Shown: in pieces, positions 1 to 64,000 of the stretch
Numbering within the stretch: position 1 is the stretch's first letter
Layout: each line of letters opens with the position of its first letter
Origin: an uncultured Fusobacteriaceae bacterium
Lineage (GTDB): Bacteria; Fusobacteriota; Fusobacteriia; Fusobacteriales; Fusobacteriaceae
Assembly: GCA_947038515.1 (NCBI GenBank)
Contig: CAMQWJ010000006.1
Coordinates: 46,765 to 110,764, forward strand
Length of the DNA stretch: 64,000 nt
Direction of reading: 5' to 3'
Program-made: the position numbers and the translations under genes
Notes under the pieces: model-generated
The model's database searches: none
What the model was told of the DNA's origin: nothing
Seen by the model: the letters and a program-made list of their open reading frames with translations, nothing else

Positions 1-20
1 AATTTTTGAAAGGAGCGACT

Positions 21-1232
21 ATGACTACATTTGACTTACTTGTTTTTCTAGTAAAAATAAGAAAAAATTATATCCCTAATAATAAACAATTTCAAAATTT
101 TGGAATATTAGGAATCCGTTTAGCACAAGAGTATTCTTTTAGAATTGATTTTTTAGATGAAAGAATATGTTCTTCACTAATGGAACTTCATTCTTCCTTA
201 ATAGAAAATCAAAATATACATTTGATGACTTTAATTCCTAGAGGAAAACCGATTCTTCTTTCCATGGAATATTTTGATAACGAACCTTTTTCTTCTACTT
301 TTACTACACAAGTATATAAGGGATCTTTGAAAAATGGACTTGATATAGCTATAAAAGTTATTAACCCCAAAGCAAAAAATATTTTTTTGAATAAACTTTT
401 AAAATTAAAAAATAGGATTAAACAAATTGATTTCTTTAATCCTAAATTATCAAAAAATTTATGTTTAAAAGAAATTTATAATGAAATTGAAGAAATTAAT
501 TTAAATAAATTTTTACTTCAATCTGAAATAGATACAACAAAAAAATTTGAAAAAAAAAGAAAGGAATATGAAGAAAAATATATGCTAGATAAATTGGCTT
601 TTCCTCAACTTATTCCTAGTCTGTCTTCAGAAAATTATATTATTGGAGAATTTATCTATGGAACTCCTATGAAAGTTTTATTAGAAGATATTAAATCTAA
701 ATACCACACTGTTTTAGAAATTATAAGGTATCATTTTTTCTATATTTTTATAGTTGGAAAATTCCATTCTGATATTCATCCCGGTAATATCGTAGTTGGA
801 GATGATTCTAAAATATATTTTATAGATTGTAATACTTATCTTGAAATAGATGATAATTTTAGAAAAAGTTTTTTTAAATTTCTATATAATATTTCAACAA
901 GAGACTATATACAAGTTGCAAAAGGACTTCTGGACATGTGTGAAGTAGATTTTTCTAGAAGTAATTTATTGACTTTTGCTGAAAAATTGAAAGAAGAGTT
1001 AAAAGAAATCTATAATTTAAATTTAAGTCAAATAAACTTCACTCAAACCTTAATGAAAGCTTTAAAAATGGCAATGCAATATGGATTAAAACTACCCCAC
1101 AGTACTTTTAATCTATTAAAAGCAATTAATCGGTTAGAGAAAATTCTTAAAAAAACAATGCATACAGAAATTTTTATAAAAGATCTAAATAAAATTTTAG
1201 AAATCTATAAAGATGACGAAAGATTAAAGTAA
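21..1232 (+). CDS. ABC1/UbiB-family atypical protein kinase
   Basis: Motifs: HSDIHPGNIVV with following IDCN (DFG-equivalent), and lysine in IAIKV, as in ADCK/UbiB kinases. AGGAG RBS at 11-15 precedes ATG at 21; the track ORF starts earlier at TTG 6. Confidence 0.6.
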   Translation: MTTFDLLVFLVKIRKNYIPNNKQFQNFGILGIRLAQEYSFRIDFLDERICSSLMELHSSLIENQNIHLMTLIPRGKPILLSMEYFDNEPFSSTFTTQVYKGSLKNGLDIAIKVINPKAKNIFLNKLLKLKNRIKQIDFFNPKLSKNLCLKEIYNEIEEINLNKFLLQSEIDTTKKFEKKRKEYEEKYMLDKLAFPQLIPSLSSENYIIGEFIYGTPMKVLLEDIKSKYHTVLEIIRYHFFYIFIVGKFHSDIHPGNIVVGDDSKIYFIDCNTYLEIDDNFRKSFFKFLYNISTRDYIQVAKGLLDMCEVDFSRSNLLTFAEKLKEELKEIYNLNLSQINFTQTLMKALKMAMQYGLKLPHSTFNLLKAINRLEKILKKTMHTEIFIKDLNKILEIYKDDERLK

Positions 1233-1263
1233 CTATTATCTAAGAGTTTTAAAGTGGTAAATA

Positions 1264-1292
1264 TTGACATAACTTAACTTAATTAGTATAAT
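1264..1292 (+). promoter_or_regulatory. sigma70-like promoter (TTGACA, 17-nt spacer, TATAAT) upstream of the lipoprotein gene
   Basis: Read directly: ttgaca at 1264-1269, tataat at 1287-1292. Confidence 0.5.
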
Positions 1293-1327
1293 ATAATGAG
1301 GTTCTATAAATGACTTTGGAGGTTATA

Positions 1328-2362
1328 ATGAAAAAAATAATATGTATATTAACTCTTGCAACGATTCTTATATCTTGTAATAAAAATGAAGATGGTTCAA
1401 AAAAAGAAAAACTTTATGTTTATTCTTGGGCAGAATTTATTCCCCAAATAATATATGATAAATTTGAAGCTGAAACAGGTATCGAAATTATAGAAGACAT
1501 CTACTCTTCTAATGAAGAAATGTTTGCAAAATTAAAAGCTGGGGCAACAGGCTATGACGTTATTATGCCCTCAACAGATTATTTAGAAATTCTTTCTCGT
1601 GAAGGAATGCTTCTAAAATTAGACAAGTCTAAAATTTCTACTTTTAAAAATATTGACCCAATAGTATTAGAAAAGCTTCAATACTTTGATCCCAACAATG
1701 AAATGGGAGTCCCTTATGCTATGGGAGCAACTGGTATTATCGTTAATAAAAAATATGTAAAAAATTATAATAGAGATTTTTCTATTTATTTAGATGAAAG
1801 CTTAAAAGGAAAAATGACTTTACTAGATGATATGAGAGAAGTTATGACTTCTGCTCTTCTTACTTTAGGATATAAACAGGATACTAATAATGAAAAAGAG
1901 ATTGAAGAAGCTAGTGAACTTGTAATAAAATGGAAAAAAAATATAATTAAATTTGATGCTGAGTCTTTTGGAAAAGGATTTGCAATGGAAGAATTTTATG
2001 TAGTTCATGGATACTCTGATAATGTTTATAATGAACTTAGTTTAGAGGAAAGAAAAAATGTAGAGTTCATCATTCCTGAAAAAGGTGGACTATCTTATAT
2101 TGATTCCCTTGCCATAACTAAAGATAGTAAAAATCTAGATTCAGCATATAAATTTTTAGAATTTATACACAAACCTGAAAATTATGCTTTAATTTGTGAT
2201 ACTATTGGAATACCTTCTATCAATGTCCCTGGTAGAAAATTAATGAAAACAAAACCAGTTTATGAAATAGAAGATTTAAAAAATACTGAAGTTCTACATG
2301 ATATAAAAGATACTTTACCACTTCACGGTAAATATTGGCAAAAAATTATGGTTTCTAACTAA
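1328..2362 (+). CDS. Spermidine/putrescine-type ABC substrate-binding lipoprotein (PotD-like); no permease or ATPase partner nearby
   Basis: Signal peptide with lipobox LISC. Strong PotD/PotF-like N-terminal similarity (YVYSWAEFIP, AGATGYDVIMPS). GGAGG RBS 6 nt before ATG at 1328. Confidence 0.6.
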   Translation: MKKIICILTLATILISCNKNEDGSKKEKLYVYSWAEFIPQIIYDKFEAETGIEIIEDIYSSNEEMFAKLKAGATGYDVIMPSTDYLEILSREGMLLKLDKSKISTFKNIDPIVLEKLQYFDPNNEMGVPYAMGATGIIVNKKYVKNYNRDFSIYLDESLKGKMTLLDDMREVMTSALLTLGYKQDTNNEKEIEEASELVIKWKKNIIKFDAESFGKGFAMEEFYVVHGYSDNVYNELSLEERKNVEFIIPEKGGLSYIDSLAITKDSKNLDSAYKFLEFIHKPENYALICDTIGIPSINVPGRKLMKTKPVYEIEDLKNTEVLHDIKDTLPLHGKYWQKIMVSN

Positions 2363-2396
2363 ATAAAAATTTTCAAAATAAAAATGGAGGTTACAA

Positions 2397-3485
2397 TTGG
2401 AATTTATAATAAATAAAAAAATAATTGTTGACGTCTTAAGTGAGTTTGTCGTTATTTTAAAAGAAAACCCTATAAGACCCATCCTCAATGGAATAAAAAT
2501 TACTACTGAAGGGGAAAATCTAAAGTTTTTAGGAACTAACTTAGAAATTGATTTAATCAAAACTGTTCCTGCTGAGATAATTCAACATGGTGGAGTAGTT
2601 ATCAAACCAAATTTAATTTTAGAATATATAAAACTAATGGATCAAGAAGAGATAAAATTTAAATTACAAGAATCTACTCTATATATTCATCAAGCTGAAT
2701 TTTCTGTTTTAAATTTAGAGTCTTATCCAGTAGTTCCTGTTTTTGAATCTACAGAAATTACTTCTTTAAATGGTAAAGAATTAAAAGAAATTTTTGACAA
2801 AGTTAAATTTGTAGCTTCACAAAATAACGATAATTTAGCTATCAATGTAATTAGATTGCAATTTAAAAAAGACTTTTCTGAATTTGTTGCAACAGATTCA
2901 CATCGTCTAATATATCTAAAGAAAAATATAGCTTCAAAAGAAGAAACTTCTTTTTCTCTTCCATTAGATGGTGTTAATTCATTATCTAAACTCTTAAAAG
3001 ATGAAGAAGATATAACTATAAATTTCTCTAATGGACAAGCTATTTTTTTATGGAACAATACTTATTTTTCTACGAAAACTATTGAATTAAGTTTTCCAGC
3101 ATTTGAAAACATAATTAATGATAACTCTTTCTCAAAACACATGGAATTTAATAATTCTGAAATTAAATCTTCTTTAAAAAAGATTTTAGCTATTTCAAAA
3201 ACCAGTGTTGATTTAAAATTTGGTGCTATTTTTAAATTTGGAAGTAAAAAAGTACAAGTTCAAGTGAATTCTGGAAAAGCAAAATTAACTGAAAAGTTTA
3301 ATGTTATAATGGAAGGAACAGAGCTTACAACCTCTCTAAATACTAAATATCTACTTGATTTTATTTCTCAAATAGACAATAATGTAATTTTAGAAGGAAT
3401 AGATTCAAATTCTAAATTTAAAATAACTGAATTAGGAGATAATAGTTATCAATATATAATGATGCCTTTATCTATGCGTTCTTAA
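2397..3485 (+). CDS. dnaN: DNA polymerase III beta subunit (sliding clamp)
   Basis: 362 aa. Motifs VATDSHRL and C-terminal YIMMPL match DnaN. TTG start 6 nt after GGAGG. Confidence 0.75.
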   Translation: MEFIINKKIIVDVLSEFVVILKENPIRPILNGIKITTEGENLKFLGTNLEIDLIKTVPAEIIQHGGVVIKPNLILEYIKLMDQEEIKFKLQESTLYIHQAEFSVLNLESYPVVPVFESTEITSLNGKELKEIFDKVKFVASQNNDNLAINVIRLQFKKDFSEFVATDSHRLIYLKKNIASKEETSFSLPLDGVNSLSKLLKDEEDITINFSNGQAIFLWNNTYFSTKTIELSFPAFENIINDNSFSKHMEFNNSEIKSSLKKILAISKTSVDLKFGAIFKFGSKKVQVQVNSGKAKLTEKFNVIMEGTELTTSLNTKYLLDFISQIDNNVILEGIDSNSKFKITELGDNSYQYIMMPLSMRS

Positions 3486-3510
3486 AAAATCATACTCTTT
3501 GGAGGAATAA

Positions 3511-4035
3511 ATGGGATTTTTAGATAGTAAAATTGAAAACTTAGGAGATAGAATCCAAGTTTTAAGAATTGAAAACACTGTAAATTTTGGATTAGTCACA
3601 AAAGATAATTATTTAATTATAGGTGAACAAGAGAGACCAGGAGGTCCAAACAAAACTTGTCTTGGTCTCTTTGGTGGTTATATTTCAGGAGAAGAAACTC
3701 CTGAAATAACCCTTATGAGAGAGATGTTTGAAGAAACTAACATTAAAGAAGAGGAAGTTCTTAATACAATTTGGCTTCACTTTAATCTAAAAGTTTCTGA
3801 AGGATATACAACTGAAAGTAATTCTACAGGAATTGTATATTTAAAAAATTCTTTAAATTATTATTTGGAATTTCTAAAGTGTAATGACACCCATGAAAAT
3901 ATTCAATTTAAAATTTATACTTTATCTAACGAAAAAAATGACCATTATCCCCCTATTCTAAGTTTAGACCAGTGTGAGACAATGAGACTTTTTTACCTTA
4001 TAAAAGAACTTCGACGTTCATATAAGATAGATTAA
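3511..4035 (+). CDS. NUDIX hydrolase
   Basis: Nudix box GGYISGEETPEITLMREMFEETNI (GX5EX7REUXEEXGU). Confidence 0.7.
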   Translation: MGFLDSKIENLGDRIQVLRIENTVNFGLVTKDNYLIIGEQERPGGPNKTCLGLFGGYISGEETPEITLMREMFEETNIKEEEVLNTIWLHFNLKVSEGYTTESNSTGIVYLKNSLNYYLEFLKCNDTHENIQFKIYTLSNEKNDHYPPILSLDQCETMRLFYLIKELRRSYKID

Positions 4036-4135
4036 TAAAAAATCTTTCATACTCTAAATAATTTATTTCTATTGATTTTTAACCTCACAAATGGTATCAT
4101 TATTTATACAAAATTTAATTAAAGAAGGTGATAAT

Positions 4136-4375
4136 ATGGATATACATACATGGGAAGAAGATATATATAGTTCTATTTTTGAGGCTACTTTTGATGCTTT
4201 AATAGCTCAATATAAAGAAGGTTCTCTACCTCTTACAGAGTTAGAAAAAAATATAGAAGAGCAGTTTGTAATTTTACAAAACTCTTCTACTGAGGGTTCT
4301 GTAAGATTTAATCAATGCTCGGCAACTATTGATGCACATCAATATGCTCTTGCTTTTATAAAAAAAGAACTTTAA
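4136..4375 (+). CDS. Hypothetical small protein (79 aa from internal ATG with GAAGGTGA RBS)
   Basis: ORF with plausible RBS; no recognisable domain. Confidence 0.35.
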   Translation: MDIHTWEEDIYSSIFEATFDALIAQYKEGSLPLTELEKNIEEQFVILQNSSTEGSVRFNQCSATIDAHQYALAFIKKEL

Positions 4376-4390
4376 TATTAACTAAAAAAT

Positions 4391-4428
4391 AAAAGTACCT
4401 CATTCTTGAGGTACTTTTATTTTTTACT
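4391..4428. terminator. Bidirectional rho-independent terminator
   Basis: aaaagtacctca-ttct-tgaggtactttt followed by T-run; A-run before it. Confidence 0.7.
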
Positions 4429-4441
4429 CTATTCTATAATT

Positions 4442-5152
4442 CTATTCATAAAAATATTTTCTAATTTCTTTTTCAGAATAATTCACAACTAATTCATCAG
4501 GAAAACTAAGTTTCTCTAACAGTGCCTCACAACGTAAAAAATTTCCTATATCATAGTGAATATGAGCATCACTTCCCAATATAATTTTAACGTTTTTCTT
4601 CATACACTCTTTTAACATAATAGTTAAATTATCAATAGCTCCTATTCTAAACCCATCTGGGTCTAATGAACTATTATTAACTTCCAGTAAAACATCATAT
4701 TTTTTTGCACCTTCTACAAGTTTTTCATAATCTAAAGGATAACAAGATTCATCAGGATGGCCAATAACCTTAACTTTAGGGTTTTTCATTGCATTTAAAA
4801 TAGCCATTGTATTATTCTCTCTAGTATCATATGGAAAACAAGGGGGATGCAAGCTTGCTATCATATAGTCCAAAGCATCCATTTCAATTATAGTTAAATC
4901 AAGTTCCCCTTGGGAATTTATAATATTAGCTTCGGCTCCTCTCAAAATTTCTACACCTTTTATATTTCTAGGCACAACTCTTAAATTTGAAAAATACCAT
5001 TCATGAGCACCATTTGGCATTGTAGGACCATGTTCAGAAGTTCCTAAAAACTTTAATCCTTTTTCTGAAGCTGCTTGAATATTTTCATGTAAAGTGCTAA
5101 AAGCATGTCCACTAACAATAGTATGTGTGTGTAAATCTATAAGTGATTTCAT
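4442..5152 (-). CDS. PHP-domain phosphoesterase (histidinol-phosphatase/YcdX-like)
   Basis: N-terminal LIDLHTHTIVSGHA motif. Start taken at ATG 5152 (GGAG RBS), 1 nt after the upstream ABC-F stop. Confidence 0.65.
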   Translation of the reverse strand: MKSLIDLHTHTIVSGHAFSTLHENIQAASEKGLKFLGTSEHGPTMPNGAHEWYFSNLRVVPRNIKGVEILRGAEANIINSQGELDLTIIEMDALDYMIASLHPPCFPYDTRENNTMAILNAMKNPKVKVIGHPDESCYPLDYEKLVEGAKKYDVLLEVNNSSLDPDGFRIGAIDNLTIMLKECMKKNVKIILGSDAHIHYDIGNFLRCEALLEKLSFPDELVVNYSEKEIRKYFYE

Positions 5153-5153
5153 T

Positions 5154-6773
5154 TTAATACATCTCCGCAAGCCTAGCTACTACAGATTCATCATTCAAAT
5201 ACTCATCATAAGTCATCTCTTTATCAATCATTCCATTAGGAGTAATTTCAATTACTCTGTTTGCAATAGTTTGAACAAATTCATGGTCATGAGCTGTAAA
5301 TAATATTGTCCCTTTAAATCCAGTTAAAGATTTATTAACTGATGTTATAGATTCTAAATCCAAATGATCTGTAGGGTTATCAAATAAAAGTACATTGGAA
5401 TTACTCATCATCATTTTTGATAACATACATCTTTGTTTTTCTCCTCCAGACAGGACTTTTACTTTCTTAAAAACTTCTTCTCCAGAAAATAGCATTCGTC
5501 CTAAAAAACCTCTAATAAAAGAATCATGTTGGTCTGGTGAATATGGTCTTAGCCATTCAATAAGGTCTAAATCATTATCATTAAAATATACAGAGTTATC
5601 TCTAGGCATATAAGTTTGAGTTGTTGTTACTCCCCAAGTATAGTGTCCTGAATCTGGCTCTACTTCCCCTGCTAAAATAGATAACAATGTTGTTTTAACA
5701 ATATCATTTTGAGCAAGAAAAATTATTTTATCATTTGAGTTAACAGTAAAACTAACATTATCAAGAATTTTTATTCCATCAACAACTTTAGTCAAATTTT
5801 CAACTTTTAGTAAATTATTTCCAGCTTCTCTTTCTGCTTTAAATTCGATAAATGGATATTTTCTGTTAGAAATTTGCATATCTTCTAACTGTAACTTATC
5901 CAATTGTTTCTTTCTAGAAGTAGCTTGACTAGATTTTGATGCATTTGCACTAAAACGAGCAATAAAGTCTTGTAGTTCTTGTCGTTTTTGTTCTACTTTT
6001 TTATTTTTATTTCCTAATAATTGTAGCATCAGTTGACTAGATTCATACCAAAAATCATAATTTCCAACAAAAATTTTAATTTTTCCATAATCTATATCAG
6101 CCATATGCGTACAAACTTTATTCAAAAAATGTCTATCATGTGAAACTACAAGAGTAGTCATATTTTCAAGGTTTTCTCCTAGAAAATTCTCCAACCATGT
6201 AACTGCCATTATATCAAGTCCATTTGTAGGCTCATCTAGTAAAAGAACATCTGGTTTTCCAAAAAGTGCTTGTGCTAACAATACTTTTACTTTTTGACTC
6301 TCTGGTAACTCTTTCATATATTTTGAATGTTCTTCACTTTTTATTCCTAAACCTGTCAAAAGAATTTCTGCTTCTGGCTCTGCATCCCAACCATCCAATT
6401 CAGCAAACTCTCCTTCTAGTTCTGCAGCTTTCATACCATCTTCATCTGTAAACTCTTCTTTTGCATAAATGGCATTTTTTTGAACCATAATATCCCATAA
6501 TTTCTTATTTCCCATAAGAACAACATCAATAACTCTATCTTCTTCATTGGCAAAGTGATCCTGTCTCAATACAGACATTCGTCTATTTTTCTCTAAAATT
6601 ACTTCTCCCTCAGTAGGTTCTAAATCTCCAGCTAATATTTTAACAAAAGTTGATTTTCCTGCTCCATTAGCTCCAATTAATCCGTAGCAATTTCCTGGTG
6701 TAAATTTAATACTAACATCTTCAAAAAGTTTTCTTCCTGAAAATCTCATACCTATACTAGCTGTTGATATCAT
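5154..6773 (-). CDS. ABC-F family ATPase (YbiT/EttA-like, two ABC cassettes)
   Basis: Two Walker A (GANGAGKST, two LSGGEK-type signatures) and near-collinear similarity to E. coli YbiT (NYDFWYESSQL, RFSANASKSSQATSR). Confidence 0.8.
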   Translation of the reverse strand: MISTASIGMRFSGRKLFEDVSIKFTPGNCYGLIGANGAGKSTFVKILAGDLEPTEGEVILEKNRRMSVLRQDHFANEEDRVIDVVLMGNKKLWDIMVQKNAIYAKEEFTDEDGMKAAELEGEFAELDGWDAEPEAEILLTGLGIKSEEHSKYMKELPESQKVKVLLAQALFGKPDVLLLDEPTNGLDIMAVTWLENFLGENLENMTTLVVSHDRHFLNKVCTHMADIDYGKIKIFVGNYDFWYESSQLMLQLLGNKNKKVEQKRQELQDFIARFSANASKSSQATSRKKQLDKLQLEDMQISNRKYPFIEFKAEREAGNNLLKVENLTKVVDGIKILDNVSFTVNSNDKIIFLAQNDIVKTTLLSILAGEVEPDSGHYTWGVTTTQTYMPRDNSVYFNDNDLDLIEWLRPYSPDQHDSFIRGFLGRMLFSGEEVFKKVKVLSGGEKQRCMLSKMMMSNSNVLLFDNPTDHLDLESITSVNKSLTGFKGTILFTAHDHEFVQTIANRVIEITPNGMIDKEMTYDEYLNDESVVARLAEMY

Positions 6774-7042
6774 TTGTTTCCTCCAATAAGTTAAGAATTT
6801 ATAAATAATTTTTTTATTTAATATTTTATCTAATTCAAGTTATATTATAACATATTTAACCTTAGAAAGATAGCAAGAGAAGAAGAAAAATAATTTTAAT
6901 TCACTCTTTTTTATCTATAAATTATCTTCATAAAAACTAAATAAGTAAAAAAATAGAAAAAACTTTTATTTTATGATATTATTATCTATAATATCTGTAA
7001 ATAATTGGTAACGATTATTAATAATATACTAATAGGAGAACT

Positions 7043-7999
7043 ATGACTATTTATGATGAATATCACCTAAAAAATATAGTAATAAAAAATAGAGTTGTCT
7101 TACCACCTCTGGTTAGATTCTCAAAAGTTGGAATCGATGGTTTTGTTACTCCAGACTTAATTCAATGGTATCAAGATGTTGCCCAAGGGGGAGCAGGTTT
7201 AATTATTGTTGAAGCCTCATGTGTGTGTGAAAATGGTAAACTTCGCCCTAATCAAATAGGAATATGGAATGATTGTTTTATAAAAGGTTTATCTCAAATA
7301 GCAGAAATATGTAAAAAATATAATACCCCCTCCATTATTCAGATACATCATGCTGGATTTGGAGAAGATATCTCCACAATATCAGAAATGGAACTTGACC
7401 TAATTTTAGAAAAATTTGTTGTTGCTTTCTTTCGAGCTAAGGAAGCAGGCTTTGATGGAATTGAAATTCATGGGGCTCACGGCTATTTAATTTCACAATT
7501 AAATTCAAAGATTTTAAATACAAGAACTGATAAGTATGGGGGAACCCTTGAAAAAAGACTATATTTTTCTAAAGAACTAATAAAAAGGACTAAAGCACTT
7601 TTTAATGAGGATTTTATTTTAGGATATAGAATGGGAGGAAATGAACCTACTCTTGAGGATGGTATTGAAATAGCTAAAAAATTAGAAGAATATGGTGTCG
7701 ATTTATTACATGTTTCAAGTGGAATTCCTGATCCTGATTTTAAACAAGAAGCTAAAATTCATATGAAACATGCCTTTCCTATGGATTGGGTTGTCTATAT
7801 GGGGGTAGAAATAAAAAAACATATCTCTATTCCTGTTATTGGTGTTAGAAAAATTAAAGAAGAAAAAGATGCAAGTTGGTTAATAGAAAATAAAATGCTA
7901 GATTTTGTTGCAATTGGACGAGGAATGATTCTAAAACCTGATTGGGTAAATTGGAGTAAGAATGAATATTTTAAAAGAACTGGTATCAAACAAAAATAA
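7043..7999 (+). CDS. Old Yellow Enzyme-family NADH:flavin oxidoreductase
   Basis: OYE N-terminal pattern (PPLVRFS, GGAGLIIVEAS, IQIHHAGF) and TIM-barrel length. Confidence 0.65.
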   Translation: MTIYDEYHLKNIVIKNRVVLPPLVRFSKVGIDGFVTPDLIQWYQDVAQGGAGLIIVEASCVCENGKLRPNQIGIWNDCFIKGLSQIAEICKKYNTPSIIQIHHAGFGEDISTISEMELDLILEKFVVAFFRAKEAGFDGIEIHGAHGYLISQLNSKILNTRTDKYGGTLEKRLYFSKELIKRTKALFNEDFILGYRMGGNEPTLEDGIEIAKKLEEYGVDLLHVSSGIPDPDFKQEAKIHMKHAFPMDWVVYMGVEIKKHISIPVIGVRKIKEEKDASWLIENKMLDFVAIGRGMILKPDWVNWSKNEYFKRTGIKQK

Positions 8000-8030
8000 A
8001 AAATTGTGAATATAATAAATTAGGAGTAAT

Positions 8031-9170
8031 ATGAAAGAACTTGATATTTTTGTAGAAATAATAGATAACTACGGTGATATAGGAGTTATTTACCGATTAG
8101 CAAAAGAAATTTTTAACAAAAAAAATGGAAAAATTAAAATACGGGTCTTCATAAATCAAACTGAAGAACTTGTTAAAATTTCAGAAAAAGCTCAGAATAT
8201 AGATGTTCAAAATATAAATGGAATAGAATATATAACATGGAAATATCTAAAAAACTCTTCTATTACTCCAAGCAATGTAATTATAGAAGCATTTGGTTGC
8301 AAAATTCCAGAAGAATTTTTACAACAAGCTCTAGTTACTTCTTCTCTATTAATCAATTTAGAATACTTTTCTTGTGAGGAGTGGACAGCTAGTTTTCATG
8401 GACAAGAATCATTAATAGATAGTAAACAATTAAAAAAATTTTTCTTTATTCCAAGTTTATTAAAAGGTACTGGTGGAGTAATTTGTGGTTCTAAAGAGAG
8501 CGAAAATATAAAACAGCTTAGCCTTAATGATTACATTCCTCATTTAACAGAAGAATTTCTTCTAAATAAAAATGTAGGTACAATTTTTTCTTATGAAAAA
8601 AATTTTTCTGCTCTTCTAGAAGAATTAGAAAAACAAAAAAAAGAAACAATTCTACTAATAATGGATAAATTAAGTCAAGAAAGTTTTAACTTAATATTTG
8701 ATAAAAATAAATATAAAAAAACAAGTATTTATATGTTCCCTTTTGTCTCTCAAGAGGAATATGACCAAATTTTAAAATTAACTGATTTTAATTTTGTACG
8801 AGGAGAAGATTCTTTTGTAAGAGCTCTTCTTTCTGGAGTCCCCTTTCTTTGGCATTGCTATTTTCAAGAAGATGAGCTCCATTTAGAAAAAATTAAAAGT
8901 TTCTTAGAAAGCTTTAAAGAATATTTTTCTATGGAACATTCTGGAAGATATTTAGAGGATTTAAATATTCTTTCTGAAATTTTTATCCTTTATAATGATC
9001 GAAAAGAAAATTCTTTAGAATTACCCAAAGAAAATTACCAGAATTTTTTTAATTCATTGACAAAATTAAGAGTTATTAGTAAAATATATAAGGAACATCT
9101 TTTACTAAATTGTAACTTGGTAAATAACCTTTTCTTTTTTATAGAAGATAAATTATCAAAAACAAAATAA
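8031..9170 (+). CDS. earP: EF-P arginine 32 rhamnosyl-transferase EarP (DUF2331)
   Basis: N-terminus MKELDIFVEIIDNYGDIGVIYRLAKE matches the EarP signature (DIFC-VVDN-GDIGV-WRLA). About 380 aa, immediately upstream of an Arg32-type efp. Confidence 0.7.
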   Translation: MKELDIFVEIIDNYGDIGVIYRLAKEIFNKKNGKIKIRVFINQTEELVKISEKAQNIDVQNINGIEYITWKYLKNSSITPSNVIIEAFGCKIPEEFLQQALVTSSLLINLEYFSCEEWTASFHGQESLIDSKQLKKFFFIPSLLKGTGGVICGSKESENIKQLSLNDYIPHLTEEFLLNKNVGTIFSYEKNFSALLEELEKQKKETILLIMDKLSQESFNLIFDKNKYKKTSIYMFPFVSQEEYDQILKLTDFNFVRGEDSFVRALLSGVPFLWHCYFQEDELHLEKIKSFLESFKEYFSMEHSGRYLEDLNILSEIFILYNDRKENSLELPKENYQNFFNSLTKLRVISKIYKEHLLLNCNLVNNLFFFIEDKLSKTK

Positions 9171-9195
9171 AATAAAAAACTTTGGAGGAAAAATT

Positions 9196-9756
9196 ATGAA
9201 AATAGCTCAAGAGCTTAGAACTGGAAGTACCATTAAAATAGGAGTTGAACCTTTTGTTATTTTAAAAGCCGAATACAATAAATCAGGTCGAAGTTCTGCT
9301 GTTGTTAAATTTAAAATGAAAAATTTAATAAGTGGAAATATTTCTGATGCTATTTATAAAGCAGACGATAAAATGGATGATATCAGATTAGAAAAAGTAA
9401 CTGCAACTTATTCTTATAATGATGGGGATTTCTATATTTTTACTGACCCTGAATGGAATCAAATCGAACTTAAAGAGGAAGATTTAGGAGACTCTCTTAA
9501 CTATCTTCAAGAGGAAATGGAATTAGAAATAGTTTATTATGAATCTACTCCAGTGGCAGTAGAACTTCCTACTTTTGTTGAAAGAGAAATTATCTATACT
9601 GAACCTGGTCTAAGAGGAGATACTTCTGGTAAAGTCTTGAAACCAGCTAAAATAAGTACAGGTTTTGAAATTCAAGTTCCTATCTTTGTTGAACAAAATG
9701 AATGGATAAAGATTGATACTAGAACAAATGAGTATGCTGAAAGAATTAAAAAATAA
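9196..9756 (+). CDS. efp: Elongation factor P, arginine-32 (EarP-type) variant
   Basis: 186 aa EF-P. Loop KSGR with R at position 32 instead of the lysine found in EpmA/YmfI-type EF-P. Confidence 0.9.
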   Translation: MKIAQELRTGSTIKIGVEPFVILKAEYNKSGRSSAVVKFKMKNLISGNISDAIYKADDKMDDIRLEKVTATYSYNDGDFYIFTDPEWNQIELKEEDLGDSLNYLQEEMELEIVYYESTPVAVELPTFVEREIIYTEPGLRGDTSGKVLKPAKISTGFEIQVPIFVEQNEWIKIDTRTNEYAERIKK

Positions 9757-9786
9757 CATTTAAGCACATAAAAGAGGGGGCATACA

Positions 9787-11190
9787 GTGTATAGTTTTAT
9801 ATTTTCAATAATAGCTTTAATAGTAGGCTATTTTATTTATGGTAAATTTGTTGATGGCCTTTTTGGTAGTAATGAAGCTGCTATCACACCAGCTAATCGA
9901 TTAGCTGATGGTGTTGATTACGTCAAATTAGATTGGAAAAAAGCATTTTTAATACAGTTTTTAAATATTGCTGGAACAGGTCCAATTTTTGGTGCAATAG
10001 CTGGAGCAATGTGGGGACCTGTGGCATTTTTATGGATTGTTTTCGGTTGTATTTTTGCTGGTGCAGTTCATGACTTTTTAATAGGAATGATGTCTCTAAG
10101 AGATGATGGTGCTACTATAGCAGAAATCGTTGGAAAATATTTAGGTCTTAGTGCAAGAAACTTCATGAGAGTCTTCTCTATAGTACTTTTATTACTTGTG
10201 GGAGTTGTTTTTATTACTAGTCCTGCTGACATACTGGCACAATTAACTGGAGTTAATAGATATATTTTAATAGTTTGTATCATTATTTATTATCTACTTG
10301 CTACTGTTTTACCAGTTGATAAAGTTATTGGTAAAATTTATCCATTATTTGGTGCATCTTTATTAATTATGGCTGTAGGTATAGCCTTAGGTCTTATTTT
10401 TGGAGACTACACTATCCCAGAAGTCTCTTTTACTAATTTTCACCCTAATAAGGTGCCAATATTTCCTTACTTATTTATCTCTATTGCTTGTGGAGCCATT
10501 AGTGGTTTCCACGCAACACAAGCTCCTATGATGGCTAGATGTCTTTCAAATGAGAAAGAAGGAAGAAAAGTATTTTATGGCTCTATGATTACAGAAGGAA
10601 TAGTTGCTCTTGTATGGGCTGCTGCTGCAATGAGTTTCTTTGGTGGAACTGAAGGTCTTGCTGCTGCTGGTAATCCTGGTGTTATTGTTACTAAAATATC
10701 TACTTCTCTTTTAGGAAAAGCTGGTGGAATTTTAGCTATTCTTGGTGTTGTTGCTTGTCCTATTACAAGTGGAGATACTGCTTTTCGTAGTGCAAGAATG
10801 GCAATTGCAGATGCTACTAAATTTAAACAGGGACCATTAATGAATAGATTTATTATTGCTATTCCTCTATTTGCAATAGGTATTGCTCTATGCTTTATAC
10901 CTTTTGATATAATTTGGAGATATTTTTCTTGGGCTAATCAGACAATTGCAACTATTTCATTATGGGCTGCTGCTGCATATTTAGTTACTGAAAATAAAAA
11001 TCATTGGATTGCTACTATTCCTGCTACTTTCATGACTGTAGTCATTTTCACCTATATTATTGTTGCAAAAGAAGGATTAGGTTTATCTATGACTATAGGT
11101 TATTTTGTTGGAATTAGTATGGCTATTCTTTCTTTCACTTTATTTTTTATTTCTATAAATAAAAAAAGGAGAAATAATGTCAAGAATTAA
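9787..11190 (+). CDS. CstA-family transporter (short form; carbon-starvation/peptide-pyruvate transporter family)
   Basis: GTG start after AGAGGGGG RBS. Motifs FLNIAGTGPIFGAIAGAMWGP and GAVHDF match the CstA N-terminal domain. About 12 TM segments. Confidence 0.55.
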   Translation: MYSFIFSIIALIVGYFIYGKFVDGLFGSNEAAITPANRLADGVDYVKLDWKKAFLIQFLNIAGTGPIFGAIAGAMWGPVAFLWIVFGCIFAGAVHDFLIGMMSLRDDGATIAEIVGKYLGLSARNFMRVFSIVLLLLVGVVFITSPADILAQLTGVNRYILIVCIIIYYLLATVLPVDKVIGKIYPLFGASLLIMAVGIALGLIFGDYTIPEVSFTNFHPNKVPIFPYLFISIACGAISGFHATQAPMMARCLSNEKEGRKVFYGSMITEGIVALVWAAAAMSFFGGTEGLAAAGNPGVIVTKISTSLLGKAGGILAILGVVACPITSGDTAFRSARMAIADATKFKQGPLMNRFIIAIPLFAIGIALCFIPFDIIWRYFSWANQTIATISLWAAAAYLVTENKNHWIATIPATFMTVVIFTYIIVAKEGLGLSMTIGYFVGISMAILSFTLFFISINKKRRNNVKN

Positions 11191-12085
11191 TGTTGGAGGG
11201 CAAGCAGTTATTGAAGGTGTCATGATGAGAGGTCCTGAACTATTATCAACTGCTGTAAGAACTCCGTCTGGAGAAATAGTATACAGAAAACAAAAAATTA
11301 CTCCTGCCAAAAATAGAATATTAAAAACACCTTTTTTACGAGGAAGTGCAATGTTAATGGATGCACTTATTATCGGTATAAAGGAACTTACTTTTTCCGC
11401 TAATCAATCTGAAGAAGCTGTGGAAGAACAATTAACAGATAGACAAGCTGTATTTACAGCTATTTTCTCTATAGGATTAGGGATTTTAATGTTTATTGCT
11501 CTACCATCTTTAATAAGTAATTTTATTTTTTCAAATAATAGAGTTTATTCTAATCTTTTAGAAGCAGGTTTTAGATTAATATTTTTCATTGCCTACATAT
11601 GGTTAATATCTTTTTCAAAAGATATTAAAAGAGTTTACCAATATCATGGTGCTGAACATAAATCTATCTACGCTTATGAAAATAATGAAGTACTTTCTGT
11701 AGAAAATTGTCAAAAATATACAACATTACACCCTAGATGTGGAACTAGTTTTTTATTAATTGTAATGTTTGTTTCAATCATTACATTTTCTTTAATGGAT
11801 TTCATATTACCTGTTCCAAATAATATAGTAGAAAAAATTCTTACTAAAGTTCTTTTAAGAATATTTTTTATGCCTCTTATTGCAGGAATTTCTTATGAAA
11901 TTCAAAGATATTCTAGCAAACATTTAGATAATCCATTTGTAAAAATATTTGTAGGTCCTGGTTTACAATTGCAAAAAATAACGACTAAAGAACCTGATGA
12001 TTCTCAGGTTGAAGTTGCTATTGTAGCCTTAAAAGTAGCTCTTGGTGAAACTGTCACTAATGCTCGAGAAATAGAATATTCATAA
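11177..12085 (+). CDS. DUF1385 (YqhQ-like) membrane-associated protein
   Basis: N-terminal GGQAVIEGVMMRG is the DUF1385 hallmark. Overlaps the cstA-like gene by 14 nt (co-transcribed). Confidence 0.5.
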   Translation: MSRINVGGQAVIEGVMMRGPELLSTAVRTPSGEIVYRKQKITPAKNRILKTPFLRGSAMLMDALIIGIKELTFSANQSEEAVEEQLTDRQAVFTAIFSIGLGILMFIALPSLISNFIFSNNRVYSNLLEAGFRLIFFIAYIWLISFSKDIKRVYQYHGAEHKSIYAYENNEVLSVENCQKYTTLHPRCGTSFLLIVMFVSIITFSLMDFILPVPNNIVEKILTKVLLRIFFMPLIAGISYEIQRYSSKHLDNPFVKIFVGPGLQLQKITTKEPDDSQVEVAIVALKVALGETVTNAREIEYS

Positions 12086-12087
12086 TA

Positions 12088-12160
12088 AGCCCTCCTTTTA
12101 AGTCGGACTTATCATAGCGTGCTTAATGATATGATAACCTCTACTTAAAAGGAGGGTTCT
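12088..12160. other. Nested perfect hairpin (16-bp outer stem agccctccttttaagt / acttaaaaggagggtt, with an inner ttatcata/tatgataa stem); not followed by a T-run
   Basis: Read directly from sequence. Confidence 0.5.
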
Positions 12161-12234
12161 CTACAATTTAATAAATAAGATACTTCTTAAAATCCAAAAC
12201 AAGTATACTTTATCTTATTTTCTAGGAGGCAAAA

Positions 12235-13518
12235 GTGAAACTGCAATCTATATCTATTGAAAATTGGCGTTCTATAAAATACACACATATTTTTTTAGAC
12301 AACTTATTGATTTTAATTGGTGGTAACAATAGTGGTAAATCTTCAATTACTACTGCAATAAGTGCCCTTATTAATCCAATAATTCTCCAAGAAGAATTAC
12401 AAAGCTCCATTATTTCTGCTCCTTTAAAGATAAAAGGAATTTTTTCTAATCGAGAGAATAAAAAAATAGAACTTATGATTTTTAAATTTGATAATTCTTC
12501 AGATATTATTTATAAAAAAAATGAAGTTCCAATCTCTTTAGAAGAATACATCAAAGAAATTGGTGAATTTAATATTTTTTATATTACTTCATTATTGGAA
12601 AAAAATTCTTCTAAAATCGATTCATTTATCGATTATTTTAAAAAATTTTTTCCTGATTTTTCTTTGCAATCAGAAATGATCAATTTAAATTCAAAAGTAG
12701 ACAATTATTCTTTAGTTCGAAATCTTTTATTTCTTAACTTAAAAGAATTTTTAAAATATCTTAAAAAGAATAATGTAAAGAGCTTATCCAAAAACGTCTA
12801 TCTTTTTATTGAATATCCAGAGTTATTTCTCACTCCACACGGTGAACGAGAACTTTTTTATATTTTTACTGAACTTAGCAAGTTAGGTCTTTTTATTGGC
12901 GTTGAAACTTGTTCCAGTAGATTTGTAGGCATAAAACAATACTCCTCTATCTGTATGGTAAAAATCATTAAAGGTAATAGCAATTTTTATCAATATCGAG
13001 GTTCCCTTTTTTCAGGTGATGAAGTCAAAAATTTCAATATGAACTATTTGGTTAATAGTGACAGAGGTGAGGCTTTTTTCAGTACAAAAGTTCTTCTTGT
13101 GGAAGGACAAACAGATAAACTTTTAATTAGTTATTTAGCTAAAAAATTGAATATTTTTAGATATGACTATTATATTCTTGAATGTGGTAGTAAATCTCTT
13201 CTTCCACAATTTATAAAACTTTTAAATAGCTTTAATTTAAAATATATAGCCATTTATGACAAAGATAATCACAAATGGCGTACTCCCATTGAAAAATTAT
13301 CTTCTAATCAAAAGAATAAACAAATTCAGAAAACTATTAACTATGATTTAGGCTCTTATTTAGAGTTTTCTAACGATATAGAGGAAGAGTTATACTCTCA
13401 ACCCCGTAAGAGAATGAACTACCGTAACAAGCCTTTTATAGCTCTTAGTCATGCAATGTCAGATGACTTTACTCTTTCAAAATCTCTTGAAGAAAAAATT
13501 AAAAAAATTTATAACTAA
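12235..13518 (+). CDS. OLD-family ATPase-Toprim nuclease (class-1 OLD / Gabija GajA-like), single gene
   Basis: GTG start after AGGAGG. N-terminal ABC/AAA_15 ATPase (IENWRSI, GGNNSGKSS Walker A, IEYPELFL Walker B/D-loop). C-terminal Toprim (LLVEGQTDK glutamate, AIYDKDN DxD). Confidence 0.6.
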   Translation: MKLQSISIENWRSIKYTHIFLDNLLILIGGNNSGKSSITTAISALINPIILQEELQSSIISAPLKIKGIFSNRENKKIELMIFKFDNSSDIIYKKNEVPISLEEYIKEIGEFNIFYITSLLEKNSSKIDSFIDYFKKFFPDFSLQSEMINLNSKVDNYSLVRNLLFLNLKEFLKYLKKNNVKSLSKNVYLFIEYPELFLTPHGERELFYIFTELSKLGLFIGVETCSSRFVGIKQYSSICMVKIIKGNSNFYQYRGSLFSGDEVKNFNMNYLVNSDRGEAFFSTKVLLVEGQTDKLLISYLAKKLNIFRYDYYILECGSKSLLPQFIKLLNSFNLKYIAIYDKDNHKWRTPIEKLSSNQKNKQIQKTINYDLGSYLEFSNDIEEELYSQPRKRMNYRNKPFIALSHAMSDDFTLSKSLEEKIKKIYN

Positions 13519-13536
13519 TATATTAGGAGGTAATTT

Positions 13537-14709
13537 ATGAACAACTTTACATTTTATAACCCAACAAAAATTATTTTTGGTAAAGGAGAATTAAAAAAGC
13601 TTGATTCCTTAGTACCTAAAAACGCTAGAGTTTTAGTTCTTTATGGTGGAGGTTCTGTTAAAAAATTTGGAACTTTAGATACTGTTCTAGAGGAATTAAA
13701 AAAATCTAAAAGAGATATCTTTGAATTTTCTGGAATTGAACCAAATCCCAAATTTGAAACTCTTATGAAAGCAGTTGAAATTTGTAGAAAAGAGAACATC
13801 ACTTTTCTTTTAGCTGTTGGTGGTGGCTCTGTTATGGATGGAACTAAATTTGTATCTATTGCAGTCTCAGCTACTGAATTTGTAGGAAGAGAGAAAGAAT
13901 TAGTTTATACTGGTCATAATGGTATTACTCTTAAATCTGCACTTCCAATTGGTACTATTGTTACTCTTCCTGCTACAGGTTCAGAAATGAATAGTGGTGG
14001 AGTTATTACTTTGGGAAAAGATAAACTTGCTATTAGTAATCCTCTAACTTTCCCTTTATTTTCCATATTAGACCCTACACTAACTTATACTTTACCATCA
14101 ACCCAAGTAGCTAATGGTATTATAGATACTTTTATTCATACAATTGAACAATATGTAACTTATCCTGTTCATGCTACTTTTCAAGACAGGACTTCAGAAG
14201 GGATTCTTAAAACTATGATTGAAATAGGAAAAGAAACTATCGACAATCCTACAAATTATGATTTAAGAGCTAACCTTGTTTGGAACTCTTCAATGGCCCT
14301 TAATGGTCTCATTGGGGCTGGTGTTCCTCAAGATTGGAGTATTCACTTGCTTGGACATGAACTTACTGCTGTTTTTGGAATAGATCATGCTAAGACACTT
14401 GCAATAGTTTTACCATCATTATGGAGAGTTAGAATAAAAGAAAAAGAAGCAAAATTAGCACAATATGCTCAGAGAGTTTGGCATATTACAGAAGGAACTA
14501 CACGTGAAAAAGCCCTTAAAGCTATTCAAAAAACTGAAGAATTTTTTAATAGTTTAGGAATAAGTACTAAACTTAGTGATTATGGAGTTACTGAACATCA
14601 AATAAATGAAGTTGTCCAAGGTCTAATCAGACATAACTTTACAAATATCTCTGAGACTGGTGATCTAACTCCTGAAGTTGCAAAAGAAATATATTTAAAA
14701 TCTTTATAA
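13537..14709 (+). CDS. Iron-containing (group III) alcohol dehydrogenase, YqhD/BdhA-like
   Basis: Fe-ADH family N-terminus (NPTKIIFGKG, VLVLYGGGS) and metal-binding histidines near WSIHLLGHELT. Confidence 0.8.
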   Translation: MNNFTFYNPTKIIFGKGELKKLDSLVPKNARVLVLYGGGSVKKFGTLDTVLEELKKSKRDIFEFSGIEPNPKFETLMKAVEICRKENITFLLAVGGGSVMDGTKFVSIAVSATEFVGREKELVYTGHNGITLKSALPIGTIVTLPATGSEMNSGGVITLGKDKLAISNPLTFPLFSILDPTLTYTLPSTQVANGIIDTFIHTIEQYVTYPVHATFQDRTSEGILKTMIEIGKETIDNPTNYDLRANLVWNSSMALNGLIGAGVPQDWSIHLLGHELTAVFGIDHAKTLAIVLPSLWRVRIKEKEAKLAQYAQRVWHITEGTTREKALKAIQKTEEFFNSLGISTKLSDYGVTEHQINEVVQGLIRHNFTNISETGDLTPEVAKEIYLKSL

Positions 14710-14750
14710 AAAAAAAGTTATTTATCTATTAATGATAAATAACTTTTTTT
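14709..14750. terminator. Bidirectional terminator
   Basis: aagttatttatc...gataaataactt perfect 12-bp stem, flanked by A-run and T-run. Confidence 0.7.
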
Positions 14751-14751
14751 A

Positions 14752-16521
14752 CTAAATTTCTCTTTTTCTTGTACAATTAGGAAATATTTCTAGCATTCCA
14801 CAATTAGAGCAAGAAATTCTACACTCTGGAGTCAACGCTGCTACCTTAGATTTTTCTAGCTCTCTAACTAGAAATTCTTTTTTTACTCCTATATCAACAA
14901 TATCCCAAGGCAATGCACCTTCTAAATCCCTGCTTCCTAAATATTTTTTTGGATCAAGTCCTAACTCTTCAATTGCTTCCATCCAAATAGAATAATTATC
15001 TCTATAATCGTCAAGCTTCACTCCTTTTTTCCAAGCTAACTCAATTAATTCTCCAGTTTTACTATCACCTCTTGAAACTAATCCTTCTAAATATGATTTT
15101 TTTCCACTATGAATTTTTAGAGTACAGCCTTTCATTTTATCAAATAATGTTCTCAATAAATTATGCTTATGACTCATTTCATCAAAAGTTATTTGACTAC
15201 ACCATTGGAATGGTGTGTGAGGTTTTGGAATAAAATTTGAAATACTTATAGTTATATTAATCCCTTTAGAAATTTTTCTACACAGTTCACTAACTTTCTT
15301 GGATAACTCATGTATTCCTCTAATATCTTCATCTGTTTCATATGGTAAACCTACCATAAAATAGAATTTTAAACTCTTCCAACCAGCTTTTATTGCCTCT
15401 TCAGCAGTAGATATTATTTCTTCCTCTGTTACACCTTTATTGATAATATCTCTCATTCTTTGAGTTCCTGCTTCTGGTGCAAAAGTAAATCCTGTTCTCT
15501 TTCCACCACTAATTTCCTCAGCTGTCCTAACAGAATCTATATTCATTCTTAAAGAAGGTAAAGAAATAGAAAGATTTTTATGTTTACTATCTTTTTTCAA
15601 TCCAGTTATAAGTTCATTTATATTAGAATAGTCACTACTACTCAAAGATGCCAATGAAACTTCTGAGTACCCTGTTTCATTTATCATCAAATTTATCAAT
15701 TCCAAATTATTTTCTAAACTTCTCTCCCTTAAAGGACGATAAACTATTCCAGCTTGGCAAAATCTACAACCTCTTACACAACCTCTTTGAATCTCCACTG
15801 AAGCTCTGTCATGAACAATTTCAATATATGGAACTAATTGATTTGAATAGCTTATTGTATTATTTAAATCTTTTACAATTGCTCTTTTTATTCTTTTTTT
15901 TCCTTTATGGATAGTTGGAATATACACACCTTCTATATCCTCAATTGCTACTAATTTTTCAGCTTTGGTTTTTCCATTATTAAGTACCATTCTTCTGGAA
16001 ATTTCTGCCATGTTCTCTTCTCCGTCACCAATAACTATATAATCAAAGAATTTCTCCATTGGTTCTGGATTCATCATACAAGTTCCCCCACCCATAATAA
16101 GTGGATGGGATTCATCTCTTTCATCAACCCTAACAGGTATTCCTGCTAAATCCAATATATTCAAAACATTAGGATAGCTCATTTCATATGATAATGAGAA
16201 CCCTATTATATCAAACTCTTTTACTGGTGTTTTACTTTCTAATGAAAATGCTGGGATCTTTTCAGTTTTCATGATTTCTTCCATATCTTGACTTGGAGCA
16301 AACCCTCTTTCAAGATAAAAATTATCAACCTTATTTAAAATACTATATAGTATTCTAAATCCTAAGTTTGACATTCCAACTTCATATATATCTGGAAAAA
16401 AAAGACACATATGAGCTTTATATTCTTCTTTATGAATACTATTTATTTCATTTCCTAAATATCTCGCTGGTTTCTCTACTTGTAACATATATTTATCTAT
16501 ATTTACCTTATTCTTCTCCAT
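14752..16521 (-). CDS. Radical SAM protein with N-terminal B12-binding-like domain (TIGR03960-like, function unknown)
   Basis: CVRGCRFC (CX3CX2C) radical SAM motif. N-terminal MCLFFPDIYEVGMSNLGFRILY typical of B12-binding rSAM enzymes. Confidence 0.7.
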   Translation of the reverse strand: MEKNKVNIDKYMLQVEKPARYLGNEINSIHKEEYKAHMCLFFPDIYEVGMSNLGFRILYSILNKVDNFYLERGFAPSQDMEEIMKTEKIPAFSLESKTPVKEFDIIGFSLSYEMSYPNVLNILDLAGIPVRVDERDESHPLIMGGGTCMMNPEPMEKFFDYIVIGDGEENMAEISRRMVLNNGKTKAEKLVAIEDIEGVYIPTIHKGKKRIKRAIVKDLNNTISYSNQLVPYIEIVHDRASVEIQRGCVRGCRFCQAGIVYRPLRERSLENNLELINLMINETGYSEVSLASLSSSDYSNINELITGLKKDSKHKNLSISLPSLRMNIDSVRTAEEISGGKRTGFTFAPEAGTQRMRDIINKGVTEEEIISTAEEAIKAGWKSLKFYFMVGLPYETDEDIRGIHELSKKVSELCRKISKGINITISISNFIPKPHTPFQWCSQITFDEMSHKHNLLRTLFDKMKGCTLKIHSGKKSYLEGLVSRGDSKTGELIELAWKKGVKLDDYRDNYSIWMEAIEELGLDPKKYLGSRDLEGALPWDIVDIGVKKEFLVRELEKSKVAALTPECRISCSNCGMLEIFPNCTRKREI

Positions 16522-16587
16522 TTTTCCCCTCTATTCTCAAACTCTATTTTTATATTTCTAAAAATTGATTTCAGTTTAAAATATTTT

Positions 16588-17013
16588 TTAACTGAAATTA
16601 TCTATTCTTTGAAATTCTTTCATTTTATCAGATACACTACTGTCGTGATGAGTTTTTATTAATATTGCTAATTCATCATTTAATTCTTTCATTTTTTGGT
16701 ATCCTAATTCAGGATGTTGTTCCAGTATTATATCACCAATCAATACTTTTTTCAATCGTTGTAATAGTCCTATATTGTGTTTTCCACAATCATGAATTAA
16801 AGATAATTTCAAATAAATAATTTCATCTTTTAAAATTTTTGAGTTTTTAACTCCTTGAAATTTCTTATAACCATGAATTTTATCATATTCATCCATTTGA
16901 TCGAATATTAAAAATTCTTTTTCACTTAAAACATTTTTAACTTCTTTATCCCATTTCAAATCATATTTCAAAAAAATATAATCAATAATTTGTTTTATCC
17001 TTGGAACAATCAT
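16588..17013 (-). CDS. Small HD-motif protein (hypothetical)
   Basis: KIHGY ... LIHDCGKH resembles an H...HD metal-binding signature. 4-nt overlap with the upstream gene. Confidence 0.3.
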   Translation of the reverse strand: MIVPRIKQIIDYIFLKYDLKWDKEVKNVLSEKEFLIFDQMDEYDKIHGYKKFQGVKNSKILKDEIIYLKLSLIHDCGKHNIGLLQRLKKVLIGDIILEQHPELGYQKMKELNDELAILIKTHHDSSVSDKMKEFQRIDNFS

Positions 17014-17870
17014 ACTTCTCTCACTACAATTTCACCATATATTTTTTTTAATTTTTTTATATTCACAGCATTTTTACCTATAAACTCTGATTTTTTATCT
17101 TCCATCACATAAAAAATATTTATATTTTCTCCAAGTTTCTCAGCATAAACTAAATTTTTAATTGTTGATATATCCAATTCTTTATTATCTGTGATATACA
17201 TATTTTCTAATTTAGAATTTAAATAAATTTTATCTAAAATTAAATATTTTCCTTCTAAAGGCTCTAAAGCACCAGTCAATAGATAACCAGACATTATTCT
17301 AACTTGTTTAGGCATAAAAGAATTTCCAACAAAATGAAGTTTTCCATTTTCAAAAGTTACATTTACCGTTCTATTATGCTCTTTTAACTCTTGTCCCTTA
17401 TTATTTGTAAATCTGCTTACATCATAAGTACCTGAGCATTCTATACATTTATTTATTATTTCAGAATTTGAACATTTTATTTTTTTTTGTGGATAACTAT
17501 ATATATATGCTCTTTGTTCTACCATATCAGGAAAAACTAAATTAGGAAATGTCTTTACTATTTTTTTCACTTTAAGATTTTTAGAAAGTTTATTAAAATC
17601 TTTTTTTAATTTTTCTAATTCTCCAAAATATTTACTGCTTACATATAAAATATTTTCGTTTGCACTAACCTTTGAATCTGTTCGTCCAGCCTGTTGAATT
17701 CCTTTGGCCCAAGTAAACTCTAATTCATTCATTATCTCTTTAAAAGTTGATTTAATTGTTGTTTTTCCTGGCATTTCATCAAAAGAATGAAATTTTGTTC
17801 CATCATAGCAAATATAAAATAAAAAACCTAACTTATCTGTTTTTTCTAGTTTTCTCAAGTCAAAAATCAT
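17010..17870 (-). CDS. TruA-family pseudouridine synthase paralogue (divergent)
   Basis: [11 protein letters not shown] and [17 protein letters not shown] align with TruA YDGSxYxGWQ and AGRTDAGVH (catalytic Asp retained), plus the RAYIYSY (RRYRY) motif. Start at internal ATG overlaps tdk by ATGA. Confidence 0.55.
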
Positions 17871-18469
17871 TTTTCTCCCCTTATTCGCACAACATGACAC
17901 TTTCTACAACGAGCCTCATATGATTCTGCTGCTCCTACTTTTACAATGGAATCATCAGAATATGCAGGTTCTCCATCTACTAATCTTTGAGTTCTTGAAG
18001 CTGGACTTCCACAAACCATACAAATTGCATTAAACTTATCTACAAATTCTGCTTTTGCTAAAAGTTTATCCATAGGTTTAAAAGGATCTCCTTTAAAATC
18101 TTGATCCAGTCCTGCTACAATAACTCTTTTTCCTAAATCTGCTAATCTTTCACAAAAATCAACAATTTCATCTCCAAAAAATTGAACTTCATCTATTCCT
18201 ACAACTTCTACATCAGAATATTTTTCTTTCATAAGTTTTTCCATTTCAAATATTGAGCTTACAGCTTCTGCTTCTATAAAGTTTAAACTATGAGATGCAA
18301 CTTTACTTTCATCATATCTACTATCTGAAGAATGTTTAAATATAACTATTTTTCTATTAGCATATTTTAACCTTCTAAATCTTTTTATTAATTCCTCACT
18401 TTTTCCAGAAAACATACTACCTGTAATTACTTCAATCCAACCACTGTTCTCATTATAAAATAATTTCAT
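17867..18469 (-). CDS. tdk: Thymidine kinase
   Basis: [12 protein letters not shown]-loop and C-terminal Zn ribbon cysteines (CMVCG...CRKCH). Confidence 0.85.
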
Positions 18470-18508
18470 TTTAACTCCTTAACTTTTTTAATTGTTTTAT
18501 ACTTTCTC

Positions 18509-19876
18509 TTATTCAGATTCTATTAAACTTCTTTTGGTCCATTTTTTACTTGTCCATCTTTTAAGCATTAATACCCCTCTTATCCACTCATCTATTGCAT
18601 AAGCAAGCCAAATTCCAACAAGTCCCATTTGATAATGTACTCCTAAAAGCCATGCCACAGGAACACTTACTCCAAACATTATACTTATCCCAATAATCAT
18701 AGGATATTTTACATCACCAACAGCTTGTAACGATCTTACAACAACAATATTAAAAGTTCTTCCTGTCTCCACAAATATATAGACCCAAAAAACTTTTTTA
18801 CTTATATTAATAATTTCAGAATCAAGAGTAAATCCCTTAATTATAATATCTTTAAATAAAAAAACTAACACTGCTAGAACTCCTGCCATTGTAAAACTTA
18901 TTTTTAGACTTTTTAAAAGCTGGTTATATGCCTCATCCATTTTCTTTTCTCCAACAAGGCGACCAGTTAAAATTGAAGTTCCACTTCCTAATGCTATTGA
19001 AAACATCATCATAAATGTTGCAATTACAGTTAAATATGTTCGCGCCATTATAGTGGGAGTTCCCATTGTATTAACCATTGATAATATTATAATTTGTGAT
19101 ATATTCCAACTTAAGTGCTCCATACCACTTGGCACTCCTATTTTTGCAAGATATCTTAATATATCTTTGGGAAAAGGTTTTAAATATTCTTTTATTTTTT
19201 TGAAGTTTGTATATTTAAATAACATTATAATTAAAATTAACATTCCAATAAATCTAGAAAAAGCAGTTGCTATTCCTACTCCTGTTATACCTTTAATCGG
19301 AGCTCCAAACCACCCAAATAAAAACATCCCATTAAAAAGTACATTTATTATATTTATTATAATACTCACATAAAAAGGCTGTTTCGTATGTCCATAACTT
19401 CTAATAACAGCTCCTATTGTAAGAGAAATAGCTTGAAAAATACAAAATCCTCCAACAATCTTAAAATAGTTTATTCCTATTCCAATAAGGGTAGGAGATA
19501 ATTTTATCTTGGTTAGTATTACCGTTGCAAATAAATAATATAATACTCCCATAACTATTCCTAAACACATATTTAATGTTAAAGATACTGCTATTGTCTC
19601 ATTGATTTCTTTTTCTCTTTTAGCTCCAATGTACTGTGCTGTTAATATTCCAGTACCTAAAGAAACTAAGGAGAATATAACATTTTGTGTTTGCAAAATT
19701 TGAGACATTCCCCCCAAAACTCCAACACCTAAGCCTATCCCATCCTTAGTTCCATCAATGCTATACTTAGAAACCATCAATATATCTATATTAACTACTA
19801 TTGTTGTTAACAACAACTCTAAAAATATAGGAATTACTAAATGTAGCAACCCTGGTTTTTTGACCTCTAGTTCCAA
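18509..19876 (-). CDS. MATE-family efflux transporter
   Basis: 12-TM protein, 455 aa, with a MATE (NorM-like) pattern. Confidence 0.75.
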   Translation of the reverse strand: MELEVKKPGLLHLVIPIFLELLLTTIVVNIDILMVSKYSIDGTKDGIGLGVGVLGGMSQILQTQNVIFSLVSLGTGILTAQYIGAKREKEINETIAVSLTLNMCLGIVMGVLYYLFATVILTKIKLSPTLIGIGINYFKIVGGFCIFQAISLTIGAVIRSYGHTKQPFYVSIIINIINVLFNGMFLFGWFGAPIKGITGVGIATAFSRFIGMLILIIMLFKYTNFKKIKEYLKPFPKDILRYLAKIGVPSGMEHLSWNISQIIILSMVNTMGTPTIMARTYLTVIATFMMMFSIALGSGTSILTGRLVGEKKMDEAYNQLLKSLKISFTMAGVLAVLVFLFKDIIIKGFTLDSEIINISKKVFWVYIFVETGRTFNIVVVRSLQAVGDVKYPMIIGISIMFGVSVPVAWLLGVHYQMGLVGIWLAYAIDEWIRGVLMLKRWTSKKWTKRSLIESE

Positions 19877-19886
19877 TTCTATCTCC

Positions 19887-20648
19887 TTAAATTATAATAA
19901 AATCATAAACCATTTTTATTATAATTATTCCTGTTATACCTATAAAAATTGGTTTTATAAACTTTGTTCCTTTAGATATGGCAACTCTAGAGCCTACTTG
20001 AGCTCCTAAAAACATAAATCCTGCCATTGAAAAAGCATAAAAGAAATTTACTTTTCCTGCATTTACAAATATTACAACACTTACAAGATTTGAGCATAAA
20101 TTAAGTATTTTTGAAGTTCCACTTGCATGAATAAAATCAAATTTAAAAATTCTTATTAAACTAAAGATTAAGAAAGAACCCGTTCCTGGTCCAAAAAAGC
20201 CATCATAACAACCTAAAATTGTTGCCATTCCACTTCCTATTGCTCCATTCTTAACAGTTATACCTTTGAACTCATTAGTTCCACCAATTTTTTTATTCAT
20301 TAATGTATATACCATTGTAAATATCAATAATCCTAACACTATAGGGTAAAGATATTTCGAATCTATTATTAATGCCAATTTAACCCCAATTATTGCACCA
20401 ATACAAGAAAAAGGAGCTAAGATAGCAATTAATTTTAAATTAACTTTTTTTGCATGAATAAATTTTAAACTACTAGACATTGAAGAAAAACTTGCTGCCA
20501 ATTTATTTGTACCTAATGCAATTTGTGGTGGTAAACCAGCCATTAGAAATGCTGGTAAACTTATAAGTCCACCTCCACCAGCTACTGAATCCAGAAATGC
20601 TGCGCAAAAACATGCTATTGATAAAAATATAAACGTTTTTATTTCCAT
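19887..20648 (-). CDS. TauE/SafE-family sulfite/anion exporter
   Basis: FLDSVAGGGGLISLP and internal repeat typical of TauE/SafE (DUF81). Confidence 0.75.
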   Translation of the reverse strand: MEIKTFIFLSIACFCAAFLDSVAGGGGLISLPAFLMAGLPPQIALGTNKLAASFSSMSSSLKFIHAKKVNLKLIAILAPFSCIGAIIGVKLALIIDSKYLYPIVLGLLIFTMVYTLMNKKIGGTNEFKGITVKNGAIGSGMATILGCYDGFFGPGTGSFLIFSLIRIFKFDFIHASGTSKILNLCSNLVSVVIFVNAGKVNFFYAFSMAGFMFLGAQVGSRVAISKGTKFIKPIFIGITGIIIIKMVYDFIII

Positions 20649-20651
20649 TTT

Positions 20652-21836
20652 TTATCCCCCTATTTGTTCCTTACTCAAATAATCTATAGTTATTGCCCCT
20701 AAAGGTGCCGTAACTATAATCGAAATCACTGCCACTGCTAATATCATTTCTCCTGATGGAAGTCCCATTGCTAAAGGAACTCCTCCTATTGCAGCTTGAA
20801 CTGTAGCTTTAGGAACAAATGAAGCAACCACAAACATCCTCTCTTTTATTGTTAGTTTTGTCTTTAGTAAACTAACATATACACCTAGACCACGCAATAT
20901 TAATCCAATACTTATTGCCAATACTGCTATAAAAAATGAACTTTTTACTAACGTTATATTAACTACCGCTCCAACCATAACAAATAATATCAGTTCTGCA
21001 AATACCCAAAGACTATTAAATTTTCCAGAAAGTTTTTTTCCAACCTCTGGTAATTTTTCAAGAATCAAATATCCTATTGTCATAACTCCAAGTAATGTTG
21101 CAATTTTTATATTAAATTCATTTTTTAATATTTCTTCTATTTGGTTAAAAACAATAGCAATGGATAATACTATCAACATTTTTTTACTATCTCTAATCAT
21201 ATATTTTTCAAATAATTTGACTAGAATAAATCCTACTACTCCACCTAATATTACTCCTAAAATTATAGAAATAGGTATATTTAAAATTTGATATCCTAAA
21301 TTTATCTTTTGCCCTACTGCCATTCCAAGAAAACTTGTAAAAAATGTTATTGCTGTAACATCATCTATGGAAGCTCCTGCTAAAATAATTGTCGGAACCT
21401 TATTTTCTGACATAAAACCCCTCTCTTGAAGCTTTAACATTTTTGGTACAATTATAGCTGGGGAAACAGCTGCAATTGCAAAACCAAGCATTCCTCCCTC
21501 AATAAAGCTAAATCCAAAAAGATATTTAGAAACTATTGCTATTGTCAATCCTTCAAAAAGAACTGGAATAAAACTCAACTTAATAATCGGACCTTTCATT
21601 TGCATTAGGTCTTTTCTATCAATCCCTAACCCTGCTCTCAACAATATAACAATTAAGGCAAAACTTCTTAAATCCTTAGACATTTCCATTATATTTAAAT
21701 CTATAAAATCTATTCCATATGGTCCTAATACTGCCCCAGTTAGAATCATTCCAATAAGTCCTGGTAATTTTAATTTAACAAAAATTTCACTGACCAAAAG
21801 AGCAACTAATATCACTATAGCAAAATTAACTAACAT
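20652..21836 (-). CDS. Cation:proton antiporter (CPA-type) membrane protein
   Basis: Polytopic membrane protein with a NhaP/CPA-like N-terminal pattern. Assignment is tentative. Confidence 0.5.
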   Translation of the reverse strand: MLVNFAIVILVALLVSEIFVKLKLPGLIGMILTGAVLGPYGIDFIDLNIMEMSKDLRSFALIVILLRAGLGIDRKDLMQMKGPIIKLSFIPVLFEGLTIAIVSKYLFGFSFIEGGMLGFAIAAVSPAIIVPKMLKLQERGFMSENKVPTIILAGASIDDVTAITFFTSFLGMAVGQKINLGYQILNIPISIILGVILGGVVGFILVKLFEKYMIRDSKKMLIVLSIAIVFNQIEEILKNEFNIKIATLLGVMTIGYLILEKLPEVGKKLSGKFNSLWVFAELILFVMVGAVVNITLVKSSFFIAVLAISIGLILRGLGVYVSLLKTKLTIKERMFVVASFVPKATVQAAIGGVPLAMGLPSGEMILAVAVISIIVTAPLGAITIDYLSKEQIGG

Positions 21837-21845
21837 AATCCTCCT

Positions 21846-23693
21846 TTATTTTCTTATTTGACCTATTAAAAGTGCAATGTCATTTCCTGTAACACCACTT
21901 ATTCTAGAAGCTTCTCCTATTGAAAAAGGTTTTACTTCTTCTAAACCTGAACGAGCAATATTGGAGATTCCTCTTATTACACTATAATCTATGGAAAATG
22001 GAATTTTCATATCTTCCATTTTCTTAAATTTTTCTATTTGTTCTACTTCTCTTTTTATGAAAGTCTCATATTTAATAAGAGTTTCTATTTGATTAGTTAC
22101 AAATTTAGGATACTCTGATATTTCCATAACCATACCTAAATCTTGATACTTTACATCTTTAAATTTTAAAATTTCAGATGCTTTTACTCCCTTAGTCAGT
22201 CGCTGTTCTTCACTTACCTTCTCTAAAATTCTATTTGCATCATTCATACCAATACTCATTTCTTTTATTTTAATAACTTCACTTTCAATATCTTTAATTG
22301 CTTCTTCCATAGTAATTATTCTTTCTTTTGAGACTATACCAATCTCTTTTGCAATCTTAGAAAGCCTCATAAAAGCATTATCAAATCGTAATGTCAATCT
22401 ATACTCAGCTCTTGATGGTAGGACTCTATAAGGCTCTGGTGTCTTTTTATGAATAATATCATCTATTAACACTCCAATATATCCCTGACTTCTATCAATT
22501 ATCACTGCTTCTTTCATATCAGCACGTCTTCCTGCATTGACTCCTGCAAGAAATCCTTGAGCTGCTGCTTCTTCATAACCAGAAGTCCCATTAATTTGAC
22601 CTGCACAATATAAATTTTTAATCTTTTTAGACTCTAAACTTGGATATAATTGTGAAGCTGGAGCATAATCATACTCAACAGCATATCCATACCTTGTTAT
22701 TTTAGCATTTTCTAATCCTGTTATAGTTTTTAGCATTTCATCTTGGACAAATGGTGGCATTGCAGTTGTTAGTCCATTAACATAGAGTTCTTTTGAGTCT
22801 TCTGATTCCAATTCTAAAAATATTTGATGTTCATATTTATCAGGAAAATTTAGAACTTTTCTATCTAATGATGGGCAGTGTCTCGGTCCATGAGTCTCGA
22901 TTATTCCACTTACAATAGGAGAATATTTTAATAATTCTTTTGTAACTTCTACTGTTTTTTTGGTTGTATGGGTAAGCCAAGTTGGAACCATAGAATTATT
23001 TTCTTTTTTCGTAAAAATTGAAAAATATATTGGTTTTTCTTCTCCATATAGTTCTTTCATCTGTGAAAAGTCTACTGTTTTCATATCAATTCTTGGTGGT
23101 GTAGCAGTTTGATATCTTTCAATCAATATTCCATTTTCAATTAGAGAATCTGAGAGTTTTTCTGCTGAATTTTCTCCCTGTCGTCCTGCTAGATATTTTA
23201 CATCTCCAATAACAATTCTTCCTTTTAAAAATGTTCCTGTTGCTAATACCACTGTTTTTGACCAATATTTTATCCCTAAAGAAGACTCTATGCCAATACA
23301 AATCTTATCTTCCACAATGAGAGAGTCTACTGTTTCCTGTATTATTTCCAAATTTTCAGTATTTTCCAAAAGTTCTTTCATTTTAATTTTATATTGATAT
23401 TTATCTGCCTGTCCCCGTGTTATTCTCGCAGCTGGACCTTTACTTGTATTTAAGTGTTTTAATTGTAAATTATATTTATCAGTATGACAACCCATTTCTC
23501 CACCTAAAACATCTATCTCTGCAACCAGATTACTTTTTCCTGGTCCACCTATAGATGGATTACAAGACATCATTCCAATGTTATCTAGACACATTGTAAA
23601 AAGTGCTGTTCGTTTTCCAAGTCTTGCTGAAGCCAAAGCTGCTTCTACACCTGCGTGACCTCCACCTACTACTATTACATCATATTTTTCCAC
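21846..23693 (-). CDS. mnmG: tRNA uridine-5-carboxymethylaminomethyl modification enzyme MnmG (GidA)
   Basis: YDVIVVGGGHAGVEAA FAD motif and full-length collinearity with MnmG. Confidence 0.9.
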   Translation of the reverse strand: MEKYDVIVVGGGHAGVEAALASARLGKRTALFTMCLDNIGMMSCNPSIGGPGKSNLVAEIDVLGGEMGCHTDKYNLQLKHLNTSKGPAARITRGQADKYQYKIKMKELLENTENLEIIQETVDSLIVEDKICIGIESSLGIKYWSKTVVLATGTFLKGRIVIGDVKYLAGRQGENSAEKLSDSLIENGILIERYQTATPPRIDMKTVDFSQMKELYGEEKPIYFSIFTKKENNSMVPTWLTHTTKKTVEVTKELLKYSPIVSGIIETHGPRHCPSLDRKVLNFPDKYEHQIFLELESEDSKELYVNGLTTAMPPFVQDEMLKTITGLENAKITRYGYAVEYDYAPASQLYPSLESKKIKNLYCAGQINGTSGYEEAAAQGFLAGVNAGRRADMKEAVIIDRSQGYIGVLIDDIIHKKTPEPYRVLPSRAEYRLTLRFDNAFMRLSKIAKEIGIVSKERIITMEEAIKDIESEVIKIKEMSIGMNDANRILEKVSEEQRLTKGVKASEILKFKDVKYQDLGMVMEISEYPKFVTNQIETLIKYETFIKREVEQIEKFKKMEDMKIPFSIDYSVIRGISNIARSGLEEVKPFSIGEASRISGVTGNDIALLIGQIRK

Positions 23694-23802
23694 GAACCAT
23701 TCACCTCTTTTATATATATTATGATATATTTTATCATATTTATCTTTAAAAAGTAAGAAAGATAATATTTAAAATTATAACTTTTTTATTAAGAACTTAA
23801 AT

Positions 23803-23840
23803 AAAAAAATCCTTGGAAATTAATCCAAGGATTTTTTTAT
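23803..23840. terminator. Bidirectional terminator
   Basis: aaaaaaatccttgg-aaattaa-tccaaggattttttt. Confidence 0.65.
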
Positions 23841-23846
23841 TTCTAA

Positions 23847-24020
23847 TTACTTAGTTGTTGTTTCTACTACTGGTGTTGCAGTTGTTGTTGCTTCTACTAC
23901 TGGTGTTGCAGTTGCTTCTACTACTACTGCTTCTACAGCCTCTACTGGTGCTTTTTCTTCAGTCTTTCCACAACCAACTAGAACTACTAATCCCATTAAA
24001 ACTAATAACATTTTTTTCAT
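23847..24020 (-). CDS. Small repetitive lipoprotein (57 aa) missed by the ORF track
   Basis: AGGAGA RBS. MKKMLLVLMGLVVLVGC lipobox, then tandem ATPVVEATT repeats. Last gene of the mmd operon transcript. Confidence 0.5.
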   Translation of the reverse strand: MKKMLLVLMGLVVLVGCGKTEEKAPVEAVEAVVVEATATPVVEATTTATPVVETTTK

Positions 24021-24097
24021 TTTTTTCTCCTTTTTTATTTATTTATTTCTGCTCTTTATCATAACACTTTATTCTCATATTTGCAATCTTATTTTTA

Positions 24098-25249
24098 CTA
24101 TCCGTATAAAGCTAATAATGTTCCTGCAGCAACTGCTGATCCTATTACCCCAGCAACATTAGGACCCATTGCATGCATAAGTAAAAAATTACTAGGATCT
24201 TCTTGCTGTCCCACAACTTGAGATACCCGTGCTGCCATTGGAACTGCTGATACCCCTGCCGAGCCAATTAATGGATTTATAGGGATTTTTAAAAATTTAT
24301 TCATAACTTTTGCTAATAATACTCCTGAAGCTGTTCCAACACCAAAAGCTACTATTCCTAATGCTATAATAGCCATAGTTTCTACTTTAAGAAAATTTTC
24401 TGCTGTAGCAGTTGCTCCAACTGAAACTCCAAGAAGTATTGTTACTATATTAATCATTGTATTTTTAGCTGTTTCCTCTAACCTTCCTGTTACTCCACAT
24501 TCTCTAAAAAGATTTCCTAACATTAACATTCCTATCAATGCTGCTGCTGGTGGAACAATTAATGAAACTAAAATTGTTACCATAATAGGAAAAATTATTT
24601 TTTCTTTTTTTGTAACTACTCTTGCTTGCTCCATTTTTATTTTTCTTTCTTCAGAAGTTGTAAGAAGTTTCATAATTGGTGGCTGAATTATTGGGACAAG
24701 AGCCATATAAGAATATGCCGCTATTGCAATAGGTCCTAATAAATGTGGTGCTAATTTTGACGTTAGAAATATCGCCGTTGGTCCATCTGCTCCGCCTATT
24801 ATTCCAATTGAAGCCGCTTCTTGTGCTGTAAATAACCCTGAAGTAATAGCACCATAAAATGTAAAGAAAATTCCAAATTGTGCTGCTGCTCCTAATAATA
24901 AAGATTTAGGATTTGCTATCAGAGGACCAAAGTCTGTCATAGCTCCTACTCCCATAAAAATAAGAGATGGATATATTCCTAATTTTACCCCTTGATAAAG
25001 GTAATATATTAATCCCCCTGGTTGTTCTAATCCTTTCACACCACTTTTTATAGCCGGTGTCATTAAATTTGCTAACGGTAAATTGACTAATAGCATTCCA
25101 AAAGCAATAGGAATCAATAGTAACGGTTCAAAACCTTTTCCAATAGCCAAATATAAGAAAACACATGATAAAGCTATCATTACTAGAGAGCCTACTGTCA
25201 TCTCAGCAAATCCAGTACTCTTAAAAAAATCTAATAAAATTTGTAACAT
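24098..25249 (-). CDS. mmdB: Na+-translocating methylmalonyl-CoA decarboxylase beta subunit (OadB/MmdB/GcdB family)
   Basis: Family-typical membrane protein, 383 aa, with conserved central region. Confidence 0.8.
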
Positions 25250-25265
25250 AATGACTCCTCCCTGT

Positions 25266-25658
25266 CTAAGCTAATATCACAAGTACTTCTCCCACATTAA
25301 CAGATTCCCCTTGTTTTACTCTTATATCGCTAATAGTAGCTTCAAATGGGGCTCTTATTTCATTTTCCATTTTCATAGCCTCTAAAATTAAAAGAATTGT
25401 TCCTTTCTCTACTTTATCCCCAACCTTTACTTTTAATTCTAGAATAGAGCCTGGAAGTGGAGCAGTTATTGTTTTATTTCCTGATGTAGTTACTTCTTTT
25501 ATTTCTTTAGTTTTTGGAATCTCTACTGCTTTTTCAACAATTTTTTTTTCTGGAGCTGATATCTTTTTAGGTTCTATTCCTGTCTCGCTCTTTTCTAATC
25601 TTTCTTCAACTTCCACTTCATACTCATTATTATTGACAACTATTTTAAATCTTCTCAT
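25266..25658 (-). CDS. mmdC: Biotin carboxyl carrier subunit of methylmalonyl-CoA decarboxylase
   Basis: Biotinyl domain with EAMKMENEI (biotin-lysine) motif. Confidence 0.8.
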
Positions 25659-25693
25659 TTTCTCCTCCTAAAATCATCTTTTTTAATTTTAAC

Positions 25694-26104
25694 TTAAAAT
25701 CTATTTAGTAATTGTTCGGTAAGTCCTATCTTACCCCAAGAGGAAGAATTATCTATCCTTTTTTTTACATTAGTTACAATAAATTTATTCTTTTCATTCA
25801 TAACCATCATTAGTGATGCTGTTATTGCAGCTATCACTTCTTCCTCATTAATAATTTCTATTAAATTCTCATTTGTTACTTCTTCTTTTACTATAACTTG
25901 TTCTGTCACTATATTAGCTACATTTTTATCTTTTAATATTAGTGCCATTAATTTTATTAAATATAAAATAATAATAAGTGCCACTAAAGTAATTCCCATT
26001 CCTAGAACAATTGTTACTCCTACTGCTATATGTTTTTCAAAAATATTCAATGTTTTTATCTGAACAGGATTTGAAAAAACTAATATTAATTCTGTTATTG
26101 TCAT
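25694..26104 (-). CDS. mmdD: Decarboxylase small membrane anchor subunit (OadG/MmdD-like)
   Basis: Single N-terminal TM helix followed by a linker. Position between mmdA and mmdC. Confidence 0.55.
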   Translation of the reverse strand: MTITELILVFSNPVQIKTLNIFEKHIAVGVTIVLGMGITLVALIIILYLIKLMALILKDKNVANIVTEQVIVKEEVTNENLIEIINEEEVIAAITASLMMVMNEKNKFIVTNVKKRIDNSSSWGKIGLTEQLLNRF

Positions 26105-26123
26105 TTAATTTTCACCCCATTTT

Positions 26124-27680
26124 TTATAAAGGAATATTTCCATGCTTTTTAGCTGGTAATTTATCTCTTTTTCCTTCTAACATATTAAATGCATCTATTA
26201 TTCTTTGTCTTGAAGTAGAAGGGTCTATAACATCATCTACTAGACCATTTTTAGCTGCTTGATAAGGATTTGAAAACTCTTTTTTATAATTATCTAATAA
26301 TTCTTTATTTTTATCTTTGGGATTTTCTGCATTTTTTATTTCATTTCTATACATAATACTTACAGCACCCTCTGCTCCCATTACTGCAATTTCTGCAGTT
26401 GGCCAAGCAAAAATCATATCTATTCCTACTGACTTAGATGCTGCCATAGCAAGACAAGCTCCCCCATAACATTTTCTTGTAATTAATGTTACAGTAGGTA
26501 CTGTTGCTTCTGAATAAGCATAGAGCATTTTAGCACCATGTCTAATTATTCCACCATGTTCTTGGTTTACCCCTGGAAGGAATCCTGGAACATCCACTAT
26601 TGTTAACAATGGTATATTGAAAGAATCACATGTTCTTATAAATTTTGAGCTTTTATCACCTGCATCAATATTTAGACAACCAGCCATTACTGTCGGCTGA
26701 TTTGCTATGATTCCTACTGTTCTACCATTTATTCTTGCAAAACATGTTATTATATTTTTAGCAAAATGAGGTAAATACTCCATATAATCACCATTATCTA
26801 CTAATACTTTTATTATCTCAAACATGTCATAAGATTTATTAGGATTGTCTGGAATTATCTCATTTAAACTTGGAAATACTTCATTCAAATCACCAGTATA
26901 TTCCATCTCTAAAGCTTTTTCTGTGTTATTAGATGGTAAAAATGATATCAATTTTTTTATTTGGTCTAAACATTCTTTGTCACTATCAAACATAAACTGT
27001 GCACAGCCACTTACACTGTTATGAGTCATAGCACCACCAAGTTGTTCTTGATCAATTATTTCCCCTGTTACAGTTTTTATAACTTGTGGACCTGTTATAA
27101 ACATTTGAGAAGTTTTTTCTACCATAAATACAAAATCTGTTAATGCTGGTGAATAAACAGCACCTCCTGCACATGGTCCCATTATTGCCGATATTTGTGG
27201 AATTACACCTGAGTATCGCACATTTTTAAAAAATATATTTCCATATGCTGTAAGTGATTCTACTCCCTCTTGAATTCTCGCACCCCCAGAATCATTCAAT
27301 CCAACAACTGGAGCACCTATTTTTACTGCTAAATCCATTATTTTACATATTTTTTTTGCATGCATCTCACCCAGAGATCCTCCTGAAATTGTAAAATCTT
27401 GTGAAAAAGCACATACAGTTCTTCCACCTACCTTTCCATATCCCACAATAACTGACTCAGAATATACTTCATCTATTCCAACATTAATACTCATTTCTCT
27501 AGATTGAACAAAAGCATCAACCTCTAAAAATGTTCCTTCATCAAAAAAATATTCAAGTCTTTCTCTTGCTGTCATTTTTCCACTTGCATGTTGCTTTTCT
27601 ACTCTCTTTGTCCCACCAGCTTCCTCTATTTTCTTTCTTCTTCTATTTAAGTCTTCTAATTTTTCATTAGCACTTATCAT
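26124..27680 (-). CDS. mmdA: Methylmalonyl-CoA carboxyltransferase alpha subunit
   Basis: Carboxyl transferase domain pattern. Start taken at MISANEK (GGAGAG RBS). Confidence 0.85.
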   Translation of the reverse strand: MISANEKLEDLNRRRKKIEEAGGTKRVEKQHASGKMTARERLEYFFDEGTFLEVDAFVQSREMSINVGIDEVYSESVIVGYGKVGGRTVCAFSQDFTISGGSLGEMHAKKICKIMDLAVKIGAPVVGLNDSGGARIQEGVESLTAYGNIFFKNVRYSGVIPQISAIMGPCAGGAVYSPALTDFVFMVEKTSQMFITGPQVIKTVTGEIIDQEQLGGAMTHNSVSGCAQFMFDSDKECLDQIKKLISFLPSNNTEKALEMEYTGDLNEVFPSLNEIIPDNPNKSYDMFEIIKVLVDNGDYMEYLPHFAKNIITCFARINGRTVGIIANQPTVMAGCLNIDAGDKSSKFIRTCDSFNIPLLTIVDVPGFLPGVNQEHGGIIRHGAKMLYAYSEATVPTVTLITRKCYGGACLAMAASKSVGIDMIFAWPTAEIAVMGAEGAVSIMYRNEIKNAENPKDKNKELLDNYKKEFSNPYQAAKNGLVDDVIDPSTSRQRIIDAFNMLEGKRDKLPAKKHGNIPL

Positions 27681-27694
27681 TTTTCTCTCCTTTT

Positions 27695-28096
27695 TTATTT
27701 TCTTTCTGTCAATTCTACAAGGACTCCACAAGTCCCTTTAGGGTGCATAAAAGCAATCTTAGCTCCTCCAGCACCATATCTTGGAGCTTCATCAATCATT
27801 CTATAGCCTTTTTCTTTCATTTCTTTAATCGCTTCAACTATATTCTCAACTCTAAATGCAACATGTTGCACTCCTTCACCATTTTTTTCAATAAATTTAG
27901 CAATTGGTCCATCCTCTGCAGTAGATTCTAACAATTCAATTTCTGTGTCACCTAGAGGAAAAAATGCTACTTTTACTTTTTGCTCTTCAACTACTTCTAT
28001 CCCCTCTGATTTTAATCCTAAATCACAATAAACTTGTGATACTTTTTCTAAATCCTTAACTGCAATTCCAATATGATCTAATTTCAATACTTTCAT
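27695..28096 (-). CDS. Methylmalonyl-CoA epimerase (VOC/glyoxalase fold)
   Basis: 133 aa. KLDHIGIAV, metal-binding H/E pattern, and operon context. Confidence 0.75.
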
Positions 28097-28109
28097 TTTC
28101 TTTTGCCTC

Positions 28110-29066
28110 CTATTTTTTATATAATTCTTCTATAATTTTTTTTGTTGCTGTATATGGATCTAATTCTTTTTTTGCTACTTTTTCTGATAAAATTTCAAGC
28201 ATATTACCATTATAAGTTTTTTCATATAATGTTTTTTCCATTTTTTCTTTTATTAATGAAATTAGTTTATTTTTACTATTAAAAATTTTCCTTTTTAATC
28301 CATTCTCAGTTTCAGTCATAAATTTTCTATGTTCCATAATACTTTCTATTATTTTGCTTATTCCTGTTCCTTCAGAAGCGATAGCTAGATCTACTGGTGG
28401 ATTCCAGCCTTCTGGATCATAGTTAAAGTCTAAACTCATTTTTATCTCTCGTGCAGTCTTTTCACTTCCTTCACGGTCAGCTTTATTTATAACAAAAACA
28501 TCCCCTATTTCCATAATTCCTGCTTTTATAGCTTGAATATCATCTCCCAAGCCAGGTCCTAGTACAAGTAAAGTAGTATCACAAGTTTTCGCAATATCAA
28601 CTTCAGATTGCCCTACTCCAACAGTTTCTACTAAAATATAATCACAACCATAAATATCAAGAATATCAATTACAACTCCTGTACTAGCTCCAATACCACC
28701 TAAATGTCCTCGTGCACCCATGGATCGAATAAAAACTCCTGAATCCATATTCAAATCAGACATCCTAATTCTATCTCCTAAAATGGCACCCCCTGTAAAG
28801 GGACTCGTTGGATCTATTGCAATCACTCCTATTTTTTTTCCTAAATCTCTTAATTCTTTTACCAGTCTATAGGTTAATGTACTTTTTCCCACACCTGGTG
28901 GACCTGTTATTCCTATTATATACGCATTACCTGTCTTACTATAAAGATCTTTCACAATATTTAGAGCTTTTTCATCACCATTTTCAGCCATAGTTATAAG
29001 TTTTGCTGTACTTCTTATATCATTATTTAAAATTCCAACCTTTAAATTTTCTATTATTTTATCCAT
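28110..29066 (-). CDS. meaB: Methylmalonyl-CoA mutase-associated GTPase MeaB (ArgK)
   Basis: [13 protein letters not shown]-loop and MeaB-family collinearity. Confidence 0.8.
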
Positions 29067-29096
29067 AATATTTCTCTCCTAAAAATAAAGTTTAAT

Positions 29097-29492
29097 TTAT
29101 CTTTTTAAATTCCCTTTTATAAAATCTATGGTTACACTTGAAGGAGTTCCTGGTGTAAATACTGCTGCTACACCATTTTCTTTTAAAAAAGGAATATCAT
29201 CAGCAGGAATAACTCCTCCAGCTACAAATAATATATCTTCTGCTCCTTTTTCAATCAATAATTTATTAATTTTAGGTAATAATGTATTATGAGCTCCTGA
29301 AAGTATACTGCAAGCAATTACATCTACATCTTCTTGAATAGCCGTATTAACTATCTCTTCTGGAGTTTGTCTTAACCCCGTATAAATAACTTCCATTCCT
29401 GCATCTCTCAAAGCTCTCGCCACTACTTTAACACCTCTATCATGTCCGTCAAGTCCTGGTTTTGCCATTAATACTCTTATAATTTTATCCAT
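29097..29492 (-). CDS. Methylmalonyl-CoA mutase B12-binding subunit
   Basis: DGHDRG cobalamin-binding (DxHxxG) motif. 131 aa. Confidence 0.8.
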
Positions 29493-29554
29493 TTCTATTT
29501 CCTCCTCAAGTTTCTATTATTATCCTAATTCTTATTTTTCTATCTAAATAATGT

Positions 29555-31231
29555 TTATAATTTTACTGCTTGTCTATACTCTCCAAATTCCTCTCTCATT
29601 ACTCCACATATTTCCCCTAAAGTTGCATAATTTCTAACACATTCTAATATAAGAGGCATTAAATTAACCTCTGTAAGGCATGCATTTTTCAAGATTTTCA
29701 GTGCTGTTTTTACTGCCTCATTATCTCTTCTTTCTTTTAATTCTTTTATCTTTTCTTTTTGTTGTTCTCCAACTATTGGATCTACTCTTAACAATCCTTT
29801 TAAAGGCTCTTCTTCCACTATAAATCTATTCATTCCAACTATTATAGTTTCCCCTCTCTCGATATCTTTCTGTGTTTCATAAGCTGCATTCATAATTTCT
29901 TCTTGGATATATCCTTTTTCTATTGCAGCTGTTGCTCCTCCTAGCTCATCTATCTTTTTAATATATTCCATTGCTTTATCTTCTATTTCTTTTGTTTTTG
30001 CTTCTATATAATAAGAACCTGCTAAAGGATCTATAGTATTAATAATTCCACTTTCATGTGCTACAATTTGTTGTGTTCTTAAAGCTACCATTACTGCTGA
30101 CTCTGTAGGTAGTGCTAATGCCTCATCTTTAGAATTTGTATGAAGTGATTGAGTTCCACCTAATACTGCTGCAAGTGTCTGTATAGCAACTCTAACAATA
30201 TTATTTTCAGGCTGCTGTGCTGTTAGTGTTGAACCTGCTGTTTGAGTATGAAATTTTAATGAACAAGATTTTTCATTTTTGGCTCCAAATCTTTCCTTCA
30301 TTATTTTTGCCCATAGTCGTCTAGCTGCTCTATATTTTGAAACTTCTTCCAATAAATCATTATGAGCATTAAAGAAGAATGATAATCTTGGAGCAAAAGT
30401 ATCAACATCTAAACCAACTTTTATAGCTGCTTCTACATAGGCTATTCCGTCAGCCAGTGTAAATCCAACTTCTTGTGCTGCTGTAGAACCAGCTTCTCTT
30501 ATATGATATCCTGAAATAGAAATAGTGTTCCATTTAGGTACTTCTTTTGAACAATATTCAAATATATCAGTTATTAGTCTCATAGAGGCTTTTGGGGGGA
30601 AAATATAAGTTCCTCTTGCAATATACTCTTTTAATATATCATTTTGGATAGTTCCACTCAATTTATCAAATGAAACACCTTGTTTTTCTGCAACTGCCAA
30701 ATACATTGCTAATAAAACTGCTGCTGGGGCATTAATAGTCATGGAAGTACTCACTTTATCAAGAGGAATTCCATCAAAAAGTATCTCCATATCCAAAAGA
30801 GAATCTATTGCAACTCCAACTTTCCCTACTTCTCCTTCTGCCAGTTCATGATTTGAATCATATCCAATTTGAGTTGGTAAATCAAAAGCTACAGAAAGTC
30901 CCATAGATCCTTGTTCTATCAAATATTTATATCTTTCGTTTGATAGTTTTGCTGTTGCAAAACCAGCATACATTCTCATTGTCCAAAATTTACCTCTATA
31001 CATTGTATTTTGAACACCTCTAGTGTATGGAAATTGACCTGGAGTCCCTAAATCTTTTTCATAATCAAAGTTAATAATATCTAATGGTGTATACAATCTA
31101 TTTACAGTGTTGCCTGATACAGTCTTAAAAATTTCTTTTTGTTCTGGTCTTTTTTCTAAAGTTTTCTTTACACTTCCTTCATACTTAGTAACCATTTCTT
31201 TTATTTGCTCTATTTTCCCTTCTTTCAACAT
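29555..31231 (-). CDS. Methylmalonyl-CoA mutase catalytic (large) subunit, split-type
   Basis: Mutase TIM-barrel domain, 558 aa, no fused B12 domain. Confidence 0.85.
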
Positions 31232-31268
31232 TTTTAACCCTCCTAATAATAAATAATTTATAATTTTT

Positions 31269-32765
31269 TTATTTCATACTCCCAGTTTTCAAAAATTTAT
31301 CATGCCATGACAAAGCCTCACCTAAAATATGTGGTTCATGTCCCTGCACTTCTAATGAAGCTCTTTCAAAATAATCGCTAAGTTTTTCTCTATAATCTGG
31401 ATGTGCACAATTTTGGATTATAGCTTCTGCTCTTTCTTTAGGAGAAAGTCCTCTTAAATCGGCTATTCCTTGTTCTGTTATTACAACTTGTACATCATGT
31501 TCAGTATGATCAACGTGAGATACCATTGGAACAATGGAAGAAATCAATCCATTTTTAGCAGTTGAAACAGTTGTAAAAATTGAAATATATGAATTTCTTG
31601 TAAAATCACCAGAACCTCCTATACCATTCATCATTTTACTTCCCATAATCATAGTGGAATTTACATGACCATAAATATCAATTTCTATAGCTGTATTTAT
31701 CGAAATCACTCCTAATTGTCTTGCTAATATTGGATTGTTAGATATTTCTTGAGGTCTTAATATACAATACTTAGAATAATGTTCTATATTTTCTAACAAT
31801 CTCTTCAAACCAATATCAGATGGAGTAAAAGAAGTACCTGAGGCCATCTTAACTTTTCCAGCATCAATAAGGTCTAACATAGAATCTTGAATAACTTCTG
31901 TAAAACATGTTAAATCTTTATATTTTGATTTTATTAATCCACCTAAAACTGCATTTGCAACTGAACCCACTCCTGATTGAAGAGGAAGTAAGTTTTCTGG
32001 AAGCCGTCCAGCCTCAACTTCACAATCAAAAAATTTTATAATATGTTTTGATATTTTTTCTGAATCTTCATCTGTTTCTCCCAAAGATCTCATTTTATCT
32101 GGTATAGCACATTCAACTATTGCAACTATTTTAGAAGGATCACATGGAATATAATAGGTTCCTATTCTATCTCCTGGATTTAATAATGGAATAGGCTTTC
32201 TATTTGGTGGAAGATCAGTCATATAAATATCATGACACCCTACTAATTCCAATGGTTGAGTAGTATTTATTTCTATAATTACCATATCTGCTTCAGCTAT
32301 GGCTTGTGGAGTTATCCCTATAGATGTTGTTGGAACTATTCCACCCTCTTCAGTAATAAGACAAGCTTCCACTATAGCAATATTTATTTTACCAAAATAT
32401 CCTGAACTCATCCACTGTGGAACATGACTCAAATGCATATCTTGATATTTAATTTTTCCACTATTTATCTGTTTTCTAATTTCATTATTCGTTTGATATG
32501 GAAACCTTCTAGCAATGGCACCTGCTCTTGCCAATGCTCCATCTAACTCATCACCTACTGATGCCCCAGTTATTAGAGTTAAATGATATTCTTCACCTGT
32601 TTTTTTTATTTTCTCTGCTAAAGCTAATGGAACAGCTTTAGGATATCCTGATGGTGTAAAACCACTTGTCGCTACCACCATATTAGGTTTTATAAATTCA
32701 CACGCTGATTCTGCACTCATTACTTTACTCTTTAATGCTTTATTAAGAATTCGATTTTCTAACAT
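31269..32765 (-). CDS. Acetyl-CoA hydrolase/transferase family CoA-transferase (succinate/propionate CoA-transferase, ScpC-like)
   Basis: Family pattern and operon context. 498 aa. Confidence 0.7.
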
Positions 32766-32826
32766 TTGGATCCCTCCTCCATTTGTTCATTTATTTTTTT
32801 AAAATTTAAAAATAAAATTATTTCAT

Positions 32827-34194
32827 TTAAATCGGAAGTTTGAATAATATTATACTAAATATTACCATTGCAAATAGAGCAAAAGGATAAGTTGCTCCAT
32901 AACCTGCAGCAGGGTCATCAGTTCCTATAGCATCTATTGCAACACCTAATCCTGGTGTCGATGTCATCCCACCACAAATTGCACCTGAAAGCATTATCCA
33001 GTTAATACCTAAAGCATATCGCCCTACTATAAATCCTGACACCATTCCAGCTGTTCCCACAACAACTGCAATTAATGACAACCACAGCCCTACTCCTGAA
33101 AGAGAATTAATAGCAGTATATCCATATCTTAAACCAACAATTGCAATAAACATTGCAAGTCCTATATCTCGTATTCCTGATAATATTCGTTTATCCATTC
33201 TAAAGCATAGTCCAAAAAACTTTCCGATATGTGCAAAGACTAAACCTATTATAAGAATTCCCCCTGTTGAACTGAGGGAAAATAACCCTAGTGGACCCAT
33301 TTTAATTTTTAATGTTCCTACAAAATATCCAACTACACACACCATCATAAAAGCAGTCAAATCAAAAATCACCGGTGTTATCTCTTTTCTTGTATCACTA
33401 CTATTTTTTTCTTCCATTTCTTTATTAAATTTTCTACTTTCCTCTTCCATATTAATTTTAAAAATTTTAGGTAGAAGTTTAATAGCTAAAATAACTATTA
33501 TTACACCCCATGGATATCCTACAGCATATCCTATTCCTATATTTGCTTCTGCATTTGATAAAAATTTATTTTTTTGATCTTCTGATAGTTTTTTAGTATT
33601 ATTGACTTTTAATTCTGGATCTCCTATCATCTTAAGAATTTTTTCTTTCCCCTTTACATCTTGCTGTTCATAAAGTTCTATCACTTCTTTTGATTGGCTT
33701 TTTCCTGTTTCTATTGCTGCAGCTAGTCCTGGTGAACTAGTAAGTGCTCCTGTATATACTCCAACCAATTGATAGGCATTACTTTTATTACTTATTTTTG
33801 TCATCAAATAAGTGGTCCCAGCACTAACAAAAGTAATTAAAAAACCTAATATTATAAACTTAAAACCATATTTCTTTATAACTACTCCAACTTTCTCTCC
33901 TGCTAATAGACCTACTGCTGCTACAAACAAAATCAAAAACATAGAAAAGAACGTATCGTCTACAACAGACCTTGAAATTAAAGAATTGGCAACTTTTAAA
34001 ATTTTAGGACTCGTACTTGGATCCAACACGATAGTTAATGCATATTTTTTTACAAGCCACCCAATAATCAAGCCCAAAAATATTATTCCAGAACTTCCTA
34101 TTTTCAATATTTTTCCTAAAAGCAACCCTACAACTACTGTAAAAAACATTAAAACAAATTGATTCATAACAAAACTTTGCAAGTCAAATTCCAT
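32827..34194 (-). CDS. Two-domain membrane transporter (YidE/YbjL/AspT-like AAE-type permease), putative succinate uptake
   Basis: Two hydrophobic halves separated by a charged cytoplasmic linker. Start moved to MEFDL (GGGGG RBS) because the upstream ATG lies inside a palindrome. Confidence 0.45.
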   Translation of the reverse strand: MEFDLQSFVMNQFVLMFFTVVVGLLLGKILKIGSSGIIFLGLIIGWLVKKYALTIVLDPSTSPKILKVANSLISRSVVDDTFFSMFLILFVAAVGLLAGEKVGVVIKKYGFKFIILGFLITFVSAGTTYLMTKISNKSNAYQLVGVYTGALTSSPGLAAAIETGKSQSKEVIELYEQQDVKGKEKILKMIGDPELKVNNTKKLSEDQKNKFLSNAEANIGIGYAVGYPWGVIIVILAIKLLPKIFKINMEEESRKFNKEMEEKNSSDTRKEITPVIFDLTAFMMVCVVGYFVGTLKIKMGPLGLFSLSSTGGILIIGLVFAHIGKFFGLCFRMDKRILSGIRDIGLAMFIAIVGLRYGYTAINSLSGVGLWLSLIAVVVGTAGMVSGFIVGRYALGINWIMLSGAICGGMTSTPGLGVAIDAIGTDDPAAGYGATYPFALFAMVIFSIILFKLPI

Positions 34195-34241
34195 AGTATT
34201 TCCCCCTTTTTCTTTTATACTACTCTCTTTCATCTTCTTTT

Positions 34242-34285
34242 TTAAGAAACAAAAAGTCATCTAGCTATAACTTTTTGTTTCTTAA
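34242..34285. repeat. Palindrome copy A: ttaagaaacaaaaagt(12)actttttgtttcttaa
   Basis: Perfect 16-bp inverted repeat at the 5' end of the mmd operon. Shares its core with copy B at 35389-35432. Confidence 0.6.
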
Positions 34286-34298
34286 AAGTTTATAAAAA

Positions 34299-34360
34299 AT
34301 ACCAAAAAAGCTTCTCCACACTATTAGTATTAGTGTAAAGAAGCTTTTTTGGTATTTTTT
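34299..34360. terminator. Long hairpin terminator downstream of lysR (17-bp stem ataccaaaaaagcttct / agaagcttttttggtat, with a nested inner stem)
   Basis: Read directly. T-runs on both sides. Confidence 0.6.
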
Positions 34361-34388
34361 CATGATTCTATAACCATGGATAATATCT

Positions 34389-35294
34389 CTATAAGGTTGA
34401 TTTAAAGTCATATGATTTTACAATTTTAATAAAATCTAATAGCGTTTTGTTTATTATAGTATTCTTTAACCATACTAAACAAACCTCTATTTCAATACTT
34501 GGTTCTATATTTAAACTAACTATATTATCTTCTTTAATATAGTCTATAAATTCTTTAATAAAAAAAGTTCCTGCTTCTGAATCCAACAATAAATTTTTAA
34601 TAAGAATTGGATGGTTTATACATAATTCAATGTTGGATTCCAACTCCAATTCTTTAAATATTTTTTTTATTTTAACATTTTGATAAGAATCATTTTTTAA
34701 TAAAAGAAGAGGAACATCTTTAATTTGAAAAAAATTTATATTTTTAAAATTCTTTAATTTATGATTTTTATTAATACAGAATAGTAATTTTGTAGAAAAA
34801 ATAGGATAGCAATTTATTTTGTCAGTACAAATAGTTTTATCCCCTTTTTCTTTTATTATAAATCCCATATTTATTTCGTTATTTTTTAGCTGTTCCAATA
34901 TTCTAAAAGTTCCATTTTCAGTAATATCAATTTCTACATCAGGAAAGCTATAATGAAATTCACTAAACATTTTTGGAAATAAAAATACCCCTACCATGGG
35001 AGTAACTCCTATAGTTAAAAAAACTTTTTTACTTCCACAGTAATTCATTTCCTCTGATAGCACATCAATGTTTTTAAGAATTCTTTGAATTTTTTTCCAA
35101 AAATATAGTCCTTCATCAGTTATAACCAGTTTATTATTTTGTCTATAAAAAAAATTAAAGTTATATTCTTTTTCAAGTTCTATTAATGATTTTGAGATTC
35201 CAGGCTGCGATACAAACAATTCTTCTGCTGCTTTTGTTATACTATTATTTCTAACGATTGCATCTAAATATTTCATCTGTAAAAGTGTCATCAA
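34389..35294 (-). CDS. LysR-family transcriptional regulator
   Basis: N-terminal HTH (LQMKYLDAIVRNNSITKAAEELFVSQPGISKSL) and LysR substrate-binding domain. 301 aa. Confidence 0.8.
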   Translation of the reverse strand: MMTLLQMKYLDAIVRNNSITKAAEELFVSQPGISKSLIELEKEYNFNFFYRQNNKLVITDEGLYFWKKIQRILKNIDVLSEEMNYCGSKKVFLTIGVTPMVGVFLFPKMFSEFHYSFPDVEIDITENGTFRILEQLKNNEINMGFIIKEKGDKTICTDKINCYPIFSTKLLFCINKNHKLKNFKNINFFQIKDVPLLLLKNDSYQNVKIKKIFKELELESNIELCINHPILIKNLLLDSEAGTFFIKEFIDYIKEDNIVSLNIEPSIEIEVCLVWLKNTIINKTLLDFIKIVKSYDFKSTL

Positions 35295-35388
35295 TATTCC
35301 CCCTTATTTTTCAATTAAACTCAAACTACTCTTAATCAATATTTTTATTAGCTTCTTATTTTAATGATACAACATTTTACTTTCATTT

Positions 35389-35432
35389 CGTAAGAACAAA
35401 AAGTTATACCTTCATAACTTTTTGTTCTTACG
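35389..35432. repeat. Palindrome copy B: cgtaagaacaaaaagttat(6)ataactttttgttcttacg
   Basis: Perfect 19-bp inverted repeat upstream of lysR. Core aagaacaaaaagt shared with copy A. Confidence 0.6.
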
Positions 35433-35680
35433 CTACCAATTTGTTCTCTATTATTTTTTATTAGCTAAGTTATATAATGAAATATTTCTACATAAAAAAA
35501 TAAACCCATAATAAAATCAAAAGCTAAGATTAAGTGCAAACGCAACTATCAGCAAAAAGAGATTTTATAATGAGTCTATATAATAATACCACAAAAAAAA
35601 ACTTCCAACAATTTATTTCTATAAAAAATAGCGATTTGAAAAATTCTTAAAATTTTATTCTATGAATTTTTCATTTCTAC

Positions 35681-38600
35681 TTAAAACTTATATCCTACAC
35701 CTACTGAAACATTTATATTTCTGTTATAATCTTTCGCAAATTCATAGTTTATTCCAGCTGAATAAATCATACCTTTATCTTGTTCAACTTCAATATTATA
35801 TGCAATTTTACCAGTTATTTGTGGTAATTCTATTCCTTGAATTTCAAATTTACTTCCATTTTTTCCATTTCCAACAACATATCCATCTAACGATTTTTCT
35901 TTACTACCTAGAGTACTAATAACTCCAATTGATAATATATTTTTGATCTTTCCAGATGGTATATATACTGTTTTAATAAAATCTACCCCAACTTCAGCGT
36001 CAGCAGTACTACTCGTGGCTCTATCTACAGCAATTGATAATTCTCCAGGAGTATGACCTTCATTAACACTCTCTTGACTAACATAGTAATAACTTAGTCT
36101 AGTTTTAGGTTCTATAGTCAAATTATCTTCTAATCGTAAAGAGTATTTAGCTTCAACAAATGTATTAAATGAGTTAATATTGTATCTATCATCTGTTTTA
36201 AATGAATCATAATCATTAGAAACCCCTCTATTTACATCAGCAGAAGTATATTGATACCCAAGACCTGTCATAAACTTAAAGTTATTAATTTCAGTTTTAG
36301 CAAATGAACCTAAATACATCGATGTTCCATTTATCTCACTAGTACCTCTGAATTTAATGTCTTGATTATTACCTCCAAGTACAAATCCTACAGATGACTT
36401 ATCAGTAAGACCATATTCAGCAGTAGCAATTCCACCAATAGTATTAGTAGTAGTTTTATAGTTTCTATGACCAGTATCAAAACCATAATAATTTTTACCA
36501 GAAGCTTCATTATCATTTATAATACCAGTATATATTGCTTTACCTTGAACAATCCATTCATTAATTTTAGGTTTGATCGTAAGGTATGACATATTGTCTT
36601 CAAAAAGCTTTAGACTGTCTCTAGAAGACTTAAGAGTATAGGCATAAGGATTATTCGCATAGATCTGATCTAAAGCTGTAAGTAGTCCACCTAATGACTC
36701 ATTATATGTTTTATCATCTAAAAGAGTAGTCTTAGCAAGGGTTCCTATTTCTCCAGATGAAGCTATTGATTTATATACCTGATTTAGTTTCTCATATAGA
36801 ACACCATCAATAACAGGTGGATCAACTGGAATACTTGGGTCTAACGGTATGTTCTCTTTAAGAGTTATATTTATATCTGAACCGTCTGCTGAAAGTTTAC
36901 CATCTAGAACTAATGAGTTAGTTTTTATATGGTCTGAATCTTTCCACCAAGAATCATTAGTTTCTGGTGTTATAGTTGTTCCTCCCATAGAAACTATGGT
37001 ATCAACTCCTAAACCATTTAGTCCAACAACTAGATTTCCACCTGTTGAACTTAAATTTCCTGTATTTCCATAAAGAGCATGACCTATTACTTTTCCATCT
37101 AATGTTTTAGTTGGATCAACTCTTAAAGTTAAGTTACCGCTCTCTAGACTAATATTAGCTGCATCTGTAACTGTAATAGTTTCAAAGAGAGTAACATCTC
37201 CATTTGTATTAATAGTTTCAAATCCAGATATATTATGAAGAACATTTAAGTTGGTAGATATTTTAGTTGTAGTATTTTTTCCTAGTCCTAATACATCACC
37301 CTTTTCTCCTTCTCCACCTGTTCCACCATTTAAAGCCCCATTAATCTGAGTAGTATTTGCTAGTAATAGAGTATCATCACCATTTCCAAGATCAACACTA
37401 CCATTTATGATTGAGTTGCCTAATAGAGTGATGTCATTATTTCCTTCACTACCTCTAATAACGGCAACATCATTTTTAAGTCCTCCACCATTAAAAATAG
37501 TATTAGTAGCAGTGACTTTAGAGCCATCTTCTAAATATAGAGCAGTCTTATACCCATTAACAATACTATCTGATAAAGTCGTTTCTGAATTTTCCTTAGT
37601 AACAAGAGCCCCTTTATTAATTCCAGCTCCATTTATTATTAGGTTGGCTCCATTATTAATTAAACTTTCTGATAATAAGTAACTATCAACAGTAGTCCCT
37701 CCTGTTGGTACAGTTATTACTGTATCTGGTCTAGCGACAGTACCTATTCCTGTACCATTTAGAACTGTTTTATTAACACCACCTACATCAACTATTCCAC
37801 TACGTCCATTAGTAATTTGAGTAATATTTCCTGAATTATCAGCATTTAAAGTAATCTCAATACCGTGATTTGTTAAATTTGCAACAGAATCAACAATAGT
37901 TTTACCTGCAAGAATTCCTCCATTAATTAAAGATGTAAAAGCTCCTTTAACAGCTTGGTGTGATCCTTTTATTACCCCACTATTTGTTATGGCCCCTATA
38001 TTCCTTCCTTTAAGTCCATTCCCTGAATTATTCCAATCATTAGATATACTTCCTGAAAAAATTCCTGAATTATTTACTTTTTTAAGCTCACCATTAACTG
38101 CAACCCCATTTCCTGTATTACTAGCAATGCTTGAACCACTTACATCCTCTAATGTCAAAGTATTGTTTATTCCTTTTATAACACCATTATTCTCTACTAC
38201 TAATATATCCCCTGTGATATCTATCCCGTTTCCTACTTTAACCCAGTGATTAAACTTAGAGGATTCTCCACTAATAATTCCATTGTTACTAATATTCTCT
38301 ACTACGACTTTTTCAAATGAATTAATATAAATACCATTTGCTCCATAGTTTAATATGTCGCTGTTTTTTCCCATAATAATTCCATTGTTCTCAATTTTTT
38401 CAAGTGAAACTTCCTTTGTATCCAATTGAATGTTAATACCATTTGCTGTAAATGGATTACTTATATCAGATTCATACTCACCTTTTATCATCCCATTATT
38501 TACTACCTTTAACAATGATCCGGGTTCATCTGAGGACATTCTCTCTTCTCTTATAGTTATTCCATTTCCACCAGCGTCATTATAATCATCATATTGAGCT

Positions 38601-38785
38601 GCTATCACCCCATTATTTATGATACTTATCTTTTCACCTTCTATATTAAGTCCATCTTTCACAATATTTCCATTTATAAAATCTTCAGTTATTTCTATTC
38701 CATATCCTATACTTGAACTAACTATAAATAATGCAGTTATTAAACTCCCTATCTTTAAGCGTTCACTAATCTTTTTCTTTTTCAT
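35681..38785 (-). CDS. Type Va autotransporter adhesin (repetitive passenger plus C-terminal beta-barrel)
   Basis: Signal peptide. Passenger rich in NNG(I/V)I(x)G repeats. C-terminal beta-barrel domain ending in aromatic F (VGVGYKF). Confidence 0.7.
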   Translation of the reverse strand: MKKKKISERLKIGSLITALFIVSSSIGYGIEITEDFINGNIVKDGLNIEGEKISIINNGVIAAQYDDYNDAGGNGITIREERMSSDEPGSLLKVVNNGMIKGEYESDISNPFTANGINIQLDTKEVSLEKIENNGIIMGKNSDILNYGANGIYINSFEKVVVENISNNGIISGESSKFNHWVKVGNGIDITGDILVVENNGVIKGINNTLTLEDVSGSSIASNTGNGVAVNGELKKVNNSGIFSGSISNDWNNSGNGLKGRNIGAITNSGVIKGSHQAVKGAFTSLINGGILAGKTIVDSVANLTNHGIEITLNADNSGNITQITNGRSGIVDVGGVNKTVLNGTGIGTVARPDTVITVPTGGTTVDSYLLSESLINNGANLIINGAGINKGALVTKENSETTLSDSIVNGYKTALYLEDGSKVTATNTIFNGGGLKNDVAVIRGSEGNNDITLLGNSIINGSVDLGNGDDTLLLANTTQINGALNGGTGGEGEKGDVLGLGKNTTTKISTNLNVLHNISGFETINTNGDVTLFETITVTDAANISLESGNLTLRVDPTKTLDGKVIGHALYGNTGNLSSTGGNLVVGLNGLGVDTIVSMGGTTITPETNDSWWKDSDHIKTNSLVLDGKLSADGSDINITLKENIPLDPSIPVDPPVIDGVLYEKLNQVYKSIASSGEIGTLAKTTLLDDKTYNESLGGLLTALDQIYANNPYAYTLKSSRDSLKLFEDNMSYLTIKPKINEWIVQGKAIYTGIINDNEASGKNYYGFDTGHRNYKTTTNTIGGIATAEYGLTDKSSVGFVLGGNNQDIKFRGTSEINGTSMYLGSFAKTEINNFKFMTGLGYQYTSADVNRGVSNDYDSFKTDDRYNINSFNTFVEAKYSLRLEDNLTIEPKTRLSYYYVSQESVNEGHTPGELSIAVDRATSSTADAEVGVDFIKTVYIPSGKIKNILSIGVISTLGSKEKSLDGYVVGNGKNGSKFEIQGIELPQITGKIAYNIEVEQDKGMIYSAGINYEFAKDYNRNINVSVGVGYKF

Positions 38786-38961
38786 AAAAATTCCTCCCTT
38801 TATTTTTCTAACCCTTCCATGGCTATAATTTTATTCTTCTTCTATTTTTAGGTAGTCTATATCTTATACTATTTTTTCTGTAATTTCTTTTTTGTTTTCA
38901 TATCCTTCTATATCGTTCTAGTCTCAATCAGTATGAAAATGTTGGCTCTATAATAACGCCA

Positions 38962-39492
38962 TTATCCTCTACCTGTAGTATCCCAAAACATTGGTTTCAT
39001 TATAGGCTTTGATGCTACCGAATTTCCATGTAGACCTTTTAATGCCCCTTCTTCAATCTCTAGAGCCATCCAAGCCTCTGGTAGCCTCATAATCTCTGAA
39101 TATGGTGTTTTTATCGTTGTAAGCTTAAACCCTCTCAAAGGATAATAATTTGGATCACCTAATACAAATATTGCTTCTCCCCCTAATGATTTTAAGTAGC
39201 CAATACTTTCTTCAATTAATTTTTTACCTACACCTTTTCTCTGGTATTCAGGTAAAACACCTAAAGGAGCTAAAAGAAAAAATTTTTTCTCTGGATATTC
39301 TTCAAGTATAAATGGTGAAAATATAACATTTCCTATTATCTTACAACCTTCCTCTACAGAAATAGCAATGGAATCCTCTCTTAATAAAAAATCTTCTACT
39401 AATTTAAATATTACCGGACCTTCTTCTGTTCCGAAAGCTTCTAAGTGTAAGGCTTTTATCTCTTTAATTTTTGTTTTATCTTTGTTTATCAT
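38962..39492 (-). CDS. GNAT-family N-acetyltransferase
   Basis: QRKGVGKKLIEE acetyl-CoA binding motif. Confidence 0.7.
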   Translation of the reverse strand: MINKDKTKIKEIKALHLEAFGTEEGPVIFKLVEDFLLREDSIAISVEEGCKIIGNVIFSPFILEEYPEKKFFLLAPLGVLPEYQRKGVGKKLIEESIGYLKSLGGEAIFVLGDPNYYPLRGFKLTTIKTPYSEIMRLPEAWMALEIEEGALKGLHGNSVASKPIMKPMFWDTTGRG

Positions 39493-39581
39493 TTTATTCT
39501 CTCCCTTCTATTTTTTATATCTTCTAAGAATTCCAATTAATTTAAATAAAATAAGATTATATTTGGTCCTTTTTTTACTTT

Positions 39582-39950
39582 TTATTTTTTATCAATTGCA
39601 TTCTCATAATAAATAATTTTTTCATCTAATTTACTTAAATTTTCACTAGCTTTAGCAATCTCTTCTTGTAATAAACATCTATGATTTTTAAGTATTTCCA
39701 TTCGTTTTTCTAGTGTGGCGTCACCTAAGGCACGTAATTCGGCATACTTGTGAATTTCTTTGATTGACATACCTGTCTCTTTCAATCGCTTTATAAATTG
39801 TATCCAAGCAATATCTTCTTCACTGTAGGTACGTCTGCCATTGTCCATACGTTTTGGATTAATCAGATTTTCCTTTTCATAATAGCGTAACGTATAAATG
39901 CTAACATTAGTAATGTCAGAAAATTCACCAATAGAATATTGAGTAGTCAT
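39582..39950 (-). CDS. MerR-family transcriptional regulator
   Basis: N-terminal HTH (YSIGEFSDITNVSIYTLRYYEKENLI) and coiled-coil dimerisation. 122 aa. Confidence 0.8.
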   Translation of the reverse strand: MTTQYSIGEFSDITNVSIYTLRYYEKENLINPKRMDNGRRTYSEEDIAWIQFIKRLKETGMSIKEIHKYAELRALGDATLEKRMEILKNHRCLLQEEIAKASENLSKLDEKIIYYENAIDKK

Positions 39951-39987
39951 TTTGAAATCCCCCTATAATATTTTTATTAATATATGT

Positions 39988-40018
39988 TTGACATAGAGTT
40001 AACTCTAGATTATATAAT
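39988..40018 (+). promoter_or_regulatory. MerR-type promoter: TTGACA, 19-bp spacer containing the perfect dyad tagagttaactcta, then TATAAT
   Basis: Read directly. A suboptimal 19-bp spacer with a dyad is the classic MerR operator architecture. Divergent to merR and upstream of the SDR gene. Confidence 0.5.
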
Positions 40019-40050
40019 TAAATTATAACAAAATATAGGAGGTTATGCAA

Positions 40051-40842
40051 ATGAAAAATAATAGTTGGTATACAGTTGTCACGGGAGCAAGCTCTGGAAT
40101 CGGGTATGAAACTGCTAAAGCATTGGCAAAGAAGGGGAAAAATCTAATCATTGTTGCTAGAAATCAAGAAAATCTGCAACGATTAAAAATGGAAATCTCA
40201 CAGGAAAATTCAACAGTAGATGTAATTGTTAAAAGTGTTGATTTATCTATTATCTCCAATGCACATCAATTATATAATGAATTGAAAGAATATCCAATTG
40301 AAACATGGATAAACAATGCTGGCTTTGGTGACTACAGTAGTGTAGCTAACCAAGATTTAAAAAAAATAGAAACAATGCTCAACTTAAATGTAGTTGCATT
40401 AGTAATTCTATCAACACTTTTTGTCAATGATTATTACGACAAAGAAAATGCTCAGTTAATTAATATATCTTCTGCAGGTGGATATGTCATTGTACCAAAT
40501 GCAATTACTTATTGTGCCAGTAAATTTTTTGTAAATACATTTACGGAAGGTTTAGCAAGAGAATTACAAGAATCCAATGGAAAATTACAAGTAAAAGTGT
40601 TAGCACCTGCTGCTACAAAAACAAATTTTGGCATGGTTGCTAACAATCAAGAACAATACGACTATGATAAAATGTTCGGTACTTTTCATTCTGCAAAGCA
40701 AATGGCTGGATTTCTAATGGAATTATATGATAGTAATTTTAATGTAGGAGCAATCGACCGAGAAACATTTAAATTTATTTTACAAAATCCACAATTTGCT
40801 TATGCAGGGAGTTCTACCCATAATCAAAAAAAGGATCTTTAA
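40051..40842 (+). CDS. Short-chain dehydrogenase/reductase (SDR)
   Basis: VVTGASSGIG cofactor motif and YxxxK active site (YCASK). AGGAGG RBS 8 nt before ATG 40051. Confidence 0.8.
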   Translation: MKNNSWYTVVTGASSGIGYETAKALAKKGKNLIIVARNQENLQRLKMEISQENSTVDVIVKSVDLSIISNAHQLYNELKEYPIETWINNAGFGDYSSVANQDLKKIETMLNLNVVALVILSTLFVNDYYDKENAQLINISSAGGYVIVPNAITYCASKFFVNTFTEGLARELQESNGKLQVKVLAPAATKTNFGMVANNQEQYDYDKMFGTFHSAKQMAGFLMELYDSNFNVGAIDRETFKFILQNPQFAYAGSSTHNQKKDL

Positions 40843-40971
40843 AATAAATTTTAATTCACCAACCGTCATAAGTTTATATCCATCTCAGTATAAAAATATA
40901 TATTCTTAATACTTTCAGAAGATAATTATCTTTTAAAAGAAAAATAACCCTTCTTATTTCCAGACACAATT

Positions 40972-41018
40972 AAAAAAGGACCCTACAGATAAAATTAATT
41001 ATCTGTAAAGTCCTTTTT
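40972..41018. terminator. Bidirectional terminator between the SDR gene and tuf
   Basis: ggaccctacagataa-aattaa-ttatctgtaaagtcc plus T-run. Confidence 0.6.
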
Positions 41019-41052
41019 ATTTCAACCTAAATCACTTTAGATTTTTTATGAA

Positions 41053-42237
41053 TTACTTAGTTATTTCTGCAACTACTCCAGAAGCAACTGTTCTTCCACC
41101 CTCTCTTATCGCAAATCTTAATCCTGTTTCCATTGCAATTGGGTGAATTAATTCTACTGTCATTTCTATGTTATCTCCTGGCATTACCATCTCTACACCT
41201 TCTGGTAAGTTGATAGCTCCTGTGATATCAGTAGTTCTAAAGTAGAACTGTGGTCTATATCCTGTAAAGAATGGAGTATGTCTTCCACCCTCATCTTTAG
41301 TTAAAACATAAACTTCAGATCTGAATCCTGTATGTGGTAAAATTGAACCTATTTTAGAAAGTACTTGTCCTCTTTCAACATCTTCTTTCTTTATTCCTCT
41401 TAATAGAACTCCAACGTTATCTCCAGCTACTCCTTGATCAAGAAGCTTTCTGAACATTTCTACACCTGTACAAGTTGATTTAATAGTATCTCTTATTCCA
41501 ACTATTTCAATCTCTTCTCCAACGTTAACTACTCCTCTCTCTATTCTTCCTGTAACAACTGTTCCTCTTCCTGTTATAGTGAAAACGTCCTCGATTGGCA
41601 TCAAGAATGGTTGGTCAATTGCTCTTGTAGGAGTAGGAATATAAGTATCTACTGCTTCCATTAATTTCATGATTTGATCTACCCATTTTTGCTCTCCGTT
41701 CATTGCACCTAATGAAGAACCTGTTATTACTGGAATTTCATCTCCTGGGAATCCGTATTCAGTTAAAAGCTCTCTAACTTCCATTTCTACTAATTCTAAT
41801 AACTCTTCGTCATCTACCATATCAGATTTGTTAAGGTAAACAATGATGTATGGAACTCCAACTTGTCTAGAAAGTAAGATATGCTCTCTAGTTTGAGGCA
41901 TAGGACCATCAGCAGCTGATACAACTAGTATAGCTCCATCCATTTGTGCTGCTCCTGTGATCATGTTTTTTACATAGTCAGCATGGCCAGGACAATCTAC
42001 GTGTGCGTAATGTCTAAGTGCTGTTTCATACTCTATATGAGCAGTGTTTATAGTTATTCCTCTTTCTCTTTCTTCTGGAGCAGCATCAATGTTAGCGAAA
42101 TCTACTTTTTTAGCTAATCCTAAATCAGATAATACTTTTGATATTGCAGCTGTTGTTGTTGTTTTTCCATGGTCAACGTGACCAATTGTTCCAACGTTTA
42201 CATGTGGTTTACTTCTTTCGAATTTTTCTTTTGCCAT
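41053..42237 (-). CDS. tuf: Elongation factor Tu
   Basis: Unmistakable EF-Tu sequence (GHVDHGKTT, 394 aa). Confidence 0.95.
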
Positions 42238-42347
42238 TTTTTATTCCTCCTAAGGTTTTAATATAATTTTTAACTGTTATAGTTTTTGTAATATTCTAAA
42301 AGAAGATAATTACTTTTCTTATTAGAATTTTTTTGAAAAGGAGATAA

Positions 42348-44429
42348 TTACTTTCCTCTTTCTTCAGATATTGCTTTTTGAATACTTGCTGGAACTGGGA
42401 TATATTCCTCAAATTCCATTGAATATGTTGCTCTTCCTTGAGATTTTGATCTTAAGTCAGTTGCATATCCAAACATCTCAGATAATGGAACTTTTGCATC
42501 AATTATTTTGGCTCCATTTCTATCAGTCATTCCACCGATCATTCCTCTTCTAGAGTTTATGTCACCAATTATGTCTCCCATGTATTCTTCTGGAGTTGTT
42601 ACTTCAACTTTAAATACTGGTTCTAAAATAACTGGTTTACATTTTACAGCACCTTGCTTAAGGGCCATTGATCCTGCTATTTTAAATGCCATCTCTGACG
42701 AGTCAACATCATGATAAGATCCATCATAAAGTGTAACTTTCACATCTACAAGTGGATAACCAGCGATTATTCCACCCTCAAGTGCTTCTCTACAACCTTT
42801 TTCTACTGCAGGAATATATTCTCTTGGAATTGCTCCTCCAGTTACTTTATTTATAAATTCAAAGTCTTTTCCTGGGTTTGGCTCTAATGTAATTTTAACA
42901 TGTCCATATTGACCTTTTCCACCAGATTGCTTAGCATATTTAACATCTTGATCTGCTTGTATTGTAATTGTCTCTCTATAGGCAACTTGTGGTTTTCCTA
43001 CAGTTGACTCAACTTTAAATTCTCTTCTCATTCTATCAACAATAATTTCTAAATGAAGTTCTCCCATTCCTGATATTATCGTTTGACCTGTTTCTTTATC
43101 AGATTTAACTCTGAATGTAGGATCTTCTTCTGCAAGTTTAGACAGAGCAATTCCCATTTTTTCTTGATCTACTTTTGTTTTTGGTTCAACTGCAACCGAG
43201 ATAACTGGCTCTGGAAACTCCATTCTCTCAAGAACTATTGGTTTATCCATATCACAAAGAGTATCTCCAGTTGTTGTATCTTTAAGACCTACAGCTGCAG
43301 CGATATCTCCACAATAAACTTGCTCAATTTCTTCTCTTTTGTTAGCATGCATTTGAAGTATTCTTCCCATTCTTTCTTTTTTACCCTTAGTAGAATTAAG
43401 TACATACGAACCTTTTTCTAGCATTCCTGAGTATACTCTGAAAAATGAAAGTCTTCCAACAAATGGATCTGTCATTATTTTAAATGCAAGTGCAGCGAAA
43501 GGGGCATCATCAGAAACTTCTCTTGTCATTTCTATTGTACTGTCCTTAACATCTGTACCGTTAACCGCTCCAATATCAACTGGTGACGGCATAAAGTCTA
43601 TTATTGCATCTAGTAAAGATTGGATACCTTTATTTTTAAAAGCTGTTCCACAAGCTACAGGAACTACCATTCCACTGATTGTTGCAATTCTTAATGCCTT
43701 TTTGATTTCTACTAAAGAAATTTCTTCTCCTGCAAAGAATTTTTCCATTAGTGCATCATCAGTTTCCACTATTGATTCAAGCATAAATGCTCTCATTTCA
43801 GCAGCTTTTTCTTTTAATTCTGGTCTTATTTCATTTATATCAAATTTTTGACCATTATCAGAATCTATTGGCCAAACAATTTCTCTCATCTCAACAAGAT
43901 CAACTATTCCTTCAAAATTTTCTTCAGCTCCAATTGGTAACTGAATAGGTACAGGATTTGCTCCTAATTTTGTTCTTATATCTCCAACGCACATCTCAAA
44001 GTCTGCTCCAGTTCTATCCATCTTATTAAAGAAAGCGATTCTTGGAACACCATACTTATCTGCTTGTCTCCAAACAGTTTCAGATTGTGGTTGAACACCG
44101 TCAACTGCTGAGAATACAGCAACTGCACCGTCAAGTACTCTTAGAGATCTTTCAACCTCAACAGTAAAGTCCACGTGACCTGGTGTGTCTATTATATTTA
44201 CTCTATGTTCTTTCCAGAAACATGTAGTCGCAGCAGAAGTTATTGTTATTCCTCTTTCCTGCTCTTGCTCCATCCAGTCCATCGTAGCACCACCGTCATG
44301 AACCTCTCCGATTTTATGCTCTACTCCAGTATAAAATAAAATTCTTTCTGTTGTAGTTGTTTTTCCAGCATCGATGTGGGCCATTATTCCTACGTTTCTA
44401 GTCATATCTAACGATACATTTCTAGCCAT
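42348..44429 (-). CDS. fusA: Elongation factor G
   Basis: EF-G. 693 aa. Confidence 0.95.
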
Positions 44430-44454
44430 TAAATTTGTCCTCCTCGATATCCGA

Positions 44455-44925
44455 TTATACTCTGTAGTGTGCGAAAGCTCTATTTGCTTCAGCCATTCTA
44501 TAAGTATCTTCTTTCTTTCTTATTGTAGCTCCATCATTATTAGATGCTGCGATTAATTCAGCTGCTAATTTTTGAATTGTTCCATACTCTTTTCTAGCTC
44601 TAGTGTAGCTTACTAACCATCTAAGTGCCAAAGTTTGTTGTCTTTCGATTCTAACTTCGATAGGTACTTGATATGTAGCTCCACCAATTCTTTTTGATCT
44701 AACTTCAACTTGTGGTTTAATATTATCTAAGGCTTGCTTAAATACATCATATCCCTCTAGTCCAGTTTTTTCTTTTATTAAATCCATTGCTGAATAAAAT
44801 ATTCCCTCTGCTATAGACTTCTTACCATCTACCATAAATGCATTGATTGTTTTTGTTACAACCTTATCAGAGTATCTTGAATCAGGTAATACATTTCTTT
44901 TTTCTGCTGCTCTTCTTCTTGACAT
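44455..44925 (-). CDS. rpsG: 30S ribosomal protein S7
   Basis: S7. 156 aa. Confidence 0.95.
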
Positions 44926-44945
44926 TAATTACACCTCCCTAGTTT

Positions 44946-45314
44946 TTATCCTTTTTTTGTTCCATATTTAGATCTTGACTGTTTTCTCTTAGCAACTCCT
45001 GCAGTATCTAGAGCTCCTCTTATTATCTTGTATCTAACTCCTGGTAAATCTTTAGTTCTTCCACCTCTTGCAAGAATAATTGAGTGTTCTTGTAAGTTGT
45101 GTCCTTCTCCTGGAATATAACAAGTAACTTCTATTCCATTTGTTAATTTTACCCTAGCTACTTTTCTTAAAGCTGAGTTTGGTTTCTTAGGTGTAGCAGT
45201 ATAAACTCTTACACACACTCCTCTTCTTTGTGGGTTCCCTTTCAATGCAGGGGACTTAGTAGTTTCTTCTAAAACTTTTCTTCCTTTCTTAACTAACTGA
45301 TTTAAAGTAGGCAT
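44946..45314 (-). CDS. rpsL: 30S ribosomal protein S12
   Basis: S12 ([11 protein letters not shown]... [10 protein letters not shown]). Confidence 0.95.
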
Positions 45315-45469
45315 TTTACCCTCCTTATTTTTTATTTTTATAATTACTTATAACTTAAATAGTATAAACATTTTATTTGAATTTGTCAATCATTTGTTTC
45401 TTTGTTTAAGATTTTTTTAATTTCAAATAATATTTTTACCCTTATTTAAAACTTTATAATTTAAATATA

Positions 45470-46306
45470 TTATGGAATAGATTGTATTGGAACTAAAATT
45501 TCAGTTATAAATTTATTTTCATCACTAAAAGTCCAATAATCAACGACATACCTTTCATAACATTTATCCACATATTCATATCCACATTTTTTTAACCAAT
45601 CCTGCATTTTTTTATAAGCTATTTTTATATTATTATATGGTCCTATATAATAATAACTTGCCACCAATATATCACCAAAATCTAGTAACTGCTCAGACTC
45701 GCATTTTTCTAAACATTTTTGCATTATTTTTACATCTGTACATTTTTCTAAACATTTATTTTCAAATGAAGAAAATTCTATTATTACTGGTCCAGCTATC
45801 ATATTTTTCATTTTTTCAATATAGTTATTAAATTCTATATTAACTATTGAATTCATGTATTTATATTCAAACTTTTGTTCCAAAAACATCATCTTTGTCT
45901 TTTTAAACATTTTTATATTGATGTCCATTGGTTTTTCTGCTACAACTGTTTTAGCCTCTTTAATAAGGTCTAACCATTCTTTTACTGCCTTTTTCTTTGT
46001 TTTTAATTCCCCTTCCAAAATCTCTAATTCTCTTATTTTATCATTAAATTTTTCTTCTATATTTCCAGGATGAAAATCAAATTTATTAATCATTTTTTTT
46101 ATATCATCCAACTTAAATCCACTTTGCTTATAGTATTTTATTATTGGTATTTTATGTAATTCTTCTTCTGTATAGCTTCTATATTTATTGGTATTTGGAA
46201 TCCCTGAAGGACAAAGCAAACCTATCTCATCATAATATCTTAGGGTTCTTTTACTTATTTTACAAATTTTTTCTACCTCTCCAATGCGATATTTCTTCTC
46301 ACTCAT
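45470..46306 (-). CDS. MerR-family regulator with C-terminal GyrI-like effector-binding domain (BmrR/Mta-like)
   Basis: N-terminal MerR HTH (YRIGEVEKICKISKRTLRYYDEIGLL). C-terminal small-molecule-binding GyrI-like domain. Confidence 0.7.
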   Translation of the reverse strand: MSEKKYRIGEVEKICKISKRTLRYYDEIGLLCPSGIPNTNKYRSYTEEELHKIPIIKYYKQSGFKLDDIKKMINKFDFHPGNIEEKFNDKIRELEILEGELKTKKKAVKEWLDLIKEAKTVVAEKPMDINIKMFKKTKMMFLEQKFEYKYMNSIVNIEFNNYIEKMKNMIAGPVIIEFSSFENKCLEKCTDVKIMQKCLEKCESEQLLDFGDILVASYYYIGPYNNIKIAYKKMQDWLKKCGYEYVDKCYERYVVDYWTFSDENKFITEILVPIQSIP

Positions 46307-46522
46307 ATAATTCTCCCCGCAATTTTTTTAACTAATAAAATAATATTCTATTCTTCACTTATTAGTTAGATTATTGTGTTCAGTCTTAGATATAAAAATG
46401 ATATCAAATTTCTTCATTCACATTATTAAAATATTTTAAATCTTCCCTTAAATTATTTCTTTACAATTAATCTCCTCTTCAAGTCTCTGCTTTTCCTAAC
46501 ATAAATTTTTTCTTATCACAGC

Positions 46523-46969
46523 TTAATTTTTTTCTAGCCAATTAGCAGGGTATACAACATATATAAATTTACTATATTCAGGAGCACTAAACTTAATTTT
46601 AGAATTTCTAGGAATTAATATCACATCACCTTTTTCTCCTACTATTTTCCTGTCATCAATAATTATTTCAAGACGTCCTTCAATAATATAATCAATTTCA
46701 TCATATACTAATTCCCAATCAAATGTACTTTTTGTTATTTCCATTATTCCAGCACCTATTCTAGGACTTTCTTCTAAAGTGAATAATTTTTTTACATAAA
46801 CTTGATCATTAGAATTTCCTGTCTCCAGTCTTATTTTTTCAATTTCTTCACACTTAATAACTCCAATACCACTTTTATCTATAATTTTTGATACTTTTTT
46901 TGAGGTACTAAATTCTTTTTCAATCGCTTTTTTTATAATTTTATTTATTTCTTCATTAGTAATTTTCAA
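46523..46969 (-). CDS. EutQ-like cupin protein of the BMC locus
   Basis: C-terminal cupin barrel (GDVILIPRNSKIKFSAPE) as in EutQ. Last gene of the locus. Confidence 0.6.
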   Translation of the reverse strand: MKITNEEINKIIKKAIEKEFSTSKKVSKIIDKSGIGVIKCEEIEKIRLETGNSNDQVYVKKLFTLEESPRIGAGIMEITKSTFDWELVYDEIDYIIEGRLEIIIDDRKIVGEKGDVILIPRNSKIKFSAPEYSKFIYVVYPANWLEKN

Positions 46970-47003
46970 TTTTAAACCTCCTAACTAAGACTTATAAATA
47001 TTT

Positions 47004-47270
47004 TTATTTGTTTTTTATTTTTTCGATTATTTCTTTTATTTGTTCAATTCCTAGTGCATTATAATTTTCTTTCAATATTTCTTTTATTATTATTTCACAA
47101 GCTTTAATAGAATTTATATTTATATTTTCTTTTTCATACACTATATCTATTTTTTCTTTTTTTAAATAATCTTCTATTGAAGAAGTTATAATCATATTTT
47201 TCTTTTTATAAAATTTATTTTCTGTTATATAGTCATTAATTTTTTCTAATTTCACTAATTCTCTTTTCAT
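47004..47270 (-). CDS. Hypothetical 88-aa protein, translationally coupled to the BMC-P gene
   Basis: Start 1 nt after BMC-P stop. No recognisable domain. Lys/Glu-rich helical. Confidence 0.35.
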   Translation of the reverse strand: MKRELVKLEKINDYITENKFYKKKNMIITSSIEDYLKKEKIDIVYEKENININSIKACEIIIKEILKENYNALGIEQIKEIIEKIKNK

Positions 47271-47271
47271 T

Positions 47272-47520
47272 TTAATTCTCCTCCTTCTCATCTATAATTC
47301 CGATAGTGATTGCATCAATTGGTAATGATTTTGTTGTTAAACCATTTTGGGCTCCAGTGCCTCTGGTAATTATAACCCTATCACCTATCCCAGCCCCTAT
47401 TGAATCAGACACAACTATTTTTTCACCAGCTTCAAGTTCTACTATTAAAAATGTTATTCCGTACAATGAAGGATCTTTTCTAGTCGCCCATACATTTCCA
47501 ACTATTTTTCCTATTATCAT
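47272..47520 (-). CDS. BMC vertex protein (BMC-P; EutN/PduN/CcmL family)
   Basis: MIIGKIVGNVWATRKD ... GAGIGDRVIITRG is the typical EutN/CcmL fold sequence. Confidence 0.8.
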   Translation of the reverse strand: MIIGKIVGNVWATRKDPSLYGITFLIVELEAGEKIVVSDSIGAGIGDRVIITRGTGAQNGLTTKSLPIDAITIGIIDEKEEN

Positions 47521-47665
47521 TTTTCACCTTCTTATTATTTCAATATTATTATTTTTAATTTCATCCTTAACTAATTCCATTCTAATTGTTTCTTACAAAT
47601 TAATTATAATATTATTTTTTCATCTAATATCATTTCAATAATTTTCTTTTTTTCTTTATTCCTCA

Positions 47666-48394
47666 TTACTCGTAAATTTCTCCATAAGAATCTTTCGATA
47701 TGTAAAATGCATTTGCCTCATCATAATCTATATGCATATTTAAAATAAATTTATTATCTACCCTTACCAAAACATTCTCAAATATTCCAGAACGTTCACT
47801 AACAATTTTTACTTTTATTAAGTCATTATCTTTTACATTCAACCTATTGGCGTCTTTTTCATTCATATGTATGTGATTCCTAGCTATAATCACACCTTTA
47901 TCTATATAAACAAAGTTTTTTCCATTACTCATTAAAATTCCTGGAGTGCCATCTATTAAACCTGAATTTCTTAAAACAGCATTCACACCTAATATTCTAG
48001 AATCTGTTAATGATAATTCAACTTGTGTTTCTTTTCTCATTGGTCCTAATATTACTACATTTTCTATAATTCCTTTACTTCCTATTAATCTTACCCTTTC
48101 TTTATAGGCGTATTGTCCCAATTGAGAAAGTTCTTTTGATATGGTAAAAACATATCCTGTTCCAAATAATATATCAGCCTCTTTTTGAGAAAGATGTATA
48201 TGTCTACCTGAAGCTTCTATAGGAATTTTAATTTTATTATTCTCTTCTATTTTGGACTCTTCTATCAACTTTATTGACTTTTGAGCCATATATTCCCTTG
48301 CCGATGGAGTTATTACTGTTTTTTTATCTACCTTTATCTCTTTTATATTTTCTTTATTATAAAGAAGCTTTAATTTTTCTTCTGTCAACACCAT
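47666..48394 (-). CDS. PduL-type phosphotransacylase
   Basis: GRHIHLS and a second HIH motif, characteristic of the PduL metal sites. 242 aa. Confidence 0.75.
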   Translation of the reverse strand: MVLTEEKLKLLYNKENIKEIKVDKKTVITPSAREYMAQKSIKLIEESKIEENNKIKIPIEASGRHIHLSQKEADILFGTGYVFTISKELSQLGQYAYKERVRLIGSKGIIENVVILGPMRKETQVELSLTDSRILGVNAVLRNSGLIDGTPGILMSNGKNFVYIDKGVIIARNHIHMNEKDANRLNVKDNDLIKVKIVSERSGIFENVLVRVDNKFILNMHIDYDEANAFYISKDSYGEIYE

Positions 48395-48404
48395 AATTTT
48401 CTCC

Positions 48405-49859
48405 CTATTTCTCTAGAATTCCTTCCATTATTTTTCTTACTAACTCTTCTATATTTTTCTCTTTTGTAAAATCATGATCTATCTCTTCATTTTTTCTTAT
48501 ACACTCTATTTCTTTTATTCCCCAAGCTGCTTTTCTTACATTAATTAAATTTAAAGGAGTTATATTGTCTGAAGTTGAACTTCCACCAACTGCACCACAT
48601 CCTAGAGTCAATGCTGGTGCCAAATTTGTTGTTGCCCCTAAACCACCCAAAGCTCCCGGAGTATTTATAAGTAATCTTGACACTGGTTTTTTTAATGCAA
48701 ACTCTTTTATTATATCTCTATTTTCTGAATGTATTACTGTTGTATGTCCAATCCCCTCTATATTCAATATTTCTATAGCCCTTTCACAGGCTTTTTCCCA
48801 ATTTTTTTCTACATAAAATGCTAATATTGGTGCTAATTTTTCTCTTGAATATGGATTTTTTTTAGAAGCATTCTCTTCTTTTGAGATTATTACTCTTGTT
48901 CCTTTAGGAAACTGTAAATTTGCAAGTTCACCCAATTTTTCGACACTTTTTCCTACTATTTGTGGATTCATACTTCCGTTAGCTCTTAAAATAAATTCAC
49001 CTAATTTTTTAGATTCTTCTCTTGTTAAAAAATAGCCACCTTGTTCTTTTAGTTCTCTCACCACTTCTTCTTCACTAATTTCTTCTACGATAATCGACTG
49101 CTCCGATGCACAAATTACTCCATTATCAAAAGTTTTACTATCCAATATTCTTTTAACTGCTAATTTTTTATTAGCACTTCTTTCTATGAAGGCTGGACCA
49201 TTTCCTGGACCTACTCCTATTGCAGGATTACCAGATTTATAAGCAGCTTTGACCATTGCTTCTCCACCTGTAGCCAATATCATTGCTATCCCCTCGTGTT
49301 TCATTAATTCTTCTGTTGCCTCCATAGTTATCAAGGTTGTTACTCCTATTAATCCTTCCGGTGCCCCAGCTTCCATGGACAACTCTTTAAGAAGATTTAC
49401 TGTTTCGATTATACATTTTTTCGCATTAGGATGTGGACTAATTATTATTCCATTTCCGGCTTTTAAAGAAATCAAAACTTTATAAATTGTTGTTGAAGTT
49501 GGATTTGTTGAAGGAATTAAACCTGCAATTATCCCCATTGGGACCCCTATTTCTATTGTTTCATTTTCTTCCTTTAAAACGCCAACTGTTTTCATATTTT
49601 TTATATATTCATATACATTCACTGATGCAAAATTATTTTTTATTATTTTATCTTCATATTTTCCAAATCCTGTCTCTTCTATTGCCATTTTTGCTAATTT
49701 TTCACTATGTTTTCTTATCCCCATTGACATTTTATAAATTACATCATCTATTTTTTTTTGAGAAAATAAAGAATATTTTTTTTGTGCTTCCTTGGATTTT
49801 TCTATTAAATCTCTCACCTGCTGTCTTGATTCTAAATCTCTATCCATTTTTTCCTCCAT
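48405..49859 (-). CDS. CoA-acylating aldehyde dehydrogenase (EutE/PduP-type), catalytically intact copy
   Basis: PSTNPTST, SPHPNAKK and catalytic cysteine in FDNGVICASEQS align with E. coli EutE FDNNIICADEK. C-terminal amphipathic helix IEELVRKIMEGILEK. Confidence 0.8.
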   Translation of the reverse strand: MEEKMDRDLESRQQVRDLIEKSKEAQKKYSLFSQKKIDDVIYKMSMGIRKHSEKLAKMAIEETGFGKYEDKIIKNNFASVNVYEYIKNMKTVGVLKEENETIEIGVPMGIIAGLIPSTNPTSTTIYKVLISLKAGNGIIISPHPNAKKCIIETVNLLKELSMEAGAPEGLIGVTTLITMEATEELMKHEGIAMILATGGEAMVKAAYKSGNPAIGVGPGNGPAFIERSANKKLAVKRILDSKTFDNGVICASEQSIIVEEISEEEVVRELKEQGGYFLTREESKKLGEFILRANGSMNPQIVGKSVEKLGELANLQFPKGTRVIISKEENASKKNPYSREKLAPILAFYVEKNWEKACERAIEILNIEGIGHTTVIHSENRDIIKEFALKKPVSRLLINTPGALGGLGATTNLAPALTLGCGAVGGSSTSDNITPLNLINVRKAAWGIKEIECIRKNEEIDHDFTKEKNIEELVRKIMEGILEK

Positions 49860-50034
49860 TTTTTATGTTCTCAACTTAAGTTATATAAGGGTAATTATAA
49901 TTTTCAACTCTTTAATTACCTTTCCTGCAATTAAAACTACTGCTCTCTCTATTAAATCAACTCCATAACCCTAGACTAATTTCAAAACTTCAATATCAGT
50001 ATTTTTAAGTACACGACCCAACCTCTTATTTTAT

Positions 50035-50061
50035 GAGAAACCCCTTAAATTGGGGTTTCTC
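50035..50061 (-). other. Intra-operon stem-loop gagaaacccc-ttaaatt-ggggtttctc between the BMC-H gene and the active aldehyde dehydrogenase gene
   Basis: Perfect 10-bp stem with no T-run, inside a 213-nt intergenic gap of an otherwise tightly packed operon. Confidence 0.5.
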
Positions 50062-50072
50062 ACTTACTTTAA

Positions 50073-50354
50073 TTATTTTATTTCTGGTAAAATTGTTTCC
50101 ACATCTGAATGTGGTCTTGGAATTACATGAACAGAAATTAATTGTCCTATTCTATCTGCTGCTGCTGCTCCTGCATCTGTTGCCGCTTTAACCGCACCTA
50201 CATCTCCACGAACTAGTACAGTTACCAACCCTCCGCCTACCATTTCTTTTCCTATCAAAGTAACATTTGCTGCTTTAACCATTGCATCTGCTGCTTCTAT
50301 TGCTGCTACCAATCCTTTTGTTTCTATCATTCCTAATGCATTTAATGTTGCCAT
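50073..50354 (-). CDS. BMC-H shell protein (PduA/EutM-like)
   Basis: [26 protein letters not shown] canonical Pfam00936 sequence. 93 aa. Confidence 0.85.
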
Positions 50355-50359
50355 TTAAA

Positions 50360-50857
50360 TCAACTCCCTTTTTTAGTTTTTTTTATTTTTTTGGTTTTTA
50401 CTGCCATTTTAGGTTGAGAACTATCCTCTTTAGACTCCAACACTTCTAAAGTCTCTACATCATTTTTTTTCATAATTAAATCTCTTATTACTATATTTTC
50501 TTCATTAGTTTTTGTTATATCATCTATTTTTTTCTTTTCTATTTTTTCATGAGCTTTATCTAACAATTCAAATATTTCTAAATCAGGCCTCGCCATTATA
50601 TTACTACTCATATACACACCTAATTTTTTTGTTGCTTCAACTGCTGCTTCTATTGCCACCTCTATGGAACCTATATCTCCTATGAATTCCACCGTTACAA
50701 TTCCACCTTTTATCAAATGTTTATTATATATCTTTACATTTGAAGTTTTGCAGGCCACATCACAGGCTTCTATTATCCCTAACATACCTTTTGTTTCTAT
50801 CAAACCCAAAGCGTTCATAAGTTCCCCCATTGCCATTCTTCGGCTTTTTTCTAACAT
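50360..50857 (-). CDS. BMC-H shell protein with Lys-rich C-terminal extension (PduK/EutK-like)
   Basis: BMC-H domain (ALGLIETKGMLGIIEACDVA) plus a tail of about 70 aa. Start may be internal (MGELMNALG). Confidence 0.7.
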   Translation of the reverse strand: MLEKSRRMAMGELMNALGLIETKGMLGIIEACDVACKTSNVKIYNKHLIKGGIVTVEFIGDIGSIEVAIEAAVEATKKLGVYMSSNIMARPDLEIFELLDKAHEKIEKKKIDDITKTNEENIVIRDLIMKKNDVETLEVLESKEDSSQPKMAVKTKKIKKTKKGS

Positions 50858-50862
50858 TTTTT

Positions 50863-52398
50863 TTAATTATTTTTTTTTAAAGTTTCGACTATTTCATCAA
50901 TAAACTTTAGAAGTTTCACCTCTTCTATCTTACTATCATTAAATTGTTTTTCTTGTTTTAAAGTTTCTATTTCTTTAGTTTGATAACAATTATATTTTTT
51001 TCCTTCTAATACTTCAGGAATTTTTATTTTATCATCATTACTTTCTATCAAGCCACAATCAGATATTCCACATCTAATTTCTACTCTTTTTGAAAATTTG
51101 AACGGTTCTACATCTTCTAATAATATTTTTTTTCTTGCTTTTTTATACATGTGGTTATAAAACTCTTCATTTTTAGTATCATTTTTTCTTCCTATCTCTA
51201 CTCTTTCTATATTTAAAAAAATATTTATTTCTAATTCCACAGAAATTTTTTCTATTACTTGTAAATCTTCAGTATAAACATTTATTCCTTGGATTTTTTC
51301 CTCATTGGCAAGCTCTCTACAAATATCACACCCTTCTTTAAGGTCTTTAACAATATAAAAGTCAATTACTACTCCATTTTCAAATGTTAATGGTCTTTCA
51401 TTTTTTATACTATTTTGTTTCCTTACTAGAACTTTCGTATCAAATGGTATTTTTATTTTTGCTTTTTCAGAAATAAATTCTACTGACTCTCCAACATACT
51501 CCAACTTTATTTTATTTTCTTGATATAAAGTCTTATAAAGTTGTTCATTTTCTTCTTCGTTCATAAAATAAGCACCTTGATTTTCCAACTCTCCAATAAT
51601 TTCTTTTTCATTAAAAGCTTCACAAATTATAAAATTTTCTGATACAGGTATCATACCATTATTAAATCTTTTATTTCCTATAAAATTTTTTATAGCCTTC
51701 TCTATTACTCCTGTTTTTTCTATATAAACTAAATTACTTTTGTTTACAAGACTCAATAATAAGACATTCGAGTCTTGTAAATTTTTAATTTTTTTTGATA
51801 TATCAGTGCCTATAACAAGAGCAATTTCCTTTTGTTTCACCAGCTCCAAAGCTCCCACTTCAGAATAGGTTTCTATGCTACTTATAATATTATTCGGAGC
51901 TCCGGCTTCAATGGCTGCCTCATTTAACATTTTTACAACCATAGCTACAGATTTTTCTACTTTTGAATAAGGTAAAAACATTATTGCATTCTTTGATTTA
52001 ATCGCATTGATAACTCTAAAAATTAATATTGAAGTCACATTTATTACTGGTAATAACCCCAAAATCAAGCCTAATGGTTTTCCAATAACAAGTTTTTTTT
52101 CTTTTACATTAGTTTCTAGTATCCCTATTGTTTTTATTAATTTTATCTCTTCATATAAAATTGATGAGGCTATATTATTCAGATATTTTTTATCATCAGC
52201 ATTTCCTTTTCCTATTGCTTCAATTTCTATAGCTCCTAACCAATCTTCATTTTTTTTTATAGCTTTAACTATATTCAATAATATCATATCGATTTGGTCA
52301 TTAGTATATTTTTCAATTTTTTTAGCTGCAATTTTTCCTTTTCTAGCTAAATTTCTTGAACATTGTCTTAGCTCTAAATCTTTATCAACATTTTGCAA
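50863..52398 (-). CDS. Aldehyde dehydrogenase-fold paralogue B, predicted inactive (catalytic Cys replaced by Pro; degenerate cofactor motifs); 511 aa with C-terminal extension
   Basis: Aligns with EutE throughout. Has FNNGMIPVSENF where the active copy has FDNGVICASEQS. STNP/HP motifs degenerate. C-terminal helix EEVKLLKFIDEIVETLKK. Confidence 0.65.
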   Translation of the reverse strand: MQNVDKDLELRQCSRNLARKGKIAAKKIEKYTNDQIDMILLNIVKAIKKNEDWLGAIEIEAIGKGNADDKKYLNNIASSILYEEIKLIKTIGILETNVKEKKLVIGKPLGLILGLLPVINVTSILIFRVINAIKSKNAIMFLPYSKVEKSVAMVVKMLNEAAIEAGAPNNIISSIETYSEVGALELVKQKEIALVIGTDISKKIKNLQDSNVLLLSLVNKSNLVYIEKTGVIEKAIKNFIGNKRFNNGMIPVSENFIICEAFNEKEIIGELENQGAYFMNEEENEQLYKTLYQENKIKLEYVGESVEFISEKAKIKIPFDTKVLVRKQNSIKNERPLTFENGVVIDFYIVKDLKEGCDICRELANEEKIQGINVYTEDLQVIEKISVELEINIFLNIERVEIGRKNDTKNEEFYNHMYKKARKKILLEDVEPFKFSKRVEIRCGISDCGLIESNDDKIKIPEVLEGKKYNCYQTKEIETLKQEKQFNDSKIEEVKLLKFIDEIVETLKKNN

Positions 52399-52424
52399 CT
52401 ATTCCTCCTCACTGAACAAAAAGC

Positions 52425-53390
52425 TTAATGTTTAATAATTTTTACTTGAAAATCATAATTTTTAATCCAAGTTTCAATACAATCCAATTCTTCATTACTT
52501 ATACTAGGATCTTCTTCCATTAAATACTCTAGCCCTAACTGTTTATACTTCTGTATTCCCATTTTATGATATGGCAATAAGTCTATACCTTTAAAATTCT
52601 TATAATTTTTATATGGTTTTAAAAATTCCATAATTTTTTCAATATCTTCTTTTTTATCATTAATTCCTTTTAAAATCGGCATTCTAATCTGAACATTATT
52701 ATTGTTTTCTATCAATTTAGAAATATTTTTTAAAATGCTTTCATTTCTAACTCCTGTCCATTCAAGATGTTTTTCAGAATTAATATTTTTAATATCTATC
52801 AAAAACAAATCTGTAAATTCTGCAACTTTTAAAATTGTTTCCTCTGATGCAAATCCAGAAGTCTCGATTGCAGTATTTATTCCTGAATATTTACAAGCCA
52901 TTAATAAATTTAGTGCTGCCTCTGGTTGCATTAAAACCTCTCCACCACCAAGAGTCACTCCACCACCAGAAGTCTCATAAAAAGTTCTGTCTGATTCTAT
53001 TATTTCTAAAAGTTCAGATATTGTTTTACCTTCCCCCACAACACTTAATGCTGTTTTATAACACACTTCTTCACACTTTCCACAACCTATACACTCAATA
53101 TTTCTATTAATTATATGTGTCCTTGTTTCTTTATCTATTTCATGAATTCCTTTTGGACAAATTTTTACACATTCTCCACAATCATTACATAGATTTTCTC
53201 TAAACATAACCTTAAATTTTTTCTCTAAACCTTCAGGATTTGCGCACCACTTACATCGAAGTGGGCAACCTTGAAAAAAAATTATAGTTCGTAACCCTGG
53301 ACCATCGTACATATTATATTTTTGAATATTAAAAATCATTGCTTTTCTTTCAATAATCATATTTTTTTTACACATATATAAATTCTCCAA
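52425..53390 (-). CDS. cutD: Glycyl-radical enzyme activating enzyme (CutD-like)
   Basis: CPLRCKWCANP radical SAM motif plus two ferredoxin-like Cys clusters (CNDCGECVKICP, CIGCGKCEEVC). True start probably internal (MIFNIQKY). Confidence 0.8.
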   Translation of the reverse strand: MENLYMCKKNMIIERKAMIFNIQKYNMYDGPGLRTIIFFQGCPLRCKWCANPEGLEKKFKVMFRENLCNDCGECVKICPKGIHEIDKETRTHIINRNIECIGCGKCEEVCYKTALSVVGEGKTISELLEIIESDRTFYETSGGGVTLGGGEVLMQPEAALNLLMACKYSGINTAIETSGFASEETILKVAEFTDLFLIDIKNINSEKHLEWTGVRNESILKNISKLIENNNNVQIRMPILKGINDKKEDIEKIMEFLKPYKNYKNFKGIDLLPYHKMGIQKYKQLGLEYLMEEDPSISNEELDCIETWIKNYDFQVKIIKH

Positions 53391-53427
53391 TTTGTTTTAA
53401 TTATTATTAGTATTTCTACTTTTTAAT

Positions 53428-55962
53428 CTATAATTGCTTTAAAACTGTTCTACTTATAATTTCATCCTGAACATCCTTACATAATTCTACAAAATATGCA
53501 CTATATCCTGCAACACGAACTATTAAATCTCTATAATTTTCTGGATTCTTTTGTGCTTCCAACAAAGTTTCGTTATCTAAATAGTTAAATTGTATTTCTC
53601 CTAATTGTAAAGTACAAGCACTACGCAATAATGAAATTATACCATTTTCACCTTCTGGTGTTTCTAAAAGTCCAGCAATTAATTTAAAGTTATGTACCAT
53701 ACCTATATTCATGCTATCACATGCCATTTTAGAAACTGATTTCATAATCGCAGTTGGACCATTTACATCTGCTCCTTGAGTTGGACTAATTCCATCAGAT
53801 AATGGAGTCCATGCTTTTCTTCCATTAGGTGTTGCTCCTAATAATTGACCAAAAGGTGTATTATTAGATATTGATAGAGTTCCATGACTTAGAACAGAAT
53901 AAAGAGTTTTATATTTACGATGCTCCATTTCTGTATAGTTAATTAATTCGGCTGCTATAAAGTCTACATAATCATCATCATTCCCATATTTAGGTACATC
54001 TAGACAGTCTTTTCTTATTTTTTCATAACCTACAAAGTCTTTATTTAAAACCTCTTTCATTTCTCTTAAAGTATATTTTTTTTCTTCAAAAACTAGTTTT
54101 TTTATAGCTGCCATTGAGTCAACATGTGTTGCAAGACCACTCCAAACTACACCTGGTCCAAAATTATACATTGCCCCTCCAGCTTCAACACCTCTTCCTT
54201 TTTCCATACATCCTTCAAACATTAAAGACATCAATGGTTTTGGTGCTACGTCTTTATGAACTCTTTGAGTTATTACTGTTGCAATGCTTGACCATTTCGT
54301 TATATAGTTTATCTGTTCTTTTACTGCATTTTCAAATTCCTCATAAGTTTTAAAGTTATCTATATCGCCACAATCAGGAGTTACTTTTTTCCCATACCAT
54401 GATGGAACTCCATTATTTAAAACTAATTCAATACAGATTGGCCACTGAGTGTACGCTGTTGAAGTCCACTGATATAATCTTCCTGATTTCTGAGGTTCTA
54501 CGCATCCCATCAAACAATAATCTCTTGCATCTTCTATTGAAACTCCTTTTGCCAACATCATTTTTATATGAACATCATCAAAATGACAAGCAGGGAATCC
54601 TACTCCAGCTTTTATAACATCTACTATTTTTTTCAAATATTTTTGAGGTGATGATTTATGAATACGACAAGAGAGTGTTGGTTGATAAATTTTTACATGT
54701 CTTACTGCATCCATTAATAAATATGTCAAATCATTTGTAGCATCTCGCCCTGCTCTTGTTATTCCTCCAACACACATATTAATAAATGGTTGGTATCCTG
54801 CAAAAAATTTTGATCCACCCTCACTTGTTATCCACATCATTTCTGACATTTTTATAAGCATGCAGCCAGCTAATTCAAAGGCTTCAAATTCTGTCATTTT
54901 TTTATTCTCAATATCATTTTTATAAAATGGGTACATATATTGATCCACACGTCCAATAGACATTCCAGTTTGATTTTCTTCTACTAATAATAAAGATTCA
55001 ATAGTCCAAACCGATTGAATAGCTTCCCAAAAATTATTTGGTTTATTAGCAGGAACTCTTGAATTAACTTCTGATATTTTTAGCAATTCTGCTTTTCTTT
55101 TAGTATTTGTCTCTTTTTGAGCTAATTCATAAGCATAATCTGACATACGCTTTGCATATATCATAACTCCCTCAGCTGTATCTATTACTGATTTATAAAA
55201 ATATATTTTATCAATATCTTCTGGATTTTCATATTTAAGAGTTAATAATTTTTCTTCTGCTTCCTTTTTTATATCTAACATTCCTTTTTTCATTAGAATT
55301 ACATCATAACCTGGATTAGAATCTCCACCACCATTTACAGCATGGTATGAGCAATCTGATACAAATGATTCTCCCGAAAGTTCCCACACTCCCGCTTCTC
55401 TAAATTGGTCTTCACAAGCCTCATCTACAGATTTTCCTTTCCAAAATGGAAATAATTCTTCTCTCATAACTTTTTTATCTTCTTCTGAAATATAGAAAGG
55501 ATCTTGCGGTCTTGTAGCAATAGTTTCTATTTCTGTTTCCATCCATCTCCATGCTATATCAGGAGCAAACGAACCAGCTCTAGGGGCCCCGTTAGGTGCT
55601 CCAACAATCAACTCATGATCTTGTATTACTAATGGAGCAGTTTCACAACAATACTTAAATGATTTTCCTCTTAATATTGATTTTGGCAATCCTGGGTTTT
55701 CTTTAGCTATTTTTGTTATAGCTTTTGCTCTATGAATTGTTATACTTGGAGTATGCTTCAAATAACTTTCTTTTAACTTTTTCAAACGACTTGTAATTCC
55801 TTCTGGAATACAATCGCTACTAGCTTCACAACCACTCATAACTTCTTTTTCAGATATTTCTTTTGAAACTTCTTCAAACACCCTAATTATAGCATTTCTT
55901 TCCTCTTCAGACATATCTTTTGTACTATTAACAAATTTATCAATAATTTCTTTAATTTCCAT
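53428..55962 (-). CDS. cutC: Glycyl radical enzyme, choline trimethylamine-lyase (CutC)-like
   Basis: 844 aa. Glycine-radical motif RVAGYSAYF (G819). CutC-diagnostic residues all present at aligned positions: Y206, D214 (VNGGGDS), F385, F391, C485, E487 (MGCVEP), T498, Y502. Confidence 0.75.
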
Positions 55963-56001
55963 TTTATCCTCCTAGTATTTAAATAATATAATCATTAACA
56001 T

Positions 56002-57501
56002 CTAATTTTTTTCAGATATTTCTTTTAATATTTTTTTTATCAACGCTTCCAAATCAATTGATTCTTCCCCAAATTTATTTTTTACATCACATTCCAAATT
56101 ATTTTCTGAAGAATATTTTTTTAAGAATTCGTCTACATCTCTTACTTCGTATCCAACTTTTCTTATATATATCAAATTCATTGGAGATATATTGTCCGAT
56201 GTAATTCCATTTCCAACTAAACCGCTACCTAAAGTCATGGCTGGAAAAAGATTTGTTGTCCCACCTATACTACCAAAAGCTCCTGGTGTATTTACCAAAA
56301 TTCTTCCAACTGGTTTTTTCATTATAAATTGATTAATAACATCTTCATCTTTCGAATGAATAATAAGTGTATGTCCTTGCTTACCACTTAATAATAGCTC
56401 TATACACTTTTCACAAGCATTTTGCCAATCAGGTTCTACATAAAATGATATTACAGGACACAATTTTTCTTTAGAATATAGACTCTCTTTTGAAATATAT
56501 TTCGGAGTAACAATTAATAATTTTATATCTTTATCAATTTTAAAATTAGCTTTTTGGGATAACCACTGTGGTGATTTTCCCATACATTCTTTTTCAATTT
56601 CTCCATGTTTATCAAATAAAATCTTCATCAAATTTTCTGTTTCTGATTCTTTCATAAAATAGGCACCATTTATTTCTAACTCACATTTAACTTCTTTTTC
56701 AATACACCCATCTACAACTATAGAATGTTCTGCTCCTGGCATAACTCCATAATCAAAACTTTTACTAATAACAACATCTCTCACTGCCTTCTGTATATTT
56801 GCTGTCTTTTCAATAAAAACAGGGGCATTTCCGATCGTTCCATAAATTACCTGTTTTCCTGATTTTTGCATTTCCTCCAATAATTCCTTAACACCTGTAT
56901 TTAATATTAAACTCGTATCTCTATGATGAATTAATTCCTTAGAGCCATTAAAAGAAAGATTTTCTAAATATGATAATGCTCCCTCTGGTAATCCTGCTTC
57001 TTCTCCTGCTTTTATCAAAATATCCAAAGTTTTTTTCATTATATTTTTTGCTTTAAGATGTCTTGAAAAAACAATTGTATTTCCTGATTTTATTGCTAGT
57101 ATTGCTTTAGATACAATAGTTGATACAGGGCTAATCGTTGAACAAAAAGCAACTATTACTCCTAGAGGGACTCCTACACTTAAAACTTTATTAATTTTAT
57201 CATTTTCTATTAATCCAACACACTTCATATCTTTAAGTTTATTTCTTAAAGAATCATTAATATATTTATCTTTAATTAATTTGTCTTTCCAATTACCTTG
57301 TCTTGTTTCCTCATATGACTCTCTTGATAAACTCTCTAAATTTTTATCTATTTCATCTAACATCTTTTCAACTATTTCATCTATTTTTTCTTGTGATAGT
57401 ACAACTGTTTTCTTCTGAGCTTCCCTTGCATTTTCAACAAGAATTCTAGCCTCTTGTATAGAAAGTAAATCATTATCTATTATATTCATATCGCTCCTCA
57501 A
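56002..57501 (-). CDS. Aldehyde dehydrogenase-fold paralogue A, predicted inactive (catalytic Cys replaced by Pro)
   Basis: FDYGVMPGAEHS at the catalytic-Cys position. STNP replaced by STISP and HP by HL. C-terminal helix IDLEALIKKILKEI. Confidence 0.65.
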   Translation of the reverse strand: MRSDMNIIDNDLLSIQEARILVENAREAQKKTVVLSQEKIDEIVEKMLDEIDKNLESLSRESYEETRQGNWKDKLIKDKYINDSLRNKLKDMKCVGLIENDKINKVLSVGVPLGVIVAFCSTISPVSTIVSKAILAIKSGNTIVFSRHLKAKNIMKKTLDILIKAGEEAGLPEGALSYLENLSFNGSKELIHHRDTSLILNTGVKELLEEMQKSGKQVIYGTIGNAPVFIEKTANIQKAVRDVVISKSFDYGVMPGAEHSIVVDGCIEKEVKCELEINGAYFMKESETENLMKILFDKHGEIEKECMGKSPQWLSQKANFKIDKDIKLLIVTPKYISKESLYSKEKLCPVISFYVEPDWQNACEKCIELLLSGKQGHTLIIHSKDEDVINQFIMKKPVGRILVNTPGAFGSIGGTTNLFPAMTLGSGLVGNGITSDNISPMNLIYIRKVGYEVRDVDEFLKKYSSENNLECDVKNKFGEESIDLEALIKKILKEISEKN

Positions 57502-57504
57502 TAT

Positions 57505-57804
57505 CTATATGATTTCTAAAGCATATTTTTTTATAATTTTCCACAAATCATCATGAGGTCTTGCTATTACGATATCACTATATAAATTTCCACCTTCCAT
57601 TGATTTTACTGCCTTGACTCCTGCTTCTACAGCAGCACTACAAGCTCCAACATCACCTGTTACTATCACACTTATATAACCCGACGCTACATTTGTATAT
57701 CCTACTATTTCAACATTTGCTGCTTTACACATGGCATCTGCTGCTTCCAGTGCAAAAACTAAACCGAAAGTCTCTATTAAACCAATTGCTTTATAATTCA
57801 TCAC
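57505..57804 (-). CDS. BMC-H shell protein
   Basis: AIGLIETFGLVFALEAADAMCKAANV. 99 aa. Confidence 0.85.
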   Translation of the reverse strand: MMNYKAIGLIETFGLVFALEAADAMCKAANVEIVGYTNVASGYISVIVTGDVGACSAAVEAGVKAVKSMEGGNLYSDIVIARPHDDLWKIIKKYALEII

Positions 57805-57824
57805 TTTATCTTCAACTCCTTATT

Positions 57825-58118
57825 TTAATCAATATCATGAACAGATACAATTTTCCCCACTTGCTTTATCGGTCGTGGCATTACATTTTTAGCTGTTAAA
57901 GTTCCTACTTCCCTAGCTGCTTCTGCTCCTGCTTCTACAGCTGAAGAAACTGCTCCTACATCCCCTTTTACTATTATAGTAACAAGAGTAGAACCTATAT
58001 TTTCATAAGAAATTAATTCTACATCTGCTGCTTTTAACATCTTATCTGCTGCATAAAGTGCTGGAGCTAACCCCAATGTTTCTATCAATCCTAAAGCTTC
58101 TTCTTCACAATACTTCAT
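57825..58118 (-). CDS. BMC-H shell protein
   Basis: ALGLIETLGLAPALYAADKMLKAADV. Start at MKYCEEE with GGGGGG RBS. Confidence 0.8.
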   Translation of the reverse strand: MKYCEEEALGLIETLGLAPALYAADKMLKAADVELISYENIGSTLVTIIVKGDVGAVSSAVEAGAEAAREVGTLTAKNVMPRPIKQVGKIVSVHDID

Positions 58119-58157
58119 TTTAAGTCCCCCCATATATTTTTATTTAATTATTATTTT

Positions 58158-58424
58158 TTAATCTTTTATAAAACTATTTATTGTCTTTTTACTCTCTTCA
58201 TTCGCTCTATAAAATATTAATAATTCTCCATTTTTATCTAATTCAAAACTTTTTTCCTCAATTAACCCATTAGCTTCTGCAGTCATTAAAGCATGACTTA
58301 TAGAATTTTTATTAAATGCTCTATGTGTAGAATACTCCTTCTTTAAATCATTCATCACTTCTTCTACTGTACCTTCTTCTACTCTTGTAAAATATTTTAA
58401 AATTGCATAATTAAGGGGTTTCAT
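58158..58424 (-). CDS. Hypothetical 88-aa protein (possible winged-helix-like), coupled to the permease gene
   Basis: Start 1 nt after permease stop. No confident domain. Confidence 0.35.
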   Translation of the reverse strand: MKPLNYAILKYFTRVEEGTVEEVMNDLKKEYSTHRAFNKNSISHALMTAEANGLIEEKSFELDKNGELLIFYRANEESKKTINSFIKD

Positions 58425-58425
58425 T

Positions 58426-59532
58426 TTACAGTACCTCCTGTTTTTTTTTTCTAAATAAGTCAAGTGGATTCATAGCAATTATCAATATTCCTATCATCAT
58501 AATTACAGCTCCAATCCATGCTACTAACGGTAAATTCCAACCTTCTATACCATTCATAACTCCTAATATTAAATAACAGAACAAAGGACCAAAAAATGAG
58601 TACGTTCCATTACATGCTGTCCCTAACCCTGCTCCACACATACTATTTCCTGCATACCATGTCATAAATGTTAAAAATGTTGCTAATCCGCTCAAGACAA
58701 ACCAAAACATTGCTGATGGACTTGTAAAAGCTAATACTGCCAAGTCAATAGGAATATTTATATCTCCAGCCATAATTCCTAACAATGGTAAAACTATAAA
58801 TAAATTACCTATTCCAGATGATAGTTGACGAATACAAATACCAATCTGTGGATCAACCATTGCAGAAGCATATCCTGCAACACATCCTTCAAATCCCCAT
58901 CCTATTGCCGCTATTACAGCTATTCCAAATCCTATAAAGACTACTTTAGAAAATTCCCCTTCCATACCTGTACTTCCTATTAAAAAACTTGCTAAAACGC
59001 AAATAACTATTCCTAACCCCATACGTTTACTGATTTCTTGCTTATAAAATATTTTTCCTAAAATTGCTGCTATCGCAGGACAAAGTGCCGAAATTGGCAC
59101 CACTATAGAACCTGCCATTTTTAGAGCAACTACATAAGCTGTTCCAGCTATAGGTCCTCCTACAAAGGCTGCCAACATAATTGTTCTTCCCGGTTTTGTA
59201 TTTAAACACCTTAGAAAATCTTTAAATTTTCCTTGAATAACTGAGTTCCCTATAGCCCAAAATGCACTACAAGTATCATTAATCGCATTTCCTAAAGAAG
59301 CTAATAGATACACTATTACAAATGCTGAAAGTCCACTTTTATTTACTCCATACCAATCTTCCCAAACTCCTCTCTTCATTCCCATCATTAAAAGTGCTGT
59401 ATAAAGTCCATATGAAGCTCCTGAAAATAGACCTATCATTATTCCTTTTTTGAAAAAATTCTGTTTCATCTCTCTCATTAAACTAATGGCGTCTTTTCCT
59501 TTGGTTGTAGTTTCTGATGCGATTCTTGACAT
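58426..59532 (-). CDS. Polytopic permease, first gene of the BMC locus (possibly EutH-family facilitator; substrate unknown, choline or ethanolamine candidate)
   Basis: About 10 TM helices, 368 aa. Size and position resemble EutH, but sequence-level assignment is not certain. Confidence 0.4.
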   Translation of the reverse strand: MSRIASETTTKGKDAISLMREMKQNFFKKGIMIGLFSGASYGLYTALLMMGMKRGVWEDWYGVNKSGLSAFVIVYLLASLGNAINDTCSAFWAIGNSVIQGKFKDFLRCLNTKPGRTIMLAAFVGGPIAGTAYVVALKMAGSIVVPISALCPAIAAILGKIFYKQEISKRMGLGIVICVLASFLIGSTGMEGEFSKVVFIGFGIAVIAAIGWGFEGCVAGYASAMVDPQIGICIRQLSSGIGNLFIVLPLLGIMAGDINIPIDLAVLAFTSPSAMFWFVLSGLATFLTFMTWYAGNSMCGAGLGTACNGTYSFFGPLFCYLILGVMNGIEGWNLPLVAWIGAVIMMIGILIIAMNPLDLFRKKKQEVL

Positions 59533-59638
59533 TTTTCCCCCTTTTATATTCTTATTAAACTAATTTATTATAAACCTTTCCCTATACGTTAGAGTCAAGG
59601 TTTTTATTATTTAGAATAATGAAATAATATGAATAATA

Positions 59639-59708
59639 AAATAACGAATAAATATATTTTATTGCTTAGTCTCTCAACCAGCAATTAAAAATATATTTAT
59701 TCGTTATT
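59639..59708. promoter_or_regulatory. Large inverted repeat in the BMC-locus promoter/5'UTR region (18-bp arms aataacgaataaatatat / atatatttattcgttatt, 33-bp spacer with nested attgct/agcaat)
   Basis: Read directly. Lies 110-180 nt upstream of the first gene. Confidence 0.3.
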
Positions 59709-59801
59709 TTTTCTACCTTATTTTATCTTTTTTATTAATAAGAAATAAATCAAGTTGTATTCTAAATATTATATCCAAATTTTAATTGATAAATAAACAA
59801 T

Positions 59802-59837
59802 AAAAAAAGGTAGTTACCTACCTTTTGATTTTTTTTG
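59802..59837. terminator. Bidirectional terminator after tRNA-Ser
   Basis: aaaggtag-ttac-ctaccttt with flanking A-run and T-run. Confidence 0.55.
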
Positions 59838-59929
59838 TGGCGGTGAAAGAGAGATTTGAACTCTCGATACCGGATTAACGGTATACTCCCTTAGCAGGGG
59901 AGCGCATTCGGCCGCTCTGCCATTTCACC
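59838..59929 (-). tRNA. tRNA-Ser (anticodon GCU), type II, CCA encoded
   Basis: Manual fold: acceptor GGTGAAA/TTTCACC, anticodon loop CTGCTAA, long variable arm. 92 nt. Confidence 0.8.
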
Positions 59930-59938
59930 ACATCTTCC

Positions 59939-60022
59939 TGGCGGAGAGCCAGAGACTCGAACTCTGAAGTCATACGACGTCGGTTTTCAAGACCGATTCC
60001 TTACCAATTAGGATAACCCTCC
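59939..60022 (-). tRNA. tRNA-Ser (anticodon UGA), CCA encoded
   Basis: Manual fold: anticodon stem TCGGT/ACCGA, loop CTTGAAA. 84 nt with extended variable region. Confidence 0.65.
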
Positions 60023-60072
60023 ACACAAGAAATATAATAACATATAACTAAAATTCTGTCAAATATTTTATT

Positions 60073-60273
60073 TTATTTAGTTTCTGAAATAAGCTTATTA
60101 ATTTCGGCAATTATTGCATCTGCATCTAATCCATGTGCATCAATTCCCTCTCCTAAACTTTCACCTGCAGCTACCATACATCCTACGCATCCTAGTCCGT
60201 GATTTCTAAATACATTCCCTATTATTGGATACTTCTCTACTGCCTCTAATATATTCGTTTCTCTTGTTACCAT
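60073..60273 (-). CDS. Small redox-disulfide protein (DUF1858-like, GCVGC motif)
   Basis: 66 aa, with paired cysteines in HGLGCVGCMVA. Confidence 0.5.
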   Translation of the reverse strand: MVTRETNILEAVEKYPIIGNVFRNHGLGCVGCMVAAGESLGEGIDAHGLDADAIIAEINKLISETK

Positions 60274-60395
60274 TTGTATTGCCTCCTTCTTTTATTGGAT
60301 AATAAATTCAATTTTTCTTTTAAAGTAAAACTCTTACAGTAAGCTAAGTATACAATAGTTTACTCAGTTTGTCAACTTTTAATCTTATCTTTTTT

Positions 60396-61358
60396 CTATC
60401 TTCCTACCGCTGTTAACAAATCATGTATTCTAACTATACCACATAATTGCTCTTCATTAAATACAGGGAGTACCGATATCTGACTCTCTCTTTCTTCCAT
60501 GACTTCTAACGCTTCTATAGCCATTTTATCATAAGATATACTAATAAAATCTGTCGTCATAATATTTTTTGCTTTCAAAGAAAAAAATTCTTCTTTTCTC
60601 TTCAAAGCTCTTCTCACATCCCCTTCTGTTATTATGCCTACCATTTCCCCTTTTTCCATTACACAAACAGTACCAAGGCGTTTTTTATTCATAACAATAA
60701 GAACTTCATCAATAATATCTTCTGACTTACACATTGGAAGAGCCTCTCCACTTTGCATAAGATTTTCTACTTTCATTAATAGTCTTCTTCCTAAGCTTCC
60801 ACCTGGGTGATAAACTGCAAAATTTTCAGGTTTAAAATCTCTTAATTTTATAAGAATACTGGCTAAAGCGTCTCCCATTACTAATGTTGCTGTTGCTGAT
60901 GACATTGGTGATAAATTAAGAGGACATCCTTCACTTGTTACACCTATATCAAGTATATAGTCAGCTGCAATTCCAAGTTTGGAATTTTTATTTCCAGTCA
61001 TGGCAATTATTTTTGCCCCTATCGCCTTTATAGAAGGCAATATAGATAATACCTCATCACTATTTCCACTATTGGAAATGGCTATCACACAATCTTTAGG
61101 ATCTATCATTCCTAAATCTCCATGTAATCCTTCAGCAGAATGCATAAATATTGCAAGAGTACCTGTAGAAGCTAGAGTTGCTGCTATTTTCTTTCCTATT
61201 ATTCCAGATTTTCCAATTCCTGTTATAACTACCTTTCCTTCCAATTTTAAAAGAAAATTTGCAATTTCTATCATTTCAGTTGAAAGTCTGTTTTTTACTT
61301 CACTCAATCCTTTTATCTCTGTTTCAAAAATTGATTTTGCATGTTTTACAATATCCAT
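60396..61358 (-). CDS. kdsD: Arabinose-5-phosphate isomerase (SIS plus tandem CBS domains)
   Basis: KpsF/GutQ family pattern. 320 aa. Confidence 0.8.
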   Translation of the reverse strand: MDIVKHAKSIFETEIKGLSEVKNRLSTEMIEIANFLLKLEGKVVITGIGKSGIIGKKIAATLASTGTLAIFMHSAEGLHGDLGMIDPKDCVIAISNSGNSDEVLSILPSIKAIGAKIIAMTGNKNSKLGIAADYILDIGVTSEGCPLNLSPMSSATATLVMGDALASILIKLRDFKPENFAVYHPGGSLGRRLLMKVENLMQSGEALPMCKSEDIIDEVLIVMNKKRLGTVCVMEKGEMVGIITEGDVRRALKRKEEFFSLKAKNIMTTDFISISYDKMAIEALEVMEERESQISVLPVFNEEQLCGIVRIHDLLTAVGR

Positions 61359-61359
61359 C

Positions 61360-62199
61360 TTATCTCCCTTTTACTAAATCATCTATTATAATAGCTGTTT
61401 TTAATATTTCTTCAATTTCAGATAATCTAAGCATATTAGGTCCGTCTGATTTTGCAGTTTCAGGATTGGGGTGCACTTCTGCAAATATACCATCAATTCC
61501 AATTGCTAGTCCTGCTCTTATCAAAGGATATACATATTCTCTATCACCTGCAGTTGCATCTCCAAATCCACCAGGACGCTGAACTGAATGTGTCACATCA
61601 AATATGACAGGATAACCAAATTTTCTCATTTCTACTAATCCTCTCATATCAACAACCATATTATTATATCCAAAGGTTGTTCCTCTTTCACATAACAATA
61701 TATTTTTATTACCAGAATCTTCCATTTTCTTTACAACATTTTTCATATCCCAAGGGGCTAAAAATTGTCCTTTCTTTACATTAACTGGAAGACCTGTTTT
61801 TGCAGCGGCAATAAGAAGATCTGTTTGTCTGCATAAAAATGCTGGTATTTGTAATATATCAACGACTTCTGCCACTTTTTCACACTGTGATATTTCATGA
61901 ACATCCGTTATTATTGGTAATCCTAACTCTTCTTTTACTCTTTTCAATATTCTTAACCCTTCTTCCATTCCTGGGCCTCTAAACCCATTTATTGAAGTCC
62001 TATTAGCTTTATCAAAGGAAGCCTTAAATATCAAATTAATATTTAATCTTTTTGAAATCATCTTAAGCTCTGTCGCTATCTCCATAACCATTTCTTCTGA
62101 TTCTATAACACAAGGTCCAGCTATAAGAACAAATCTTTCATTTCCACCAACTTCAAATTTATTAGCTATCTTTATTTTATTTACTTCATTTATTCTCAT
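61360..62199 (-). CDS. kdsA: 3-deoxy-8-phosphooctulonate synthase
   Basis: KdsA pattern (LIAGPCVIES, KASFDKANRTS). Confidence 0.85.
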   Translation of the reverse strand: MRINEVNKIKIANKFEVGGNERFVLIAGPCVIESEEMVMEIATELKMISKRLNINLIFKASFDKANRTSINGFRGPGMEEGLRILKRVKEELGLPIITDVHEISQCEKVAEVVDILQIPAFLCRQTDLLIAAAKTGLPVNVKKGQFLAPWDMKNVVKKMEDSGNKNILLCERGTTFGYNNMVVDMRGLVEMRKFGYPVIFDVTHSVQRPGGFGDATAGDREYVYPLIRAGLAIGIDGIFAEVHPNPETAKSDGPNMLRLSEIEEILKTAIIIDDLVKGR

Positions 62200-62224
62200 T
62201 AATTTCCTCCATTTTTTTATTTTA

Positions 62225-63646
62225 CTAATTATTTTTATTCTTTTTCAATATTTCTCTACATAAAATTTCACGATCATCAAAATGATATTTTGTTTTTCCT
62301 ACAATTTGATATGTTTCATGTCCTTTTCCTAAAACTAATATTATGTCACCTTTTTCTGCTAATTTAACTGCAGTTCCTATTCCATCTTCACGCTCTTTTT
62401 TCACTATATATTTTTTCGTTTCAAATCCTTTTATTGAATCTTCCAGAATTTTTTCAATATTCTCTGTTCTAGGATTGTCTGTTGTCAGAATTACTATATC
62501 ACTGTATCTTTCTGCTATTTTTGCCATTTCACTTCTTTTTTTTACATCTCTATCTCCACCACATCCAAAAACAGTTATTATTTTTTTAAAATTCATTTCT
62601 ACAACTGTTTTTAAAATATTTTCCATAGCATCACCTGTATGGGCAAAATCTACAACAGCAGCAAATTCTTGTTTACAGTCTACCATTTGAAAACGTCCAG
62701 GAACTCCTTCTATTAAGGTTATTTTTTCAATCAATTCTTCAAAATTTAATCCAAGCCCCATGCCTGCACTTACTCCTGCCATTATATTATACAAATTATA
62801 TCTACCCATTAATTTTGTTACTATTTTCTTTGAATTGATTTCTATTTCTGACGGATTTTCACTTTTAAATACTCCAACCAAATCAGCATCTTTCATTCCA
62901 TAACTTTTACCACCAAATTCTTCAAAATATCTTTTACCGTAAATATCATCAGTATTAATAATTTTCACACCATTTTTTTTTGTTTTAAGAAACAATATTT
63001 TTTTAGCTTCATAATATTCTTCCATATTTTTATGAAAATCTAAATGATCAGGAGTAAGATTAGTAAAAATAGCTACATCAAACTCTAGCATATTAACTCT
63101 TCCTAATATCAAACCGTGGGAACTAACTTCCATCACTAGATATTTCAATCCTTTTTCAACACTTTTTTTACACATTTTTACAATGTCTATAGGTTCTGGA
63201 GTTGTATTAGGAGCTTCTATTATTTCATCACCAATTTTATATTCAACAGTCCCTATTCTAGCTACATTTTTTTCTCCTAAAAGACTTTCTAAAATATAAG
63301 TTGTTGTTGTTTTTCCATTTGTCCCTGTAATCCCTATTACTTTTAATTTTTTTTGAGGATAACAATAAAATTCAGATGCTATTTCCCCAATATTTTCTCT
63401 TATATTTTCAATTAAATAATATTTTATCCCTTCTCTTTTTTCTATTTCTTTAGAGATAATAATCCCTGTAGCACCATTTTTTATAGCCTTATCTATATAA
63501 TCATGCCCATCCACGGTTTCTCCAACCATGGCCACAAACACATCACCTTTTTCCACTTTTCTTGAATCATACTGCAAATTTTTATAATTTTTCATCTCTT
63601 TATAAAAATCTGTAACAAAAAATTTTTTTCGAGATTTTATATCCAT
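62225..63646 (-). CDS. murE: UDP-N-acetylmuramoyl-L-alanyl-D-glutamate--2,6-diaminopimelate ligase
   Basis: DSRKVEKGDVFVA, GITGTNGKTTT and the DAP-specifying DNPR motif (TTDNPRTE). Confidence 0.8.
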   Translation of the reverse strand: MDIKSRKKFFVTDFYKEMKNYKNLQYDSRKVEKGDVFVAMVGETVDGHDYIDKAIKNGATGIIISKEIEKREGIKYYLIENIRENIGEIASEFYCYPQKKLKVIGITGTNGKTTTTYILESLLGEKNVARIGTVEYKIGDEIIEAPNTTPEPIDIVKMCKKSVEKGLKYLVMEVSSHGLILGRVNMLEFDVAIFTNLTPDHLDFHKNMEEYYEAKKILFLKTKKNGVKIINTDDIYGKRYFEEFGGKSYGMKDADLVGVFKSENPSEIEINSKKIVTKLMGRYNLYNIMAGVSAGMGLGLNFEELIEKITLIEGVPGRFQMVDCKQEFAAVVDFAHTGDAMENILKTVVEMNFKKIITVFGCGGDRDVKKRSEMAKIAERYSDIVILTTDNPRTENIEKILEDSIKGFETKKYIVKKEREDGIGTAVKLAEKGDIILVLGKGHETYQIVGKTKYHFDDREILCREILKKNKNN

Positions 63647-63770
63647 AATTTCACCTCATTTTTTTATATTTTACCATATTTTATATTAAACTGTAACTTT
63701 AAAATTCAATATAATAAAATAATAATAAAAAAAACCAAATTACATAAGTAACTTGGAGTTAATTTTTTTA

Positions 63771-63855
63771 TGGTGGTGAGAGAAGGATTTGAACCTTCGA
63801 AGGCGGAGCCGGCAGATTTACAGTCTGATCCCTTTGACCACTCGGGAACCTCACC
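63771..63855 (-). tRNA. tRNA-Tyr (anticodon GUA), type II
   Basis: Manual fold: 85 nt, anticodon loop CTGTAAA, CCA encoded. Confidence 0.7.
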
Positions 63856-63866
63856 ACATATTTAGT

Positions 63867-63941
63867 TGGTACCCCGTAGGGGAATTGAACCCCTGTCTAC
63901 AGAGTGAAAATCTATTGTCCTTACCACTGAACGAACGGGGC
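63867..63941 (-). tRNA. tRNA-Glu (anticodon UUC)
   Basis: Manual fold: 75 nt, anticodon stem ATAGA/TCTGT, loop TTTTCAC, CCA encoded. Confidence 0.7.
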
Positions 63942-63945
63942 ACTC

Positions 63946-64000
63946 TGGTGCCTTGTGTCGGAATCGAACCAACCACCTACTGATTACAAGTCAGTTGCTC
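63946..64000 (-). tRNA. tRNA-Thr (anticodon UGU), 3' portion only (truncated by window end)
   Basis: Anticodon stem ACTGA/TCAGT, loop CTTGTAA, T-arm GGTTCGATTCC, CCA. Confidence 0.55.

What the first reader, a model, noticed from the sequence alone, without database searches (positions are those of the whole stretch)
46523..59532. Choline-type glycyl-radical microcompartment locus (CutC/CutD) in a Fusobacteriota-like genome, with an atypical minimal composition
The 844-aa glycyl radical enzyme carries every residue reported as diagnostic for choline trimethylamine-lyase, at aligned positions offset by 2-4 residues from the Desulfovibrio numbering:
- Y206 and D214 in AVNGGGDS (Y208, D216)
- F385 and F391 (F389, F395)
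- C485 and E487 in MGCVEP (C489, E491)
- T498 and Y502 (T502, Y506)
- G819 in RVAGY (G821)

Around it sit CutD, four BMC-H genes (one with a C-terminal tail), one BMC-P, PduL, a EutQ cupin, a permease and the ALDH set.

The locus lacks an alcohol dehydrogenase (normally needed for internal NAD recycling), any BMC-T shell protein, EutJ and any regulator. Trimethylamine production from choline by such an organism would matter for host TMA/TMAO biology.
Basis: partly seen in the sequence, partly recalled or inferred. Interest (0 to 1): 0.7.

Follow-up and report, generated by a model that had tools for sequence, protein, structure and literature searches.

The report
Choline microcompartment locus, cut–eut chimera
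This is a genuine choline-to-trimethylamine (CutC/CutD) microcompartment gene cluster in an uncultured Fusobacteriaceae genome; the enzyme, its occurrence in Fusobacteria and its regulator were already known, and the odd gene content arises because the back half of the cluster was rebuilt from an ethanolamine-utilisation operon.

Summary
The 844-aa glycyl radical enzyme is CutC. It scores 1594 bits against TIGR04394 (cut-off 1050), is about 80% identical to crystallised Desulfovibrio CutC, and has every active-site residue at a uniform offset of -2. CutD lies next to it. The host is Fusobacteriaceae.

The "atypical composition" is real. Of 78 related cut loci, 77 carry EutJ, 73 a GrpU-like shell gene, 72 PduV and 66 an Fe-ADH. 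This lineage has none of them.

"No regulator" is wrong:
- The MerR/GyrI activator typical of type I cut clusters sits just outside the stated coordinates (45470-46306).
- Its 20-nt-spacer promoter precedes the permease.
- A conserved PadR-fold gene follows the permease.

The locus is a chimera:
- Permease to CutD is Clostridium-like type I cut.
- ALDH2 is a decaying CutF relic.
- BMC-H/BMC-H/ALDH3/PduL/EutN/orf/EutQ is colinear with the distal half of a Fusobacteriaceae eut operon (75-82% DNA identity), with EutT, EutH, two other genes and the ADH deleted. The first ~45 EutT residues are fused in frame to PduL.
- An intermediate form exists in a second lineage (L089).

Most genes are under purifying selection, so the locus is probably functional.

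CutC in Fusobacteria, the Cys-less CutB, the MerR regulator and ADH-less clusters were all published in 2014-2015. The verdict is a new variant of a known kind, of modest interest.

The parts
59567..59598 (-). MerR-type promoter/operator TTGACTCTAACGTATAGGGAAAGGTTTATAAT. There are 20 nt between TTGACn and TATAAT; the right half-site TAGGGAAAGG is intact and the left half is degenerate. It starts 66 nt upstream of the permease ATG.
   Evidence: A TTGAC-N20-TATAAT match was found upstream of the permease in 58 of 79 related loci scanned, most with the dyad CTTTCCCTATAGGGAAAG. The Fusobacteriaceae loci L009, L052, L064 and L089 have it too.
58426..59532 (-). LicB-like DMT/EamA permease (368 aa), the putative choline importer.
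   Evidence: Pfam EamA. The only PDB sequence hit is the choline transporter LicB, 7B0K, E=2e-8. It is the first gene of nearly all related cut loci at 51-78% identity.
58158..58424 (-). Conserved 88-aa PadR-fold winged-helix protein, a candidate second regulator. The ORF list shows a 101-aa TTG-extended version ending at 58463.
   Evidence: 645 homologues, all ~88 aa, from Clostridium, Fusobacterium, Cetobacterium and Desulfobaculum. The AlphaFold model has pLDDT 96. The top Foldseek PDB hits are all PadR-family regulators, TM ~0.7. It is present in every related locus scored except the truncated L061.
57825..58133 (-). BMC-H shell protein, cut-type.
   Evidence: PF00936; 74-83% identical to cut loci against <=57% to eut shell genes.
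57505..57804 (-). BMC-H shell protein, cut-type.
   Evidence: PF00936; 63-83% identical to cut loci.
56002..57501 (-). CutB-type pseudo-aldehyde dehydrogenase. The catalytic Cys is replaced by Pro (GVMPGAEHS); other motifs and a C-terminal amphipathic tail are kept.
   Evidence: Alignment A1: all CutB orthologues lack the Cys. Purifying selection: strain pN/pS 0.16 and dN/dS 0.28 against L089. Known feature of GRM1 (PMC4453576, PMC4207490).
53428..55962 (-). CutC, choline trimethylamine-lyase (844 aa). Key residues: Y206, D214, F387, F393, C487, E489, T500, Y504, G819.
   Evidence: TIGR04394 1593.7 bits against a cut-off of 1050. 1510 bits to 5FAU. Residues checked. The identical protein occurs on 22 contigs. 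dN/dS 0.10.
52425..53390 (-). CutD, the radical-SAM activating enzyme of CutC.
   Evidence: TIGR04395 528 bits against a cut-off of 360; Radical_SAM plus ferredoxin-type cluster domains.
50863..52398 (-). ALDH2 (511 aa), a degenerate relic of the cut-type active ALDH (CutF). It has no catalytic Cys (GMIPVSENF), eroded cofactor motifs and an eroded C-terminal domain; the ORF is still open.
   Evidence: A1: its C-terminal 'KIKIPEVLEGKKYNC' matches the CutF of L009. Identity to CutF is 25-38%. Only its own 99% cluster and then a 34% hit were found in 5.8 billion proteins. Strain polymorphism is 2 synonymous / 7 non-synonymous, Fisher p=0.011 against the rest of the locus.
50360..50857 (-). BMC-H with a C-terminal tail, eut-derived (EutK-like position).
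   Evidence: PF00936; 64% identical to the 148-aa BMC gene of eut locus L087 against <=48% to cut loci.
50073..50354 (-). BMC-H, EutM-type, eut-derived.
   Evidence: PF00936; 98% identical to L087 BMC-H94.
48405..49859 (-). ALDH3, a EutE-type acetylating acetaldehyde dehydrogenase. It is the only ALDH in the locus with the catalytic Cys (ICASEQS).
   Evidence: TIGR02518 753 bits against a cut-off of 620. 84% identical to the EutE of eut locus L087; named relatives are all Fusobacteriaceae. dN/dS 0.11-0.13.
47666..48394 (-). EutT'(1-~45)::PduL in-frame fusion, a phosphotransacetylase.
   Evidence: PF06130 at residues 58-232. Residues 1-50 are 64% identical to the N-terminus of EutT in L087, and residues 41-242 are 75% identical to L087 PduL.
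47272..47520 (-). EutN (BMC-P vertex protein), eut-derived.
   Evidence: PF03319; 82% identical to L087 EutN against 42-52% to cut loci.
47004..47291 (-). Small conserved eut-operon ORF of unknown function (88-95 aa).
   Evidence: 53% identical to the ORF between EutN and EutH in L087. No Pfam family. dN/dS 0.74.
46523..46969 (-). EutQ cupin, eut-derived.
   Evidence: PF06249 E=9e-53; 74% identical to L087 EutQ against 23-41% to the longer EutQ-like genes of cut loci.
45470..46306 (-). MerR + GyrI-like transcriptional regulator, cut-type. Here it lies downstream of the operon rather than upstream.
   Evidence: Pfam MerR_1/GyrI-like. 41-53% identical to the MerR gene found in ~60 of the related cut loci. 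[quoted passage not shown]

Best explanation
The locus is a functional, choline-inducible microcompartment operon for anaerobic choline cleavage (type I cut / GRM1 lineage) in an uncultured Fusobacteriaceae bacterium. Its architecture is a cut-eut chimera.

**Proposed mechanism**
1. Inferred: the MerR/GyrI-like activator acts on the 20-nt-spacer promoter in front of the permease.
2. Inferred from homology: the LicB-like permease imports choline.
3. Shown by sequence: CutD installs the glycyl radical on G819 of CutC.
4. Strong homology inference: CutC cleaves choline into trimethylamine and acetaldehyde.
5. The EutE-type ALDH3 oxidises acetaldehyde to acetyl-CoA plus NADH.
6. The EutT'::PduL fusion makes acetyl-phosphate and recycles CoA.
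7. From memory of published work, not tested here: EutQ may act as an acetate kinase.
8. The shell is built from two cut-type BMC-H proteins, two eut-type BMC-H proteins and EutN.
9. CutB, Cys-less but conserved, probably has a non-catalytic scaffolding role. ALDH2 is a decaying CutF relic.
10. No NADH-recycling ADH is encoded. NAD+ is presumably regenerated by an unlinked ADH or by cytosolic metabolism after cofactor exchange across the shell. Candidates are the EutG of the lineage's full eut operon and the YqhD-like gene at 13537-14709.

**Proposed history**
A Clostridium-like type I cut cluster entered Fusobacteriaceae. In the window/L089 sub-lineage, everything downstream of CutD was replaced by a copy of the distal half of a resident-type eut operon. 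The ethanolamine- and B12-specific genes (EutT, EutH), two further genes and the ADH were then deleted.
For: **Identity of CutC and CutD:**

**Origin of the front half**
- The front half is 62-84% identical to Clostridium and Fusobacteriaceae cut loci.
- In a neighbour-joining tree, CutC falls in a Fusobacteriaceae clade nested among Clostridium sequences.

**Origin of the back half**
- It is colinear with eut loci L087, L090 and L091 at 75-82% DNA identity.
- Protein identities are 98% (EutM-type BMC-H), 84% (EutE), 75% (PduL), 82% (EutN) and 74% (EutQ).
- The EutT N-terminus is fused to PduL.
- A 55-bp trace of the deleted 171-aa BMC gene remains.
- The named relatives of ALDH3 are all Fusobacteriaceae.
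- L089 is an independent second chimeric locus that still carries full EutT and the 171-aa BMC gene.

**Regulator and promoter:**

**Selection**
- dN/dS is 0.04-0.39 for every gene compared except the small orf, both against L089 and against the eut operon.
- Among strains, CutC shows 0 non-synonymous and 4 synonymous changes.

**Not an assembly artefact**
- 20 kb is 100% identical in independent ENA and JGI assemblies.
- The same order occurs in six places shown, and the identical CutC is on 22 contigs.

**Shell sufficiency:** a shell of four BMC-H plus one BMC-P without BMC-T is sufficient in GRM2 (PMC6971018).
Against: - There are no expression, enzymatic or imaging data.
- No ADH is in the locus. 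Linkage of the eut operon's EutG to this genome rests only on co-occurrence in two datasets and on similar composition, which did not discriminate.
- Accessory genes present in >90% of relatives are gone: EutJ, the 215-aa unknown, PduV and the GrpU-like gene.
- ALDH2 evolves almost neutrally.
- One sub-lineage carries ALDH3 with a premature stop and two in-frame deletions. This is L001; the 370-aa products occur on >=6 contigs. That allele would leave no intact ALDH in the locus.
- The MerR gene is displaced from its usual place, and the left half of its operator is degenerate.
Confidence: 0.8

Rival explanations
1. The locus is a decaying remnant. After losing its ADH, EutJ, PduV, GrpU and CutF functions, it is being eroded and no longer supports choline fermentation, or only leaky TMA formation without a working microcompartment.
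For: - Genes found in 66-77 of 78 relatives are missing.
- ALDH2 has pN/pS 0.84, Fisher p=0.011.
- An ALDH3 allele with a stop codon and two deletions occurs on >=6 contigs.
- The small eut orf has dN/dS 0.74.
- The left half of the operator is degenerate.
Against: - In the window every gene is intact.
- CutC, CutD, permease, MerR, CutB, ALDH3, PduL, EutN and EutQ all show dN/dS 0.04-0.28 over a divergence of dS ~0.8-1.0.
- The deletions are tidy and selective: the B12 enzyme EutT was removed in frame and the ethanolamine permease EutH was lost. This looks like streamlining rather than random decay.
- Purifying selection acts in both chimeric lineages.
Confidence: 0.12
2. The GRE acts on a substrate other than choline, such as another quaternary amine or an ethanolamine-like compound. 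The eut-derived back half would reflect that different chemistry.
For: Only the general point that GRE specificity is hard to predict. The back half comes from an ethanolamine operon.
Against: - About 80% identity to biochemically and structurally characterised CutC.
- All choline-binding and catalytic residues are conserved.
- The equivalog model score is 50% above its cut-off, while all other GRE equivalog models fall far below theirs.
- The back half contains only generic acetaldehyde-processing and shell genes. EutBC, EutA and EutH are absent.
Confidence: 0.04
3. The cut-eut junction is a metagenome mis-assembly that joins a cut locus and a eut locus through similar shell or ALDH genes.
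For: The window matches metagenome-derived contigs. Paralogous eut genes at 75-82% DNA identity exist in the same samples.
Against: - The same gene order is recovered in six places shown, from different samples and assemblers, and two of them are 100% identical over 20 kb.
- The back half differs from the eut operon by ~20% at DNA level throughout, so it is a distinct sequence.
- A second, diverged chimeric locus exists (L089).
Confidence: 0.02

Closest known systems
Type I cut gene cluster / GRM1 choline-utilisation microcompartment (Desulfovibrio desulfuricans/alaskensis, Clostridium spp.; Craciun & Balskus 2012; Martinez-del Campo 2015, PMC4453576; Axen 2014, PMC4207490)
   Same: - Short-form CutC with an N-terminal extension, and CutD.
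- The Cys-less CutB immediately upstream of CutC.
- Two BMC-H genes, a LicB-like permease and the 88-aa gene at the 5' end.
- A MerR/GyrI regulator and its 20-nt-spacer promoter.
- Gene order from permease to CutD identical to the Clostridium and Fusobacteriaceae relatives.
   Different: - No CutO ADH, EutJ, PduV, GrpU-like shell protein, 215-aa unknown or long EutQ.
- CutF is reduced to a Cys-less relic.
- The active ALDH, PduL, BMC-P, EutQ and two BMC-H genes are of eut rather than cut ancestry.
- MerR lies downstream rather than upstream.
- The 5' leader is short (34 nt) against 98-447 nt in relatives.
EUT2-type ethanolamine-utilisation operon of Fusobacteriaceae/Firmicutes (loci L087, L090, L091; Cetobacterium ceti L088)
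   Same: The back half has the same order and 53-98% protein identity: BMC(EutK-like)-EutM-[171-aa BMC gene]-EutE-[EutT]-PduL-[192-aa unknown]-EutN-orf-[EutH]-EutQ-[EutG].
   Different: - There is no signature enzyme EutBC, no EutA, no EutL/EutS, no EutVW two-component system and no PduV.
- The bracketed genes are deleted, and EutT survives only as a 45-residue N-terminal tag on PduL.
Type II cut cluster / GRM2 (Klebsiella, Proteus, E. coli; PMC6971018)
   Same: - The same chemistry.
- A small locus with four BMC-H plus one BMC-P.
- No BMC-T and no FeS accessory proteins.
   Different: - GRM2 CutC carries a ~350-aa N-terminal duplication.
- GRM2 has a TetR regulator, keeps CutO (ADH) and has no CutB.
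- The resemblance is convergent, not by descent.
BMC fusion loci (PDU/EUT fusions in Listeria, Sebaldella etc., and one PDU/GRM fusion; Axen 2014, PMC4207490)
   Same: Genes of two microcompartment types are combined in one locus.
   Different: - Described fusions juxtapose two largely complete loci, each with its signature enzyme.
- Here one signature module (cut) is served by the core and shell module of another type, whose own signature enzyme is gone.
- A GRM1/EUT2 combination was not mentioned in the passages retrieved by my term searches of those papers.

Membership tests
Choline trimethylamine-lyase CutC (TIGR04394) | Whole-protein score above the curated equivalog cut-off, and better than to any other GRE family. 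| tested here: met
   1593.7 bits against a cut-off of 1050. Every other GRE equivalog model scores below its own cut-off. PDB: CutC structures at 1210-1510 bits, next GRE at 638 bits.
Choline trimethylamine-lyase CutC (TIGR04394) | Glycyl radical site (RVxGY) and the Cys/Glu catalytic loop (GCVEP). | tested here: met
   G819 in RVAGY; C487 and E489 in MGCVEP.
Choline trimethylamine-lyase CutC (TIGR04394) | Choline-binding residues equivalent to D. alaskensis Y208, D216, F389, F395, T502 and Y506. | tested here: met
   Y206, D214, F387, F393, T500 and Y504, from the alignment to 5FAU and a position check.
Choline trimethylamine-lyase CutC (TIGR04394) | Adjacent cognate activating enzyme CutD. 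| tested here: met
   TIGR04395 528 bits against a cut-off of 360; the gene starts 37 bp downstream of CutC.
Choline trimethylamine-lyase CutC (TIGR04394) | Conversion of choline to TMA and acetaldehyde. | not testable with these tools
   Needs an enzyme or whole-cell assay.
Type I cut cluster / GRM1 | Short CutC (~850 aa) with a short N-terminal extension rather than the ~350-aa duplication of GRM2. | tested here: met
   844 aa; aligns to the 849-aa D. alaskensis protein from residue 20.
Type I cut cluster / GRM1 | A second, catalytically dead ALDH (CutB; Cys to Ser/Pro). | tested here: met
   ALDH1 has Pro at the Cys position; its orthologues have Ser or Ala (PMC4207490, PMC4453576).
Type I cut cluster / GRM1 | MerR-family regulator associated with the cluster. 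| tested here: met
   The gene at 45470-46306 is 41-53% identical to the MerR of related loci. The conserved MerR-type promoter lies at 59567-59598.
Type I cut cluster / GRM1 | Cut-lineage active ALDH (CutF), PTAC (CutH) and ADH (CutO). | tested here: not met
   CutF is a Cys-less relic. The PTAC and the active ALDH are of eut lineage. There is no ADH.
Type I cut cluster / GRM1 | About 20 genes including EutJ (CutJ), PduV-like GTPase (CutS), the CutI-like unknown and a GrpU-type FeS shell protein. | tested here: not met
   None is found in the window lineage, against 72-77 of 78 relatives.
EUT2 ethanolamine-utilisation locus | Signature enzyme EutBC with EutA reactivase. | tested here: not met
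   Absent from the locus. Present in the separate eut loci L087, L090 and L091.
GRM2 / type II cut cluster | CutC with the ~350-aa N-terminal duplication; TetR regulator. | tested here: not met
   CutC is 844 aa; the regulators are MerR and PadR-like.

The most novel reading that the evidence does not exclude
The locus is a natural 'signature-module swap'. A glycyl-radical choline lyase module (permease, PadR-like protein, two BMC-H, CutB, CutC, CutD) is serviced by an ethanolamine-type core and shell (EutK/M-like BMC-H, EutE, PduL, EutN, EutQ). It works as a streamlined microcompartment with no dedicated ADH, no FeS shell protein, no EutJ or PduV and no BMC-T. If so, Eut shells and cores can accept CutC cargo, plausibly through CutB and the encapsulation-peptide-like tails. 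Internal NAD+ recycling would then be dispensable in a fermenter that can use NADH elsewhere. The EutT N-terminal 45 residues retained on PduL may serve as a targeting tag.
Probability: 0.45. Interest if true: 0.5.

Novelty: new variant of a known kind. Interest (0 to 1): 0.38.

Why it matters
- **TMA biology.** It adds an uncultured Fusobacteriaceae lineage, found in several metagenomes, to the organisms predicted to make TMA from choline. IMG annotates this CutC as 'formate C-acetyltransferase', so name-based annotation would miss it.
- **Microcompartment evolution and engineering.** It gives a datable, fossil-rich example of modular exchange between two metabolosome types: a CutF relic, a EutT::PduL fusion, a 55-bp trace of the deleted 171-aa BMC gene, and an intermediate form in L089. 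It also suggests which accessory genes are dispensable.
- **Limits.** None of this overturns current understanding. The enzyme, the regulator, the pseudo-ALDH and reduced clusters are all in the literature.

Tried and rejected
1. **Island integrated at tRNA-Ser.** I looked for a repeat of the tRNA 3' end near the MerR/rpsL boundary. Only AT-rich chance matches of <=13 nt turned up, so there is no evidence for att sites.
2. **Apparent EutN deletion in strain contig L005.** It is a run of N, a scaffold gap, not a deletion. The claim is dropped.
3. **Tetranucleotide composition to link the eut contig to the window genome.** Correlations are 0.97-0.99 for all low-GC loci, Clostridium included, so the measure is uninformative.
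4. **Known RNA elements in the long 5' leaders of related loci.** Rfam gathering thresholds gave nothing there. A dyad seen in some leaders matched a strict pattern in only 6 of 58.
5. **Sequence-profile search of the 88-aa family against PDB.** It gave only chance hits at E=0.13. The PadR assignment rests on the predicted fold and a weak Pfam hit (E=0.16).
6. **Habitat of the source samples.** Searching the literature for the sample accessions returned nothing.
7. **One chimerisation event or two.** The back halves of the window and L089 and the eut operon L087 are roughly equidistant: 80-84% for the ALDH, 67-75% for PduL. This is unresolved.
8. **Source species in the GTDB representatives.** No genome-collection locus is closer than 84% CutC identity, so the source species is apparently not among them.

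Full report
**1. What is in the sequence**

Positions 46523-59532 carry one uninterrupted array of minus-strand genes. Pfam and NCBIfam assign them in transcription order:
- an EamA/DMT permease (368 aa);
- a small ORF of 88 aa, listed as 101 aa from an upstream TTG;
- two BMC-H genes;
- an ALDH paralogue (499 aa);
- a PFL-like/Gly_radical enzyme (844 aa);
- a radical-SAM activase;
- a second ALDH paralogue (511 aa);
- a BMC-H with a tail (165 aa) and a BMC-H (93 aa);
- a third ALDH (484 aa);
- PduL (242 aa), EutN (82 aa), a small ORF (88-95 aa) and EutQ (148 aa).

**2. The glycyl radical enzyme is CutC**

- It scores 1593.7 bits on the NCBIfam equivalog model TIGR04394 (cut-off 1050). All other GRE equivalog models fall below their cut-offs. 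The activase scores 528 on TIGR04395, cut-off 360.
- Against PDB sequences, the top eleven hits are choline TMA-lyases at 1210-1510 bits. The best non-CutC GRE scores 638 bits.
- The alignment to D. alaskensis CutC (5FAU) is gap-free through the catalytic regions.
- The diagnostic residues are all present at a constant offset of -2: Y206, D214, F387, F393, C487, E489, T500, Y504, G819.
The residues themselves are real.

**3. Host**

- The window is ~30% G+C.
- It encodes KdsA/KdsD, an EarP-EF-P pair, a type V autotransporter and a succinate-to-propionate operon with a Na+-pumping methylmalonyl-CoA decarboxylase.
- Its EF-Tu falls in a 90% cluster with Cetobacterium and Fusobacterium proteins. 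Its S7 falls in a cluster of 'Fusobacteriaceae bacterium' MAG proteins.
- The named relatives of ALDH3 are all Fusobacteriaceae.
- 'Fusobacteriota-like' is supported. The species itself is not among the GTDB representatives: the best CutC match there is 84%.
- The 20 kb around the locus is 100% identical to an ENA contig and a JGI contig. The identical CutC occurs on 22 contigs.

**4. Comparison with relatives**

A scan of species-representative genomes returned 80 cut loci, mostly Clostridium, with five from Fusobacteriota.

The usual gene order is Fe-ADH, MerR, then permease, 88-aa gene, BMC-H, BMC-H, CutB, CutC, CutD, GrpU-like BMC, PduV, a 215-240-aa unknown, EutJ, a small BMC, EutN, a long EutQ, BMC-H with tail, CutF, PduL and BMC-H.

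Counts among the 78 loci scored:

| Gene | Loci with it |
|---|---|
| EutJ | 77 |
| 215-aa unknown | 76 |
| GrpU-like BMC | 73 |
| PduV | 72 |
| Fe-ADH within 10 kb | 66 |

The window lineage (L001-L006) has none of these. The composition is therefore atypical.

Absence of BMC-T is not atypical:
- The closest relatives lack it too.
- Only about a quarter of GRM1 loci have PduT/PduS (PMC6325248).
- GRM2 builds shells from four BMC-H plus one BMC-P (PMC6971018).

**5. Regulators are present**

MerR and its promoter:
- The gene immediately downstream of EutQ (45470-46306) is a MerR + GyrI-like protein. It is 41-53% identical to the MerR gene that accompanies about 60 of the related loci.
- Starting 66 nt upstream of the permease ATG lies TTGACTCTAACGTATAGGGAAAGGTTTATAAT (59567-59598). 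Its 20-nt gap between TTGACn and TATAAT is the over-long spacing typical of MerR-activated promoters (that spacing rule is from my own knowledge).
- A match to this pattern was found upstream of the permease in 58 of 79 related loci, most with the dyad CTTTCCCTATAGGGAAAG. The Fusobacteriaceae loci share the right half-site.

The 88-aa gene:
- It belongs to a family of 645 proteins of the same size in cut-bearing organisms.
- It models at pLDDT 96.
- Its structural matches in the PDB are all PadR-family regulators, TM ~0.7.

'Lacks any regulator' is therefore refuted twice.

**6. The locus is a cut-eut chimera**

Front half. From the permease to CutD, the proteins are 62-84% identical to cut loci.

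Back half:
- Its proteins are only 23-52% identical to the corresponding cut proteins, apart from the highly conserved EutM-type BMC-H.
- The closest homologue of ALDH3 (84%) lies in a canonical Fusobacteriaceae eut operon: EutS-PduV-EutV-EutW-EutA-EutB-EutC-EutL-BMC148-BMC-H94-BMC171-EutE-EutT-PduL-unk192-EutN-orf91-EutH-EutQ-FeADH.
- The window's back half is colinear with the distal part of that operon at 75-82% DNA identity.

| Window gene | Identity to L087 eut counterpart |
|---|---|
| BMC-H with tail | 64% |
| BMC-H (EutM-type) | 98% |
| ALDH3 (EutE) | 84% |
| PduL | 75% |
| EutN | 82% |
| small ORF | 53% |
| EutQ | 74% |

Deleted genes:
- The 171-aa BMC gene, of which a 55-bp trace remains.
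- EutT.
- The 192-aa unknown.
- EutH.
- The ADH.

The EutT deletion is in frame. Residues 1-50 of the window's 'PduL' are the EutT N-terminus (64% identity) and the rest is PduL.

A second, diverged locus has the same design in a less reduced state. L089 has CutC at 87.5% identity, the closest found. Its order is CutD, a 55-aa ORF, a cut-type BMC-H, then BMC139-BMC-H93-BMC171-EutE-EutT(full)-PduL.

In a neighbour-joining tree the Fusobacteriaceae CutCs form one clade, sister to a Clostridium subgroup. Window and L089 are sisters within it. Whether the eut half was recruited once or twice cannot be resolved.

**7. The three ALDHs**

- **ALDH1** is the CutB orthologue. Like all CutB orthologues aligned here, it lacks the catalytic Cys, which is Pro in this protein. 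This feature is known (PMC4207490, PMC4453576). It is under purifying selection, consistent with a non-catalytic role.
- **ALDH2** keeps a CutF-like C-terminal motif. It has lost the Cys and several cofactor motifs, and it has no relative above 34% outside its own lineage. Among strains it shows 2 synonymous against 7 non-synonymous differences; the rest of the locus shows 71 against 35 (Fisher p=0.011). I read it as a CutF relic made redundant by the recruited EutE.
- **ALDH3** has the Cys and passes the EutE equivalog cut-off.

**8. Functional state**

- Over the divergence from L089 and from the eut operon (dS about 0.5-1.1), dN/dS is 0.04-0.39 for all genes compared. The exception is the small eut ORF at 0.74.
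- CutC has no amino-acid polymorphism among strains.
- This argues that the chimeric operon has been maintained by selection.
- Against this, one strain group (L001) carries ALDH3 with a stop after codon 36 and two in-frame deletions. The resulting 370-aa product is recorded on at least six contigs.

**9. The missing ADH**

- No Fe-ADH lies in or next to the locus.
- The window's only Fe-ADH is a YqhD-like gene 32 kb away on the other strand.
- The full eut operon with its terminal Fe-ADH occurs in the same JGI dataset (L091) and the same ENA sample (L087) as window-type contigs. Genomic linkage is not proven.
- Martinez-del Campo et al. already noted that ~10% of cut clusters lack ALDH, ADH and/or shell genes, with homologues elsewhere in the genome.

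**10. Known versus new**

Already published:
- CutC in Fusobacteria.
- The type I/II classification.
- The MerR regulator.
- The dead CutB.
- Reduced clusters.
- Horizontal transfer of cut clusters.

Fusion loci have been described for PDU/EUT, with one PDU/GRM case.

What I did not find in the passages retrieved by my term searches of these papers is a GRM1 signature module combined with a EUT2 core and shell module lacking its own signature enzyme, together with the molecular fossils seen here. I rate this a new variant of a known kind, of moderate interest to microcompartment specialists and low surprise for TMA biology.

Noticed in passing
window 24098-34260 (- strand): A complete succinate-to-propionate module. 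It holds an Asp-Al_Ex-type transporter, a CoA-transferase, methylmalonyl-CoA mutase large and B12-binding subunits, MeaB, an epimerase, and a four-subunit Na+-translocating methylmalonyl-CoA decarboxylase (carboxyltransferase, gamma, biotin carrier, beta). A LysR regulator lies at 34389-35294. This points to Propionigenium-like physiology.
   Followed up: partly
window 8031-9756 (+ strand): An EarP (EF-P arginine rhamnosyltransferase, TIGR03837) gene is directly followed by efp. This suggests the rhamnosylation route of EF-P modification.
   Followed up: no
window 58158-58424 (-) and every related locus scored except the truncated L061: An 88-aa PadR-fold gene always follows the permease in type I cut loci. 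Most sources call it 'hypothetical'. It is a candidate second regulator of choline utilisation, and I did not find it discussed in the passages of the cut literature I retrieved.
   Followed up: yes
L001 16116-17344 (= window ~49860-48405): A strain variant has ALDH3 disrupted by a stop after codon 36, a ~62-codon in-frame deletion and a ~9-codon in-frame deletion. The 370-aa product is on >=6 contigs, including an NCBI MAG.
   Followed up: partly
window 59838-60022 (-); L009 2618-2775; L007 3557-3629: tRNA genes lie next to the cut locus here (two tRNA-Ser immediately upstream of the promoter) and near cut loci in two relatives. No att-like repeat was found.
   Followed up: partly
relatives L007-L080, region between the MerR-type promoter and the permease ATG: The 5' leader is 98-447 nt in relatives but only 34 nt in the window and ~45 nt in L089. 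No Rfam family matches the long leaders, and some carry an AT-rich dyad.
   Followed up: partly
L038 (Clostridium tetani) 2123-5012 and 20805-20900: CRISPR-DR3 repeat arrays flank the cut locus on both sides.
   Followed up: no
L077 (Leptotrichiaceae MAG) 1633-17169: A larger cut locus has three ALDHs and a distal BMC-H/ALDH/PduL-like segment. That segment's ALDH and PduL are 60-62% identical to the window's eut-derived genes. This may be another cut locus joined to a second microcompartment module; the contig ends inside it.
   Followed up: no
window 53428-55962 (annotation in public sources): The exact CutC sequence is named 'formate C-acetyltransferase' in a public source, so it would be missed by name-based surveys of TMA producers.
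   Followed up: no
window 60073-60273 (-): A 66-aa DUF1858 gene lies between KdsD and the two tRNA-Ser genes.
   Followed up: no

Follow-up and report, generated by a model that had tools for sequence, protein, structure and literature searches.

Introduction

A second aldehyde dehydrogenase (AldDH) in which the catalytic cysteine is replaced by 'serine or proline' has been previously reported in GRM1 (choline, CutC) microcompartment loci, where its role was listed as 'scaffolds or regulators' and an analogy to carboxysomes was drawn (Axen et al. 2014, PMC4207490). C-terminal encapsulation peptides (EPs) were described for the active GRM1 AldDH as well as for the inactive one (Aussignargues et al. 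2015, PMC4594438), and the Cys-less protein together with the scaffold proposal also appears in a later study (Sutter et al. 2021, PMC8217296). We found no experimental test of this idea in the literature searched. Both the Cys-less GRM1 AldDH and the scaffold hypothesis have thus been in print since 2014 and are not new, so that the possible novelty of such proteins in glycyl-radical-enzyme microcompartments, raised by an earlier note on the DNA analysed here, does not hold.

Here we describe a cut locus within a stretch of 64,000 nucleotides (hereafter the window) from an uncultured Fusobacteriaceae bacterium, which encodes three proteins of the aldehyde dehydrogenase (ALDH) fold, designated A, B, and C. 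The element that is new relative to published work is B and not A, and it is found in one species-level lineage only.

Organization of the locus

Three ALDH-fold open reading frames, all on the minus strand and with exactly the boundaries given previously, match Pfam PF00171 (Table 1). The likely starts of A and C are ATG codons inside the longer frames, each preceded by a Shine-Dalgarno sequence, at positions 57489 (495 aa) and 49847 (480 aa), respectively. The window's glycyl radical enzyme is identified as a bona fide CutC by its match to D. alaskensis CutC (5fau; 1510 bits, aligned residues 20-841), and its CutD is 75% and 69% identical to the counterparts in the GRM1 loci L086 and L005, respectively. 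In this CutC/CutD locus with its shell genes, PduL, EutN, and EutQ, the Cys-bearing AldDH (C) is present beside A.

Table 1. Features of the cut locus (positions in the window)
Feature	Position	Strand	Basis
EamA-type transporter (58426-59532) and conserved 88-aa ORF, GRM1-type operon head	58158-59532	-	
Two BMC-H shell genes, GRM1 affinity	57505-58133	-	PF00936; 78-83% identity to L005 and L086
ALDH-A, Cys-less ALDH-fold protein, GRM1 'putatively inactive AldDH' (CutB-type) family	56002-57501	-	PF00171
A Pro255 codon CCA, catalytic-Cys position	56737-56739	-	alignment
A C-terminal amphipathic helix (…SIDLEALIKKILKEISEKN), resembles encapsulation peptide	56005-56064	-	sequence and predicted helix 480-494
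CutC, choline trimethylamine-lyase, glycyl radical enzyme	53428-55962	-	PFL-like and Gly_radical domains
CutD, glycyl-radical activating enzyme	52425-53390	-	Radical_SAM and Fer4 domains
ALDH-B, probable degenerate Cys-less descendant of CutF-type catalytic GRM1 ALDH	50863-52398	-	collinearity, tree, HMM
B Pro251 codon CCT, catalytic-Cys position	51646-51648	-	alignment
B residues 391-489, degenerated C-terminal ALDH domain part and linker	50932-51228	-	CutF alignment, pLDDT
B tail motif KIKIPEVLEGKKYNCYQTK	50977-51033	-	tblastn and tail alignment
B C-terminal amphipathic helix (…EEVKLLKFIDEIVETLKK), resembles encapsulation peptide	50869-50931	-	alignment; predicted helix 490-510
Two BMC-H shell genes (165 aa, 93 aa), EUT2 affinity	50073-50857	-	PF00936
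ALDH-C, predicted catalytically competent acetylating acetaldehyde dehydrogenase, Fusobacteriaceae EutE type	48405-49859	-	sequence
C catalytic Cys250 codon TGT	49110-49112	-	alignment
EUT2-derived operon tail, whole	46523-48394	-	Pfam and identity
PduL, EUT2-derived tail	47666-48394	-	Pfam
EutN, EUT2-derived tail	47272-47520	-	Pfam
ORF of ~88 aa, EUT2-derived tail	47004-47291	-	identity to L085
EutQ, EUT2-derived tail	46523-46969	-	Pfam

Catalytic residues of the three ALDH-fold proteins

The position of the catalytic cysteine was mapped by pairwise phmmer alignments to the solved acylating ALDHs 3k9d and 5j78. These place Pro255 of A, Pro251 of B, and Cys250 of C in the catalytic-Cys column, which bears out the earlier note on all three proteins. 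Two base changes separate the B codon from the TGT of CutF, and the cysteine is present in all 34 CutF-type and 119 Fusobacteriaceae EutE sequences (nucleophile loop F-D-N-G-x-I-C-A-S-E). A set of 27 catalytic acylating ALDHs yields 97 alignment columns with conservation of 95% or more; all 97 are preserved in C, 59 in A, and 38 in B, in agreement with the degenerate cofactor motifs previously noticed in A and B. Thus A and B, respectively, read STISP and PVINV in place of PSTNP, SRHL and LPYS in place of SPHP, NTGV and GTDI in place of ATGG, and YGTIGNAP and SLVNKSNL in place of GVGPGNGP. R. palustris PduP has the proton-relay residues His449 and Thr450 and the ribose-binding Glu419 (PMC5311937); with PduP numbering matched by motif position, A appears to retain all three (H377, T378, and E345), and B appears to retain the glutamate (E340) and to have Gln370 in place of the relay histidine. 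The curated cut-off of TIGR02518 (620.1 bits), the NCBIfam equivalog model for the acetylating acetaldehyde dehydrogenase EutE/CutF, is exceeded by C (752.9 bits) and by the CutF of L005 (769.5 bits), whereas A (492.0 bits) and B (281.4 bits, model positions 1-388 only) fall below it.

A mosaic of GRM1-like and EUT2-like halves

Identity to related loci divides the operon of the window in two. The upstream genes are 63-87% identical to those of L005 and L086, and in the downstream genes identity is 64-98% to the EUT2 locus L085 and 30-85% to their counterparts in L005, apart from the ~88-aa ORF, which is 53% identical to L085 and has no match in L005. Within the downstream half, identities to L085 and L005, respectively, are 64% and 42% for the 165-aa BMC-H protein, 98% and 85% for the 93-aa BMC-H protein, 75% and 47% for PduL (which bears an N-terminal EutT remnant), 82% and 51% for EutN, and 73% and 30% for EutQ. 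Judged by these affinities, the operon is a mosaic with a GRM1-like upstream half and an EUT2-like downstream half. Protein C matches 3k9d with 619 bits, its nearest relatives are the EutE proteins of Cetobacterium and Fusobacterium (67-73% identity), and a relative 84% identical to it is encoded in a canonical EUT2 (EutABC) operon.

Probably an EUT2 (ethanolamine) module either took the place of the operon's downstream half or merged with it, and this module would have brought the EutE-type enzyme C together with PduL, EutN, and EutQ. C, a Fusobacteriaceae EutE, apparently took over catalysis from CutF, and we infer that C alone now performs the step from acetaldehyde to acetyl-CoA. In its conserved columns and its expected chemistry C resembles the EutE of EUT2 microcompartments (Listeria 3k9d, Fusobacterium, and Cetobacterium) but lies in a CutC locus, where acetaldehyde is presumably derived from choline instead of ethanolamine, and the window differs from loci with a CutF-type catalytic ALDH in that an EutE-type enzyme would fill the catalytic role.

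Ancestry and maintenance of protein B

B is collinear with the CutF of L005 over its whole length (residues 1-508 versus 6-532, 36% identity, E 1e-109), with only 19 gap positions in 527 alignment columns. It scores 336 bits against the HMM of the catalytic family and 206 bits against that of the A family, matches 24 diagnostic sites of the former and 7 of the latter, and falls within the catalytic clade in 98 of 100 NJ bootstraps on a branch 4-5 times longer than the others, which makes its exact place there (sister to P0133) unreliable. B and the L005 CutF also have in common the tail motif IPxVLxGKKYNC and a terminal helix, the helix of B being homologous to the CutF tail helix ELLELVNKIVATMKG. 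A CutB-type (A-type) identity of B was rejected on the HMM scores and the tree. The replaced cysteine and the tail helix are thus a phenotype that B has in common with the GRM1 inactive AldDH, whereas its ancestry is different: B appears to descend from a catalytic CutF-type ancestor and to have lost the cysteine recently and independently of A, a direction of events (decay of CutF versus another history) that is read from one Fusobacteriaceae CutF (L005) and one sister locus. From the CutF-type ALDH (type I BMC AldDh, TIGR02518) B differs in lacking the cysteine, the presumed relay histidine, the glycines that bind NAD, and the active-site loops of the C-terminal part, and in its 4-5 times faster evolution.

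The C-terminal part of B is degenerated. The model of residues 1-390 is confident and matches 5j78 and 3k9d (target-normalised TM 0.80, rmsd 2.2 Å), and residues 391-493 keep one of 16 conserved columns, with pLDDT below 35 (range 22-35). Against the CutF loops this part aligns without gaps at almost zero identity, Gly-rich loops having changed to Lys, Glu, and Asn; residues 391-489 are predicted to be unstructured and residues 490-510 to form a helix. The ALDH-like body of B thus looks limited to residues 1-390.

Our preferred reading, which we consider probable, is a mosaic GRM1/cut operon with ALDH-fold proteins of three origins, namely a CutB-type inactive protein (A), a decayed CutF kept for a non-catalytic purpose (B), and an EutE (C). 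Because the EUT2 module carried its own EutE-type enzyme, CutF would have become catalytically redundant, and such redundancy after the arrival of C with the EUT2-derived half-operon offers the best explanation for the loss of the cysteine from B. B would then have lost the cysteine (to Pro), the relay histidine, the NAD-binding glycines, and essentially the entire C-terminal active-site region, but the body (1-390) and the open frame would have stayed, as would a strong ribosome-binding site and the tail of CutF with the amphipathic helix at its end. Its persistence suggests to us that body and tail may still have a non-catalytic use, such as tethering cargo or co-oligomerising with it, in a role under relaxed and possibly fading constraint.

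The strongest competing explanation, which we hold to be unlikely but by no means negligible, is that B is a functionless relic heading for deletion, its intact frame being left over from former constraint or kept by selection against truncated products that are toxic. B is an orphan, as no relative more than 40% identical was found outside its own species cluster in searches of 5.8 billion and 1.84 billion proteins, and a third ALDH is absent from all 80 GRM1 loci examined from other species. Within the species, B has the most segregating amino-acid sites (4.3 per 100 aa, versus 2.4 for A and 1.5 for C), and relative to one 99.7%-identical strain its ratio of nonsynonymous to synonymous changes is 3:2 versus 2:14 for A and CutC together (Fisher p = 0.06, not significant); the polymorphism and the 3:2 count fit a fading constraint. 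The near-complete erosion of the conserved C-terminal columns and the history of the sister locus (see below) also favour a relic. Against it stands the state of the gene. B contains no stop codon, whereas a neutral simulation, in which all divergence was placed on the branch of B and indels were ignored, yields a mean of about 31 (minimum 14 in 300 simulations). Its TTG start is preceded by a perfect AGGAGG, its CAI of 0.70 is typical and equal to that of CutC, the alignment to CutF has few gaps, and all 14 distinct population variants, found on dozens of contigs, are 511 aa long; no premature stop, frameshift, lost translation signal, or truncated allele was detected among them. A neutral pseudogene was rejected on these grounds, and the maintenance of the frame against the expected stops weakly suggests that B is a non-catalytic ALDH-fold protein retained under selection.

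The mosaic recurs in the sister locus L086, where B is reduced to a 55-aa ORF (its last 55 codons) after CutD, recognizable by tblastn (E 5e-5, 68% identity over 19 aa). Since the ALDH body of B is missing from this closest related locus, a working chimeric organelle does not need it, and the case for the fold of B as an indispensable scaffold is weaker. However, the tail motif and terminal helix are retained in both B and the mini-ORF, which argues against a mere relic. More speculatively, and in our view doubtfully, B could be a newborn pseudoenzyme turning into a non-catalytic, EP-bearing lumen component in which a disordered linker of ~100 residues joins an ALDH body to a helix that binds shell or cargo. 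In that case B would be retracing, independently, how the widespread CutB-type inactive AldDH family originated, and the 55-aa protein of L086 would represent the smallest remnant that still functions, its tail motif and helix serving as a free-standing peptide for encapsulation or tethering.

Protein A and the putatively inactive GRM1 family

A matches 3k9d over its full length (378 bits) with proline aligned on the cysteine, scores 774 bits on the A-family HMM, matches 53 of 65 diagnostic sites, and lies inside the A-family clade beside the A-like genes of L086 and L005. None of its top 120 homologues has a cysteine at the catalytic site, and a census of 200 relatives gives Ser in 191, Pro in 6, Ala in 3, and Cys in none. 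These results identify A as an ordinary member of the published GRM1 inactive AldDH (CutB-type) family of cut/GRM1A-B loci, with which it shares the full ALDH fold (AF2 model, mean pLDDT 86), the replaced cysteine (here Pro), the EP-like C-terminal helix (predicted at 480-494), and a gene that lies directly upstream of cutC, within a microcompartment locus that encodes CutC and CutD. It differs in that A and the L005 and L086 copies are more degenerate, keeping 57-59 of the 97 conserved catalytic-family columns versus 70-74 in typical members. In the same 34 genomes, mean pairwise identity is 77.6% for the A family and 83.2% for the catalytic enzyme, arguing strongly that A is a non-catalytic ALDH-fold protein retained under selection; the family would have lost its nucleophilic cysteine long ago and remained under strong purifying selection since. 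A is most likely a lumen-packaged, non-catalytic structural or organising partner of cargo, and its predicted terminal helix, like that of B, may serve for encapsulation.

Alternatively, A and perhaps B could be lumen ligand-binding regulators or buffers (for acetaldehyde, CoA, or NAD(H)) or modulators of CutC/CutD instead of scaffolds, the other role listed by Axen et al. (PMC4207490). Typical A-family members conserve the substrate tunnel and a part of the cofactor site, and the gene is always directly upstream of cutC in the loci inspected (window, L005, and L086). However, the Fusobacteriaceae-lineage A proteins keep fewer conserved columns, their losses including the oxyanion Asn and SPHP, and we regard this possibility as improbable. 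That A or B is still an enzyme with another nucleophile or chemistry (an acyl-transferase, esterase, or reductase using a different cysteine) could draw on the serine of most A-family members, the relay His-Thr and ribose-binding Glu apparently kept in A, and cysteines conserved specifically in the family (A94 97%, A366 100%, and A348 90%), but it is the least credible reading, because proline in the window copies cannot be a nucleophile, the interchange of Ser, Pro, and Ala in an otherwise conserved family implies a retained function independent of that side chain, serine takes the place of a second active-site cysteine (TLGCG) in 199 of 200 A-family members, A has altered NAD-binding Gly motifs and those of B are destroyed, B lacks the presumed relay histidine and the whole C-terminal active-site region, and both proteins score under the TIGR02518 cut-off.

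The broader claims of the earlier note fare unevenly. Its view that neither protein is a decaying pseudogene agrees with A being conserved across genera and B lacking the stops expected under neutrality. Full length and a conserved fold hold for A, and for B the intact frame stands, whereas its fold is confined to residues 1-390. Selection for a retained non-catalytic fold is borne out strongly by A and weakly, through frame maintenance, by B. The loss of the same residue in two paralogues can no longer be told as one selective story, because in A it is ancient, family-wide, and mostly to Ser, and in B recent and independent. The survey of other loci that the note had called for shows that Cys-less A-type proteins are the rule among the relatives of A, and a B-like third ALDH has no parallel in the GRM1 loci compared.

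Implications for microcompartment evolution

A and B resemble the carboxysome organiser CcmM (gamma-CA, SSUL domains) in combining a defunct enzyme fold, a place in a microcompartment operon, and a proposed organising role, but neither repeated binding modules nor signs of multivalent cargo binding were found in them, and a long low-confidence linker (~100 aa) occurs in B only. The practical reach is modest, as B is confined to a single species-level lineage. The GRM1/EUT2 mosaic itself would be a case of a choline lyase that draws its aldehyde-processing core from an ethanolamine-type module. Moreover, an old and conserved dead ALDH (A) and a young, independent one (B) in one organelle, with a relative in which the latter is trimmed to a 55-residue tail, form a natural experiment, and comparison of A, B, and the mini-ORF could reveal whether it is the fold or the tail of a dead ALDH that counts.

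Organization of the locus

The three ALDH-fold genes (A, B, and C) belong to a single operon-like cluster on the minus strand, which covers 45.4-59.6 kb of the window and is followed by rpsL-rpsG-fusA-tuf. Its glycyl-radical enzyme matched the D. alaskensis CutC 5fau with 1510 bits (residues 20-841) and, judging from this similarity, is a genuine choline trimethylamine-lyase; the locus can therefore be assigned to the GRM1/cut microcompartments.

Features of the cluster, the surrounding window, and related loci
Feature	Coordinates	Strand	Remark
Cut operon	45470-59532	minus	compared with L005, L085, L086
EamA-type transporter		minus	first gene of cluster
88-aa ORF	58158-58424	minus	after EamA transporter, before first shell gene
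88-aa ORF, L005 copy	9072-9338		locus L005
88-aa ORF, L086 copy	1241-1507		locus L086
Two BMC-H genes		minus	between 88-aa ORF and ALDH-A
ALDH-A	56002-57501	minus	PF00171
CutC	53428-55962	minus	glycyl-radical enzyme
CutD	52425-53390	minus	activase of glycyl-radical enzyme
ALDH-B	50863-52398	minus	PF00171
Two BMC-H genes		minus	between ALDH-B and ALDH-C
Extended BMC-H	50360-50857	minus	directly downstream of ALDH-B
ALDH-C	48405-49859	minus	PF00171
PduL	47666-48394	minus	after ALDH-C
EutT-like start of PduL	48260-48394
EutN		minus	after PduL
Small ORF	47004-47291	minus	between EutN and EutQ
EutQ		minus	after small ORF
MerR regulator		minus	last gene of cluster, after EutQ
Methylmalonyl-CoA cluster	24098-34260		elsewhere in window
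1034-aa autotransporter	35681-38785		outside cut cluster
55-aa ORF	7262-7429		locus L086

The 88-aa ORF, which has no Pfam match, is common to three Fusobacteriaceae-type cut loci (68-73% identity), namely the window, L005 (a Fusobacteriaceae GRM1 locus with CutF), and L086 (a sister mosaic locus). The Lys/Ile/Glu-rich small ORF (88-95 aa), also lacking a Pfam match, is 53% identical to a counterpart in the same position of L085 (an EUT2 ethanolamine operon). The BMC-H directly downstream of B (165 aa) has a Lys/Glu-rich C-terminal extension of ~70 residues and the lowest CAI in the operon (0.55).

The methylmalonyl-CoA pathway cluster (mutase, MeaB, carboxyltransferase, Na+-pumping decarboxylase beta subunit, CoA transferase, and Asp-Al_Ex-family permease) and the autotransporter both fit a diderm with succinate/propionate fermentation, for example a member of the Fusobacteriaceae. 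The presence of the KDO-pathway genes kdsA and kpsF and of the autotransporter, together with the clustering of EF-Tu with Cetobacterium and Fusobacterium, suggests a Fusobacteriaceae-like host.

Loss of catalytic residues in A and B

The earlier note had reported proline in place of the catalytic cysteine in A and B, with the cysteine kept in C, and phmmer alignments with the solved acylating ALDHs 3k9d and 5j78 confirmed this: Pro255 of A and Pro251 of B fall exactly on the nucleophilic Cys, which C retains (codons CCA, CCT, and TGT, respectively). The degenerate motifs described for A and B were also borne out, as only 59/97 and 38/97 columns conserved in at least 95% of 27 catalytic acylating ALDHs are left in them, compared with 97/97 in C. 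No conserved catalytic residue is missing from C, which scores above the curated cut-off of the equivalog TIGR02518 (753 against 620), whereas A (492) and B (281) fall below it. The "conserved fold" claimed for B is not fully conserved: of the 16 conserved columns in its last 120 residues, just 1 is left.

In some strains (loci L001 and L002), C, the only catalytic ALDH, carries P218S (484-aa numbering; P214S in the 480-aa form) within the otherwise invariant GVGPGNGP cofactor loop.

Probable descent of B from the original catalytic enzyme

B has hardly any close relatives. When 5.8 billion proteins were searched with a word index, nothing but the species-level cluster of B itself (99% identity) was retrieved, and the same cluster was the only one above 40% identity when 1.84 billion representatives were searched exhaustively with phmmer, the next-best match being a normal Cys-bearing ALDH (39%). 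Two metagenome scans, with the tail alignment and with full-length B, revealed no B-like genes or tail mini-ORFs, and no intermediate forms were present in these scans or the exhaustive search. No third ALDH was detected in 80 GRM1 loci of other species between the A-type gene and ~10 kb downstream, a span beyond which the catalytic copy lies in 41 of them. B showed no detectable homology to the 229-aa gene after CutD in L005.

Several comparisons connect B with the CutF-type catalytic ALDH of GRM1 loci. With family HMMs built from such loci, B reached 336 bits against the CutF type and 206 against the A family (the putatively inactive, CutB-type AldDH), and at 65 family-discriminating sites it has the catalytic state at 24 and the A state at 7. 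Neighbour-joining analysis placed it within the catalytic clade (98/100 bootstraps) on a branch 4-5 times as long as those of its neighbours. Residues 1-508 of B are collinear with residues 6-532 of the CutF-type enzyme of L005, from a Fusobacteriaceae MAG (36% identity, E 1e-109), including a stretch without gaps and almost without identity opposite the Gly-rich C-terminal active-site loops of CutF, and the tails can be aligned (CutF KVQIPDIFQEKKYNCC…ELLELVNKIVATMKG, B KIKIPEVLEGKKYNCY…KLLKFIDEIVETLKK). The HMM scores, diagnostic sites, tree, and end-to-end alignment thus identify B, at the sequence level, as a degenerate descendant of the original catalytic enzyme of the locus. The two Cys losses would then be independent, that of A being old and family-wide and that of B recent and lineage-specific. 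Loss at the same residue in two paralogues, from which the earlier note had drawn one common story, holds with regard to the site but not the story, since B belongs to the catalytic clade and A to the inactive family.

Mosaic origin of the operon and proposed displacement of CutF

C itself is not of the CutF type. Its nearest relatives are EutE proteins of Cetobacterium, Psychrilyobacter, and Fusobacterium (67-73% identity), and an 84% identical relative is located in the canonical EutABC ethanolamine operon L085. The EamA transporter, the 88-aa ORF, the first two BMC-H proteins, A, CutC, and CutD are closest to GRM1 (63-87% to L005/L086), while the second BMC-H pair, C, PduL, EutN, the small ORF, and EutQ share 53-98% identity with the EUT2 operon and 30-85% with their GRM1 counterparts. 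The cut operon is thus, by these similarities, a mosaic, GRM1-like upstream and EUT2-like downstream. Compared with Clostridium GRM1 loci, it lacks their typical EutJ, PduS/PduT, BMC-T, and alcohol-dehydrogenase genes.

Over its first ~45 (43-50) residues, the 242-aa PduL aligns with the start of EutT (63-64% identity), a cobalamin adenosyltransferase whose gene precedes PduL in L085 and L086. This remnant looks like a deletion scar, left when the B12-related EutT was removed from a B12-independent organelle. L086 shows the same mosaic as the window (CutC, A, and C 87%, 69%, and 79% identical, respectively) with EutT still present. Directly after CutD, in the position of B, it has only a 55-aa ORF (MKDILKDKKIEEIKIPDVLKGKKYNCYESSNKITEEIKRKEFLELVNKIIISLKN), which matches the tails of both B (E 5e-5) and CutF and is made up of the tail motif common to CutF and B, IPDVLKGKKYNCY, and the terminal amphipathic helix, preceded by its own GAGG ribosome-binding site. 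This ORF could be a free-standing mini-protein resembling an encapsulation peptide, or merely a deletion remnant.

The simplest history may be that a Fusobacteriaceae GRM1 locus gained from an EUT2 operon the half responsible for aldehyde processing. The EutE in this half (C) would have made CutF redundant; in the lineage of the window CutF would then have degenerated into B, and in the sister lineage all but its tail would have been lost by deletion.

Retention of B

We considered whether B might be a present-day relic without function. When cutF of L005 was evolved by substitutions only, with local base composition, to the observed 37.5% identity (300 runs), a mean of 31 and a minimum of 14 in-frame stops accumulated, compared with none in B. 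The B/CutF alignment has 19 gap positions in 527 columns, AGGAGG lies at the right distance from the TTG start of B, its CAI (0.70) equals that of CutC, and the 14 distinct protein variants from public assemblies share, without exception, a length of 511 aa and Pro251. These observations argue against neutral decay. Relaxed constraint is suggested by segregating amino-acid sites (4.3 per 100 residues in B, 2.4 in A, and 1.5 in C), by the nonsynonymous:synonymous counts relative to a 99.7%-identical strain (3:2 in B and 2:14 in A plus CutC, which is not significant; Fisher p = 0.06), and by absence of the ALDH body of B from the sister lineage. AlphaFold predicted residues 1-390 as a confident acylating-ALDH body (Foldseek against 5j78 and 3k9d: target-normalised TM 0.80, rmsd 2.2 Å), followed by residues 391-493 with pLDDT 22-35 and a terminal helix at 490-510. 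In our reading, B was kept as a translated, non-catalytic protein through most of its divergence; it is less tightly constrained than A, and the CutF tail that it still carries probably serves for its packaging. A functionless relic today seems rather unlikely.

Other origins of B were rejected. Fusion of a truncated ALDH with a foreign domain does not explain its C-terminal 120 residues, which align without gaps with the CutF loops and tail. Recent A/B gene conversion around the Pro codon is at odds with the best nucleotide match (70% over 206 nt) and the different codons (CCA versus CCT). Duplication of A with a common Cys loss is ruled out by HMM scores, diagnostic sites, tree, and tail collinearity.

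A belongs to a described, putatively inactive family

The family to which A belongs is already in the literature. Among its 120 best homologues (56-69% identity, mostly Clostridium), the Cys position is occupied by Ser in 111, Pro in 4, Ala in 2, and Cys in none, with 3 lacking a search-motif match; when 80 genomic loci were added, the 200 sequences had Ser in 191, Pro in 6, Ala in 3, and Cys in none. At the second active-site Cys (TLGCG), 199/200 have Ser. That Ser, Pro, and Ala replace one another in an otherwise conserved family argues that the side chain at this site plays no part in whatever function has been retained. Within one set of 34 genomes, pairwise identity averaged 77.6% among A-type and 83.2% among catalytic-type proteins, implying that the A family is nearly as constrained as its catalytic paralogue. 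The structure model of A has a complete ALDH fold (pLDDT 86) and a terminal helix at 480-494.

Besides replacing both cysteines of the catalytic family with Ser, the A family has gained conserved cysteines of its own, at positions 94 (97%), 366 (100%), 348 (90%), 82 (83%), and 120 (81%) of A. The window's A has C94, C348, C366, and C120, with N82 instead of Cys.

Implications for the microcompartment

Choline would be split by CutC/CutD into TMA and acetaldehyde; C would oxidize the acetaldehyde to acetyl-CoA, from which PduL would form acetyl-phosphate. The cluster contains no alcohol dehydrogenase gene, so NAD+ recycling would have to come from elsewhere. A, and to a lesser degree B, may be lumen components without turnover, recruited by their C-terminal amphipathic helices and contributing to core organization, possibly by oligomerizing as ALDHs do.

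For A-type proteins, this interpretation is already published. Axen et al. 2014, who reported Ser or Pro in place of the Cys, explicitly compared the inactive AldDH with defunct carboxysome domains and suggested a scaffold or regulator (PMC4207490), so the Cys-less ALDH scaffold idea of the earlier note is not novel for this type. Aussignargues et al. 2015 described encapsulation peptides at the C-termini of the active as well as the inactive GRM1 AldDH (PMC4594438), and Sutter et al. 2021 marked the inactive copy in GRM1A and GRM1B (PMC8217296). No experimental test of the idea was found in the literature searched. The new content is B, a recent Cys-less ALDH that would have arisen independently via CutF displacement in a GRM1/EUT2 mosaic locus, together with a sister locus keeping only its tail. 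B is restricted to a single species-level lineage of an uncultured Fusobacteriaceae-like organism. For specialists in microcompartments, the finding is moderately interesting as a case in which nature has separated fold from tail.
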